Source of the DNA: Euglena gracilis | Taxonomy: Eukaryota | Assembly: GCA_039621445.1 (NCBI GenBank) | Contig: CP154954.1 | Location: 39,889,816-39,944,398, forward strand | DNA length: 54,583 nt | Direction of reading: 5' to 3' | Part shown: positions 1 through 54,583 of the stretch, piece after piece | Position numbering within the stretch: position 1 is the first letter of the stretch | How the letters are laid out: each line of letters begins with the position of its first letter | Program-made: the position numbers and the translations under genes | Notes under the pieces: generated by a model | What the model saw: only the letters and a program-made list of their open reading frames with translations | Databases searched by the model: none | What the model was told of the DNA's origin: nothing

Positions 1-3000
1 TTTTTGGGGCCAGATTGCCTCAATGCCAGGAAATTCGGGGGTGCCAAAAAGTGCGACCAGCCCCCGGGACCAGGTCGGCTGGGTTCCCCGCCCCCCCAAA
101 ACCCCACTGCCACCGGAACCACTGCTGGTAAAACACCCCGCAATAGCGAAATTTGGGCAATTTTTTCAGTACAATTCGGGGCGGCTGGTGGGGGTGGGGG
201 GGGGGGCGGGATTTTTTGGGGCCAGATTGCCTCAATGCCAGGAAATTGGGGGGTGCCAAAAAGTGCGACCAGCCCCCGGGACCAGGTCAGTCGGCTGGGT
301 TCCCCGCCCCCAAAAACCCTCTTGCCACCGGATCCACTGCTGGTGAAACACCCCGCAATAGCGAAATTTTGGCAATTTTTTCAGTATAATTCGGGGCGGC
401 TGGTGGGGGGGGGGGCGGGATTTTTTGGGGCCAGATTGCCTCAATGCCAGGAAATTGGGGGGTGCCAAAAAGTGCGACCAGCCCCCGGGACCAGGTCGGC
501 TGGGTTCCCCGCCCCCAAAAACCCCACTGCCATTGGAACCACTGCTGGTAAAGCACCCCGCAATAGCGAAATTTTGGCAATTTTTTCAGTATAATTCGGG
601 GCGGCTGGTGGGGGTGGGGGGGGGGCGGGATTTTGGGGGGCCAGATTGCCTCAATGCCAGGAAATTCGGGGGAGCCAAAAAGTGCGACCAGCCCCCGGGA
701 CCAGGTCGGCTGGGTTCCCCGCCCCCAAAAACCCTCTTGCCACCGGATCCACTGCTGGTAAAACACCCCGCAATAGCGAAATTTTGGCAATTTTTTCAGT
801 ATAATTCGGGGCGGCTCGCGGGGGTGGGGGGGGGGCGGGATTTTTTGGGGCCAGATTGCCTCAATGCCAGGAAATTCGGGGGTGCCAAAAAGTGCGACCA
901 GCCCCCGGGACCAGGTCGGCTGGGTTCCCCGCCCCCCAAAAACCCTCTTGCCACCGGAACCACTGCTGGTAAAACACCCCGCAATAGCGAAATTTTGGCA
1001 ATTTTTTCAGTTCAATTCGGGGCGGCTGGTGGGGGTGGGGTGGGGGGGGGGGCGGGATTTTTTGGGGCCAGATTGCCTCAATGCCAGGAAATTGGGGGGT
1101 GCCAAAAAGTGCGGCCAGCCCCCGGGACCAGGTCAGTCGGCTGGGTTCCCCGCCCTCTTGCACCGGATCCACTGCTGGTAAAACACCCCGCAATAGCGAA
1201 ATTTTGGCAATTTTTTCAGTATTATTCGGGGCGGCTGGTGGGGGTGGGGGGGGGCGGGATTTTTTGGGGCCAGATTGCCTCAATGCCAGGAAATTCGGGG
1301 GTGCCAAAAAGTGCGACCAGCCCCCGGGACCAGGTCGGCTGGGTTCCCCGCCCCCCAAAAACCCCACTGCCACCGGAACCACTGCTGGTAAAACACCCCG
1401 CAATAGCGAAATTTTGGCAATTTTTTCAGTATTATTCGGGGCGGCTGGTGGGGGTGGGGGGCGGGCGGGATTTTTTGGGGCCAGATTGCCTCAATGCCAG
1501 GAAATGGGGGGTGCCAAAAAGTGCGACCAGCCCCCGGGACCAGGTCGGCTGGGTTCCCCGCCCCCAAAAACCCCACTGCCACCGGAACCACTGCTGGTAA
1601 AACACCCCGCAATAGCGAAATTTTGGCAATTTTTTTCAGTACAATTCGGGGCGGCTGGTGGGGGTGGGGGGGGGCGGGATTTTTGGGGTCCAGATTGCCT
1701 CAATGCCAGGAAATTCGGGGGTGCCAAAAAGTGCGACCAGCCCCCGGGACCAGGTCGGCTGGGTTCCCCGCCCCCAAAAACCCCACTGCCACCGGAACCA
1801 CTGCTGGTAAAACACCCCGCAATAGCGAAATTTTGGCAATTTTTTTCAGTACAATTCAGGGCGGCTGGTGGGGGTGGGGGGGGGGCGGGATTTTTTGGGG
1901 CCAGATTGCCTCAATGCCAGGAAATTGGGGGGTGCCAAAAAGTGCGACCAGCCCCCGGAACCAGGTCGGCTGGGTTCCCCGCCCCCAAAAACCCCACTGC
2001 CACCGGAACCACTGCTGGTAAAACACCCCGCAATAGCGAAATTTTGGCAATTTTTTCAGTATTATTCGGGGCGGCTGGTGGGGGTGGGGGGGGGGGGGCG
2101 GTTTTTTTGGGGTCCAGATTGCCTCAATGCCAGGAAATTCGGGGGTGCCAAAAAGTGCGACCAGCCCCCGGGACCAGGTCGGCTGGGTTCCCCGCCCCCC
2201 CAAAACCCCACTGCCACCGGAACCACTGCTGGTAAAACACCCCGCAATAGCGAAATTTTGGCAATTTTTTCAGTATAATTCGGGGCGGCTGGTGGGGGTG
2301 GGGGGGGGGCGGGATTTTTTGGGGCCAGATTGCCTCAATGCCAGGAAATTGGGGGGTGCCAAAAAGTGCGACCAGCCCCCGGGACCAGGTCGGCTGGGTT
2401 CCCCGCCCCCAAAAACCCCACTGCCACCGGAACCACTGCTGGTAAAACACCCTGCAATAGCGAAATTTTGGCAATTTTTTCAGTATTATTCGGGGCGGCT
2501 CATGGGGGTGGGGGGGGGCGGGATTTTTTGGGGCCAGATTGCCTCAATGCCAGGAAATTCGGGGGTGCCAAAAAGTGCGACCAGCCCCCGGGACCAGGTC
2601 AGTCGGCTGGGTTCCCCGCCCCCAAAAACCCTCTTGCCACCGGATCCACTGCTGGTAAAACACCCCGCAATAGCGAAATTTTGGCAATTTTTTCAATATA
2701 ATTCGGGGCGGCTGGTGGGGGTGGGGGGGGGGGGCGGGATTTTTTGGGGCCAGATTGCCTCAATGCCAGGAAATTGGGGGGTGCCAAAAAGTGCGACCAG
2801 CCCCCGGGACCAGGTCGGCTGGGTTCCCCGCCCCCAAAAACCCCACTGCCACCGGATCCACTGCTGGTAAAACACCCCGCAATAGCGAAATTTTGGCAAT
2901 TTTTTCAGTATTATTCGGGGCGGCTGGTGGGGGTGGGGGGGGCGGGATTTTTGGGGTCCAGATTGCCTCAATGCCAGAAATTCGGGGGTGCCAAAAAGTG

Positions 3001-6000
3001 CGACCAGCCCCCGGGACCAGGTCGGCTGGGTTCCCCGCCCCCAAAAACCCCACTGCCACCGGAACCACTGCTGGTAAAACACCCCGCAATAGCGAAATTT
3101 TGGCAATTTTTTCAGTACAATTCAGGGCGGCTGGTGGGGGTGGGGGGGGGGCGGGATTTTTTGGGCCAGATTGCCTCAATGCCAGGAAATTGGGGGGTGC
3201 CAAAAAGTGCGACCAGCCCCCGGAACCAGGTCGGCTGGGTTCCCCGCCCCCCAAAAACCCCACTGCCACCGGATCCACTGCTGGTAAAACACCCCGCAAT
3301 AGCGAAATTTTGGCAATTTTTTCAGTATTATTCGGGGCGGCTGGTGGGGGTGGTGGGGGCGGGATTTTTGGGGGCCAGATTGCCTCAATGCCAGGAAATT
3401 CGGGGGTGCCAAAAAGTGCGACCAGCCCCCGGGACCAGGTCGGCTGGGTTCCCCGCCCCCAAAAACCCCACTGCCACCGGAACCACTGCTGGTAAAACAC
3501 CCCGCAATAGCGAAATTTTGGCAATTTTTTTCAGTACAATTCGGGGCGGCTGGTGGGGGTGGGGGGGGGCGGGATTTTTGGGGTCCAGATTGCCTCAATG
3601 CCAGGAAATTCGGGGGTGCCAAAAAGTGCGACCAGCCCCCGGGACCAGGTCGGCTGGGTTCCCCGCCCCCAAAAACCCCACTGCCACCGGAACCACTGCT
3701 GGTAAAACACCCCGCAATAGCGAAATTTTGGCAATTTTTTTCAGTACAATTCAGGGCGGCTGGTGGGGGGGGGGGGCGGGATTTTTTGGGGCCAGATTGC
3801 CTCAATGCCAGGAAATTCGGGGGTGCCAAAAAGTGCGACCAGCCCCCGGAACCGGTCGGCTGGGTTCCCCGCCCCCAAAAACCCTCTTGCCACCGGATCC
3901 ACTGCTGGTAAAACACCCCGCAATAGCGAAATTTTGGCATTTTTTTCAATATAATTCGGGGCGGCTGGTGGGGGTGGGGGGGGGGGGGCGGGATTTTTTG
4001 GGGCCAGATTGCCTCAATGCCAGGAAATTGGGGGGTGCCAAAAAGTGCGACCAGCCCCCGGGACCAGGTCGGCTGGGTTCCCCGCCCCCAAAAACCCTCT
4101 TGCCACCGGATCCACTGCTGGTAAAACACTCCGCAATAGCGAAATTTTGGCAATTTTTTCAGTATTATTCGGGGCGGCTGGTGGGGGTAGGGGGGGCGGG
4201 ATTTTTGGGGTCCAGATTGCCTCAATGCCAGAAATTCGGGGGTGCCAAAAAGTGCGACCAGCCCCCGGGACCAGGTCGGCTGGGTTCCCCGCCCCCAAAA
4301 ACCCCACTGCCACCGGAACCACTGCTGGTAAAACACCCCGCAATAGCGAAATTTTGGCAATTTTTTCAGTACAATTCAGGGCGGCTGGTGGGGGTGGGGG
4401 GGGGGCGGGATTTTTTGGGCCAGATTGCCTCAATGCCAGGAAATTGGGGGGTGCCAAAAAGTGCGACCAGCCCCCGGAACCAGGTCGGCTGGGTTCCCCG
4501 CCCCCCAAAAACCCCACTGCCACCGGATCCACTGCTGGTAAAACACCCCGCAATAGCGAAATTTTGGCAATTTTTTCAGTATTATTCGGGGCGGCTGGTG
4601 GGGGTGGTGGGGGCGGGATTTTTGGGGGCCAGATTGCCTCAATGCCAGCCAATTCGGGGGTGCCAAAAAGTGCGACCAGCCCCCGGGACCAGGTCGGCTG
4701 GGTTCCCCGCCCCCAAAAACCCCACTGCCACCGGAACCACTGCTGGTAAAACACCCCGCAATAGCGAAATTTTGGCAATTTTTTTCAGTACAATTCGGGG
4801 CGGCTGGTGGGGGTGGGGGGGGGGCGGGATTTTTGGGGTCCAGATTGCCTCAATGCCAGGAAATTCGGGGGTGCCAAAAAGTGCGACCAGCCCCCGGGAC
4901 CAGGTCGGCTGGGTTCCCCGCCCCCAAAAACCCCACTGCCACCGGAACCACTGCTGGTAAAACACCCCGCAATAGCGAAATTTTGGCAATTTTTTTCAGT
5001 ACAATTCAGGGAGGCTGGTGGGGGTGGTGGGGGGGGGCCATTGCCTCAATGCCAGGAAATTCGGGGGTGCCAAAAAGTGCGACCAGCCCCCGGAACCGGT
5101 CGGCTGGGTTCCCCGCCCCCAAAAACCCCACTGCCACCGGAACCACTGCTGGTAAAACACCCCGCAATAGCGAAATTTTGGCAATTTTTTCAGTATTATT
5201 CGGGGCGGCTGGTGGGGGTGGGGGGGGGGGCGGGAATTTTTGGGGCCAGATTGCCTCAATGCCAGGAAATTGGGGGGTGCCAAAAAGTGCGACCAGCCCC
5301 CGGGACCAGGTCGGCTGGGTTCCCCGCCCCCCAAAAACCCCACTGCCACCGGAACCACTGCTGGTAAAACACCCCGCAATAGCGAAATTTTGGCAATTTT
5401 TTCAGTATAATTCGGGGCGGCTGGTGGGGGTGGGGGGGGGCGGGATTTTTTGGGGCCAGATTGCCTCAATGCCAGGAAATTGGGGGGTGCCAAAAAGTGC
5501 GACCAGCCCCCGGGACCAGGTCGGCTGGGTTCCCCGCCCCCAAAAACCCCACTGCCACCGGAACCACTGCTGGTAAAACACCCTGCAATAGCGAAATTTT
5601 GGCAATTTTTTCAGTATTATTCGGGGCGGCTCATGGGGGTGGGGGGGGGCGGGATTTTTTGGGGCCAGATTGCCTCAATGCCAGGAAATTCGGGGGTGCC
5701 AAAAAGTGCGACCAGCCCCCGGGACCAGGTCAGTCGGCTGGGTTCCCCGCCCCCAAAAACCCTCTTGCCACCGGATCCACTGCTGGTAAAACACCCCGCA
5801 ATAGCGAAATTTTGGCAATTTTTTTCAGTACAATTCAGGGCGGCTGGTGGGGGGGGGGGGGGGGGGGGAGGGATTTTTTGGGGCCAGATTGCCTCAATGC
5901 CAGGAAATTGGGGGGTGCCAAAAAGTGCGACCAGCCCCCGGGACCAGGTCGGCTGGGTTCCCCGCCCCCAAAAACCCTCTTGCCACCGGATCCACTGCTG

Positions 6001-7937
6001 GTAAAACACTCCGCAATAGCGAAATTTTGGCAATTTTTTCAGTATTATTCGGGGCGGCTGGTGGGGGTAGGGGGGGCGGGATTTTTGGGGTCCAGATTGC
6101 CTCAATGCCAGAAATTCGGGGGTGCCAAAAAGTGCGACCAGCCCCCGGGACCAGGTCGGCTGGGTTCCCCGCCCCCAAAAACCCCACTGCCACACGCCCG
6201 ACACCCGGTAAAACACCCCGTGATAGCGAAATTTTGGCAATTTTTTCAGTACAATTCAGGGCGGCTGGTGGGGGTGGGGGGGGGGCGGGATTTTTGGGGC
6301 CAGATTGCCTCAATGCCAGGAAATTGGGGGGTGCCAAAAAGTGCGACCAGCCCCCGGAACCAGGTCGGCTGGGTTCCCCGCCCCCCAAAAACCCCACTGC
6401 CACCGGATCCACTGCTGGTAAAACACCCCGCAATAGCGAAATTTTGGCAATTTTTTCAGTATAATTCGGGGCGGCTGGTGGGGGTGGGGGGGGGCGGGAT
6501 TTTTGGGGTCCAGATTGCCTCAATGCCAGAAATTCGGGGGTGCCAAAAAGTGCGACCAGCCCCCGGGACCAGGTCGGCTGGGTTCCCCGCCCCCAAAAAC
6601 CCCACTGCCACCGGCCCAACTGCTGGTAAAACACCCCGCAATAGCGAAATTTTGGCAATTTTTTCAGTACAATTCGGGGCGGCTGGTGGGGGTGGGGGGG
6701 GGGCGGGATTTTTGGGGGCCAGATTGCCTCAATGCCAGGAAATTCGGGGGTGCCAAAAAGTGCGACCAGCCCCCGGGACCAGGTCGGCTGGGTTCCCCGC
6801 CCCCAAAAACCCCACTGCCACCGGAACCACTGCTGGTAAAACACCCCGCAATAGCGAAATTTTGGCAATTTTTTTCAGTACAATTCAGGGCGGCTGGTGG
6901 GGGGGGGGGGCGGGATTTTTTGGGGCCAGATTGCCTCAATGCCAGGAAATTGGGGGGTGCCAAAAAGTGCGACCAGCCCCCGGGACCAGGTCGGCTGGGT
7001 TCCCCGCCCCCAAAAACCCCACTGCCACCGGAACCACTGCTGGTAAAACACCCCGCAATAGCGAAATTTTGGCAATTTTTTCAGTATTATTCGGGGCGGC
7101 TGGTGGGGGAGGGGGGGGGAAGGAAAATTGGGGGCCAGATTGCCTCAATGCCAGGAAATTGGGGGGTGCCAAAAAGTGCGACCAGCCCCCGGGACCAGGT
7201 CGGCTGGGTTCCCCGCCCCCCCAAAACCCCACTGCCACCGGAACCACTGCTGGTAAAACACCCCGCAATAGCGAAATTTTGGCAATTTTTTCAGTATAAT
7301 TCGGGGCGGCTGGTGGGGGTGGGGGGGGGGGCGGGATTTTTTGGGGCCAGATTGCCTCAATGCCAGGAAATTGGGGGGTGCCAAAAAGTGCGACCAGCCC
7401 CCGGGACCAGGTCGGCTGGGTTCCCCGCCCCCAAAAACCCCACTGCCACCGGAACCACTGCTGGTAAAACACCCTGCAATAGCGAAATTTTGGCAATTTT
7501 TTCAGTATTATTCGGGGCGGCTCATGGGGGTGGGGGGGGGGCGGGATTTTTTGGGGCCAGATTGCCTCAATGCCAGGAAATTCGGGGGTGCCAAAAAGTG
7601 CGACCAGCCCCCGGGACCAGGTCAGTCGGCTGGGTTCCCCGCCCCCAAAAACCCTCTTGCCACCGGATCCACTGCTGGTAAAACACCCCGCAATAGCGAA
7701 ATTTTGGCAATTTTTTCAGTATAATTCGGGGCGGCTGGTGGGGGTGGGGGGGGGGGGGGGGGGATTTTTTGGGGCCAGATTGCCTCAATGCCAGGAAATT
7801 GGGGGGTGCCAAAAAGTGCGACCAGCCCCCGGGACCAGGTCGGCTGGGTTCCCCGCCCCCAAAAACCCTCTTGCCACCGGATCCACTGCTGGTAAAACAC
7901 TCCGCAATAGCGAAATTTTGGCAATTTTTTCAGTATT

Positions 7938-7968
<31 letters not shown>

Positions 7969-10900
7969 CGGGGATTTTTGGGGGCCAGATTGCCTCAATG
8001 CCAGGAAATTCGGGGGTGCCAAAAAGTGCGACCAGCCCCCGGGACCAGGTCGGCTGGGTTCCCCGCCCCCAAAAACCCCACTGCCACCGGAACCACTGCT
8101 GGTAAAACACCCCGCAATAGCGAAATTTTGGCAATTTTTTCAGTACAATTCAGGGCGGCTGGTGGGGGTGGGGGGGGGGCGGGATTTTTTGGGCCAGATT
8201 GCCTCAATGCCAGGAAATTGGGGGGTGCCAAAAAGTGCGACCAGCCCCCGGAACCAGGTCGGCTGGGTTCCCCGCCCCCCAAAAACCCCACTGCCACCGG
8301 ATCCACTGCTGGTAAAACACCCCGCAATAGCGAAATTTTGGCAATTTTTTCAGTATTATTCGGGGCGGCTGGTGGGGGTGGGGGGGGCGGGATTTTTGGG
8401 GGCCAGATTGCCTCAATGCCAGGAAATTCGGGGGTGCCAAAAAGTGCGACCAGCCCCCGGGACCAGGTCGGCTGGGTTCCCCGCCCCCAAAAACCCCACT
8501 GCCACCGGAACCACTGCTGGTAAAACACCCCGCAATAGCGAAATTTGGGCAATTTTTTCAGTACAATTCGGGGCGGCTGGTGGGGGTGGGGTGGGGGGGG
8601 GGGCGGGATTTTTGGGGGCCAGATTGCCTCAATGCCAGGAAATTCGGGGGTGCCAAAAAGTGCGACCAGCCCCCGGGACCAGGTCAGTCGGCTGGGTTCC
8701 CCGCCCCCAAAAACCCTCTTGCCACCGGATCCACTGCTGGTAAAACACCCCGCAATAGCGAAATTTTGGCAATTTTTTCAGTATTATTCGGGGCGGCTGG
8801 TGGGGGTGGGGGGGGGCGGGATTTTTTGGGGCCAGATTGCCTCAATGCCAGGAAATTCGGGGGTGCCAAAAAGTGCGACCAGCCCCCGGGACCAGGTCGG
8901 CTGGGTTCCCCGCCCCCAAAAACCCCACTGCCACCGGAACCACTGCTGGTAAAACACCCCGCAATAGCGAAATTTTGGCAATTTTTTCAGTACAATTCGG
9001 GGCGGCTGGTGGGGGTGGGGGGGGGCGGGATTTTTTGGGGCCAGATTGCCTCAATGCCAGGAAATTCGGGGGTGCCAAAAAGTGCGACCAGCCCCCGGGA
9101 CCAGGTCGGCTGGGTTCCCCGCCCCCCAAAAACCCCACTGCCACCGGAACCACTGCTGGTAAAACACCCCGCAATAGCGAAATTTTGGCAATTTTTTCAG
9201 TACAATTCGGGGCGGCTGGTGGGGGTGGGGGGGGCGGGATTTTTTGGGGCCAGATTGCCTCAATGCCAGGAAATTGGGGGGTGCCAAAAAGTGCGACCAG
9301 CCCCCGGGACCAGGTCGGCTGGGTTCCCCGCCCCCAAAAACCCCACTGCCACCGGAACCACTGCTGGTAAAACACCCCGCAATAGCGAAATTTTGGCAAT
9401 TTTTTCAGTACAATTCAGGGCGGCTGGTGGGGGTGGGGGGGGGGATTTTTTGGGGCCAGATTGCCTCAATGCCAGGAAATTGGGGGGTGCCAAAAAGTGC
9501 GACCAGCCCCCGGGACCATGTCGGTCGGCTGGGTTCCCCGCCCCCCAAAAACCCCACTGCCACCGGATCCACTGCTGGTAAAACACCCCGCAATAGCGAA
9601 ATTTTGGCAATTTTTTCAGTATTATTCGGGGCGGCTGGTGGGGGTGGGGGGGGCGGGATTTTTGGGGGCCAGATTGCCTCAATGCCAGGAAATTCGGGGG
9701 TGCCAAAAAGTGCGACCAGCCCCCGGGACCAGGTCGGCTGGGTTCCCGCCCCCCAAAAACCCCACTGCCACCGGATCCACTGCTGGTAAAACACCCCGCA
9801 ATAGCGAAATTTTGGCAATTTTTTCAGTATTATTCGGGGCGGCTGGTGGGGGTGGGGGGGGCGGGATTTTTGGGGGCCAGATTGCCTCAATGCCAGGAAA
9901 TTGGGGGGTGCCAAAAAGTGCGACCAGCCCCCGGAACCAGGTCGGCTGGGTTCCCCGCCCCCCAAAAACCCCACTGCCACCGGATCCACTGCTGGTAAAA
10001 CACCCCGCAATAGCGAAATTTTGGCAATTTTTTCAGTATTATTCGGGGCGGCTGGTGGGGGTGGGGGGGGCGGGATTTTTGGGGGCCAGATTGCCTCAAT
10101 GCCAGGAAATTCGGGGGTGCCAAAAAGTGCGACCAGCCCCCGGGACCAGGTCGGCTGGGTTCCCCGCCCCCCAAAAACCCCACTGCCACCGGAACCACTG
10201 CTGGTAAAACACCCCGCAATAGCGAAATTTGGGCAATTTTTTCAGTACAATTCGGGGCGGCTGGTGGGGGTGGGGTGGGGGGGGGCGGGATTTTTGGGGG
10301 CCAGATTGCCTCAATGCCAGGAAATTCGGGGGTGCCAAAAAGTGCGACCAGCCCCCGGGACCAGGTCAGTCGGCTGGGTTCCCCGCCCCCAAAAACCCCA
10401 CTGCCACCGGATCCACTGCTGGTAAAACACCCCGCAATAGCGAAATTTCGGCAATTTTTTCAGTATATTTCGGGGCGGCTGGTGGGGGGGGGGGGGGCGG
10501 GATTTTTGGGGGCCAGATTGCCTCAATGCCAGGAAATGGGTGCCAAAAAGTGCGACCAGCCCCCGGGACCAGGTCGGCTGGGTTCCCCGCCCCCTAAAAG
10601 CCTCTTGCCACCGGAACCACTGCTGGTGAAACACCCCGCAATAGCGAAATTTTGGCAATTTTTTTAGTATTATTCGGGGCGGCTCATGGGGGAGGGGGGG
10701 GGGCGGGATTTTGGGGGCCAGATTGCCTCAATGCCAGGAAATTCGGGGGTGCCAAAAAGTGCGACCAGCCCCCGGGACCAGGTCGGCTGGGTTCCCCGCC
10801 CCCACAAACCCCACGCCAAGGAACCACGATGGTCGTAAAACACCCCGCAATAGCGAAATTTCGGCAATTTTTTCAGTACAATTCGGGGCGGCTGGTGGGG

Positions 10901-13900
10901 GTGGGGGGGGGGGCGGGATTTTTGGGGGCCAGATTGCCTCAATGCCAGGAAATTGGGGGGTGCCAAAAAGTGCGACCAGCCCCCGGGACCAGGTCGGCTG
11001 GGTTCCCCGCCCCCAAAAACCCTCTTGCCACCGGATCCACTGCTGGTAAAACACCCCGCAATAGCGAAATTTTGGCAATTTTTTCAGTATAATATATAAT
11101 TCGGGGCGGCTGGTGGGGGGGGGGCGGGATTTTTTGGGGCCAGATTGCCTCAATGCCAGGAAATTGGGGGGTGCCAAAAAGTGCGACCAGCCCCCGGGAC
11201 CAGGTCGGCTGGGTTCCCCGCCCCCAAAAACCCCACTGCCACCGGAACCACTGCTGGTAAAACACCCCGCAATAGCGAAATTGGGGCAATTTTTTAAGTA
11301 CAATTAGGGGAGGCTGGTGGTGGGGGTGGGGCGGGGGGGGGAGGAATTTTGAGGGCCAGATTGCCTCAATGCCAGGAAATTCGGGGGTGCCAAAAAGTGC
11401 GACCAGCCCCCGGGACCAGGTCGGCTGGGTTCCCCGCCCCCAAAAACCCCACTGCCACCGGATCCACTGCTGGTAAAACACCCCGCAATAGCGAAATTTT
11501 GGCAATTTTTTCAGTATAATTCGGGGCGGCTGGTGGGGGTGGGGGGGGGGGCGGGATTTTTGGGGTCCAGATTGCCTCACTGCCAGGAAATTTGGGGGTG
11601 CCAAAAAGTGCGACCAGCCCCCGGGACCAGGTCGGCTGGGTTCCCCCCCCCCCAAAAACCCCACTGCCACCGGAACCACTGCTGGTAAAACACCCCGCAA
11701 TAGCGAAATTTTGGCAATTTTTTCAGTACAATTCGGGGCGGCTGGTGGGGGTGGGGGGGGGGGCGGGATTTTTGGGGGCCAGATTGCCTCAATGCCAGGA
11801 AATTCGGGGGTGCCAAAAAGTGCGACCAGCCCCCGGGACCAGGTCGGCTGGGTTCCCCGCCCCCAAAAACCCCACTGCCACCGGAACCACTGCTGGTAAA
11901 ACACCCCGCAATAGCGAAATTTTGGCAATTTTTTCAGTATAATTCGGGGCGGCTGGTGGGGGTGGGGGGGGGACGGGATTTTTGGGGTCCAGATTGCCTC
12001 AATGCCAGGAAATTCGGGGGTGCCAAAAAGTGCGACCAGCCCCCGGGACCAGGTCGGCTGGGTTCCCCGCCCCCCAAAAACCCCACTGCCACCGGAACCA
12101 CTGCTGGTAAAACACCCCGCAATAGCGAAATTTTGGCAATTTTTTCAGTATAATTCGGGGCGGCTGGTGGGGGTGGGGTGGGGGGGGGGCGGGATTTTTG
12201 GGGGCCAGATTGCCTCAATGCCAGGAAATTCGGGGGTGCCAAAAAGTGCGACCAGCCCCCGGGACCAGGTCGGCTGGGTTCCCCGCCCCCAAAAACCCTC
12301 TTGCCACCGGATCCACTGCTGGTAAAACACCCCGCAATAGCGAAATTTTGGCAATTTTTTCAGTATAATTCGGGGCGGCTGGTGGGGGTGGGGGGGGGGG
12401 GGGGGGGGATTTTTGGGGGCCAGATTGCCTCAATGCCAGGAAATTGGGGGGTGCCAAAAAGTGCGACCAGCCCCCGGGACCAGGTCGGCTGGGTTCCCCG
12501 CCCCCAAAAACCCTCTTGCCACCGGATCCACTGCTGGTAAAACACCCCGCAATAGCGAAATTTTGGCAATTTTTTCAGTATAATTCGGGGCGGCTGGTGG
12601 GGGTGGGGGGGGGGGGCGGGATTTTTTGGGGCCAGATTGCCTCAATGCCAGGAAATTGGGGGGTGCCAAAAAGTGCGACCAGCCCCCGGGACCAGGTCGG
12701 CTGGGTTCCCCGCCCCCCAAAAACCCCACTGCCACCGGAACCACTGCTGGTAAAACACCCCGCAATAGCGAAATTTTGGCAATTTTTTCAGTATTATTCG
12801 GGGCGGCTGGTGGGGGTGGGGGGGGGGCGGGATTTTTGGGGGCCAGATTGCCTCAATGCCAGGAAATTCGGGGGTGCCAAAAAGTGCGACCAGCCCCCGG
12901 GACCAGGTCGGCTGGGTTCCCCGCCCCCCAAAAACCCTCTTGCCACCGGATCCACTGCTGGTAAAACACCCCGCAATAGCGAAATTTCGGCAATTTTTTC
13001 AGTACAATTCGGGGCGGCTGGTGGGGGTGGGGGGGGGCGGGATTTTTTGGGGCCAGATTGCCTCAATGCCAGGAAATTGGGGGGTGCCAAAAAGTGCGAC
13101 CAGCCCCCGGGACCAGGTCGGCTGGGTTCCCCGCCCCCAAAAACCCCACTGCCACCGGAACCACTGCTGGTAAAACACCCCGCAATAGCGAAATTTCGGC
13201 AATTTTTTCAGTACGGGGCGGCTCGTGGGGGAGGGGGGGGGGCGGGATTTTGGGGGCCAGATTGCCTCAATGCCAGGAAATTGGGGGGTGCCAAAAAGTG
13301 CGACCAGCCCCCGGACCAGGTCGGCTGGGTTCCCCGCCCCCAAAAACCCCACTGCCACCGGAACCACTGCTGGTAAAACACCCCGCAACAGCGAAATTTC
13401 GGCAATTTTTTCAGTACGGGGCGGCTCATGGGGGTGGGGGGGGGGGGCGGGATTTTTGGGGGCCAGATTGCCTCAATGCCAGGAAATTCGGGGGTGCCAA
13501 AAAGTGCGACCAGCCCCCGGGACCAGGTCGGCTGGGTTCCCCGCCCCCAAAAACCCCACTGCCACCGGATCCACTGCTGGTAAAACACCCCGCAATAGCG
13601 AAATTTCGGCAATTTTTTCAGTATAATTCGGGGCGGCTGGTGGGGGTGGGGGGGGGCGGGATTTTGGGGGGCCAGATTGCCTCAATGCCAGGAAATTCGG
13701 GGGTGCCAAAAAGTGCGACCAGCCCCCGGGACCAGGTCGGCTGGGTTCCCCGCCCCCCAAAAACCCCACTGCCACCGGAACCACTGCTGGTAAAACACCC
13801 CGCAATAGCGAAATTTCGGCAATTTTTTCAGTATAATTCGGGGCGGCTGGTGGGGGTGGGGGGGGCGGGATTTTTTGGGGCCAGATTGCCTCAATGCCAG

Positions 13901-16900
13901 GAAATGGGTGCCAAAAAGTGCGGCCAGCCCCCGGGACCAGGTCGGCTGGGTTCCCCGCCCCCTAAAACCCTCTTGCCACCGGAACCACTGCTGGTGAAAC
14001 ACCCCGCAATAGCGAAATTTTGGCAATTTTTTTAGTATTATTCGGGGCGGCTCATGGGGGTGGGGGGGGGCGGGATTTTTTGTGGCCAGATGATTGCCTC
14101 AATGCCAGGAAATTCGGGGGTGCCAAAAAAGTGTGACCAGCCCCCGGGACCAGGTCGGAAAAAGTGCGACCAGCCCCCGGGACCAGGTCGGCTGGGTTCC
14201 CCGCCCCCCAAAAACCCCACTGCCACCGGATCCACTGCTGGTAAAACACCCCGCAATAGCGAAATTTCGGCAATTTTTTTCAGTACAATTCGGGGCGGCT
14301 GGTGGGGGTGGGGGGGGGCGGGATTTTTTGGTGCCAGATTGCCTCAATGCCAGGAAATTCGGGGGTGCCAAAAAGTGCGACCAGCCCCCGGGACCAGGTC
14401 GGCTGGGTTCCCCGCCCCCCAAAAACCCCACTGCCACCGGAACCACTGCTGGTAAAACACCCCGCAATAGCGAAATTTTGGCAATTTTTTCAGTATAATT
14501 CGGGGCGGCTGGTGGGGGTGGGGGGGGGCGGGATTTTTGGGGGCCAGATTGCCTCAATGCCAGGAAATTGGGGGGTGCCAAAAAGTGCGACCAGCCCCCG
14601 GGACCAGGTCGGCTGGGTTCCCCGCCCCCAAAAACCCTCTTGCCACCGGATCCACTGCTGGTAAAACACCCCGCAATAGCGAAATTTTGGCAATTTTTTC
14701 AGTATAATTCGGGGCGGCTGGTGGGGGTGGGGGGGGGGGGCGGGAATTTTGGGGGCCAGATTGCCTCAATGCCAGGAAATTCGGGGGTGCCAAAAAGTGC
14801 GACCAGCCCCCGGGACCAGGTCGGCTGGGTTCCCCGCCCCCCAAAAACCCCACTGCCACCGGAACCACTGCTGGTAAAACACCCCGCAATAGCGAAATTT
14901 TGGCAATTTTTTCAGTACAATTCGGGGCGGCTGGTGGGGGTGGGGGGGGGGGCGGGATTTTTTGGGGCCAGATTGCCTCAATGCCAGGAAATTCGGGGGT
15001 GCCAAAAAGTGCGACCAGCCCCCGGGACCAGGTCGGCTGGGTTCCCCGCCCCCAAAAACCCTCTTGCCACCGGATCCACTGCTGGTAAAACACCCCGCAA
15101 TAGCGAAATTTCGGCAATTTTTTCAGTATAATTCGGGGCGGCTGGAAGGGGAGAGCAGGGGAAAAGGCGGGATTTTTTGGGGGCTCAGATTGCCTCATGC
15201 CAGGAATTCGGGTTCCACAAAGTGCCAAAGTGCGGGGGCGTGAGCCCGCCCCCGGTGCACCATCGGGGGTCGTCTGTGGTCCCCGCCCCCTCCCCGGGGG
15301 GAGGGTTTCTATTTTTTGTGTAAAGGGTTTCTTTATTTTTTTTCCCGTCCATTTTGCCCCGCGTAATCCACTCTGCTGAAACCCCCGCAATAAGGCGAAA
15401 TTTCGGGCAATTTTTTCAGTATTATTCGGGGCGGCTGGGGGGGGTGGGGGGGGGAGGGGGCGGGGATTTTTTGGGGCCCAGATGCCTGCCTCAATGCCAG
15501 GAAATTGGGGGGTGCCAAAAAGTGCGACCAGCCCCCGGGACCAGGTCGGCTGGGTTCCCCGCCCCCCAAAAACCCCACTGCCACCGGAACCACTGCTGGT
15601 AAAACACCCCGCAACAGCGATATTTCGGCAATTTTTTCAGTACGGGGCGGCTCATGGGGGTGGGGTGGGGGGGGGGGCGGGATTTTTGGGGGCTAGATTG
15701 CCTCAATGCCAGGAAATTGGGGGGTGCCAAAAAGTGCGACCAGCCCCCGGGACCAGGTCGGCTGGGTTCCCCGCCCCCAAAAACCCTCTTGCCACCGGAT
15801 CCACTGCTGGTAAAACACCCCGCAATAGCGAAATTTTGGCAATTTTTTCAGTACAATTCGGGGCGGCTGGTGGGGGTGGGGTGGGGGGGGGGCGGGATTT
15901 TTGGGGGCCAGATTGCCTCAATGCCAGGAAATTCGGGGGTGCCAAAAAGTGCGACCAGCCCCCGGGACCAGGTCGGCTGGGTTCCCCGCCCCCAAAAACC
16001 CTCTTGCCACCGGATCCACTGCTGGTAAAACACCCCGCAATAGCGAAATTTCGGCAATTTTTTCAGTATAATTCGGGGCGGCTGGTGGGGGTGGGGGGGG
16101 GCGGGATTTTTTGGCCAGATTGCCTCAATGCCAGGAAATTGGGGGGTGCCAAAAAGTGCGACCAGCCCCCGGGACCAGGTCGGCTGGGTTCCCCGCCCCC
16201 AAAAACCCTCCACCCACCGAACCACTGCTGGTAAAACACCCCGCAATAGCGATATTTCGGCAATTTTTTCAGTACAATTCGGGGCGGCTGGTGGGGGTGG
16301 GGGGGCGGGATTTTTTGGTGCCAGATTGCCTCAATGCCAGGAAATTCGGGGGTGCCAAAAAGTGCGACCAGCCCCCGGGACCAGGTCGGCTGGGTTCCCC
16401 GCCCCCCAAAAACCCCACTGCCACCGGAACCACTGCTGGTAAAACACCCCGCAACAGCGAAATTTCGGCAATTTTTTCAGTATAATTCGGGGCGGCTCGT
16501 GGGGGTGGGGTGGGGGGGGGCGGGATTTTTGGGGGCCAGATTGCCTCAATGCCAGGAAATTCGGGGGTGCCAAAAAGTGCGACCAGCCCCCGGGACCAGG
16601 TCGGCTGGGTTCCCCGCCCCCAAGAACCCTCTTGCCACCGGATCCACTGCTGGTAAAACACCCCGCAATAGCGAAATTTTGGCAATTTTTTCAGTATAAT
16701 TTGGGGCGGCTCGTGGGGGTGGGGTGGGGGGGGGCGGGATTTTGGGGCCAGATTGCCTCAATGCCAGGAAATTGGAGGGTGCCAAAAAGTGCGACCAGCC
16801 CCCGGGACCAGGTCGGCTGGGTTCCCCGCCCCCAAAAACCCCACTGCCACCGGATCCACTGCTGGTAAAACACCCCGCAATAGCGAAATTTCGGCAATTT

Positions 16901-17075
16901 TTTCAGTATAATTCGGGGCGGCTCGTGGGGGTGGGGGCGTGGTTTTTTGGGCCAGATTGCCTCAATGCCAGGAAATTGGGGGGTGCCAAAAAGTGCGACC
17001 AGCCCCCGGGACCAGGTCGGCTGGGTTCCCCGCCCCCAAAAACCCCATTGGCACCGGAACGACTGCTGGTTAAAC
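1..17075. repeat. ~211-bp tandem satellite array, ~81 units, extends beyond left edge of window
   Basis: Unit gggccagattgcctcaatgccaggaaatt(c/g)gggggtgccaaaaagtgcgaccagcccccgggaccaggtcggctgggttccccgcccccaaaaaccccactgccaccggaaccactgctggtaaaacaccccgcaatagcgaaattttggcaattttttcagta...G-tract...gcgggatttttt repeated head to tail; variation is mostly homopolymer length plus a few diagnostic substitutions. Confidence 0.99.
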
Positions 17076-17168
17076 ACCAGCAGTGGTTCAAGGGTCAGCT
17101 ATGTCTTCTCAGTGTACGTGTGGGTATGTCTTGGGCTTTTCCACTATCTCAATTCATTTTCTCGACAG

Positions 17169-20100
17169 GTCCCGCCACCCGCCGCCTACGTCGCCCCCGC
17201 CGTGCTCCTGCGGGAAGCGGACGAGGAGGCAGCGGAGTACGAGCAGGATCGCCACGCAGGCCCCGGTGGCCTGGATAGTATCGGGCATGAAAACAGACGA
17301 CCGGTACACACAATCAATTACCCCCCCCCCTGTGCTCACGACCCCGTTATGTCCAATGACCCCCCCCTGCATTTCACAGACACGGCGTCCTGGCGCAAAC
17401 CACAAGGCCAAAAAAATTTGAACCCAAAAGTGGCCAAAAATCAGCCAAAGTTTTTTTGATCAAAAATTGTCGAAATTTCAAAGGGTTTCCCGCACCTCAC
17501 TCCTGCCTTGACAGTTTCTTCACCAAACCAGGGGGATCACTGACTCGTTTTTGTCCCAGACCAAGTCGTCGCAAAGGTGACCCGGCCGCAAAAAATTTTT
17601 TGCCATTTTTTTTCCCGTTCCAGACTCCAAAGCAGCTGACCCGGGGGGGGGGGGCTGGATTTCCAACCTGCCTGGTGCTTGGTGACTGCCCGGTTTTCGG
17701 AAGAGTGGACCCCAGGAGGGATGGTTGCCCGCTCCTCTGTGTGTCCTCTTCTCCTCCGGTGTGGGGGGTTGGACAGGGATGCGAATATTTTTCTTTGCAT
17801 TGGATTCTTTGAAGCCCCCTCCCCCACCTGGCAGTTTTGCATTGCTCAGTAGGGGGTCGACCCCCCTGTGGTTTTTCGCAGTCAAACTCCACAAGGGTTT
17901 TTGACTTTGAAAAATTTTGCAACAAAAGAAAGGGGAGATTTCTCTGGGTTTTTTGTGTTGTTTGTCTCCATTTCATAATTCAGGTTTCTTTTGAACCCCC
18001 CAAATAAACTCCCCCCCCCCCAAAATAACTCCCCTCCCCCCTCGGGGGCCGATTTCGAGCGCCCCAATGACACACACCCTGATTTCCTTTGGTTTCCCAT
18101 GTAAAAAACAACCCCCCCCCCAAAGAACCCCCCCCCCCCCGGGACCCAGCTCGGGTGCCCAAATAACACACCGGGGGGGGGGGTGCCATTTGGATATCCA
18201 AGAAGGTCCAAGTCCATGCCTTCCCGCCAGAGGTTTTCGTTCTGAGAGTTTCACACCCCGCAGAGGTGTAGGAAAAAAGCCTGCATTGCAATTGTGGTGA
18301 AGCCCCCCCCCCCATCAGTCCAGCAGGGTCTGGGGGCAACATCAGCTCCACCCGCCCCAAAACTTGCTGGCCCGCGCGCGCCGCGCTGCCGACCCACTGC
18401 GTGGGATCCGGCAGCTGCTCGAGCAGGCTGTGTTTTTTTTTTGTGGTGTTTATCGAAACAACAAAGCAAAACAAACAAAAAGCAGCCTGACGCCGAGTAT
18501 TGGTGGCTCCTTGAGACCCCCGCTGAGCGGACAACCAGGGCAGAACGGGTGGCCAAACAGACAGGGTGGTGGATGGGGGGGGTCGACCTCCCCACCACAC
18601 CACCGTGTTTCCGGGAACACCAGTTTTTGACCCCAAAGTTTTTTCCGGCGCCAAAGGCGACGGGGAAAAATATGTTATTTATGCTATCCAATATGGTCCA
18701 TCCATGGTATCTAATACAAAATCTGGGAAATTGCTGTGGTGGGGTGGGGGGTCAAACGCCCGCCTCCTGTGTGGGGGTCCTCCCCCCCCACCAGGCCTTC
18801 CCGTTCTGCCCTGGGGGCGGCGAAGGAGATCCAGGTCCGCCACGCGGTGGCGGACCCGGGCCTCTGTGCCCGCTGCCGCCCACGCCCTTCCTTAAATGTG
18901 TGCCCTTCTGTTAAATGTGCGTTGTGGTAACCAGACAAATGCAAAACTGACTACAAATATCTGTCAAAAGTGCCATTTTCGGTTGGAAGGAAACTAACTG
19001 ACTTGGGGGGGGGGCGGGGGTATTTCTGCGGGGGGGGGGGGGAGGGCCACCCCACCTGCCTGTCAAGGTTCCCATGCATGTCAACACAATGACAAAGTAA
19101 CGAAGGGCGTGGGACCACCACCGCCGGCTGGGCATGGTGCAGGCGGAGGTCGCCGGGCGCAGCGTGCCGCTGTGCCCGGCCTGCCGCTTCGCCACGGTGT
19201 GGTCTGCCTTGTGCTTTGCTTCCAAGTCTCTTTTCATTTGCATTGTGCGCCCCCGTCCCCTTAAATTCTGGACTCAGCCTGGACAGTTCTCTTCAAAGCC
19301 ACCTGTGGGGGAAGTGGAATTTCGAGCATGGTGGCCAGGCCCATAATTACCCGCCCCCCCCCCTTGTCGTACGGCCACCCCTCATTTACGACCACCCCCC
19401 CCCCCCCGGACACAAGCTGCAGGTCATGGGGGTGTTACGACCCCCCCCCCCCGGTCACAGATTGCAGGAACCCGGTCGTACAACAATGGAGGGGGGGGGG
19501 CGGGTAACTCAGAAGACCCTGTGGGGATTGTGTGGAGGTCGCTGGGTTTGGGGCCGGTCCAGGTTTGCAAAGGGTGGATCGGGGGGGGGGGGGCAGAACA
19601 AATCACCGAGCGTTAGTTTTTGCAAGGGGAGGGGAAGGCAGGGGAGAACACAATTGTTTTTTTTTGCATTTTTTTGTGTTTTTCTATTTTGATAAAATTT
19701 GTGTTTTTATGTCTGTTGTTGTTGTTGTTGTTTTTTTTTTGCATTTTGTGGGTTTCCTCCTCCCTGTTTTCGAGTTTCAAAAGGGTTTGGGTAAAGATAA
19801 GGGTCAAGGTCTTTTTGACAATGAAAAATTGCTCGGTTTGTCCTGGATTTTCCCCCGAGGCCAAAAATTCTGTCAACCCTTTGTCATTTTTTGTCTTTTT
19901 TCTTTTTTTGGTCAATTAATTATTGCAAAATCGAAAATTTGCCTGATGGAGAATTTTTTCTCTTGTGTTGGAGTGAATGGTGGTCTTGCGGGGGGGGGGG
20001 TACGGGGAAAGAGGGTTTAGACCCCCGGGGGGGTGGGTCCAGACCCTTTCAGACAGAGGGGTCTGGGACCCCCGGGAACCCAAAAAGAGTAAAAAAAAAT

Positions 20101-23100
20101 GAGTGGTGCATTGTTTGACTGATTTTTCAAAAAAAAACATGTGCGAAAACTCAATTTTTGGGGTTTTTTTGACCACTCATTTAGTACCCTGCCCGAGGGA
20201 TGGGGGTCCGGAGACCCCTGGGCTGTGTTTCAGATTTACACCCTCGAATGCCCCCTGCCCCTCACAGTTCGAGAGCGCGCTGCAGGCGCGCGAGGCTGCG
20301 GCGGGACGACCACCCCGCGCACCGCGAACGGTGTGCTTACAATTTTCTCCAGAATGAATCAAAAACTGATAATATTCAAAAGAAGACAAATTTGGTGCCG
20401 TGCAGCTTTCTAAAGGCAATGACGATGGTGAGGGATGCGCATGGGTTTCTGTCTAATCCCCGCAATGCGCCAAATATAGGGCATTTTCGACCCCTCTGGG
20501 GGGGGGGTCGGGTTTTGGGACCCCCCCAGGCTGTATTTTAGTCGGGTGTCGACCCCACCCCGGGGGGGGGGGGTGCCTGCCCAGGCAGGCACCCCAAAGC
20601 ACTCCAAATCCCCCCGGGGGGGGGGTAGGGCACATGGCCAAAAGTGCCCTAGCACAACCCCGGCGCCAAAGGCGCCGGGGAGCCAAAAATGGCCTATTTT
20701 CAAAGGAATGTGCCCGGGCACAGGCCGAAATCCGACCCCCCCCGGGGGGGGGGGTAGTGCCTGCCTGGGCAGGCACTCACAGGCACTCCGGACCCCCCCC
20801 TCCCCCCCCCGGGGTTGGTAAAAAACAGCCTGCCCCCCCCCCGGCGCCGAATGGATTGGCCTCCGAAAATTGGCCTGGCCGGCAGGCTCCGAGAGGCACA
20901 AAGCACAGGGCCCCCCCAGGTTGGTGAAAAGAAGCCTGATCTTCTGACGTCACTCCCCCAAATGTTTTGCATTTTGTGGGTTGACTCGCAGAAAAGCACA
21001 CATTTTGTTTGCACTGCATTATTTTTGGTTGCCATTTTCCTAGGCGGCGAGGGGGAATTCATCATCTCATATCGTTTTCCCTCTCACAGGTCCGCGGCTG
21101 GTGGCTGGTGCCCCTGCTGCTCGCCCCGATCGTTGCTGCGGGCTGGACACACAGAGCCCATTGGCGTTGGCATTTGGGGTCAGAGAAAAGGAAAGTTGGA
21201 ATTTGGGAGCACAACCCGGATGATTGGGTTTGAGTCACTGCCAGCGTTGCGTTTCACTCAAAGGAATTTGACAAAACGTTGGAAGTCTGGGTTTTTTTTG
21301 TTGGGGCAGGGTTTGATATAAGGAGGGCGTACATGGTTTAGGTGGGGGGGGTGTCCCCCCCCACCCCCCCCCCCTCCTGGCCCGCAGGGGGGGTCCGGAC
21401 CACCCCCCCCCCACCTGCAAGGGGGGTCCGGACCGACCCTGGGGGGCAAAAATTGACCCCCCCAAAAAGGGTCAATTTTTTCCTCCGGCGCTTCGCGCCG
21501 AAAATTTTTTGCATTTTTGGCACATTTTTGCCCAAAAAGTGCCCAAAATGGCACTTTTGGTCGTTTTGGGGGGTCAAAAATTTTCGGCCCAGCGCTTCGC
21601 GCCGGGCCGAAAATTCGGCCACCCTGACCGCGCACCTGTTTAGGTGGGGGGGGGTATCCCCCCCCCCCCCCCCCCCCCCCTGGCCCGCAGGGGGGGGGTC
21701 CGGCCCACCCCCCCCCACCTGTCCTTATATCGAACCCTGACTGGGGGTTAGATTGGTGCTGTTAACCCCCGGCAAATCGAGTCAACATGTTTTGTTGAGA
21801 TGTGAATAATTTCTTTTTTTTAATCATCATCATCATCATTGTCATTGTTGTTGTTGTTGTTGTTGTTGTTCGTTGTTGTTGTTGTTGTTGTTGTTGTTGC
21901 TATTGCTATCATCATCATCATCATCATGAGGTGCATTGACCTACCAACGGGCCCTGCTGTTGATCCTGCCGACCACCGACAGCCGCCTGGCCAACACGCT
22001 GGCGTGGCTGGCCAGGGTTGTATGGGAACTCCACAGCCACAGGCGTGAGACAGGTGGTAGGGGTCCCCCCCCCTGGGGGAGTGAGGTGGCAGGGGGGTCC
22101 CCCCCCCCCCCCCCCCCCGGTTTCAGAAGGGGTCCCCCACCCCCTCCCCCTCCTCTGCAGGGGCAAATAAAAATCTTCCGGCGCTTCGCGTTGGGTGTGC
22201 ATTTTTGGACCCTCTTGAAGCTCAATATGAAACTTTGGCAAAATGGGCAAGATTGGTCGAAAAATGGCTGTAATTTGGGTCAGGTGGGGAGTTGAGAGGA
22301 AATCAAATTGGCATTTCAAGGGCTTCAATTAAGGCATCTGACACCTCTTTATTCCCCATCTTTTATTCCCCACCACTGCACCATTTCAGAGAAATTTCAA
22401 GAAAAAATCAATTTTTTGATCCAAACAGGGCCAAAAATTTTCGGTGACCGAACACTGGAGGTAGGGGGGGATCCCCCTCACCCCCCAGTCCCCTCCTCCT
22501 CCGAGATTCCCATACAAGCCTGCGGCTGGCGGTGGTCACCACGTACAGCTGGCTGTACGTGGACTGCCTGCGGCCGCGGCTGCGGTGGGTCGCCGCCCTG
22601 TACCCCTGCACCGCAATCGGGGTGCCCTTTGCGGTTGGTTCGTTTCGAGGGGGGGGGAGGGTTACCTTCAAGTTCATTCGCAATCCCCCAACGGGTTCGG
22701 TGGATCAACTGCCATTTGTCTCTCATCCAAATTCAACTTCCCCTCCCCTCCCCCCCTCCCGGGCAGAGGGCCCTCCGCCGCCAGCCGTCGCCGCCATCGT
22801 CCACGCCATCGACCGCCGCCTGCGTGAACAAGTCGAGGGCAACGGCTACGGCGGGCCACACCCTGTCTCATCCCTCCCTCTTGTGACCGGTTGGCTTGGC
22901 TTGGCGTCTCCCTGGTCCCTCCCCAGGGATGGATTGGAAGCATTTTGGTTTGAAGGTGAGGGGAGGCCCCTTCCTGGAGGTTGGGGGGGTCAGGACCCCC
23001 CTTTCTTTATGGCAAAAATATATCTTTTGGCGCGCCGAAAAATGAACAAACATGCCCCTTTTCCTCACTTTTGAGCACATTGCCCATTTTTTTTTGATGG

Positions 23101-26100
23101 TTTGGTGCTTTCCGCAGCTAAAGTGTTCACATTTTTTGAGGAATTCATTTTCAAAGAAAAATCAAGGGCTTTTCAACAATTTTGGTCTGGCCCCCAAGGC
23201 ACTCCGGACCCCCCCCCAGGTTGGTAAAAAACAGGCTGGTCCCCTCTCTCCCCCTGTCCCTTTTGAGCCGGGGCGTGGCGGCACAACGCCGCCTACGCCG
23301 CCCTCCGCGTGGCCCACACGTGGGCCATCGTGGTGGGCGCCGTGGGCGACCTCGCCGTCCACGCCCTGCTGCTGGGGCCAGGCCCGTCCCCCCCTTTTTT
23401 TTCGGCCCCTCCCGGTTGGCGACTTGGCCACATTCCTGGAAGAGCCTGGAAATCCGGATAGATGCGTTTAAAGCCCTCATCATTGAAGGACAAAAGTGCT
23501 GGACTTGGCAATTGGGGTCAGGAGTGTGAAATGCAGGTAAACGGAATTTGCAGGCATCACATGTTTTTTTGAATCGCTTTGTTGCACTCCGCCTGTTTCC
23601 CGATTGGGTTTCTTTCAGGTCCAATGGGTGCCTTTCGGCTCACAATTTGAAGGCGATCCAAAGTTCTCCAAACCTCGCGGGCCGTTTGTTTCCCACCCCC
23701 ACCCCAAGCGGGTTCCCGGGGGGGCCGGCCTGCGGCCAAGTGCCCGCCCCCTTCATCAACCCCACCACGCCCCTCCAGCGGTGGAGGGACGCGCAGCCGC
23801 CGCCGCCGCCCGGGCCCGTGGCGAAGGCGAAGGCGGTGGTGCGGGAGATCCGGCGCCGGCTGTGGCCTGCCGGGCAGGCCCTTCCTGAAGGGCACCCGCC
23901 CCTCCCCCTGCCTTTCTGCATTGCAAGTCCCACGCAGACAATCACTCACTGATCAGTGGGGTATCCCATCCCGACCAGGTTTTTTTTAGCTTTGGACCTC
24001 CTGGGGGGTGGGGGGGGGCAGGGTGGGTGGGTCCAGCCAAGCCCCCCATGGGGGGGGTCCCCCCAGGGGGAGTGGGATGCCCTTTTCGGCGCTGAAGGTG
24101 CCGAAATTTTTTGAAAAAGGTGCTTTTTTTTAGCATTTTTCGCGATTTTTCGGCCATTTTCGGTGGGTCCCCTGGGACCCCCCTGGGGTGGGTGGGTGGA
24201 TTGATTGGTTTTTTGGGTGGACGTGACCCCTGGGATCAGTGTAAAGAAGTTTGTGCAGTCCCCCCTCCACACGGTCTCTTTGAAGAAGCGACAGGGTGCC
24301 AAGCCCCCCTCTTCTGGTGCAAATCCCAGGCACCCCTCCCCCGCCATCTTTGGCAACGGCCTGTCGCTGCCCGGCGTGCGGAACCGCCTGCGCCGCCGGC
24401 CGCGCCGGCTGTCGCGCCAGCTGCGCCGCCGGCCGAGCTGCCGGCCGCGCCGGCCGCTGAAGCAGCAGCGGTGGCGCAACCCCAGCCAGGGCACATAAAA
24501 CATGGCACACGAAGCGCACAACAAAATACAATTTCTATCTTCTGTCCTCCTTTCCAGGGGTTTTTTTCATCGTGGACTCCGGGGGGTGGGTGGGTGGGTG
24601 GGTGGGGCCCCGGGACCCGGGGGGGGGGGTCCCCCTGGAGGGGGCTGGGATGTGCTTTTCAGCGCTTTTTTGAAAAGGTGCTATTTGTTGCACGTTTCGC
24701 GATTTTCGGCCATTTTTTTTTGTGGGTCCCCCGACCCCCCCCCCCCAGGGAGGCCGGTTGGTGGGCGGGGGACCTCCCCCCGGTCTTAAGAAAAACCCCT
24801 GCTCCTTTCTAAATGAATGGGGAACAGGGAATTTCTTAAGGGCCCCCCCCGGGGGGGTCCAGCCTCCGGCTGGCAAAAAAGGCTGCTGGCTGGATTTGAG
24901 CTGCTGGCTGGACCCCCCCGGCGGGGGGGGGGGGGGTGGGGGGTCCGGGACTGGAGGGGACTGGGCTGGGCTGGGTCGAGGAAAAACAAAAATTTTTGAC
25001 ACATTTTTGTCACTTTAGACATTTTGATGGGTGGAGCTAGATCAAGGCTGGGGGGCTGTGCCAGGCTGTATTTTAGTCGGGTGCCGACCCCACCCCGGGG
25101 GGGGGGTGCCTGCCTGGGCAGGCACCCCAAGGCACTCCAAATCCGACCCCCCCCCGGGGGGGGGGGAGGGCACACGGCCAAAAGTGCCCTAGCACAACCC
25201 CGGCGCCAAAGGCGCCGGGGAGCCAAAAATGGCCTTTTTTCAAAGGAATGTGCCCGGGCACAGGCCGAAATCCGACCCCCCCCTGGGGGGGTAGTGCCTG
25301 CCTGGGCAGGCACTCACAGGCACTCCGGACCCCCCCCCCGGGGTTGGTAAAAAACAGCCTGGGCTGTGCTGGAGGGGCTGTGATGAGGAGAAAAAAAGCA
25401 AGGATAAGTGACTGGTGGGACCCAGGCCCAGCCTGAGTCCCAGGCTGGACCTGGGCCTCAGGTCCAGCCCGGAGGCCGGGCTGGACCCAGTTTTATTTTA
25501 CTCGACCCCCAGGAGGGGGGCTCCCAGCCCGAATTTGGACTGCTGGCTGGATTTGAGCTGCTGGCTGGCTGGATTCCCCCGGGGGGGGGGTAGGGTACCC
25601 TCCGGCTTACCCCCCCCTCCCCTAGTCGTACGACCACCCCTCATTTACGACCACCCCCCGGTCACAGGTTGCAGGTCATGGGGGTGTTATGACCACCCCC
25701 CCCGGTCACAGGTTGCAGGTTGCGAAAAATTTGGCACCACCTTACCTACAACCGCCGCCTCGTTTATGACCACCCCCCGGTCACAGGTTGCAGGTTATGG
25801 GGGTGTTACGACCACCCCCCCCGGTCACAGGTTGCAGGAACCCGGTCGTACGACTAGGGGAGGGGGGGGTACGAAATTCCCTGATGGGGAAGGAGCAAAA
25901 AAAAAGACATTCAATGCATAACACAGCCCATCTGGGGCTGGGGTTGAATATCCATTTTTTTCACTGAGGGCTTTCCAAAAGAGTTGCCAGAGCCCCCTGC
26001 TTCCCTGTCCAGGAAATTTCTTCCCGTGAGTGATGAAGAATACTCGAAAACCAATAAAATTTTTACACGCAAAGTGAAAATTCAGCTCAAAAAACAGGAG

Positions 26101-26879
26101 AATGTTTTTTTTTTGGAGATAATTAAGCATGGGGGGTGTCTCTTTGGCTCGGGGCGGCTCACGGTTTTGATTTTTTCCCTCCTCGCCAGTGAACGTTTTT
26201 TGAGCCCGCCCAGCTTTGGCTTTGGTGGGGGATTGGCAATTTTCAGGTTGGGGCGCAGCTTAAGAAAATTTGATCCCATGGGGGGTTCCAGCCCAGGGTT
26301 CGATATAAGGAGGGCGCCCAGGGTTCAGGTGTGGTCTGGACCCCCCCCCCCACCCCCCTCCTGGACCACCCTGCCAAGGGGGTCCGGACCAACCCTGGGG
26401 GGTTCCGGGACCCCCCACCCCCACCTGCCTTGAGATCGAACCCGGCTCCAGCCAGCCAGCAGCCTTTTTTCCAGCATGGGACCCCCTCCCGCCCTCAACG
26501 AGTTTTATTTATTTCCAGCCTCCCTTTGGGGGGGGGGCAAAAAAATGGGCCAAAAATGGACAAAAATGGCGAAATTGGAAAAGGGCTGGTCAGGGCAAAT
26601 TTGGGCCCTTTTCTTTGCATGATTGGCAGTTGTTTTGGATTTTTTTTTGCCATTTCGATTTTTTTTTTGGTGCCTGCTTCGACAGGACCGGGAGGGGGCA
26701 GGGGTCAGCCAGCAGCCTTATTCCAGCCAAGCCAATTTTCCAGCTTCTGAGCTGGACCTCCATCCTTAAGCTACGCCCTGGCCCAGGGAACTGCAACGGC
26801 GCATGGCGCTGTGCCCTGCGCACGGCCCAATGCCCTGAAGAGGGCGTGGCGGAAGCTGAAGCGCAAGCTGCACCGGTGA
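17169..26879 (+). CDS. Multi-exon gene (5'-partial) for an uncharacterised multi-pass membrane protein with a CxxC-x19-CxxC motif and a Pro/Ala-rich then basic C-terminus, ~383 aa
   Basis: Exons 17169-17259 (or 17265), 17380-17406, 17560-17576, 18319-18420, 18495-18532, 18819-18877, 19117-19196, 20268-20330, 21090-21148, 21962-22009, 22528-22614, 22783-22850, 23268-23375, 23738-23871, 24369-24483 and 26824-26879 join in phase to 1152 nt, mostly GC3-rich, ending TGA. Translation includes LLEYWWLLETPAERTAKEIQVRHAVADPGLCARCHHRRLGMVQAEVAGRSVPLCPACRFATFESAL, GWWLVPLLLAPIVAAGWTILP, LAWLAVVTTYSWLYVDCL and RPNALKRAWRKLKRKLHR*. The first four exons are less certain. Confidence 0.8.
18421..18494 (+). 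other. Nonconventional (euglenid-type) intron, 74 nt
   Basis: c|gag CAGGCTG...CAGCCTG acgcc|g; whole intron folds as a hairpin; joins ...QLL|EYWW in frame. Confidence 0.75.
18533..18818 (+). other. Nonconventional intron with perfect 14-bp TIR
   Basis: c|aac CAGGGCAGAACGGG ... CCCGTTCTGCCCTG ggggc|g; joins ERT|AKEIQ in frame. Confidence 0.85.
18878..19116 (+). other. Nonconventional intron, CAC...GTG variant
   Basis: c|gcc CACGCCCTTCCTTA ... TAACGAAGGGCGTG ggacc|a (13/14 paired); joins CARC|HHRRLG in frame. Confidence 0.85.
19350..19504. mobile_element. MITE family E, short copy, TA TSD (Tc1/mariner-like)
   Basis: ta|cccgcccc..ttgtcgtacg ... cgtacaacaa..ggggcggg|ta; internal acgaccacccc..ggtcacag repeats shared with 25610-25869. 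Confidence 0.75.
20527..20832 (+). mobile_element. MITE family A (hAT-like)
   Basis: TIR caggctgtatttt / aaaaaacagcctg; near-identical to 25062-25361 and, inverted, to 34343-34637. Confidence 0.9.
21307..21739 (+). mobile_element. MITE family B (hAT-like)
   Basis: TIR cagggtttgatataagga / tccttatatcgaaccctg; near-identical copy at 32091-32494. Confidence 0.9.
21823..21927. repeat. Compound (ATC)n-(GTT)n-(ATC)n microsatellite
   Basis: Trinucleotide runs read directly. Confidence 0.9.
22010..22527 (+). other. Nonconventional intron that is a recognisable MITE with near-intact 8-bp TSD
   Basis: TIR CAGGGTTGTATGGGAA / TTCCCATACAAGCCTG (15/16); flanks tggctggc / cggctggc (7/8); joins LAWL|AVVTT; related element at 33116-33885. 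Confidence 0.9.
22615..22782 (+). other. Nonconventional intron, CGG...CCG variant
   Basis: c|aat CGGGGTGCCCTTTGC ... GCAGAGGGCCCTCCG ccgcc|a (12/15); joins CTA|AVAAIV, whereas the nearby GT-AG pair would shift the frame. Confidence 0.75.
23376..23737 (+). other. Probable nonconventional intron
   Basis: CAGGCCCGTCCCCC / GGGGGGCCGGCCTG (12/14); joins LLL|EVPAPF in frame; 5' junction is g|g rather than Y|R, so the exact boundary is uncertain. Confidence 0.6.
23872..24368 (+). other. Nonconventional intron (an in-frame GC-AG alternative 23878-24329 also exists)
   Basis: c|ggg CAGGCCCTTCCTGAAG ... CTTTGGCAACGGCCTG tcgct|g; joins LWPA|ARRAEP. Confidence 0.65.
24555..24801 (+). mobile_element. 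MITE family C, diverged copy
   Basis: caggggttttttt ... aaaaacccctg; perfect 8-bp TSD ctcctttc. Confidence 0.9.
25062..25361 (+). mobile_element. MITE family A
   Basis: TIR as above; perfect 8-bp TSD ggctgtgc. Confidence 0.93.
25610..25869. mobile_element. MITE family E, TA TSD
   Basis: ~25-bp TIR cccc..tcccctagtcgtacgacc / ggtcgtacgactaggggagggg; TA on both sides; 4 internal ccggtcacaggttgcagg repeats. Confidence 0.88.
26294..26445 (+). mobile_element. Short family B-like MITE nested in an older element (~26249-26780)
   Basis: cagggttcgatataagg ... ccttgagatcgaacccgg; TSD ttccagcc/ctccagcc. Confidence 0.75.
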
Positions 26880-26882
26880 ACG

Positions 26883-26884
<2 letters not shown>

Positions 26885-26959
<75 letters not shown>

Positions 26960-26987
26960 GGGGGGGGGGGGGGGGGGGGGGGGGGGT

Positions 26988-27021
<34 letters not shown>

Positions 27022-27119
27022 GTTGGGGGGGGGGGGGGGGGGGGGGGTTGTTTTTGGGGGTGGGTGGGGGGGGGGGGGGGGGAGGGGGGGGGGGGGGGGG
27101 GGGGGGGGGGTGTTGGGGG
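26885..27119 (+). repeat. ~235-nt near-pure poly-G tract immediately after the stop codon
   Basis: Read directly; exact length probably unreliable. Confidence 0.9.
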
Positions 27120-27458
27120 TGATGAGCAGCACCGCGCACAAGTCAGGAACCACGTGTCGATTTCCAGGGCAGAATGGGAATCCCGGAACCCCAATGAGGG
27201 TGGGGGTGGGGGGGGAGGTTGATCCCCCAGCCTTTCCCAGGTTTCCACAGGCGCCAATTCTCGAGGTCGTTTCATTCGCTTGCAGGCAGGTAGTCCCCAC
27301 TCACCGCAGTCAAGGTGAGTTTTTTCCCCCACAAATCCACAAAATTTTCTGAAAAGAAAACATTTGTTGCAAAACGCCGGGAAGAAAAAATTTGGTTCCA
27401 GGGGTGCCCCACCCCCTCGGCCTGATAGGGGAGGAGGGGATTGGTTCATTTCAGGAGC

Positions 27459-27744
27459 CAGGGATTTTTTTAAGTTTGGACCCCCGGGGGGGGGGAGGGG
27501 GGGGGTAGGGTGGGTGGGTCCGCCGGACCCCCTCCCCCCGGGGGGGGTCCCCCCAGAGGGGGGTGGGATATACTTTTCGGCGCCGCAGGCGCCGAAAAAA
27601 TTCTATTTTTAGCACTTTTCGCGATTTTTCGGCCATTTTTTGTGGGTCCCCCGGGACCCCCTCCCCCCCCAGGGGGGGCCCCCCAAGGGGGTGGGTGGGT
27701 GGGGGGGGACCCCCCCTCCCCCCCCGGTCTTAAAAAAACCCCTG
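27459..27744 (+). mobile_element. MITE family C
   Basis: TIR cagggatttttttaag / cttaaaaaaacccctg; perfect TSD tcaggagc. Confidence 0.93.
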
Positions 27745-29230
27745 TCAGGAGCCCCTCAAATAATATTCTGGTGGGTTGACTCACACGGGGGGTTGACACT
27801 GAGGGGGAGGCGGTCTGGGACTGCCCCCCCCCCCCTAATGAATACCCTGCCTCCCTCCTCCTGGGTGGGTGGGCTGCCTCCCCCACCAGGGGCCGACCGG
27901 GGGGGGGGTCGGGGTTTTCTTGAGTTGGAGGTGACCCTGTTCCCCCTGGGGGGGACCAGCCTCCCAGCACTTCCCTGCCGGGCTGCGGACCCCCCACAGA
28001 GGGTTCCGCTGGATAAAAGTGTTGGCCAGTCCAACGAAGCTGGCTGGACGAAACCTTTTTTCCCGATGCATTGCACTGGGAAGTGTTTGCTCAAAGATGA
28101 CCAAAAATGACATTTTTGGGGAGATTTTGGGGGTTTCTTGCCTCCAAATTTTGGCTGCCGAATGCCAACCTGGCTGGATTTGGTTTTTTTTGCCTGTTTC
28201 CCAGCTGTCTGCGGCTGGGCTCCCCTGGACACTGGGGGTCCAGTCCTTGAGAAACAAATGGGTGCCCACATGGCTTTTCTTGTGGATCAGCCCTGTGGTT
28301 GATCCAGCATTGTTGCCCACGCGCAGGTCCACCCACCCAAGGATTGTAATACCTTGCATTATAAATTTATGTCCACCTTGCAGACATGCACTCAAACACA
28401 CTAACCTTTGCACACAAAAGATGTAAATATGCACAATATACACATACTGATGGAGATCGAGATAGAGACAGATGGATACAAATACATATAAAAAATACAT
28501 TTTATTTCCACCTTCGCACACCACATATATGCATGCACATGTTTGCATATTGATCAAATTATCATTTTTGTTTCCTGAGAATGACTCTGCTTGCAATCCT
28601 TGGCACAATCCGATCGGACTGTCTATCGATCAGACTGTGGGGCTGGCACCCAGTGTGCCCATGGGCGTGGTGGAGGAGCAGAATGGGGGGAACAACACCC
28701 CCCCCCCAACATATGGCACAAAGTGTGGCCCCATACCTGGGGTATGGGGGGTGCAGGGGGGGGCATGGGGGGGGGGGAGGGTTTGGGGATTTTTTCAAGG
28801 AGTTTATGGCCCCCGGACACTCGAACAGTTTCATACGGCGCGTGATTTGCCCACAGAAAAAGTCGGTACACAAAGATGAGGTTTTTTTTGTTGCCGGGGG
28901 GGGGGGGGTCGGGGGTGGGGGGCCCTGGGCACTCGAACAGTTTCATATGTCATTTTTGGCTCAAAAACAGGTTTTCCGGGTCTGGGAGGCTGAAAAGCAT
29001 GGTTTCGGACAAAAAATTTTCGTGATTTTTCCGACTTTTTTGCCCATTTTTTTTGACTCAAACACCGAAAGGCACTCAATTTCGGTGCGAAAACAGGTTT
29101 TACGGGTCCGGGAGGCCAAAAAACATGGTTTCAGGCAAAAAAAATTGGGGTATGGGGGGGGGTACGGGGTATGGGGGGGGGGTACGGGGTATGGGGGGGT
29201 ACGGGGGCACGGGGTATGGGGGGCGCAAGG

Positions 29231-30727
29231 CGGTAGACTGGGGGGGGGGTAGTGGGTAGTCGGCCGACTAGTCGGCCGACTACCCAATTGGTCCACCGAC
29301 TAGTCCTAGTCGGTAGCTAGTCGGCGAGACAGGGGGGGGGGGGTAGTGGGTAGTCGGCCAACTAGTCGGCCGACTACCCACTCTAATGTACTAACGGGTC
29401 AAAACCGCCGACTTTTAAGCCCCCCCCCATGAACAAAATCCAATGCAAACTAGTCGGTGGCTAGTCGGCGGTCATAAAAATGGTCTGTGGCGGGCCCAAA
29501 TCACCCGGAAATGGTCCGGATGGGTCCAAATAAGTGTCTTACGCCTAAATAAACACCCCCAGATGGAAATCTTTGGTCAGTGGGGGGTCGGTGGGCCCTT
29601 GATGGGGGTCCGGAGGGGTAAAAAACCAATGATGAAACAGGGATTACATTAAAATCCTTTAGAAATGCAATCTGCAATCTGCGTTTTGCATCACGAGAGG
29701 CAGAAAACTCCCCCCTCCACCCCAATCCGAGACTCAAATAACAAAATCCCTTCTGTGTTGGCAACGTACTCGGGGGCTAAGTCGTTTTTGTGGCTCACTT
29801 TGGCATAGGCGGGGGGGGCTCCGCCCCCCCCCGCACCTGCCCCCTCAAATAACAAAATCCCTTCTGTGTTGGCAACATACTCGGGGGCTAAGTCGTTTTT
29901 GTGGCTCACTTTGGCATAGGCGGGGGGGTGGCTCCGCCCCCGCCGCACCCCGCCCTCAAATACCAAAATCCCTTCTGTGTTGGCAACATACTCGGGGGCT
30001 AAGTCGTTTTTGTGGCTCACTTTGGCATAGGCGGGGGGGGCTCCGCCCCCCCCGCACCCCCCCCTCAAATAACAAAATCCCTTCTCTGTTGGCAACATAT
30101 TCGGGGGCTAAGTCGTTTTTGTGGCTCACTTTGGCATAGGCGGGGGGGCTCCGCCCCCCCCCCCGCAGCTCCACCCTCAAATAACAAAATCCCTTCTGTG
30201 TTGGCAACATACTCGGGGGCTAAGTCGTTTTTGTTGCTTACTTTGGCATAGGCGGGGGGGGCTCCGCCCCCCCCCGCACCCCCCCCCTCAAATAACAAAA
30301 TCCCTTCTATGTTGGCTATAGACTTGGGGGATAAGACCCTTTTTTTGTGCAAATTTTGACTTATATTGAAAATTCAATGGGGAGAGGTGTACTTTTGTCA
30401 AAAGTGGCCCAAAATGGACATTTTCCCCCAATTTTTTTGCATATTCACCCCCGATTGGGGGGTTCTGGAGCCATTTGGGTCGGTTTTGACCGGCGTTGAG
30501 GTGATTTAGACATTTTTTTTTACCAGGGGGGGGGCTTAAAAGTCGGCGGTTTTGACCCGTTAGTACATTAGAGTGGGTAGTCGGCCGACTAGTCGGCCGA
30601 CTACCCACTACCCCCCCGCCGACTAGCCACCGACCAATTAGTCGGCCGACTAGTCGGTGGACCAATTGGGTAGTCGGCCGACTAGTCGGCCGACTACCCA
30701 CTCCCCCCCCCCCCCCCCAGTCTACCG
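29231..30727. mobile_element. Foldback-like element with ~200-bp TIRs built from TAGTCGGCCGAC palindromic units and an internal tandem array
   Basis: 29231-29428 is the reverse complement of ~30527-30727; TSD ambiguous (possibly TA within cggTAccg). Confidence 0.85.
29733..30318. repeat. ~111-bp tandem repeat, 5 full units plus a partial
   Basis: ctcaaataacaaaatcccttctgtgttggcaacatactcgggggctaagtcgtttttgtggctcactttggcataggcggggggg repeated. Confidence 0.95.
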
Positions 30728-30891
30728 TTTGGCACTGGTATGGGGGAGGCATGGGGGCTCCACTTTGTGCCATGATTCCCCCCTCCTGGCTGGGTAATCC
30801 CTGGAGGGTTGAGTTTTGACTGGACTCCCTTGTTGATTTTTCCCCTTCTTTGTTTTCTGCTTTGAATGAGTGAAGAAACAGAGTTTGGAAT

Positions 30892-31188
30892 CAGGCTTAT
30901 GCTCAGTCGGGTGCCTACCCCACGGGGGGGGGGGGGGCTGCTGGGGGGCAGGCACCCTATATCACCCGATCCGACCCCCCCCCCCCGGGGGAGGTGAGGT
31001 TTTTGGGGGGGCACCTGACCATAGCAGGCATTCCCCTCCGACCCTGGCGCCGAAGGCGCCGGGACCTGGAAGAGGCTAATTTTCAACGAAAATTTTCTGG
31101 GTCCCCCCGGACCCCCCCCCCTCCTGGGGTGTGCCGGTGTGCCTGCTGGGGCAGGCACCTTCTAGCACCCACCGTGAGCACAAGCCAC
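30892..31188 (+). mobile_element. MITE family D
   Basis: caggcttatgctca ... tgagcacaagcc; homologous to ~33560-33820 and, inverted, to 46915-47209. Confidence 0.75.
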
Positions 31189-32090
31189 ACAAAAATGTTA
31201 TTATAGCTTTCAAGACCCATGAAAACCCGCACACATTGCAGGAAGAAAAGCAATTGCCAGTCCCCAATGACGTTGTGTTTGAAAATTTCCACAGCAGGGG
31301 AGATTCGGCATTTGGGAAGGCTGGGGTTTGGCCAATTACCCCCCCAATTTGCCCCCCCCCCCCCATATGAGGCCCCGGAAGCCAACACCCCGAAGGGGCC
31401 TTATATGGGGGGGCCTTGGCATTTATTTGTTTCATCTTTGGCCATTGAAGCAAACTCGTCTCTCACGGTGATTACCCAGCCAGCCCCCCCCCTCCGTGCC
31501 CAGACCAGAACCGGAACGGCCTGGCCTTTTTTTTGGGGTGGGAGGGTCCCCTCGTCCCCACGTTGTGCCCCCCCCTTGTCCAATGATATCATGTCTCCCC
31601 CAACCAGGTCAGGGGACACCTTTTCGAATATTTGGCCAGATTTTTGGCCCGACGCAAAGTTCTGGGCCGAATAAGTTTGAGTCCAAAATCCACCAAGAAT
31701 TGGCCGAAGTGCTATTTTTTGGGGGGCATTTTTGCCCAAAAAATTCCTTGCCCCACCAATTTGCCCCATCCCATCTCATTTGCCCAAACTTTTCGGTGCA
31801 AAGCGCCGAAAGGAAAGATTTGGCATGTGGCAGTTGGTAGTGATTTGGTAGGTGGTATTTGGGTGGCAGGGGGTAGTTGAATATTTCGTTTTGCAAATTT
31901 GCCCCGGCCCCTTTGGTGCCATGGTCTGAATTTTATGAATTGCCGCAGACCATGCGCATGGGTGTGGTGGGAGGGTTGCAATCCCCGGGTTTCCTGTTCT
32001 GGCCTGGCTATGCCACGGGCTGACTGTGATGCAATGCACCTCCGATCCGAGCCTTTTTTTTGGTTGGATTGGGGGGCAAGGGGGCACCCC

Positions 32091-32494
32091 CAGGGTTTGA
32101 TATAAGGAGGGCGTACATGGTTTAGGTGGGGGGTGTCCCCCCCCCTCCTGGCCCGCAGGGGGGGTCCGGACCCCCCACCTGCCAGGGGGGTCCGGACCGA
32201 CCCTGGGGGGCAAAAATTGACCCCCCCCAGAAAGGGTCAATTTTTTCCTCCGGCGCTTCGCGCCGAAAATTTTTTGCATTTTTGGCACATTTTTGCCCAA
32301 AAAGTGCCCAAAATGGCACTTTTGGTCGTTTTGGGGGGTCAAAAATTTTCGGCCCGGCGCTTCGCGCGGGGCCGAAATTCGGCCACCCTGACCGCGCACC
32401 TGTTTAGGAGGGGGGGGTCCCCCCACCCCCCCCCCCCCCGGCCCCCAGGGGGGGTCCGGACCACCCCCCCCACCTGTCTTTATATTGAACCCTG
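32091..32494 (+). mobile_element. MITE family B
   Basis: TIR cagggtttgatataa / ttatattgaaccctg; TSD ggcacccc/ggcacttc. Confidence 0.9.
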
Positions 32495-32780
32495 GGCACT
32501 TCCCGGAGTGTCCCTCATTTTCGGCTCCGTAAATATTGCACCAAGCCAGCTCCCCCAACCCCCCTCCCCCCGGCAGCAGGTGCCAACCCACCTCCCCTAA
32601 ATCCTAACTCAAAACCCAAGCAGGAACACTCCAGAATCTCCCCAGCAAAGGAGCGAACCCTGCACCAAACCTCAAACGCGATGAATTTTTTCAGCAATGC
32701 CGCAGGGACACCTGAAACACCGTGCATCCTGTGGGGGGGGGGAGAGGCCCAAAAATGCGCAATGGACCTGCACTCCGATT

Positions 32781-33042
32781 CAGGGGTTTTTTTCAGTCGG
32801 GGCCCCCCGGGGGGGGGGGGGCAGGGTGGGTGGGTCCGGCCGAGCCCCCCCGGGGGGGTCCCCCCGGAGGGGGGTGGGATATACTTTTCTGCGCCACAGG
32901 CACGAAAAAAATTCTATTTTTAGCACTTTTCGCGATTTTTCGGCCACTTTTTTGTGGGTCCCCCGGGACCCCCCGGGGGGGCCCCCCAGGGGGTGGGTGG
33001 GTGGGGGGACCCCCCTCCCCCCCGGTCTTAAAAAAACCCCTG
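32781..33042 (+). mobile_element. MITE family C
   Basis: caggggttttttt ... aaaaaaacccctg; perfect TSD ctccgatt. Confidence 0.92.
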
Positions 33043-33115
33043 CTCCGATTGTTGTCCTCCCTGAATGGTGGTGCATCACATCACAGCCAACCAGCCCCTG
33101 TGTGGGCGACCCCCC

Positions 33116-33885
33116 CAGGGTTGTATGGGAAGCTCCGCAGACATGAGGTAAACCCTCCCCCGAAATAATCCCCCCTCCAAATAATACCCCCCCCCCAAAC
33201 AATACCCCCTCCAAATTATACCCCCCCCCCCCCAAACAATACCCCCCTCCCCCTGGGGTTCGACTTCGGCCACCAAATTAATACCCCCCCCCCCAAATCT
33301 CGGGCCGACGACCCGGATTTTGACTGAAAATTTGGGTAAAAATCACATTCTCTGACAACAAATTACGAAAAAAATTGATTTTTTTACTGAATCACTGGCC
33401 TCCAAAAATGCTAAATTTTATGAGAAAGGACAAAAACGACCCCAAAGGGGGTTTTGGTGCTATTTTGGGTCTTACGGGACTTCGAAAAATTCCGAAAAAA
33501 TAATTTTTTGACCGAAGAAACGGCCGAAATTTGCAGCGACCGAAAACTGGAGGTAGGAGGAGGGTTGTGTTTAGTCGGGTGCCTACCCATGGGGGGGGGC
33601 TGCTGGGGGCAGGCACCCTCTGGCACCCGATCCGACCCCCCCCCCCCGGGAGGTGGGGTTTTTGGGGGGTGTCCCCCTCCGACCCTGGTGCCGAAGGCCC
33701 GGAAGAGGCCATTTTCAATGAAAATTTTCTGGGTCCCCCCGACCCCCCGGGGGGGGGGGGACACAGAAGCCAGACAAGAAGCCTTAGGTGCGGGGGGCAG
33801 GCACCCTATAAGCACAAGTGCTCCCCCCACCCCCCCAGTTTTGGAAGGGGGTCCCCCCCCCCTCGGAGATTCCCATACAAGCCCG
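33116..33885 (+). mobile_element. MITE sharing TIRs with intron 22010-22527, with a nested family D copy
   Basis: cagggttgtatgggaa ... gagattcccatacaagcccg; internal ccccaaataatacccc-type repeats at 33160-33300. Confidence 0.8.
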
Positions 33886-34292
33886 CCCCCCCCCCCAAAC
33901 CCCCCCAATCCCCCCAACCCCCCCCCACCACCACCAGGGCCATGGGCACCAAGTGGTGCTGGCCCCTGGCGCGGGTGGTGGCCCCCTGGACGGAAGACGC
34001 TGCCTCCCCCGACCACCTTGGCCAACGCCTCCGCCGACCACCTTGGCCAACGCCTCCGACGACTGCGCCACAGCGTCGCCCACCGCCACAGCCCACCACA
34101 GCCTACCACAGCGTCGCCCACCGGACATCTCGCCCTTCAGCCTTCAGTGCCCCCCGGTTCCCCAGTTTCAGCCAGGCCACTGTTTTTTTCCCCCTTGCTC
34201 AAAGGACTCGGCGGTTCTGGGAGGGGGTTGCTGGGGTTGGAACCAGGACGTCGCTTAAACTGAAGGCCCCACCCCCAGGGACAGATGGGAAG

Positions 34293-34880
34293 CAGGCTGC
34301 ATTTTTAAGGCGGTGCCGACCCCACTCGGCCTGGGCAGGCACCATGCTGTTTTTTTTTACCAACCCCGGGGGGAGGGGGGGTCCGGAGTGCCTGTGAGTG
34401 CCTGCCCAGGCAGGCACTACCCCCCCCCCGGGGGGGTGGGGTCGCATTTCGGCCTGTGCCCGGGCACATTCCTTTGAAAATAGGCCATTTTTGGCTCCCC
34501 GGGCCCGGGTTGTGCTAGGGCACTTTTGGCCGTGTGCCCCCCCCCCCCCCGGGGGTCGGATTTGGAGCGCCTTGGGGTGCCTGCCCAGGCAGGGACCCCC
34601 CCCGGGTGGGGTCGGCACCCGACTATAATACAGCCTGGCAGGCACCCCAAGGCAGATCCAACCCGGGGGGGGAGGGAGTAGACATGGCCAAAACTGGCTG
34701 GGCACTTGGCCAAGGCCCTTCCGGTGCCTCAGGCGCCGGATGCCCAGAAAAACCCACCGTTGGGCGCTTTTTGGTCCACGGCCAGGCAGGCACCGACCCG
34801 GGGGGGGGGGCTGTCTGCCCAGGCACTCCAGGGCATTCCGAGGCACCCCTTCCCCCCCAGGGTTGGCAAACCCTAGCCTG
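34293..34880 (+). mobile_element. Older family A-related MITE with a young family A copy (34343-34637, inverted) nested inside
   Basis: Outer caggctg...tagcctg with TSD atgggaag/atgggatt; inner perfect TSD gcaggcac. Confidence 0.85.
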
Positions 34881-35820
34881 ATGGGATTTCAGGCTGAATC
34901 CCATCCTGTCGGCATTAAGGAAGGGGGTGGGGAGCAGACAATTTTTTAAGCACTATCCCACCCCCCTCCAGGCTTCCCATTCATCCCTGCCCTTCTTGGG
35001 GGGGGTCCATCAGTCAGCAGCCTTTTTCCAACCAGCCCAAATGAACTCGACCCCCCCCACAGGGTTGCTAAGCGACGCCCTGGCACACACACATTGGTAG
35101 AGAATGGGCCAATGCTCTGTGCAATTTTTGTTTTGTTGTTTTTGGTGGGTCTCTGGCAGGGTGCTGGTTGGGTTGGTTTTGTGTGCAGGGGGGGGGAGGG
35201 GTGCAGACCATCCCCCACCCTTCTGACGCAAGGTGTTCTGCACCTCCGTCCAACCCCCCCCCCAGGGGGGTTGCCGTGGGTGGAGCCTTGCAACCAGGAC
35301 CAGGAAGACCTTCAGAAAATGTGACCTCCTCTGGGGGCCAGCCTGCCAGCAGCCCTTTTCCAGCCCGGGACCCCTGGGGGGGGGAGGGGTCAGCCAGCCC
35401 AAATTTTCCGGCTTCTGAGCTGAATCCCCTGGGGTTGTCGTTTAAAGAACGCTCTGTTTGCAACCCAAAAAGTTTTTCCCCTGACATTTGCATTGAAAAA
35501 CATATTTATGGTCTTTTATGTATTCATCCCTCAAAAAAGGAGAGCACTAAAATACCCATCGTGGGACGAAGCCCAAACCAAGCCCAAATTTGAAACTGCG
35601 ATTTTGGGGATACTCCAAATCTCAAAAAGATCTGGCGCTTTCCATAAAACCCTGGCTGTGTTTGCAGAAGAAAACGGGCCTGCCTGTGAGTGAGCCCGCT
35701 GCATCACCATCCTCAACGCTGCCGCTGCCGCTGCCGCTGCTCCGCCACCGACTGCATGGCCACAGCCCACAGCCCACACCACAACCACCCACACCACCCA
35801 CCCCACCCCCACCTGCCCCG

Positions 35821-37820
35821 GCCACCCTGGGCCCCAACCCCCACAGCATCCCCGGCAACCCCGGGGCCGTGTCCGGATGACCTCGCTTGGCCTCGGCTCG
35901 CCCTGGCCGAGCGAGGGTTCCCGGCGCGGCACCGGGGAAGCTACCCCGCAGCCCCGCCTCAGCCCCCGCAGCGTACCCGGCCACCCTGGGCCCCGACCCC
36001 CACAGCCACCCTGGCCACAGCCCCCGCAGCGTACCCGGCCACCCTGGGCCCCTACCAGACCATTGCTTAACACCTGTCCCACCTCACCCCCCGGGGGGGG
36101 GGGGGTGACTGACTGGTTTTTTTCAGGGTGACTGACTGATTTTTCCGAAGGCACTGGAGAAAATTTTGGCCAAAAATGGTCTTGAAAGGCCAAAAAGTGA
36201 CTGGTTTTCCTGAGGGGGGGGGTAAAGTGACTGACTGGCTTGGCTGAAAAAAGTGACTGACTGGTTTTTTTTCGGAGTGGAAAGTGACCCCCCTCCCCCC
36301 CGGGGGTCGCTGAGCAATGGTATGGCCCCTACCCCCACAGCGTCCGTGGCAACCCCGGGGCCGTGTCGGATGACCTCGCTTGGCCTCGGCTCGCCCTGGC
36401 CGAGCGAGGGTTCCCGGCGCGGCACCGGGGAAGCTACCCCGCAGCCCCGCCTCAGCCCCCGCAGCGTACCCGGCCACCCTGGGCCCCTACCAGACCATTG
36501 CTTAACACCTGTCCCACCCCACCCCCCGGGGGGGGGTGACTGACTGGTTTTTTCAGGGTGACTGACTGATTTTTCCTAAGTCGCTGGAGAAAATTTTGGC
36601 CAAAAATGGTCTTGACAGGCCAAAAAGTGATTGGTTTTCCTGAGTGGCTGACCCCCCCGGGGGGGGTAAAGTGACTGACTGGCTTGGCCGAAAAAAGTGA
36701 CTGACTGGTTTTTTCGGAGTGGAAAGTGACCCCCCTCCCCCCCGGGGGTCGCTGAGCAATGGTATGGCCCCTACCCCCACAGCGTCCGTGGCAACCCCGG
36801 GGCCGTGTCGGATGACCTCGCTTGGCCTCGGCTCGCCCTGGCCGAGCGAGGGTTCCCGGCGCGGCACCGGGGAAGCTACCCCGCAGCCCCGCCTCAGCCC
36901 CCGCAGCGTACCCGGCCACCCTGGGCCCCTACCAGACCATGGCTCAACACCTGTCCCACCCCACCCCCCCGGGGGGGTGACTGACTGGTTTTTTCAGGGT
37001 GACTGACTGATTTTTCCGAAGGCGCTGGAGAAAATTTTGGCCAAAAATGGTCTTGACAGGCCAAAAAGTGATTGGTTTTCCTGAGTGGCTGACCCCCCCG
37101 GGGGGGGTAAAGTGACTGACTGGCTTGGCCGAAAAAAGTGACTGACTGGTTTTTTCGGAGTGGAAAGTGACCCCCCTCCCCCCCCGGGGGTCGCTGAGCA
37201 ATGGTATGGCCCCTACCCCCACAGCGTCCCCGGCAACCCCGGGGCCGTGTCCGGATGACCTCGCTTGGCCTCGGCTCGCCCTGGCCGAGCGAGGGTTCCC
37301 GGCGCAGCACCGGGGAAGCTACCCCGCAGCCCCGCCTCAGCCCCCGCAGCGTACCCGGCCACCCTGGGCCCCTACCAGACCATTGCTTAACACCTGTCCC
37401 CCCCCCCCCCCCGGGGGGGGGGGTGACTGACTGGTTTTTTCAGGGTGACTGACTGATTTTTCCGAAGGCACTGGAGAAAATTTTGGCCAAAAATGGTCTT
37501 GACAGGCCAAAAAGTGACTGGTTTTCCTGAGTGGCTGACCCCCCCGGGGGGGGGTAAAGTGACTGACTGGCTTGGCCGAAAAAAGTGACTGACTGGTTTT
37601 TTCGGAGTGGAAAGTGACCCCCCTCCCCCCTGGGGGTCGCTGAGCAATGGTATGGCCCCTACCCCCACAGCGTCCGTGGCAACCCCGGGGCCGTGTCGGA
37701 TGACCTCGCTTGGCCTCGGCTCGCCCTGGCCGAGCGAGGGTTCCCGGCGCGGCACCGGGGAAGCTACCCCGCAGCCCCGCCTCAGCCCCCGCAGCGTTCC
37801 GGCCCCCCTGGGCCCCGACC
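35821..37820. repeat. ~442-bp tandem array (4 units), each a 158/159-bp GC-rich unit plus a ~276-bp MITE
   Basis: MITEs at 36056-36324, 36491-36766, 36933-37208 and 37376-37654; TIR cagaccattgct / agcaatggtatg; all share TSD gcccctac; empty 159-bp unit at 35821-35979. Confidence 0.93.
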
Positions 37821-37838
37821 ACCGCAGTGACCCCGGCC

Positions 37839-38188
37839 CAGACAATTGCTGAAGCACTGTCGCACCCCCCCCCCCCCCGGGGGGGGGTGGGTGACTGGTT
37901 TTTCCAGAGTGACTGACTGGTTTTGGGCCCGGACGCCCTCCCCCCCGGGGGGGGGTCGGCCAGGAGTGGGCAAAAGTAGCTTGAGTGACCCCGGCGCCGA
38001 AGGCGCCGGAAAAATTTTTTGGGCCTAAAATGGCCTAAAGTGACTGGAAAGTGGTCGTTTTTCTGAGTGGCCGACTCCCCCCCCCCCGGGGGGGGGTAGT
38101 GACTGGCTGGTTTTTTGAAAATGAGTGACTGACTGGTTTTTAAAGAAGTGGAGTGACCCCCCCGGGGGGGTCGGTAAGCAATTGTATG
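37839..38188. mobile_element. Independent insertion of a related gtgactgactgg-rich MITE
   Basis: TIR cagacaattgct / agcaattgtatg; perfect TSD ccccggcc. Confidence 0.88.
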
Positions 38189-38542
38189 CCCCGGCCATAG
38201 CCCGGCCACCCTGGGCCCCCTTATCCTCCGCCATTCTGGGCCCCAGTCCCTATGGCCCCCGCACTCTGGGACTCTTGGCCACCTGCGACACACGATGGTG
38301 TGTGTCTGTCCTGGTCAAATTTTTGTGTTGATTGCCCTCTTTGATATTTGTTTTGTGTCTTCCTTTGGTTTTGAGAACGGGAGTCTGATGCTTTTTTTGC
38401 TCTCTTCGCACAATGTGGGTTGCAGGTTGCAGGCATCCCCCCCCTGTGTCCATCAAACCCCCCATGTCCAATAACCCCCCCAGGCGAGGACGCTTTTTCA
38501 GAGGGTTGGCCGAAATTTTGGCATGGCGCAAAGCACCCCAAG

Positions 38543-38967
38543 CAGGCATTTGCTTAAGGGATTGCAGTACCCCCCCCCCCCGGGGGGCTGGACTGCAGCC
38601 AGTCCAAATTTGGCTAGTGGGATTTCTAGCAGACCCCCCGGGGGGGGGTTTGCTAGCAGGGCTAGCCAGTGGAAAAAAAATTCCCAGTGACCGGCGCAAA
38701 GCGCCGGAAATTTTTTTGGGACCCCCAAAAATGGCCAAAAAAATGGCCATTTTTGGGAATTTTTGGAACAAAATCAGCCCAAAACCTATTAAAAACCTCA
38801 TTTCCACCTCGGCGCGCAGCGCCAGAGGAAAACTTTTTCCCAGTCGGGGGGACCCCCGGACCCCTTCCCCCCCGGGGGAGGGGGGGGTCTAGCTAGTCCA
38901 TTTTTTCCAGTGTCCAGCCGATTGGCTAGCCAGTACTCCCCCCCGGGGGTCCTTAAGCAAAAGCCTG
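38543..38967. mobile_element. hAT-like MITE
   Basis: TIR caggcatttgcttaagg / ccttaagcaaaagcctg; imperfect TSD (ccccaa core). Confidence 0.75.
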
Positions 38968-39632
38968 CCCCAAACCCCGAGAGGGGGGGGGGGTGGCAGT
39001 CCATTTTTTCCAGTGTCCAGCAACGCGGCTGGCCCGTGGACCCCCCAGGCAATAATGCAGGTCCTAAGTTTTAAGAAGAATCAAACCAGGAAAATGGTGG
39101 AGATTTCACCCACTCGGCCCAACCACTGGGTGTCATGGGAAGGCCGTTTTGATAGATGGTGCCCCAACCTGCCAAGAGTCCAGCCCAAAGTTCAACGTCC
39201 CTCTGAACATTAAACCAAACAATCACTGGAAGCTGCTCAGGTCAAAGTGCCAGAAGTGGTATTCAGCACCGGGCCAAAACCAGAAAATTTTGCTGGGCCA
39301 GGGCCAAAACATGCTGGGGGTGTTGCTATGTTGTTTTTATGGCAAAAACAAATCTCCCGGGCATTTCCAACAGAAGCCAGGGGGGGGGCATATTTGGGGA
39401 TTCAACGCTTGGTTACGCAGCTCTTTTTTTTTGCCTTGCAGGCCTCAGTGGCAGCGGAACAGCTCTACAGCGGGACAGCTCCGCAGCGGGACAGCTCCAC
39501 CCCCCACCATCTGCCAGGCCTCTTTTTCCCCCTCACCCGTGTTTTGGGACCACCGGATGGCACTCCCTCTCCCCCAGCGCCAGCGGGGGAGGTTGGTGAG
39601 GGGCCCATCGGTTTATGGGCCACCCCATCAGC

Positions 39633-39635
<3 letters not shown>

Positions 39636-39671
<36 letters not shown>

Positions 39672-39709
39672 TTCTTTTTTTTTTTTTTTTTTCTTTTTTT
39701 TTTTTTTTT
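39636..39709. repeat. Poly-T tract
   Basis: Read directly. Confidence 0.9.
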
Positions 39710-41599
39710 CCCCCCTCCTGGGTGTTTTTTTTTGAAGGGGACGGTGTGACGCTCAGCTGTGTGTGCGTGTGCCCGGGGGCAGGTTGGTGGGGGGCCCACA
39801 GGGATGTGGGCTGCCCATCCCCCTCCCCCTGTCGCGGTGCCCCTTCCCCCCTCCATGTGCCGGGAGATGGAAAGGAGGCCGCCCCCGAGGCTGCCCCCCA
39901 GCTGCCCCCCCCCCCCCCCGCCACTAAGCGCGGCTGGGCCAGGGCCCTGGGCCTGGCATACCGGCAGACCGCGGCCAAGGGGTGTGGGGGACCCCCTTGG
40001 CCTTCCGCCACAAGAAGGGCTGGTTGGGAGCGGGGCCGTAGGGGGGGGGGTGAGGGGGGGGACACCGTAGCTGGGTTTCCCAACCGGCCCTTCGCTTGTC
40101 GCCTGACTGCCCCGCCTGGCGGGGGCTGTCACACAGGAGGGCCCCGGGGGGGAAGGGGTTGGGGGTTGGGCACACGGGGGAGGAATGACAGCTCCCAGGA
40201 TCGCCTCAGCCGCCACCCAACCCTCCCTCCCTCCCTCCCTCCTCGATTACAACAACATCGGCACCTTCACCAACACCATCTTTTTTATTTGCCGTGCCCG
40301 GGGTGTCATTTCGGGGTGTCTGTTTGTGCAGGCAGGTGGAGCAAGAAGAATTGGGTTTGCAATGAGTTGAGTGGGGTGTTTTGAAGGGTTTTGTGAGGCA
40401 TGATGGTCATAGGGCCTGTTCATTGGTTTGAAAACAATGTGAAGTCAATCTTGAGCTTGTGGGCAAATGTCAGGGTACTTCTTGGGGAGCTTTGAATGAC
40501 AATTTAGTGTTGCTTTGTTCCATGTTTTTTTTTCCATGGCGTTCCCCCCTCTTTGATCTGAGAGCCCTGGGCACCTCCCGTCATATGGTGGCAGGATTAA
40601 AAGGGCTATGGTGATGGGCCATTGGTTTTCATTTTTGTGCAATTATTCCATCAACCTTACGGCATCAAACGACATCCACTGCTGTGCTGTGAAAGGGGGG
40701 TGGGCAGGAGAAAGGGGGGTGGGTTTGGGAAAGAGGATGTTATGGTGCAATTCACCATGAACTCTTTGTGTGTCCAGTGTGGTCAAGGTGACTTTTTCAT
40801 GGTTCACCTGTGAGCACCAAAAATTTTCATGGCTACCAGTGGTGACCCCCCAAAAACATTTTGTGGCTCACAACCCTGATTTTGTGGATTGTCCGTGGGA
40901 CAATTTTGTGCTTTTCAAAATTTTTGTGGATGACATTGCAATTTGCCATTATTCAGCAGCAGCGGGAGTCGTTTGTGGCCATCATTTTTTTTGGTTGCTT
41001 CTGTTGTTGACTCAGTTGTTATTTTATTTTACTTTTTTTGAACTATTTGAAAATATGTGGTATTTTTATATTCAGTTGATCATTATGACAGTTTTTTTGA
41101 TTCGATTGTTTGTCACAAGTTGTATTTTATGAAGATTGGTTGTTCAACATGCTTTGTAGCTAGCTGGCTCTCTTGGGTTATTTTGGGCATATTGTCTGTT
41201 TGCTTTCATGAGAACTTTGGTCTTTGACATTTGCATTTTTCCATGCAGTTATTTTTTCCCACTCTTTTGGGTCGGCCTTTCACAACGTGGCCCTACCACA
41301 ACCCAACACCTCCAAATCCAGTGCCCCGTGGCACTGCGCACAAATCCAGTTGGTTTGCAGCTCCCCTTCCTTTTTTTGCCATCTTTGTGGAGTGACCCGC
41401 ACGCTGGCACACGCATGCACACCGAGGTTGGGGTAACAAACCGTGGTGGTCATCGCATCGACCATGGTACTCGACACCTCTCTCTGTCTCTGTCTCCGTC
41501 TCTGTCTTGCGCCTTGTTCCCACCTCACGCAGTCTGCGCCGCCCCCCCACCCCCCATATGTCTTTGGCTTGCGGCGCACGACCAGGGGACACTGAAGAC

Positions 41600-42596
41600 G
41601 CTGCGGCCGGCGGCGGCCGCGGTCTGAGCGGCGGGTGCGGGTGCGGGTGCGGGCAGCGCCCCCAGTCCCCGGCTACTCCCCAGCCCCCGCAACGCCAACC
41701 ACCATTGGCCGGCCTGTCCGTCAGGTACCTTGTGCATTGAACGCAAGGCCGCCTGGCATTACCCCACCCACAGGGAGCAGGCTTCTGCTCAAAGGTTCGC
41801 AGCCTCCGGGGGGGATATTCAAGTTGCACAATTTGCTTTTCGCATCATCCAAAGATTTGTGATTTTGCATTTTTTGCATATGGGTCATTTTTTGATCCCC
41901 CCCCCGGGCAATTGACGCCCCCGGGCAATTGACGCCCCCGGGCAATTGTCACCCCTGGCTGTGCCGGCCAATTTGTCACCCCCCCCCTCCGTGCTGCCCG
42001 ATTTGTCGCGCGACAATTGCCCGGGGGGGTAATCCAAAACTTGCTAATCGTCTTTTTTTGCGTTTTTGGAGATGCTTTTTTGCTGATATTTTTGGGACAA
42101 TTCACAGGCAAATTGCTTCATTATCAGACAACAGAAAGTTGTACCTACATTTCTTGGCATTTTTGCTGTTTCCCCCCCTTTTTCGGGCATTTTTTTGAAC
42201 GCACTTTTTTCCCAGCTCTAATGCGCTTTGTCAGAGAAGAGTGCAAATAATTGTCCAAAAATGTGCACCATGTTCCATTACAAATACGGCTGCAAAGTGC
42301 AAAAGGATTCATTTGAAAAGGCCAACAATTTTCTGTCTTCTCCAGCAGAAAAGTGTACAGTACAGGGTGCTATTCACATTTTTTTGTATTTTTTTGCATT
42401 TTTTGGCCTTCCATATCCTGAGGCACCTTGGTGCATGTCTCCCCCCCGGTCTGTGGCCTGCATTCTGGAATGGAGGCCTCTCATTTGTCCCCTCCCCCTG
42501 GTTGGGTTCGTCTACCCCGCCGTTTCATTTGTTAATCCTTCTTTTCAGGTCGGCCTCTCGCGACGCGGGCGGCCACAGCACCCCGCCACCAACCCA
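41600..42596 (+). CDS. Probable exons (41600-41724 and 42549-~42596) of an unidentified low-complexity protein
   Basis: Preceded by paired ends cagtgccccgtgg (41319) / ccaggggacactg (41594) with c|g 3' junction; GT-AG intron 41725-42548 joins ...LAGLSVR|SASRDAGGHS in phase 2. Confidence 0.45.
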
Positions 42597-43499
42597 GCAC
42601 CCCGAGGATCCAGAAAAAAAATTGGTTTTGGGCACATTGGTGGGTGATAGCACAGGCATAGCTTTTTGCGCCATCATTTGTACGTGCGCACACAGACGCA
42701 CACATATTCTGGTTCTGAGAACATTTGCGTGTTCAGAATCGCTCTTCACACTCCCGGCACCAGTGTTTGTTTGCCTGGTGGTGAGCGGGGGGCGGTGGGC
42801 TGAAGTGGCGGGGCAGTGGCAGCAGCAGCGGCAGCGTCAGCAGTCCCATCGCCTGCAAAGCTGGCGATCCCGCGAAGCTTGCGCAGAGAATGGGGTAGAA
42901 TTGCCTCACCAGCTTCCAGGGATCCAGTTCGGTTGGGTGTTTTGTGTGCGTCACAGAGGGGTCGGCACGAAGGTGTGATGACAGGCAAGTTTTTTTGACA
43001 CCGACAGGCGGCGAAAATTGATGAAAGTGGCGTGGAAGGAATGGGTTTGCGAAATCCCGCCAAAGTAATAATTTGGCGGCTTCTTCCAAAAATGGTATTT
43101 TGCCACTGTTTTGGGAGGAAATCACCAAATTTTTCCTTGCACAATTTTTTCAATATTTTTTTGAGCACCATCCCCCCAACCCCTGGTACTGCCTCCCATC
43201 ACCCCCGACACCATATGCAACTTTTTAATTTCTGCATTTTTTCTTTTGTTTGCTTTCATATCTTTGTTTTCCTGACACTGTTTGTTTTCCCCCAAATTTT
43301 TGGCACTGACGTTCCCGCATTTCCCAAGTTTCAGCCTGGGGTTTTTTTTTGCGACTTTTGCCTGGGTGCCAATGGGCCCACATACTGCCACCACCAGACG
43401 TATGATGTCCCGGCCAGGCACTTCTAACCTTTTAGCCCAAGGTGGCTGGAAACCTCAGTTGTGGTTGTAGGACCAAGGCAGGTGGCAAGTCCAGCGTCG

Positions 43500-45225
43500 C
43501 CGAAGCAAGCAAGTGGCTGCTGGCGCAGCCGAAGCAAGCAAATGGCCGCCGGCGTGGCCGAAGCAAGCAAATGGCCGCCGGCGTGGCCGAAGCAAGCAAA
43601 TGGCCGCTGGTGCGGCAAATGGCTGCGAGTGCGGCCGAAGCAAGCAAATGGCCGCCGGCGTGGCCGAAGCAAGCAAATGGCCGCCGGCGTGGCCGAAGCA
43701 AGCAAATGGCCGCCGGTGTGGTCGAAGCAAGCAAATGGCCGCCGGCGTGGCCGAAGCAAGCAAATGGCCGCCGGCGTGGTCGAAGCAAGCAAATGGCCGC
43801 TGGTGCAGCCGAAGCAAGCAAATGGCCGCCGGCGTGGCCGAAGCAAGCAAATGGCCGCCGGCGTGGTCGAAGCAAGCAAATGGCCGCCGGCGTGGTCGAA
43901 GCAAGCAAATGGCTGCCGGCGTGGCCGAAGCAAGCAAATGGCCGCCGGCGTGGCCGAAGCAAGCAAATGGCCGCCGGCGTGGCCGAAGCAAGCAAATGGC
44001 CGCCGGCGTGGCCGAAGCAAGCAAATGGCCGCCGGCGTGGCCGAAGCAAGCAAATGGCCGCCGGCGTGGTCGAAGCAAGCAAATGGCCGCCGGCGTGGTC
44101 GAAGCAAGCAAATGGCCGCCGGCGTGGCCGAAGCAAGCAAATGGCCGCCGGCGTGGTCGAAGCAAGCAAATGGCCGCCGGCGTGGTCGAAGCAAGCAAAT
44201 GGCCGCCGGCGTGGTCGAAGCAAGCAAATGGCTGCCGGCGTGGCCGAAGCAAGCAAATGGCCGCCGGCGTGGCCGAAGCAAGCAAATGGCCGCCGGCGTG
44301 GTCGAAGCAAGCAAATGGCCGCCGGCGTGGTCGAAGCAAGCAAATGGCTGCCGGCGTGGCCGAAGCAAGCAAATGGCCGCCGGCGTGGCCGAAGCAAGCA
44401 AATGGCCGCCGGCGTGGTCGAAGCAAGCAAATGGCCGCCGGCGTGGTCGAAGCAAGCAAATGGCCGCCGGCGTGGCCGAAGCAAGCAAATGGCCGCCGGC
44501 GTGGTCGAAGCAAGCAAATGGCCGCCGGCGTGGTCGAAGCAAGCAAATGGCCGCCGGCGTGGCCGAAGCAAGCAAATGGCCGCCGGCGTGGTCGAAGCAA
44601 GCAAATGGCCGCTGGTGCAGCCGAAGCAAGCAAATGGCCGCCGGCGTGGTCGAAGCAAGCAAATGGCCGCCGGCGTGGCCAAAGCAAGCAAATGGCCGCC
44701 GGCGTGGCCGAAGCAAGCAAATGGCCGCCGGCGTGGTCGAAGCAAGCAAATGGCTGGCGGCGTGGCCGAAGCAAGCAAATGGCCGCCGGCGTGGTCGAAG
44801 CAAGCAAATGGCCGCCGGCGTGGCCGAAGCAAGCAAATGGCTGCCGGCGTGGCCGAAGCAAGCAAATGGCCGCCGGCGTGGTCGAAGCAAGCAAATGGCC
44901 GCTGGTGCAGCCGAAGCAAGCAAATGGCCGCTGGTGTGGTCGAAGCAAGCAAATGGCTGGCGGCGTGGCCGAAGCAAGCAAATGGCCGCTGGCGTGGCCG
45001 AAGCAAGCAAATGGCCGCCGGTGTGGCCGAAGCAAGCAAATGGCCGCTGGCGTGGCCGAAGCAAGCAAGTGGCCGCTGGTGCGGCAAATGGCTGGCGGCG
45101 CGGTCGAAGCAAGCAAATTGCAGGCTGCTAGCGTGGTCTAAACAAGCAAATGGGTGCTTGTGCGGCAAATGGCTGCGAGTGCGACCGAAGCGAACAAATG
45201 GCTGGCGGCGCGGCCAAGCGAGCAA
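43500..45225. repeat. 29-bp minisatellite, ~58 units
   Basis: Unit cgaagcaagcaaatggccgccggcgtgg(c/t); homogeneous core, degenerate edges. Confidence 0.98.
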
Positions 45226-45584
45226 GCAGGTGGTCAAAGCGCAGCAGCCACAAGCCACGCAACCAAAGCAATTGCTGTCCTCGGTGAGCAGGTTCAAACG
45301 GGTGGTGAACAAATTTCAGGGCAGGTTACAAGTGTCTGGCCGGCAGTTGCATTATTGTGCTACGGACCCGTCCCATCCTGATAACCCTGCTGATGTTTGG
45401 TGGTGGTCAGTGTTGGGCCACAACTGGCAGCACCCACCGGTCGTGTGGTGGTTTGTGTGTTGCCTGCTTTTTGTTGTTTTTTCTTTCGGAGCAACCGATT
45501 CCCCCCTGAAGGCAAGTCAGGTTTGCCGGACGTCATTTACCCCATTTTGTTGGGGTTTTTGTGCGGTGTTGTGTTCCGTGGGAC

Positions 45585-45743
45585 ACATCCATCGGGGGTC
45601 GCGAGGCGGCAGTGGCGCCACCGCCGGCCGCCGCAGCGGCCGAAGCGGGCCCCGGCCGCAGGGCCCCGACCCCGCAGCTCGGGGCCGCCGCGCAGCGGGC
45701 GAAGGAGCCCGCCGTGCTGCTGCGGTGCCCCCCAGACGCCTGA
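45585..45743 (+). CDS. Possible exon, Ala/Pro-rich
   Basis: GC3-rich frame TSIGGREAAVAPPPAAAAAEAGPGRRAPTPQLGAAAQRAKEPAVLLR; boundaries unresolved. Confidence 0.35.
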   Translation, partial: TSIGGREAAVAPPPAAAAAEAGPGRRAPTPQLGAAAQRAKEPAVLLRCPPDA

Positions 45744-46914
45744 AGACCTGAAGGTGTGGCACTGCCCCGAAACTCGATGCCGTTCTTGCATCCATCCAAC
45801 CCCAGGGTGCCAAGTGATTGTTTGGTTTTGCACAGTGGCAGTCATCCCCAACCCCCCCCTCAGGGTGAAGGGGGGGGTCCGGAAACCCCTCTCAAAATTA
45901 CCAGAAAATTTTCTTCCCCGGCGATTTGCATCGAGAGATGTATGTCGTTATCGTCTTTTTGGGGGGGGGTTTCTGGGTCAAAAAAAATCTATTTTTGGGC
46001 ATATTTTGTCAGTTTTTTTTTAAGTATTTTTTTGCAATTTCAAAGTCACAAAATTGATTTTTTTTGATCCTCGGCTCGACCACTGGTTTACCCTAGCTCC
46101 AGCCCAGGACTCCTTTTTCCTGTTTCTCTCAGGCATTTGTCAACAATGTGGAAGCAATCGTGTCCTTCAACAGATCCTGGAGGCCCTGGTCTTCATCCAT
46201 TCTCCCAAGTCACAGGCACACCCCCCCTTCGGCTGCGTGGTTTTTTTTTTCTGCCCAGGTCTCTCACCATTTTGGGAGTTACAGCTGATATATCCGCCGG
46301 AGACGCTGCAACGCCGTGAATAATTAACACCGCTGCACATGATCATTAAACCTGCCCCCCCCCCCAATCTTTTACCCACCTTGGGCCACAGCAATTGCAG
46401 GAACCCCAAAACTGTCACGGCCCGTGGTTTGTTTTTTTGACGTTTTATTGACATACAATCTCAAAGGATTGTCATGTGGAGTCACAGCAACGCGGGAAAT
46501 GTGCAGAGATATTTTCCGAAATTCATGCCCCCACGCCCCGATTTACACCGAAAATTGCCAAATTTTGCAAAATTTCGCTATTCGGGGGTGTTTACCAGCA
46601 GCGGTTCTGACGATAAAGGGGTTTCTGGGGGCGGGGAAACCAAGCCGACCTGGTCCCAGGGGGGTGGTCGCACTTTTTGGCGCACCCCATTTCCTGGCAT
46701 TGAGGCAATCAGGCCCCGAAAATGAGAAGTTCGGTTAATCAATCTGGGGTTATTCGCCTGGCCCCTGCTTTGGCAGTTAATTGATCATCCCTGCCACCCC
46801 CTGGGTGGGGCAGCACCTTTTCCCAACCGGTTCCTAATTTGGTGTCAAAACCGACTTTCGAGCGCGGGTATTGCAAGTTTATGGGAATTTTTTTTCAATA
46901 CCTTGGGTTCGGTG

Positions 46915-47209
46915 CATGGTTGTGCTGACCGACCGGGGGGCGGGGGAGGAGGGTGGGTGGTATAGGGTGCCTGCCCCTAGCAGCACATCCCCCCCGGGGG
47001 GTAGGGGAGGGGACCAAGAAAATTTTCATTGAAAATGCCTTTTCCGGGCCCCCGGCGCCTTCGGCGCGGTCGGAGGGGGGTGCCTGCAGTGGGCAGGCAC
47101 CCCCCAAAACCCTATCCCCCCCGGGGGGGGTCGGATCGGGTGCTATGGGGTGCCTGCCCCTGGCACTCCCCCCCCCCGTTGGGTAGGCACCCGACTCAGC
47201 ACAAGCCTG
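46915..47209 (-). mobile_element. MITE family D
   Basis: Perfect TSD gttcggtg; empty site visible in the paralogous segment at ~49205 (gtttggtgaatttgg). Confidence 0.9.
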
Positions 47210-47967
47210 GTTCGGTGAATTTGGCAACGGACAATGTGGTGTTCCCCCGTGACCCGAACCACCCCCTGTGCATGTGACGCTTCCTTCCGCACCTTCTGCA
47301 GATTCAATTGCAAGATATGACAATACATTGAGATTGAGCAATTACCACGCTTTGGATGGAACCTGACTTTGAAATAATTCCGAAGATTTGGATGTTGGAT
47401 GATTATGAAGGCGATGTCTCTCAAAATGACAGTATCAAAAGTGTACTTGATTCAGCAAGGGAAAGCACGAGGTTTGTCGAAAATTGAAAACAGCAGCCAA
47501 TTTTGTTTGTAACGGGTTCTTTGAACCCCGTTTTATTATGGGGTTTATTTTTTTTTGCCAATCGACGGGAACCAAAATCTTGTGAAATGTGACACAAAGC
47601 TGTTGAAACGGCCCTCAGTGGGGACAATTGAAAAAGGTGTTAGGTGATGCAAAATGAAAACGGCAAATAGGTGAACTGGATGACATACTGGATCATTTTT
47701 GAAGTGAGATTGAGGCAAGCGTTCCAGGAAAAGCCGCCCGAAATTTGCACCGAAAAATTGCCACAATTTCGCCATTCGGGGGGTGTTGAGCAGGAGTTGT
47801 TCCAGTGATAATCGGGTTTCTGGGCCCAGGAACCCAGCTGACCTGGTGGCACTTGTCTGTTAGTCGATTCACGGCAGTGCATCAAGTCTGTTAGTCGATC
47901 CTCACCAATTACGGTTAGGAATCCGCCAATGATGACGTGCCCACTGTGGTGGGGTTGACATACCCAC

Positions 47968-48488
47968 AGGGTTAGGGTTAGGGATTGGGTTAGGGTTGGG
48001 TTGGGATTATGGTTTAGGGATACGGTTTAGATAGGGTTAGGGATAGGGTCAGGGATAGGGTTAGGGTTAGGGATAGTGACCAGGGATTTTTTTTAAGTTT
48101 TGACCCCCGGGGGGGGAGAGGGGGTAGGGTGGGTGGGTGGGTCCGCCGGACCCACTCCCCCCCCCCCCCGGGGGGGTCCCCCCCGGAGGTGGGTGGGATA
48201 TACTTTTCGGCGCCGCAGGCGCCGAAAAAATTCTATTTTTAGCACTTTTCGCGATTTTCCGGCCATTTTTTGTGGGTCCCCCGGACCCCCCTCCCCCCCC
48301 CCCGGGGGGGGAGCCCCCCCAGGGGGGCGGGTGGGTGGGGGGGGACCCCCCCTCCCCCCCCGGTCTTAAAAAAACCCCTGATAGTGACAGAGTTAGAGTT
48401 AGAGTTAGGTAAACGGTTAGGGATAGAGTCAGGGATAAGGTTAGGGATGGTTTGGTTTAGGGATAGGGTTAGGGATAAGGTTGGGGTT
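47968..48488 (+). repeat. Degenerate interstitial (TTAGGG)n-like repeat interrupted by a MITE
   Basis: ttaggg/ataggg/tcaggg hexamers at 47968-48076 and 48389-48488. Confidence 0.88.
48081..48380 (+). mobile_element. MITE family C
   Basis: Near-identical to 27459-27744; perfect TSD atagtgac. Confidence 0.93.
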
Positions 48489-51400
48489 GGTGCTCGCAGC
48501 TCCACAAACTCTCTTGACCCTGTGCCGACACCAGCCGTATCTTCTGACCCTGTTTTGTGTTTCCCTATCCATCAGTGACCCAAAGTCGGCCAAAAATAGG
48601 TGTGGATCGACCTGCTTTGCCGTGGATCGACTAACAGACAAGTACCAACCTGGTCCGGGAGGATGGTCGCACTTGTCAGCAACCCCCTTTTCTGGCCATT
48701 GACGCAATCTGGCCCTGAAAATCACGCCCCCACGCCCCGATTAAGACCCCAAAATTGCCAAATTCCTGCATTCGGGGGGTTGAGCAGTTGTATTCCCCCC
48801 CCGAATGGCAGAATTTTGACAATTTTTGGGCGTTAGTCGGGGCGTGGTGTGTGCCAAAATGTGCCACCTGCCCCCGGGCAGGTTAGGGCTTAGCTGGGTT
48901 CCCCACCCCCCAAAAACCCCATTAATACCAGAACCCCTGCTGCTCCCGGGGACAGGTGGCACTTTCTGGCAACCCCCCAATCCTTGGGATTGTGGCAACC
49001 TTGCCCCAAAAATGAGATGTCTGGTAAATCAATCTGGGACCCCCAGTTAATCGCGGTTATTCGCTTGGTCCCTGCTTTGGCGGGAAATTGATCATTCCTG
49101 CCACCCCCTTGGTGGAGCAGCACCTCTTTCCCAGCCGGTTCCTAATTTGGTTTCAAAACCAACTTTCGAGAGCGGGTATTCCGAATTTATGGGAAAATAT
49201 TTTGGGTTTGGTGAATTTGGCAATGGAAAATGTGGTGTTCCCCCGTGACCCAAACCATCCCCTGTGCATGTGACGCTTCCTTCCGCACCTTCTGCAGATT
49301 CAATTGCAAGATATGACAATGCATTGACATTGAGCAATTACCACGCTTTGGATGGAACCTGACTTTGAAACGATTTGGAAGATGATAACGAAGATTTGGA
49401 TGATGATTGTTGTGAAGGTGATGTCTCTCAGGAGGTCAAAAGTGACAGTATCAAAAGTGTATTTGATTCAGCAAGGGAAAGCACGAGGTCAACGGTTGAA
49501 AATTGTCAAAATTTTGCAATTCGGGGGGTTGAGCAGCTGTATCCTCCCCCGAAATTTTGACAATTTTTGGGTGTTAACCGGGGCACGGGGTGTGCCAAAA
49601 CGTGCCTCCAACCCCCGGGACCAGATCAGCTGGGCCCCCCACCCCCCAAAACCCCCATGAATATCAGCACCACTGCTGCTCAACGCCCCCCAAATAGCAA
49701 AATTTTCACAATTTTTGGGTGCTAATAGGGGGGCGGCGTGGGGGCGTGATTTTCGGGGCCAGATTGGCTCAATGCCAGGAAATGGGGTGCGCCAAAACGT
49801 CCCACCGGCCCCCGGGACCAGGTCAGCTGGGTTCCCCACCCCCCAAAACCCCCATGAATATCAGCACCACTGCTGCTCAACACCCCCAATAGCAAAATTT
49901 TCACAATTTTTGGGTGCTAACAGGGGGGGGGGGGCGTGGGGGTACCACCCCACATTCACAAAATTTTGCTTTTTTTGTGTAATTTGGGACCATCTGTGCG
50001 ACCGCCACCCCCCCCAAACAGCAGGGTCAAAACGACAGGGTTTGGTTCGTGAAGGAACAGTGTTAGAGTTACTGTCAGGGACCCAGTCCGGGGGCTGGTG
50101 GCACGTTTTGGCACCCCGCATTTCCTCGCATTCAATCTGGCTTTGAAAAGCACGCCCCCCGCACAAAATTTTGCAATTTGGGGGGTTGAGCAGCTGTGTC
50201 CCCCCCAAATTTGACAATTTTTTGAATCAATCGGGGCATGGTGTGTGCCAAAACGTGTCACCCGCCCCCGGGACCAGGTCAGCTGGGCTCCCCACCCCCC
50301 AAAACCCCCATGAATATCAGAACCACTGCTGCTCAACCCCCATCGTCATTATCATCACACTCACAATGGTTTTATAAAAATAAATTTGCAATAATGCATG
50401 TTGGGCCAGCCCTCATTTGGCGAGGGCTGCAATCCCCACAACACCCACAAGTCGCCTAGCGGTTTGTTAGTTGTTTTTATTTTCTTTGGTCTTGGTTGTT
50501 TTCCCCCCCCCAAATGCAACCCCCCAAACTTCCCCCCCCCCCCCCCCGTCCACGAAAGCTTTTTGTTGAACCCCGGTGGAAACAATTGATTGAGTGTATC
50601 CACATGAAATGAGGACAATTACCTCTTTTATCATTTTTTTTTTAATTGCACCAAAAGCTGCCCCCAGACCAGCACACAGCAAAGCAAAACCTGCAGGGTT
50701 TGAATGGAACTCCACTCCCTGAATTTTATGGATTTCTTTTAAGACCGGGGGGGGGGTCGACCCCCCCACCACAGCACCATTGGTGCCACCCACCAGTGAG
50801 GGAATTTTTGACCAAAAAAATCGGTGCCCTTGAGAAGAATGCTCGACAGGGTTGTGTCCAGTACAACAGTACACCCCCAAAACAACGACTGGGGGGGGGG
50901 TCTGGACCCTTGCTTTTGGTGGGGGGGTTTGGGCTGCAGCCTGAGCATCATAATTGAGGGGTGGGTGATTGCCCCGCATTTTCAGGTCGACCTCTCAGCA
51001 CGCGGGCGGCCACTGCACCCTGCTCCCCCGGCAATACAATATGGTCCGGGACAATGCGCGCGCACGTGCAAACATTCTGGGTTACGAGAACATGTGGTCA
51101 CCATTAAAACAGAAGATCAGAAATTCAGGTGAACTGAGTTTTTTTTTTGAATGGTCGTGATTTTCAGGGAAAATTCTGGAAAAAAATGGAATACATGCAA
51201 GTATATTAAGTATAATAAGAATAATGAATACGTCTTTTGTAAATATTAATGGGTTAATCTGACAGGAAATCTTTTCATTGCATCCTCCTCTGGCTGGGGA
51301 CAATTTTGGTTGGCGTTTTGGTGAGGCATCTGCCAGTTTTTTTCCCCCCTTGGTTGCGGGGGTGAGCAGGGGATCGACACTCAGCCCCATCTCCAGTCCA

Positions 51401-52080
51401 CCTCGGAGCCATGATGCTGCTGCTGCTGCCATCGCCAACCGAGCACCCGTTCCCCACCCGCCAACTCAGGGCCCCCTGCTCCCACCCGGCAGCTCACCGG
51501 CGCTGGGCTTCCCTCTTCCAACCCGTGGACGCTTGTACCACACCCCCAGGAGTGTGCACTGAATGTGTGCGATGGACACGTGTGGGGGCATATGATGGTG
51601 GAGTGGAATGGAGCATGCTTTTCCCCCACCTCAACCCAGCGAACCCGGCGTGGTATGAGCAGGGGTCACTGAAGGGATCCGGCAGGCGGCAGCGAAGGCA
51701 CGGGTGGTAGGCGCAGGGGCGTGCGCGGGGGCATATGCGAAGCAGCACCTCTGCACACCTCTCGCCGCAAACCGCTCAGGTGTGCACTGCTGGATTGGCG
51801 GGAACACGCACAAAGAGGGGGTGTCGCGCTTGACTTCAGTCAAAAATGGCAGGATGGAAACAAGGAAGGCGGTGGAGCGCATGGATTCGAAGTTTCCAAA
51901 GGCATTATACTTTGCTTTTCATCCTCACCATGCAATTGTTCGATGTAGAGTGCAGCCCATACCGCCCAGTGTTCTTTTCCCATTCGGGGGGCAAGGGGTG
52001 ACTGGTTTTTTCTGAAACTGGATTGCAGTATGGTGTGTTTTCCCTCATTATTTTGCATCATTGCCCCCTGGTACATTCAG

Positions 52081-52445
52081 GTCCTCTCCACCATGAAGTT
52101 CGACTTCGACGTGTCTGCTGCCCATGCCAGCCCAGCACCCACCCCCACCTGCCTGCCCAGTGCCCGATGCTGCCTCAACGGTTGTGCATGTTGTTCGCAG
52201 ATCGCAGATGTGCATGTTTTTGGCAAACGCTCGCGCGCGCACACACACAGACACATACACACACACACACACACACAATGAAGGTTCAGCGTCCAACGCA
52301 CGACACATGCAGTCCACCAGGGTTCGCATTTTTTTCCCCAGTTGGGTATGTTGCCAAGGAGCACTGAAGGCAGCGGCAACCACAGGAGCGCAGAAGCAGC
52401 AGCAACAGGAGCGCAGGAGCAGCAGCGCCTCCGGCCTGTCGTCCC
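52081..52445 (+). CDS. Two probable exons (52081-52154 and 52372-~52445) joined across nonconventional intron 52155-52371
   Basis: cattcag|VLSTMKFDFDVSAAHASPAPTPTCL; t|gcc CAGTGC ... GCACTG aaggc|a; continues AATTGAQKQQQQERRSSSASG in frame. Confidence 0.6.
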
Positions 52446-53749
52446 CATCATTTTGGGGTTGGTTTGATTTGGCAGAGGTGTGGTGAAGGCTACAACGGGT
52501 TGGGCCAGCGGTTAACTTAAAGAAATTTATCACCAAGGTGCAGGAGGGGGGGGGCACAGTTTTTTTGTCTTTTGAAAACATCACCGATCCCTCAGTTTGT
52601 ACCATCCCACCGATGCCCTCGGGGCAGGTGTGTTTGGTGTGTTCATAGAGAAGCCATGTGGCTTGTTCCTGTTGCCAATTTCCTGTGAAATTTCCTGTGA
52701 AATTTGTTCTCAGTTTTGTGATCTTTGATTTTCATTTTTAAGTTTTGTGAAAAATTTTTGATTGTTTCCCATGTGGGCGGGGTTGCAGCCTGCCCATATG
52801 CCACCCCACCACCAGACACATGATGTCCCGAGGCATTTATGATCCCCAGCCAGACAATGGGTGAAAGGTGGTTAGTGGTGGCCAATGGTCAACTGCTTCT
52901 GGCCGTGTTCTTGGCCTGCTTTCCTGTTCTTTCTGCCCTTCTTCCTTCGGCCACCCTGGCCGCCTCCTTTTGACGCGGTTTTGCGTCGTTCTGCAGCGCT
53001 TCAGCAGCTTTGAAGCAGTTTTGCCACCTTGGACCTGTCTTGAGGGCTTTGGTCTTGCACTTGCCGTGGCTCAGCTTTGGCTGCTTTGGACCTCTTTCCG
53101 CTTCGCAGTGGCCATCTTGGCCACATTGGGCCCTGCTCACCGTGCTTTGGCTGCAAAGGCCGTCAAAAGGTGTGCTTTGGCCAGCTCGAGTTTCTACCAG
53201 TGCTCTATCTGCTCCTCACATCTTGTGCCTGTTTTCTTTGGCCACCCTGTTTGTTTCTTGGGTCGTGCCAGAAACAAGGCCATTGTATGAGGTTTAGGTT
53301 CAGGCATTGGATGATAAGTGCCTCGCCATGCCATGCATTTGATTTGATCCACTGACCAATGTTGATGTTGTCTCCTGATGTTTGGTGGTGGGTGGCATTG
53401 GGCCTGGCAGACAATGCCGGCTGTGTTGACACACCACATGTGTTTTGTGTTTTTTTTTTGCGGCAACACACCTCCAGAACTGATCAGTTGGTTCCACCAG
53501 AACCCAACCCCCAGTGGGAAAGAGCCTCTCAGTGGTGGCTGTGTGCTTAGTCTGGGCGGGTCTTTTTTTCAGTCTAATTAGTTCAAGTGCCCCCCCCCTC
53601 CCCGTGCGATGAAATGGACCCCTCCTCTGTGGGGACTGAACCAAAGGGTTGGCCGTCCGTTTTGGTGATGGGTTGAAAGGAGGTCCGAAGCCGTACACAG
53701 AGAAACAGGCACCAGTGCGTTCCACCCTGGGATGGGCAACACCGGGGTC

Positions 53750-54538
53750 GCCAGAAGGCAGCCCCGCCGCAGCCGCTGGCAGAGTGGCGGAGGCGGGCGG
53801 GCCGGAGCAGCATGCGCCCAGCCGCGACGGCGAAGGTGAGGTGTGCGCATGTGGGGAGGTGAGGTCACCATCCACTTCAGAAAAAAAAACCGGTCAGCCA
53901 CTTTTCAAAACCAATCACTCATTTCCCACCCTCCCCCCACCTGGGGGGAGTCGGTTGCTCTGGAGACATCGAGGGAAAACTGCCTCAAAAGCAATGGATT
54001 TAGGCCAAAAAACACCCAAAAAATTCCGGTGCGGAGGGGGGAGTCCAGCTCCCCACAAAAAAAAAACTCCTCACACGGAAACCCAAACGTTTCAAATGAA
54101 CGACAGTTTTTTGAACATCATTCCGGTCTCCGCGTGAGCCCCTGCAAATTGTCGGCACTTGACAGTGACTTTTTTTAAAAAAATTTTTAAAAAAAGGCCC
54201 AGCATATATTTTTCCTCCAAAAAAAGGGAAATCGTTTTGATGGGCAGGCAGTCATTGGTTGGGCTGCGGCCAGCTGTGGCCCAACCAAAACCGCAATCTT
54301 ATCAAAATTTTCGAGTTTGTTGGGCTTCACTTGGCATTCTTTCATTCTCCCTCCTTGCCAATTCTTCTTTTTGCTGAAACGGAGGGCCTCACTTTCAGGG
54401 GGGTGTGGCTGTGCATGTGTTTGAATGTGTTTTTGATGGTGCCCCCCCCCCCACCGTTCATCTCCCCATTCTCCTCTCCCCCTCAGGGCTTCTCATACGC
54501 CCCTGCCACACTCGACGGACCGTTCTTCCCAGAGAAGG
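53750..54538 (+). CDS. Two probable exons (~53750-53836 and 54488-54538) separated by a GT-AG intron; may belong to the gene starting at 52081
   Basis: QKAAPPQPLAEWRRRAGRSSMRPAATAK|gtgagg ... pyrimidine tract cctcag|GFSYAPATLDGPFFPEK|gt. Confidence 0.5.
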
Positions 54539-54583
54539 TGTGGCACTGCTGTTATGCGGCCAAGGAGCGCTGACCTCACATAT

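Follow-up and report, generated by a model that had tools for sequence, protein, structure and literature searches.

A euglenid-type nuclear gene, apparently split by eight or nine putative nonconventional introns, lies on the + strand of the Euglena gracilis DNA analysed here (a stretch of 54,583 nucleotides, hereafter the window). The best overall explanation, which we hold for gene and introns jointly with moderate confidence, is that these introns obey the published euglenid splicing code and that at least one of them derives from insertion of a MITE with an 8-bp target site duplication (TSD). As the first-pass annotation had claimed, nine segments without GT-AG ends could be placed in this single gene, each taken from 3 nt outside a 5' arm to 5 nt outside the 3' arm, and two conventional GT-AG introns lie beside them. 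These features are listed below, 'flanks' giving the identity of the paired 8-nt flanks and slashes the exon borders.

18421-18494, + strand: nonconventional intron 1, 74 nt; core 18424-18489, arms CAGGCTGT.../...CAGCCTG; flanks 4/8
18533-18818, + strand: nonconventional intron 2, 286 nt; perfect 14-bp arms beginning CAGGGCAGAACGGG; flanks 4/8
18878-19116, + strand: nonconventional intron 3, 239 nt; CAC...GTG type, 10-bp arms; flanks 4/8
19197-20267, + strand: GT-AG intron, ACG/GTGTGG...CTCACAG/; ends unpaired in the rule register
20331-21089, + strand: GT-AG intron, ACG/GTGTGC...CTCACAG/; ends unpaired in the rule register
21149-21961, + strand: nonconventional intron, 813 nt; arms CAGAGCCC..., housing a family-E MITE (21307-21739); flanks 1/8
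22010-22527, + strand: nonconventional intron, itself a family-D MITE copy with a 16-bp TIR (element 22013-22522); flanks 7/8
22854-23282, + strand: nonconventional intron, 429 nt; CAC...GTG type, including a family-B 3' fragment; flanks 1/8
23376-23737, + strand: nonconventional intron, 362 nt; arms CAGGCC...; flanks 0/8
23890-24303, + strand: putative nonconventional intron of 414 nt; CACCC/GGGTG helix weak (5 bp), boundaries uncertain
24484-26823, + strand: doubtful ninth intron of 2340 nt; arms 9 bp long (CAGGGCACA), crowded with MITEs

None of the nine candidates combines a GT or GC start with an AG end. Their anchors are CAG...CTG in six cases and CAC...GTG in three; the CGG type, also named in the first-pass annotation, was found in none of them. 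The first exon base after the intron is a purine in 8/9 (the exception, a C, follows 23890-24303). The euglenid code reads N3-CDG...CH'G-N5-6/R, has been tested by knock-in in E. gracilis and is strict for the 3-nt spacer, with 5 nt preferred on the other side (Nomura et al., PNAS 2025, PMC12501133). Judged by anchors, the six CAG/CTG introns fall inside this code and the three CAC/GTG introns (e.g. 18878-19116) outside it, the spacers being set by the placement rule; that the cell's machinery uses the 3/5 spacing is taken from published papers. The gene resembles known euglenid nonconventional introns (PMC12501133; Milanowski et al. 2014/2016) in its non-GT-AG ends, in the pairing of CAG at +4..+6 with CTG at -8..-6, in the exon +1 purine and in the presence of GT-AG introns in the same gene, but differs in its three CAC...GTG introns and in that one intron can be assigned to a repeat family with a target duplication.

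Unconstrained MFE folds of whole introns (the 2340-nt intron left out) paired +4..+6 with -6..-8 in 7/8 candidates, so that a structure bringing the ends together, as expected of euglenid nonconventional introns, was found in seven of the eight introns folded. The closing helix measured 8 bp in 18421-18494 and 14 bp in 18533-18818; two of the three anchor pairs formed in 23376-23737. End pairing in the rule register was seen in neither of the two GT-AG introns, in 2/210 random segments and in 51/200 random segments anchored by CAG..CTG.

Splicing the nine candidates together with the two GT-AG introns yields a frame free of stops from 18301 to 4 codons past the last junction. This is a weak test, because 30/36 exon frames are open irrespective of the model. 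We also followed the GC3 periodicity of the exons flanking each junction, a phase test independent of stops; the periodicity is strong (16/16, 27/27, 31/31 and 34/36 in exons). Taking out the TIR-to-TIR span and a further 8 nt agrees with the GC3 phase at 7/8 informative junctions (p about 0.003, assuming a 1/3 chance per junction), although the test constrains the extra length modulo 3 only, so that 2, 5, 8 or 11 nt would all fit. Six junctions agree outright (including those of 18533-18818, 18878-19116, 21149-21961 and 23376-23737), and 22854-23282 agrees on condition that 22528-22853 is a single exon. The two GT-AG introns taken together also preserve the phase. The earlier claim that the frame is restored at all nine junctions is accordingly narrowed to these seven, since the test is uninformative for 18421-18494 and contradicts 24484-26823 (L mod 3 = 2 needed, 0 present). 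In the latter case the ORF stops 4 codons past the junction if spliced and at TAA 24496 if unspliced, and the CDS may end at that TAA instead of continuing across a ninth intron.

It is highly unlikely, in our judgement, that the gene model is wrong, any number of the nine introns not being spliced as drawn, whether through the use of conventional sites or because the region is GC-rich non-coding DNA or a pseudogene. Such a reading could draw on the openness of most exon frames under any model, on the same-phase GT/GC-AG pairs that lie within 15 nt of 6/9 candidates, and on the phase failure of 24484-26823. It could also draw on the weak helix of 23890-24303. This segment contains a degraded family-A MITE and allows other same-phase pairings. 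The predicted protein is an orphan in which Cys-x2-Cys pairs and stretches of hydrophobic residues occur, and a homologue search with the largest exon found no match, hence no check of the junctions by homology. Against this, the strong exon periodicity switches phase as the rule predicts at 7/8 junctions, and the hairpins that close the whole-intron folds are those in the rule register. Moreover, reading through the introns runs into stops in 7/9, and two of them have no conventional alternative (18878-19116, without a same-phase GT/GC-AG pair within 15 nt, and 21149-21961). We infer that the candidate introns are spliced in vivo.

MITEs with CAGG... termini and TIRs of 14-18 bp fall into at least five families in the window. 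The following copies were delimited, with no strand assigned.

24555-24801: family A, perfect 8-bp TSD CTCCTTTC
27459-27744: family A, perfect 8-bp TSD TCAGGAGC
32781-33042: family A, perfect 8-bp TSD CTCCGATT
48081-48380: family A, perfect 8-bp TSD ATAGTGAC
25062-25361: family B (CAGGCTGTATTTT...), perfect 8-bp TSD GGCTGTGC
20527-20832: family B copy within the GT-AG intron 20331-21089, C-rich flanks 6/8
24825-25883: family C, perfect 8-bp TSD ATGGGGAA, nested elements inside
33116-33885: family D, second copy, in C-rich non-coding DNA; flanks 6/8, of low complexity
26294-26445: family E, TSD 7/8 (TTCCAGCC/CTCCAGCC)
21307-21739 and 32091-32494: family E copies, flanks 5/8 and 6/8, respectively

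The length of the duplication is directly apparent. A scan from position 15300 to the window end for CAG..CTG inverted-repeat pairs (at least 10/12 paired, 50-1500 bp) returned 108 pairs with a bimodal distribution of flank identity: six pairs matched at 8/8, one at 7/8 and two at 6/8, against a background mode of 2. With the register shifted by 1-3 nt, only 0-3 pairs had seven or more matches. Among 12 elements of the five families the TSD is perfect in six, 7/8 in two and 6/8 in three. The MITEs with CAG...CTG TIRs and perfect 8-bp TSDs described in the first-pass annotation are thus borne out by six register-specific copies, three of which lie inside 24484-26823. The family-A core gave no matches in a metagenome scan.

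Family D was found both as an intron (22010-22527) and as a non-coding copy (33116-33885), i.e. one family and one intron. The two copies match at the 5' end, at the 3' end and in an internal block, and the 16-mer terminus of the intron has 10 matches at three or fewer mismatches against 1.1 expected. Its putative duplications (22005-22012, TGGCTGGC; 22523-22530, CGGCTGGC) agree at 7/8 positions, and a match this good or better has a chance of 0.0022 among random pairs from this gene region. A point against the MITE reading is that GGCTGGC is a common 7-mer here (10 copies in 39 kb). The 518 nt removed have the modulo-3 value that the flanking exons require by GC3 (16/16 and 34/36), whereas the element alone (510 nt) does not; read through, the intron meets a stop after 95 codons. 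For 18421-18494 the link is terminal: the octamer CAGGCTGT at its 5' end occurs three times in the window, the other two being family-B MITE 5' ends, and judging from these shared termini this intron probably also arose by MITE insertion.

Summed over all nine introns, the 8-nt flank identity is 27/72, compared with 15-26 in shifted registers and 28.5 expected from mismatched flank pairs, and is therefore at background level. Only the single young-looking intron 22010-22527 carries the signal, and for the old introns the result falls under the first-pass annotation's own refutation criterion. The annotation's proposal that elements with 8-bp TSDs are the source of the introns finds support in the family-D copy and in the family-B termini of 18421-18494, but not in the summed flanks.

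These data bear on an alternative that we consider unlikely, in which the 3/5 spacing evolved for other reasons and the CAG-ended MITEs with 8-bp TSDs are unremarkable transposons that resemble the code by chance and whose presence in exons is tolerated now and then. Most nonconventional introns would then have spread otherwise, e.g. via circular RNA, and 3+5=8 would explain the tolerance of the superfamily and not the origin of introns or offsets. Consistent with this, 7/9 introns lack both a TSD signal and relatives in the window (termini are repeated elsewhere in only 2/9), and flank identity is just 4/8 for 18533-18818 and 18878-19116, whose helices (14 bp and 10 bp, respectively) are the most perfect of the set. 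Three introns carry CAC...GTG termini, for which no similar MITE was seen in the window. The intron origin is called unclear in PMC12501133, and nonconventional introns are reported to leave as circles, by machinery described as non-spliceosomal (PMC11282704). On the other hand, the essential CAG/CTG motif is also what the MITEs end in, and the spacers add up to the TSD length; with age, an intron is expected to lose the half of each TSD that lies on its own side; and a 54-kb window is too small to reveal the family membership of most introns. Under the reading we prefer, that of MITE insertion, 22010-22527 at least and 18421-18494 probably would have originated in this way, and the remaining introns would be older or may have another origin, any duplication signal being lost.

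The elements may be hAT-like, on the grounds of TSD length, short TIRs and CAG start. hAT transposons have a terminal consensus pyrimidine-A-purine-N-G and favour target sites with T at position 2 and A at 7. Of the five families, four (A, C, D and E; CAGGG) fit this consensus and family B (CAGGC) departs from it at position 5; T at position 2 is found in 4/7 TSDs and A at position 7 in 2/7. Compared with hAT MITEs (Ac/Ds-like), the elements share the exact 8-bp TSD, TIRs of 14-18 bp and the CAG start, but no transposase or autonomous copy was seen in the window (a Pfam scan of 10 of the 23 ORFs that reach 230 aa gave no match) and the target-site preference is not evident.

Possible, if rather doubtful, is that the elements are true intron sources mobilised by a non-hAT superfamily with 8-bp (8-9-bp) TSDs, such as Merlin, P or MULE. 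The incomplete match to the hAT target preference and the absence of a hAT domain from the 10 ORFs scanned would suit this, as would the report of two Merlin families in E. gracilis that make 8-bp TSDs (PMC8101967). Merlin TIRs, however, are described there as starting with GG and spanning 24-462 bp, and the elements here start with CAGG and have TIRs of 14-18 bp; their CAG start would agree with the hAT terminal consensus. Short TIRs (10-25 bp) with 8-bp TSDs are the published description of hAT elements (PMC3942097), and Ds is cited as the creator of a maize intron (Giroux et al. 1994, cited in PMC3935182).

A close parallel lies in introners and further introns derived from transposons (Micromonas, Amoebophrya, Polarella, Fritillaria; PMC11282704), where a TIR element is removed with one TSD copy, so that an exonic insertion is silent, and where families likewise have non-genic copies. 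Introners differ in having TSDs of 3-5 nt, in being mostly spliceosomal and in taking splice sites from the element or the TSD (PMC11282704), whereas the elements here have 8-bp TSDs and the position of each cut would be set by its distance from the hairpin (3 and 5 nt). That nonconventional introns stem from MITEs and carry 'TSD-like' repeats has already been proposed in print in general terms; in our literature searches, 8 bp, hAT and 3+5=8 were not named by any paper. The present proposal is a testable refinement of a known hypothesis, its observation partly confirmed and its interpretation partly supported.

The non-autonomous inverted-repeat transposons that crowd the surrounding DNA end in the same CAG...CTG hairpin as the introns and duplicate 8 bp of target; according to this proposal, RNA cuts lying 3 nt (5' side) and 5 nt (3' side) outside that hairpin would remove the element plus exactly one target-duplication length. 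The pre-insertion reading frame would thereby be regained in either orientation of the element. For this arithmetic, already put forward in the first-pass annotation, speak the MITE termini, the 8-bp TSDs and the published spacers; the summed intron flanks speak against it. We infer that the 3+5=8 match is causal and not coincidental. More tentatively, and a little short of what we would call probable, the splicing code may be a molecular ruler fitted to a single 8-bp-TSD (hAT-like) superfamily, whose terminal CAG...CTG hairpin the machinery would read, cutting 3 nt and 5 nt outside it. If so, every exonic insertion of this superfamily, in either orientation, would be erased from the mRNA together with one TSD. 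Such a ruler would account for the asymmetric spacers and for the large share of nonconventional introns in E. agilis (about 72% of its introns), and the published 'slidable' direct repeats would be decaying 8-bp TSDs.

The gene on the + strand is built of G+C-rich segments, strongly periodic in third-position G+C, alternating with segments of lower G+C content. Eleven predicted introns were placed in it, two with GT-AG ends and nine that follow a rule by which the intron starts 3 nt before the 5' arm of a terminal inverted repeat (TIR) and ends 5 nt after the 3' arm, i.e. TIR span plus 8 nt.

Predicted introns of the + strand gene
18421-18494, + strand, rule-following intron
18533-18818, + strand, rule-following intron
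18878-19116, + strand, rule-following intron
19197-20267, + strand, GT-AG intron
20331-21089, + strand, GT-AG intron
21149-21961, + strand, rule-following intron
22010-22527, + strand, rule-following intron
22854-23282, + strand, rule-following intron
23376-23737, + strand, rule-following intron
23890-24303, + strand, rule-following intron, helix only 5 bp
24484-26823, + strand, rule-following intron, doubtful

As the first-pass annotation had claimed, the nine rule-following introns lack GT-AG ends, a GT/GC start being combined with an AG end in 0/9. They are anchored on CAG...CTG (six introns) or CAC...GTG (three introns), and in 8/9 a purine opens the following exon. Unconstrained MFE folds of whole introns (the 2340-nt intron excluded) paired positions +4 to +6 with -6 to -8 in seven of eight cases; in the fold of 23376-23737 two of the three anchor pairs were formed. 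The same pairing was found in 2/210 random segments and in 51/200 random segments anchored on CAG and CTG, and was absent in this register from the MFE folds of both GT-AG introns. Intron 23890-24303, with its 5-bp helix, also has alternative same-phase pairings. Same-phase GT/GC-AG pairs, which might serve as conventional splice sites instead, occur at most 15 nt away in six of the nine introns, and 18878-19116, 21149-21961 and 24484-26823 have none.

Removal of all eleven introns leaves the frame open from 18301 onwards, up to a TGA that lies four codons past the last junction. Because 30/36 exon frames are free of stops regardless of the model, this continuity is weak proof of the junctions and was dropped as such. 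A test independent of stop codons compares the removed length modulo 3 with the value linking the preferred GC3 phases of the flanking exons (codon phase inferred from G+C at third codon positions), a preference near saturation in several exons (27/27, 16/16, 34/36 and 31/31). The removed length fitted at 18533-18818, 18878-19116, 21149-21961, 22010-22527, 23376-23737 and 23890-24303, and also at 22854-23282 provided that 22528-22853 is a single exon. The junction of 18421-18494 was uninformative, its upstream exon having two tied phases, and 24484-26823 failed (mod-3 value needed 2, found 0). Agreement was thus seen at 7/8 informative junctions (p ~0.003 if each has a one-in-three chance). 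The earlier claim of a frame restored at all nine junctions agrees with this test at these seven and disagrees at 24484-26823; the stop-free test adds little to it. TIR-to-TIR span alone fitted at no junction where span plus 8 nt did. The test fixes the extra length modulo 3 only, with 2, 5, 8 or 11 nt all compatible. Read-through would hit a stop within 7/9 introns, and the remaining two have frame-shifting lengths.

The ninth intron, 24484-26823, is doubtful: unspliced, the frame stops at TAA 24496, and spliced, it stops four codons later, while the exon downstream prefers a different GC3 phase. A GT-AG intron at 22634-22767 was ruled out, as it breaks both frame and GC3 phase. Extending the nonconventional rule to the two GT-AG introns, with CGG as anchor (19192-20272 and 20326-21094), was likewise rejected, as the pair would shift the following exon out of its GC3 phase. 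These two introns have near-identical borders (ACG/GTGTG...CTCACAG/) and partly pairable ends, and may belong to the class discussed as 'intermediate' in euglenids; between them lies a 63-nt exon without clear GC3 phase. A search of 1.8 billion representatives for protein homologues of the largest exon (22529-22852) returned one 7691-aa protein only, with no reported stretch.

The 54.6-kb window contains no N, has ~58% G+C and yielded no family and no tRNA in Rfam and tRNA scans; the intron type is what points to a euglenid. Its first third is occupied by a 210-bp satellite (1-15212, 72 copies, 92% matches) and a related 215-bp array (15366-17078, 8 copies), beyond which short inverted-repeat elements and poly-C/poly-G runs are dense. 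Long runs of this kind are common across the window and present within most MITE families, and a 226-nt near-pure G run (26885-27110) directly follows the TGA of the last GC3-periodic exon (26824-26879). Other tandem repeats have units of 111 bp (29733-30335, 5 copies), 442 bp (36014-37821, 4 copies) and 29 bp, the last a minisatellite with all six frames open (43494-45076, 55 copies).

Excluding the satellite, a screen for CAG...CTG inverted repeats with at least 10/12 positions paired and 50-1500 bp apart gave 108 pairs; for each, we matched the 8 nt upstream of CAG against the 8 nt downstream of CTG. Pairs with 0 to 8 flank matches numbered 10, 23, 27, 16, 17, 6, 2, 1 and 6, respectively, i.e. 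the background has its maximum at 2, and the pairs with 8 matches form a spike of their own. When the downstream flank was shifted by 1-3 nt, 0-3 pairs had at least 7 matches. This register-specific spike, six 8/8 pairs among 108, bears out the earlier observation of MITEs with CAG...CTG TIRs and perfect 8-bp TSDs.

MITEs with perfect 8-bp TSDs
24555-24801, MITE, TSD CTCCTTTC
24825-25883, MITE, TSD ATGGGGAA
25062-25361, MITE, TSD GGCTGTGC
27459-27744, MITE, TSD TCAGGAGC
32781-33042, MITE, TSD CTCCGATT
48081-48380, MITE, TSD ATAGTGAC

The doubtful intron 24484-26823 holds three of these six copies. MITE family A comprises four copies aligning over ~250-300 bp and a degraded copy within 23890-24303, and a metagenome scan for extra copies gave 0 matches. 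Four further families (B, C, D and E) were recognized, and the family TIRs are 14-18 bp long, all starting CAGG. A second kind of element has C-rich 28-bp inverted repeats with TA on both sides (25608-25871 and about 19352-19507), suggestive of a TA duplication like that of Tc1/mariner-type MITEs; one copy sits inside the 3' arm region of family C and another lies within GT-AG intron 19197-20267. The flank pair GACCCCCC / CCCCCCCC is shared by a family B copy (20519-20840 with flanks) and a family D copy (33108-33893 with flanks), which suggests that elements have inserted more than once into the C-run of a different repeat. At 34974-34989 (- strand) a terminus-like 16-mer, CAGGGATGAATGGGAA, resembles the family D end, with no partner arm identified.

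Summed over the nine introns, 8-nt flank identity was 27/72, against 15-26 in shifted registers and 28.5 expected from mismatched flank pairs, i.e. no aggregate TSD signal. Judged by the comparison with other offsets that the first-pass annotation proposed, the old introns lend the idea no support, and the introns with the most perfect helices reached only 4/8.

One intron can be linked to MITEs, and a second probably so. Judged from its sequence, 22010-22527 belongs to a repeated family (family D): its first ~30 nt, last ~36 nt and an internal ~80-nt block match the copy at 33116-33885 with 79-90% identity. The 16-nt family terminus is exact at both 5' ends and inverted with 1-2 mismatches at both 3' ends, and at up to 3 mismatches it has 10 matches versus 1.1 expected. 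The element is preceded by TGGCTGGC and followed by CGGCTGGC (7/8), the sole mismatch sitting in the copy removed with the intron. Such 7/8 identity has a frequency of 0.0022 for random position pairs in the gene region, or ~2% for one or more of nine, with the caveat that GGCTGGC is a rather common 7-mer in this region. The 518 nt removed (510-nt element + 8) have the mod-3 value that the flanking exons need, and 510 alone does not. Intron 18421-18494 opens with the octamer CAGGCTGT, the other two of whose three occurrences in the window are family B 5' ends; its arms agree with those of family B at 12/13 positions, and its flanks have CGAG in common (4/8). No terminal relatives of the remaining seven introns occur in the 54 kb, a window too small to expect them. 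A putative second copy of the 18533-18818 TIR (27165-27178) was discarded, being a solitary 13/14 match to the 5' arm with no partner arm and at chance level in a shuffle control.

On the best reading, the nonconventional splicing system would act on CAG-ended elements with 8-bp TSDs. With cuts 3 and 5 nt beyond the hairpin, an insertion in an exon would leave the transcript together with one duplication length, restoring the original message whichever orientation the element has. The sequence demonstrates the anatomy behind this mechanism and one such intron; splicing in vivo, the generality of the mechanism and its causality we infer. Calling the elements hAT is a plausible guess, given the exact 8-bp TSD, short TIRs and CAG start; short TIRs and 8-bp TSDs are described for hAT elements (PMC3942097). 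The label fails the one direct test that the window allows: of its 23 ORFs of at least 230 aa, 10 were scanned with Pfam and none gave a transposase. Another 8-bp-TSD superfamily is a possible source; Merlin elements with 8-bp TSDs are reported from E. gracilis, with TIRs starting GG (PMC8101967).

MITE-like insertions were first proposed by Milanowski et al. (PMC3935182), and a review describes frequent TSD-like repeats at junctions and, as a general principle for introners, removal of the element plus one TSD (PMC11282704). In E. agilis, nonconventional introns make up 71.8% of the total, and they carry CAG three nucleotides in from the 5' end and CTG at -8 (Nomura et al., PMC12501133). The knock-ins of that study in E. 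gracilis require a 5' spacer of 3 nt and work best with a 3' spacer of 5 nt, 6 being tolerated, giving the code N3-CDG...CH'G-N5-6/R; 84.4% of introns are 'slidable' owing to short direct repeats. This genome-scale work of 2025 calls the origin unclear, with MITE-like elements as a possible source, and treats the spacers of 3 and 5 nt as empirical, with no reason offered. Full-text searches returned no paper that states how long a duplication flanks the nonconventional introns of euglenids (Fig. 1B or the datasets of PMC12501133 may hold the distribution), names hAT for them or ties the two spacers to a duplication. Our finding is a sharpened, testable version of a published hypothesis, not a new kind of system.

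Where euglenid nonconventional introns come from has stayed unsettled since the MITE-like proposal of 2013-14. Should the two spacers add up to the target duplication of the seeding elements, the 3/5 rule would gain a simple explanation and the transposon class would be identified. The idea would be testable at once with existing data, i.e. the 649,158 RNA-supported E. agilis introns and the EgGSL2 knock-in assay in E. gracilis, and, if true, would be a case of transposon-driven intron gain that bypasses the spliceosome.

Follow-up and report, generated by a model that had tools for sequence, protein, structure and literature searches.

Can one transposon family supply both an intron that leaves a coding frame intact and an ordinary insertion in non-coding DNA? 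This question is raised by a 54.6-kb stretch of the Euglena gracilis genome (54,583 nt; the whole stretch is referred to below as the window), in which an initial annotation placed a frame-restoring intron at positions 22010-22527 and a free insertion with the same TIRs at 33116-33885. The locus fits an older, still unproven idea, that of a transposon origin of nonconventional introns. In the excerpts of the euglenid literature considered here, a MITE origin of these introns was proposed in 2014, their origin is still called unclear in a 2025 paper, and the transposon origin stands as a hypothesis ("origins remain unclear") for which no family is named.

Two elements of one family

Element 1 (22013-22522, plus strand) is a non-coding, MITE-like element of 510 bp (GC content 0.54) with the termini CAGGG...CCTG. 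The arms of its TIR (22013-22028 and 22507-22522) are 16 nt long and complementary at 15 of 16 positions (94%), and the element is bordered by two copies of a TSD, TGGCTGGC (22005-22012) and CGGCTGGC (22523-22530), which agree in 7 of 8 positions; both values are those given in the initial annotation. Element 2 (33116-33885, plus strand) is a 770-bp sister copy with the termini CAG...CCG and uninformative flanks (GACCCCCC/CCCCCCCC). As had been claimed, it carries the same TIRs: its left end (33116-33131) is the exact 16-mer of element 1, the inverted copy at 33870-33885 contains two mismatches, and the arms reach 20 nt at 90% identity. With up to three mismatches allowed, this 16-mer occurs 10 times in the window (mean 1.10, largest 5, in 100 shuffles); four of the occurrences are the four termini of elements 1 and 2, and the remainder are solo and weak. 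The match at 22924 (three mismatches) was rejected as an element end, as it lies inside a probable exon (exon e, see below) and has no in-frame partner.

The similarity of the two elements is not confined to their ends. Comparison by blastn revealed three blocks, all colinear: positions 1-27 of element 1 with 1-28 of element 2 (89%), 377-456 with 369-445, and 476-508 with 736-768 (91%). The second of these, an internal block common to both elements (22389-22468 and 33484-33560, plus strand; 79% over 81 nt, E 1e-12), contradicts the possibility, considered in the initial annotation, that only chance termini are shared. The same ends together with the colinear internal block therefore place elements 1 and 2 in a single, real MITE-like transposon family, which has two copies in the window. 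An additional segment of element 2, missing from element 1 (approximately 33561-33850, plus strand), consists largely of another repeat family: positions 446-556 of the element match 30893-31010 (85%, E 3e-26) and also 47098-47208. The longest ATG-ORFs encode 63 aa (element 1) and 106 aa (element 2).

The DNA around element 2 is without coding signal, and it is in this sense that its description as a free insertion holds, although a gene that escaped notice may contain the element in its UTR or in one of its introns. A scan of metagenomes with a TIR-based pattern returned four loci (GC content 0.46-0.55), all judged to be chance matches lacking the right TIR or other similarity.

A wider class with 8-bp duplications

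We surveyed positions 17000-54583 for CAG..C[TC]G pairs with a TIR of at least 12/14. Among the 23 pairs obtained, the 8-bp register yielded six perfect duplications and one with a single mismatch, while registers 2-7 and 9-12 yielded 0-2 perfect duplications; in 200 block shuffles the mean was 2.6 pairs, and 0.005 with a TSD of at least 7/8. Both elements fall into a wider class in the window, with CAGG...CCTG ends and exactly 8-bp duplications, which is hAT/Ds-like. Pairs with "CTA" and "GGC" ends and apparent 8-bp duplications were discarded as artefacts of a large palindrome at 29240-30715. The six elements with perfect TSDs lie in non-coding DNA, where GC1/2/3 of the flanks is flat.

The general terminus motif of hAT elements is (C/T)A(A/G)NG (YARNG), and the CAGGG terminus found here agrees with an end of this type. 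The elements share with non-autonomous hAT elements (maize Ds and Ds-like) the 8-bp TSD, the CAGGG start of the TIR and short, non-coding, heterogeneous interiors that carry nested insertions. For Ac/Ds, an excerpt of PMC3260210 gives the TIR as (C/T)AGGGATGAAA and the TSD as 8 bp; past CAGGG, the TIR described here bears no relation to that of Ac, and the interiors of the elements are rich in G/C homopolymers.

The probable host gene

Element 1 lies within a series of segments of coding character on the plus strand. Upstream of it, a nonconventional-type intron (21149-21961; ACA-CAG...CCTG-CTGTT, then G; termini 11/14 complementary), which contains a nested copy of an abundant MITE (21307-21739), defines the inferred 5' border of probable exon c (21962-22009; GC1/2/3 of 21942-22009, 0.61/0.48/0.95). 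The predicted nonconventional intron that includes element 1 (22010-22527) is followed by probable exon d (22528-22637; 0.65/0.56/0.92), a conventional GT..AG intron of 129 nt (22638-22766), which is in frame and ends with a C-rich tract and CAG, a pattern reported for E. gracilis, and probable exon e (22767-22955). Further downstream are a second conventional intron, GTGAGG..TTTTGAG (22956-23267; 312 nt, in frame), probable exon f (23268-23375; GC3 1.0), another nonconventional-type intron (23376-23737; GGC-CAGG...CCTG-CGGCC, then A; TIR 13/16, TSD gone) and the probable last exon g (23738-23952), which terminates in a stop codon. All five modelled exons are open (GC3 0.68-1.0), and the joined model c-g (690 nt; GC1/2/3 0.72/0.56/0.84) is open up to the final stop. 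A gene on the minus strand was rejected, since the GTGAGG...C-rich-tract-AG signals and the order GC3>GC1>GC2 fit the plus strand only.

No homologous protein was found with 22523-22861 as query (675 candidates, none at E<=0.01), nor by HMMER with 22529-22954 against 1.84 billion representatives; none of the eight exon peptides matched a Pfam family, and the whole window gave no match in Rfam. The coding status is therefore argued from composition and open frames. The insertion of element 1 within coding sequence, as originally proposed, is supported by the strong coding periodicity of both its flanks (GC3 0.95 and 0.92).

The two further nonconventional-type introns of this gene have the same architecture as 22010-22527, with CAG at +4, CTG at -8, terminal pairing of 11/14 and 12/14, and the frame preserved; their duplications have decayed. 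For 21149-21961 this is the sole code-compatible in-frame option, next to two weak GT/GC..AG options, and for 23376-23737 eight GT/GC..AG alternatives are likewise in frame. In the whole window, only 92 of 20460 CAG..CTG pairs (0.45%) reach a pairing of 11/14. Judged by its intron architecture, the gene belongs to a euglenid-type genome, most likely that of a Euglena. The earlier remark that the TIRs and TSDs of the other introns are more decayed is accurate for these two (termini 11/14 in 21149-21961, TIR 13/16 in 23376-23737, and no TSD in either). That 22010-22527 is the youngest-looking intron is correct among the three TIR-bearing introns of the gene (TSD 7/8 versus none), but the six non-coding elements with 8/8 TSDs look younger.

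Fit of the predicted intron to the nonconventional splice code

The code of nonconventional introns, set by knock-ins in E. gracilis, is 5'-N3CDG-/-CH'GN5-6 followed by a purine, R (PMC12501133, in excerpt), and the introns of this species carry CCAGG at +3..+7 and CCTG at -9..-6 (PMC11170887, in excerpt). The sequence 22010-22527, N3(GGC)-CAG...CTG-N5(CGGCT), starts with GGCCAGG and ends with CCTGCGGCT, and its coordinates match both the code and the E. gracilis consensus exactly: CAG at +4..+6 pairs with CTG at -8..-6, the spacers are 3 and 5 nt long, and the exon that follows opens with G (22528), a purine as the code requires. The borders are GG...CT, and GT..AG occurs at none of the eight slid positions across the duplication. 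As the two spacers add up to the 8-bp duplication, a cut at 22010-22527 would restore the codons that existed before insertion. The fit is partly automatic: N3/N5 will be matched by every hAT-like element that ends in CAG/CTG and has made an 8-bp duplication. The purine is the only independent part of the fit, which on its own therefore does not tell the host organism.

The open frames upstream (from 21930) and downstream (from 22448) can be joined only by an intron whose length is 2 mod 3, with which the 518 nt of 22010-22527 agree. The frame-restoring character claimed for this intron is thus present, together with the match to the code, but it is not unique: 37 options are in frame and free of stops (26 GT/GC..AG pairs and 11 of the nonconventional code), and among the 11 code-compatible options 22010-22527 has the best terminal pairing (13/14). 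The termini of element 1 are paired in both the MFE and the centroid fold, the z score of the whole fold being just -2.23. With these features, 22010-22527 is a probable nonconventional intron, which may be spliced at these borders.

Nonconventional introns reportedly end up, after excision, as circular RNAs with full-length ends. RNA reads covering the locus were sparse. In run X21, of which approximately 5 in 100 reads were used, the depth was 0/0 in the bin containing exon d and did not exceed 1.1 in those of the remaining exons; repeats dominate the 765 joints, and none of the 15 listed lies at element 1. Reads of runs X1 and X2 cover unique intronic sequence and resemble DNA or pre-mRNA. 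One contig of 149 nt from X1 fits from position 22490 onward only, with 45 letters unplaced.

Proposed explanation

The structure of the elements and their family relationship, the 8-bp rule, flanks with coding periodicity and borders that agree with the published code are observed, and could be explained as follows: (i) element 1, a non-autonomous hAT/Ds-like DNA transposon (CAGGG ends, 8-bp TSD), would have landed in a coding exon, (ii) folding of the pre-mRNA by its TIR would bring the two junctions together, (iii) nonconventional (non-GT-AG) splicing would cut 3 nt ahead of the terminal CAG and 5 nt past the terminal CTG, and (iv) the element and one copy of the duplication (22010-22527) would be excised, restoring the codons ..LAWL/AVVTT... 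Element 2, with its nested repeat and the CAG...CCG mismatch, which violates the nonconventional splice code, would be a sister copy in non-coding DNA, so that members of one family would act as an intron in one place and as an ordinary insertion in another. We regard this account, in which splicing and its site are deduced from sequence features, as evenly balanced between right and wrong.

More tentatively, and with some inclination to doubt, we suggest that euglenid nonconventional introns as a class may be hAT-type MITEs, the 3/5-nt code mirroring hAT insertion (CAG termini plus an 8-bp duplication). Since nonconventional splicing would erase such insertions exactly, a class of still-mobile elements could spread into exons. 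The idea can be taken a bolder step further, in that the excision machinery may recognise transposon ends through descent from, or co-evolution with, the transposition machinery. The locus offers a useful test case, with a concrete family and a concrete rule; if confirmed, it would turn the hypothesis into a mechanism of intron gain and hint at where the excision enzyme may be sought.

Alternative explanations

The alternative that survives best, although we consider it unlikely, is that the ordinary spliceosome removes element 1 in the manner of introners, using GT/GC..AG sites in or beside the element and leaving or changing a few codons. Both elements have a GT at +33 (GTGAGA in element 1, GTAAAC in element 2) and a C-rich tract with GAG at -18, equally distant from the respective ends, and a spliceosomal intron within the element is therefore possible. 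The candidates are GT22045 (GTGAGA) or GT22054 (CAG/GTGGTA) with AG22505, which is preceded by a C-rich tract of the E. gracilis type, and GT22004 with AG22518. The gene has two other conventional introns, and this is the mode described for Micromonas introners in an excerpt of PMC11282704. However, the codons that preceded the insertion are recovered with none of the 26 GT/GC..AG pairs, no use would be made of the 15/16 TIR at fixed +4/-8, which is the strongest feature of the structure, and none of the candidate sites fully matches GTGTG, the reported 5' consensus of E. gracilis. In euglenids, conventional introns are reportedly removed first and nonconventional ones later (same source, in excerpt), so the two kinds of splicing could also act in turn.

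Quite improbable, in our view, is an unspliced insertion, by which element 1 would disrupt the gene, leaving either a pseudogene or a single broken allele; that the frame is restored would then be trivial, since taking out any transposon with one TSD restores the frame by construction. Read-through into element 1 meets a stop at 22293-22295 (ORF 21930-22295), the sparse reads of X21 provide no RNA support for splicing, and constraint on the gene lacks backing from homologues. On the other hand, the differences in the TSD (1 of 8) and TIR (1 of 16) indicate some age, yet the five exons have stayed open with GC3 of 0.68-1.0, and element 1 has all the cis features examined that are needed by a splicing system known to remove introns introduced by knock-in as well as synthetic ones.

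That the flanks are non-coding, so that element 1 would be a MITE outside any gene and the "exons" accidents of composition, would agree with the failure of both protein searches and of Pfam and with the repeats that make up most of the window, but is very unlikely given three separate segments (c, d and f) with GC3 of 0.95, 0.92 and 1.0 and GC2 near 0.5 (0.48-0.56), same-strand introns (GTGAGG and C-rich tract plus AG) that join the segments in frame, the terminal stop, and the flat GC1/2/3 around the six other perfect-TSD elements.

Relationship to known introns

The predicted nonconventional intron resembles those of euglenids (Milanowski et al. 2014, 2016; Gao et al. 2024; Nomura et al. 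2025) in several respects: its frame-restoring borders lack GT-AG, CAG and CTG occupy +4..+6 and -8..-6 within CCAGG/CCTG as in E. gracilis, the inverted-repeat ends pair, the next exon starts with a purine, and direct repeats at the junctions make the intron "slidable". The 8-nt repeat is also shared with a recently gained nonconventional intron in gapC of an E. agilis strain, for which 8-nt direct repeats are given in an excerpt of PMC4770533. In contrast to the published euglenid introns, the present one belongs to an identifiable repeat family, another copy of which lies in DNA without coding signal, and to a class whose duplications measure exactly 8 bp. Our search of the main texts of openly accessible papers returned no intron placed in a transposon family of which further copies lie outside genes, and no statement equating the 3+5-nt spacers with a hAT-type 8-bp TSD; the word "duplication" is absent from PMC12501133, and "hAT" from PMC11282704.

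Two groups of introns outside the euglenids, both described in excerpts of PMC11282704, are comparable. The introners of Micromonas, Aureococcus and dinoflagellates are likewise DNA transposons with TIRs and TSDs that create introns in exons; unlike the intron predicted here, for which precise removal offers GT..AG at no slid position, they are spliceosomal, with one splice site in the element and one in the TSD (3 nt in Micromonas). The MITE-derived introns of Amoebophrya and Fritillaria borealis share TIRs, TSDs and non-canonical borders with the predicted intron, whereas their end motifs are different (not CAG/CTG at +4/-8) and the TSD in Amoebophrya is 3-5 nt long.

Two copies of one element family

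The element that splits the probable + strand gene (element 1, 22013-22522) is 510 bp long, with a GC content of 0.54 and a longest ATG-ORF of 63 aa. Its borders read TGGCTGGC / CAGGGTTGTATGGGAA ... TTCCCATACAAGCCTG / CGGCTGGC. As claimed in the initial annotation, the TIRs (22013-22028 and 22507-22522, located with a repeat finder) are 16 nt long and 94% complementary, and the flanking octamers are 7/8 identical. The same TIRs had been assigned to a second copy, element 2 (33116-33885, + strand), and this proved correct: the 16-mer of element 1 occurs exactly at 33116 and, inverted and with two mismatches, at 33870-33885, the arms of element 2 reaching 20 nt at 90%. When up to 3 mismatches were allowed, the window contained 10 occurrences of this sequence, against 1.10 expected (100 shuffles, largest 5); six of the 10 matches are not ends of either element and are solo and weak.

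A mere chance terminal match between the elements was not borne out, since blastn revealed three blocks, all colinear (element 1 positions 1-27 with element 2 positions 1-28, 89%; 377-456 with 369-445, 79% over 81 nt, E 1e-12; 476-508 with 736-768, 91%). The two elements therefore form one family, and element 1 is almost certainly a hAT-like MITE belonging to it. The greater length of element 2 is mainly caused by an extra segment (approx. 33561-33850) similar to another repeat of the window (30893-31010, 85%, E 3e-26; also 47098-47208). Its right end reads CCG, not CTG, and its flanks (GACCCCCC / CCCCCCCC) are too simple for judging a duplication.

CAG-ended elements with 8-bp duplications

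Region 17000-54583 was scanned for CAG...C(T/C)G pairs, 80-1600 nt apart and with terminal complementarity of at least 12/14, after removal of arms in which a single base exceeded 60%. Among the 23 pairs obtained, six showed a perfect duplication in the 8-bp register and seven, these six included, were within one mismatch (the seventh being element 1, 7/8). Registers 2-7 and 9-12 of the same pairs gave 0-2 perfect cases, so that the 8-bp register stands alone; 200 block shuffles yielded a mean of 2.6 pairs, and 0.005 pairs with a TSD of at least 7/8. CTA- and GGC-ended pairs with seeming duplications were rejected as artefacts of the palindrome at 29240-30715.

The elements with perfect 8/8 TSDs (24555-24801, 24825-25883, 25062-25361 nested inside the latter, 27459-27744, 32781-33042 and 48081-48380) are MITE-like, end in CAGG...CCTG, have no coding signal around them and look younger than element 1. 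GC1/2/3 was flat in every junction-spanning frame around these six and element 2; most members of the class in this window are thus in non-coding DNA, and one is in a probable exon. Ac/Ds elements are described, in the available text of PMC3260210, as having the TIR (C/T)AGGGATGAAA and an 8-bp TSD. Since CAGGG ends and an 8-bp duplication, the hallmarks of Ac/Ds, are common to both, the class was filed as putatively hAT-like.

Another family, whose ends read CAGGGTTTGATATAAGG..., begins with the same 7 bases as element 1 (21307-21739, 32091-32494 and approx. 26295-26440, the last flanked, by eye, by TTCCAGCC/CTCCAGCC). It is probably very abundant, since contigs of a DNA run gathered far more heavily in the bin containing 21351-21677 than in any other.

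Coding status of the flanking sequences

A word-indexed protein search with 22523-22861 found no homologue at E ≤ 0.01 among 675 candidates, HMMER with 22529-22954 against all 1.84 billion representatives gave no match, and the 8 of 8 peptides searched hit no Pfam family; the coding case therefore rests on composition and signals. GC3 on the + strand is 0.95 at 21942-22009, 0.92 at 22528-22637 (the probable exon following element 1) and 1.0 at 23268-23375, with GC2 of 0.48-0.56. Joined with 22767-22955 and 23738-23952, these segments give a 690-nt frame, open up to the terminal stop, with GC1/2/3 of 0.72/0.56/0.84. Two ordinary + strand introns were recognized: 22638-22766, whose 3' end is a C-rich tract plus CAG, as described for conventional introns of E. 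gracilis, and 22956-23267 (GTGAGG...TTTTGAG).

Fit to the nonconventional splice code

When element 1 is cut out exactly with one duplication (22010-22527), no GT..AG occurs at any slid position. This stretch starts with GGCCAGG and ends with CCTGCGGCT, followed by G, and thereby shares with euglenid nonconventional introns both the lack of GT..AG and the CAG/CTG code. It has all features listed in the available text of two E. gracilis studies: the knock-in-derived signature 5'-N3CDG-/-CH'GN5-6, followed by R, with a donor spacer of strictly 3 nt and an acceptor spacer of 5 (to 6) nt (Nomura et al. 2025; PMC12501133), and CCAGG at +3..+7 with CCTG at -9..-6 (Gao et al. 2024; PMC11170887). The ends are paired in both MFE and centroid folds, and their 13/14 pairing is the best of 11 code-compatible in-frame options (runner-up 22031-22533, 12/14).

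Two other nonconventional-type introns of this gene (+ strand), 23376-23737 (GGC-CAGG...CCTG-CGGCC, then A; pairing 12/14) and 21149-21961 (CAG...CCTG-CTGTT, then G; pairing 11/14), retain no duplication, in agreement with the earlier description of the remaining introns as more decayed. The second is the sole code-type in-frame option there, besides two weak GT/GC..AG options. Of all 20460 CAG..CTG pairs counted over the window, only 92 attain 11/14, the real elements included.

Excision would require one cut 3 nt upstream of CAG and another 5 nt downstream of CTG. For a target x1..x8 this would leave x1-x5 plus x6-x8, the original sequence, because the 3+5 spacers equal the 8-bp duplication. 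We infer this equality to be the core of the mechanism; it agrees with a recently gained intron bordered by 8-nt direct repeats in one E. agilis strain, which its authors ascribed to break repair (available text of PMC4770533). By the same reckoning, the code is bound to be matched by every element that has CAG ends and an 8-bp TSD, and the fit is therefore no independent sign that the host can splice element 1. Independent hints at a euglenid host come from the two decayed introns of like design, from the C-rich tract plus CAG of intron 22638-22766 and from the large, repeat-rich genome. The chances that element 1 is cut out as a nonconventional intron at 22010-22527 appear evenly balanced.

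Possible removal through internal conventional sites

The most serious rival is possible removal via conventional splice sites inside element 1. Counted from the left end, both elements carry a GT at a distance of exactly 33 nt (22045, GTGAGA; 33148, GTAAAC), and in both a C-rich tract plus GAG ends 18 nt from the right end (22505; 33868); by this route the mRNA would retain 57 nt, or 19 codons. Across element 1, 26 GT/GC..AG pairs are in frame and stop-free, as are the 11 code-type pairs, so that frame restoration alone is weak evidence. The internal sites may form a twintron-like arrangement. In Euglena, conventional introns are removed first and nonconventional ones later (available text of the review PMC11282704), and hence these routes may be compatible.

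In an RNA run (approx. 5 in 100 read) depth was 0/0 in the bin of exon 22528-22637 and did not exceed 1.1 in any other exon bin. Read mapping was dominated by repeats, and none of the 15 joints listed, of 765, fell at element 1; two runs guessed as RNA had reads over unique intronic sequence. One 149-nt contig of run X1 matches the window from no earlier than 22490 (22490-22593), its preceding 45 letters being unplaced; the match begins right after a C-rich tract plus CAG whose last base is 22488. A difference between strains, a branch at a repeat or splicing to 22489 could account for this.

The initial observation, one family with a copy whose removal would restore a reading frame and another copy outside apparent coding sequence, was confirmed, and its interpretation as a MITE-intron link partly supported: the shared family, the probable exon and the code fit speak for it, whereas frame restoration is not unique. 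A MITE origin of nonconventional introns was proposed in 2014 (PMC3935182) and repeated in a 2024 review mentioning TSD-like repeats (PMC11282704), and the origin was still termed unresolved in 2025 (PMC12501133), as far as the available texts go. Within the available text of the literature searched, we found no nonconventional intron placed in a family that also has copies outside genes, and no link to hAT or an 8-bp duplication rule; data on sliding distances or families in supplementary files may bear on both points. The stretch 22010-22527 would represent a new case of an already hypothesised MITE-derived intron, its value being a concrete, testable link.

Repeats of the window

With a GC content of 0.51-0.64 per 2 kb, the window is GC-rich; it consists mostly of repeats, among them many short inverted-repeat elements and minisatellites. 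A 212-bp satellite forms a tandem array of approx. 17 kb (1-17078); translations of 46400-50400 resemble it and weaker relatives occur there, which suggests dispersed degenerate copies. A 226-nt G run (26885-27110, 92% matches) could be genuine or an assembly/sequencing artefact. The large inverted repeat at 29240-30715 (arms up to 105 nt, 94%) is made of GTAGTCGGCCGACTAG palindromes, and between its arms a 111-bp unit is repeated 5.4 times in tandem (29733-30335). A 442-bp unit is repeated 4.1 times at 36014-37821 (95% identity), and a minisatellite at 43494-45076 (29-bp unit, 55 copies) has several frames open on both strands. An interstitial (AGGGTT)n tract, a telomere-like repeat of the TTAGGG type (47968-48076), immediately precedes the perfect-TSD element at 48081.
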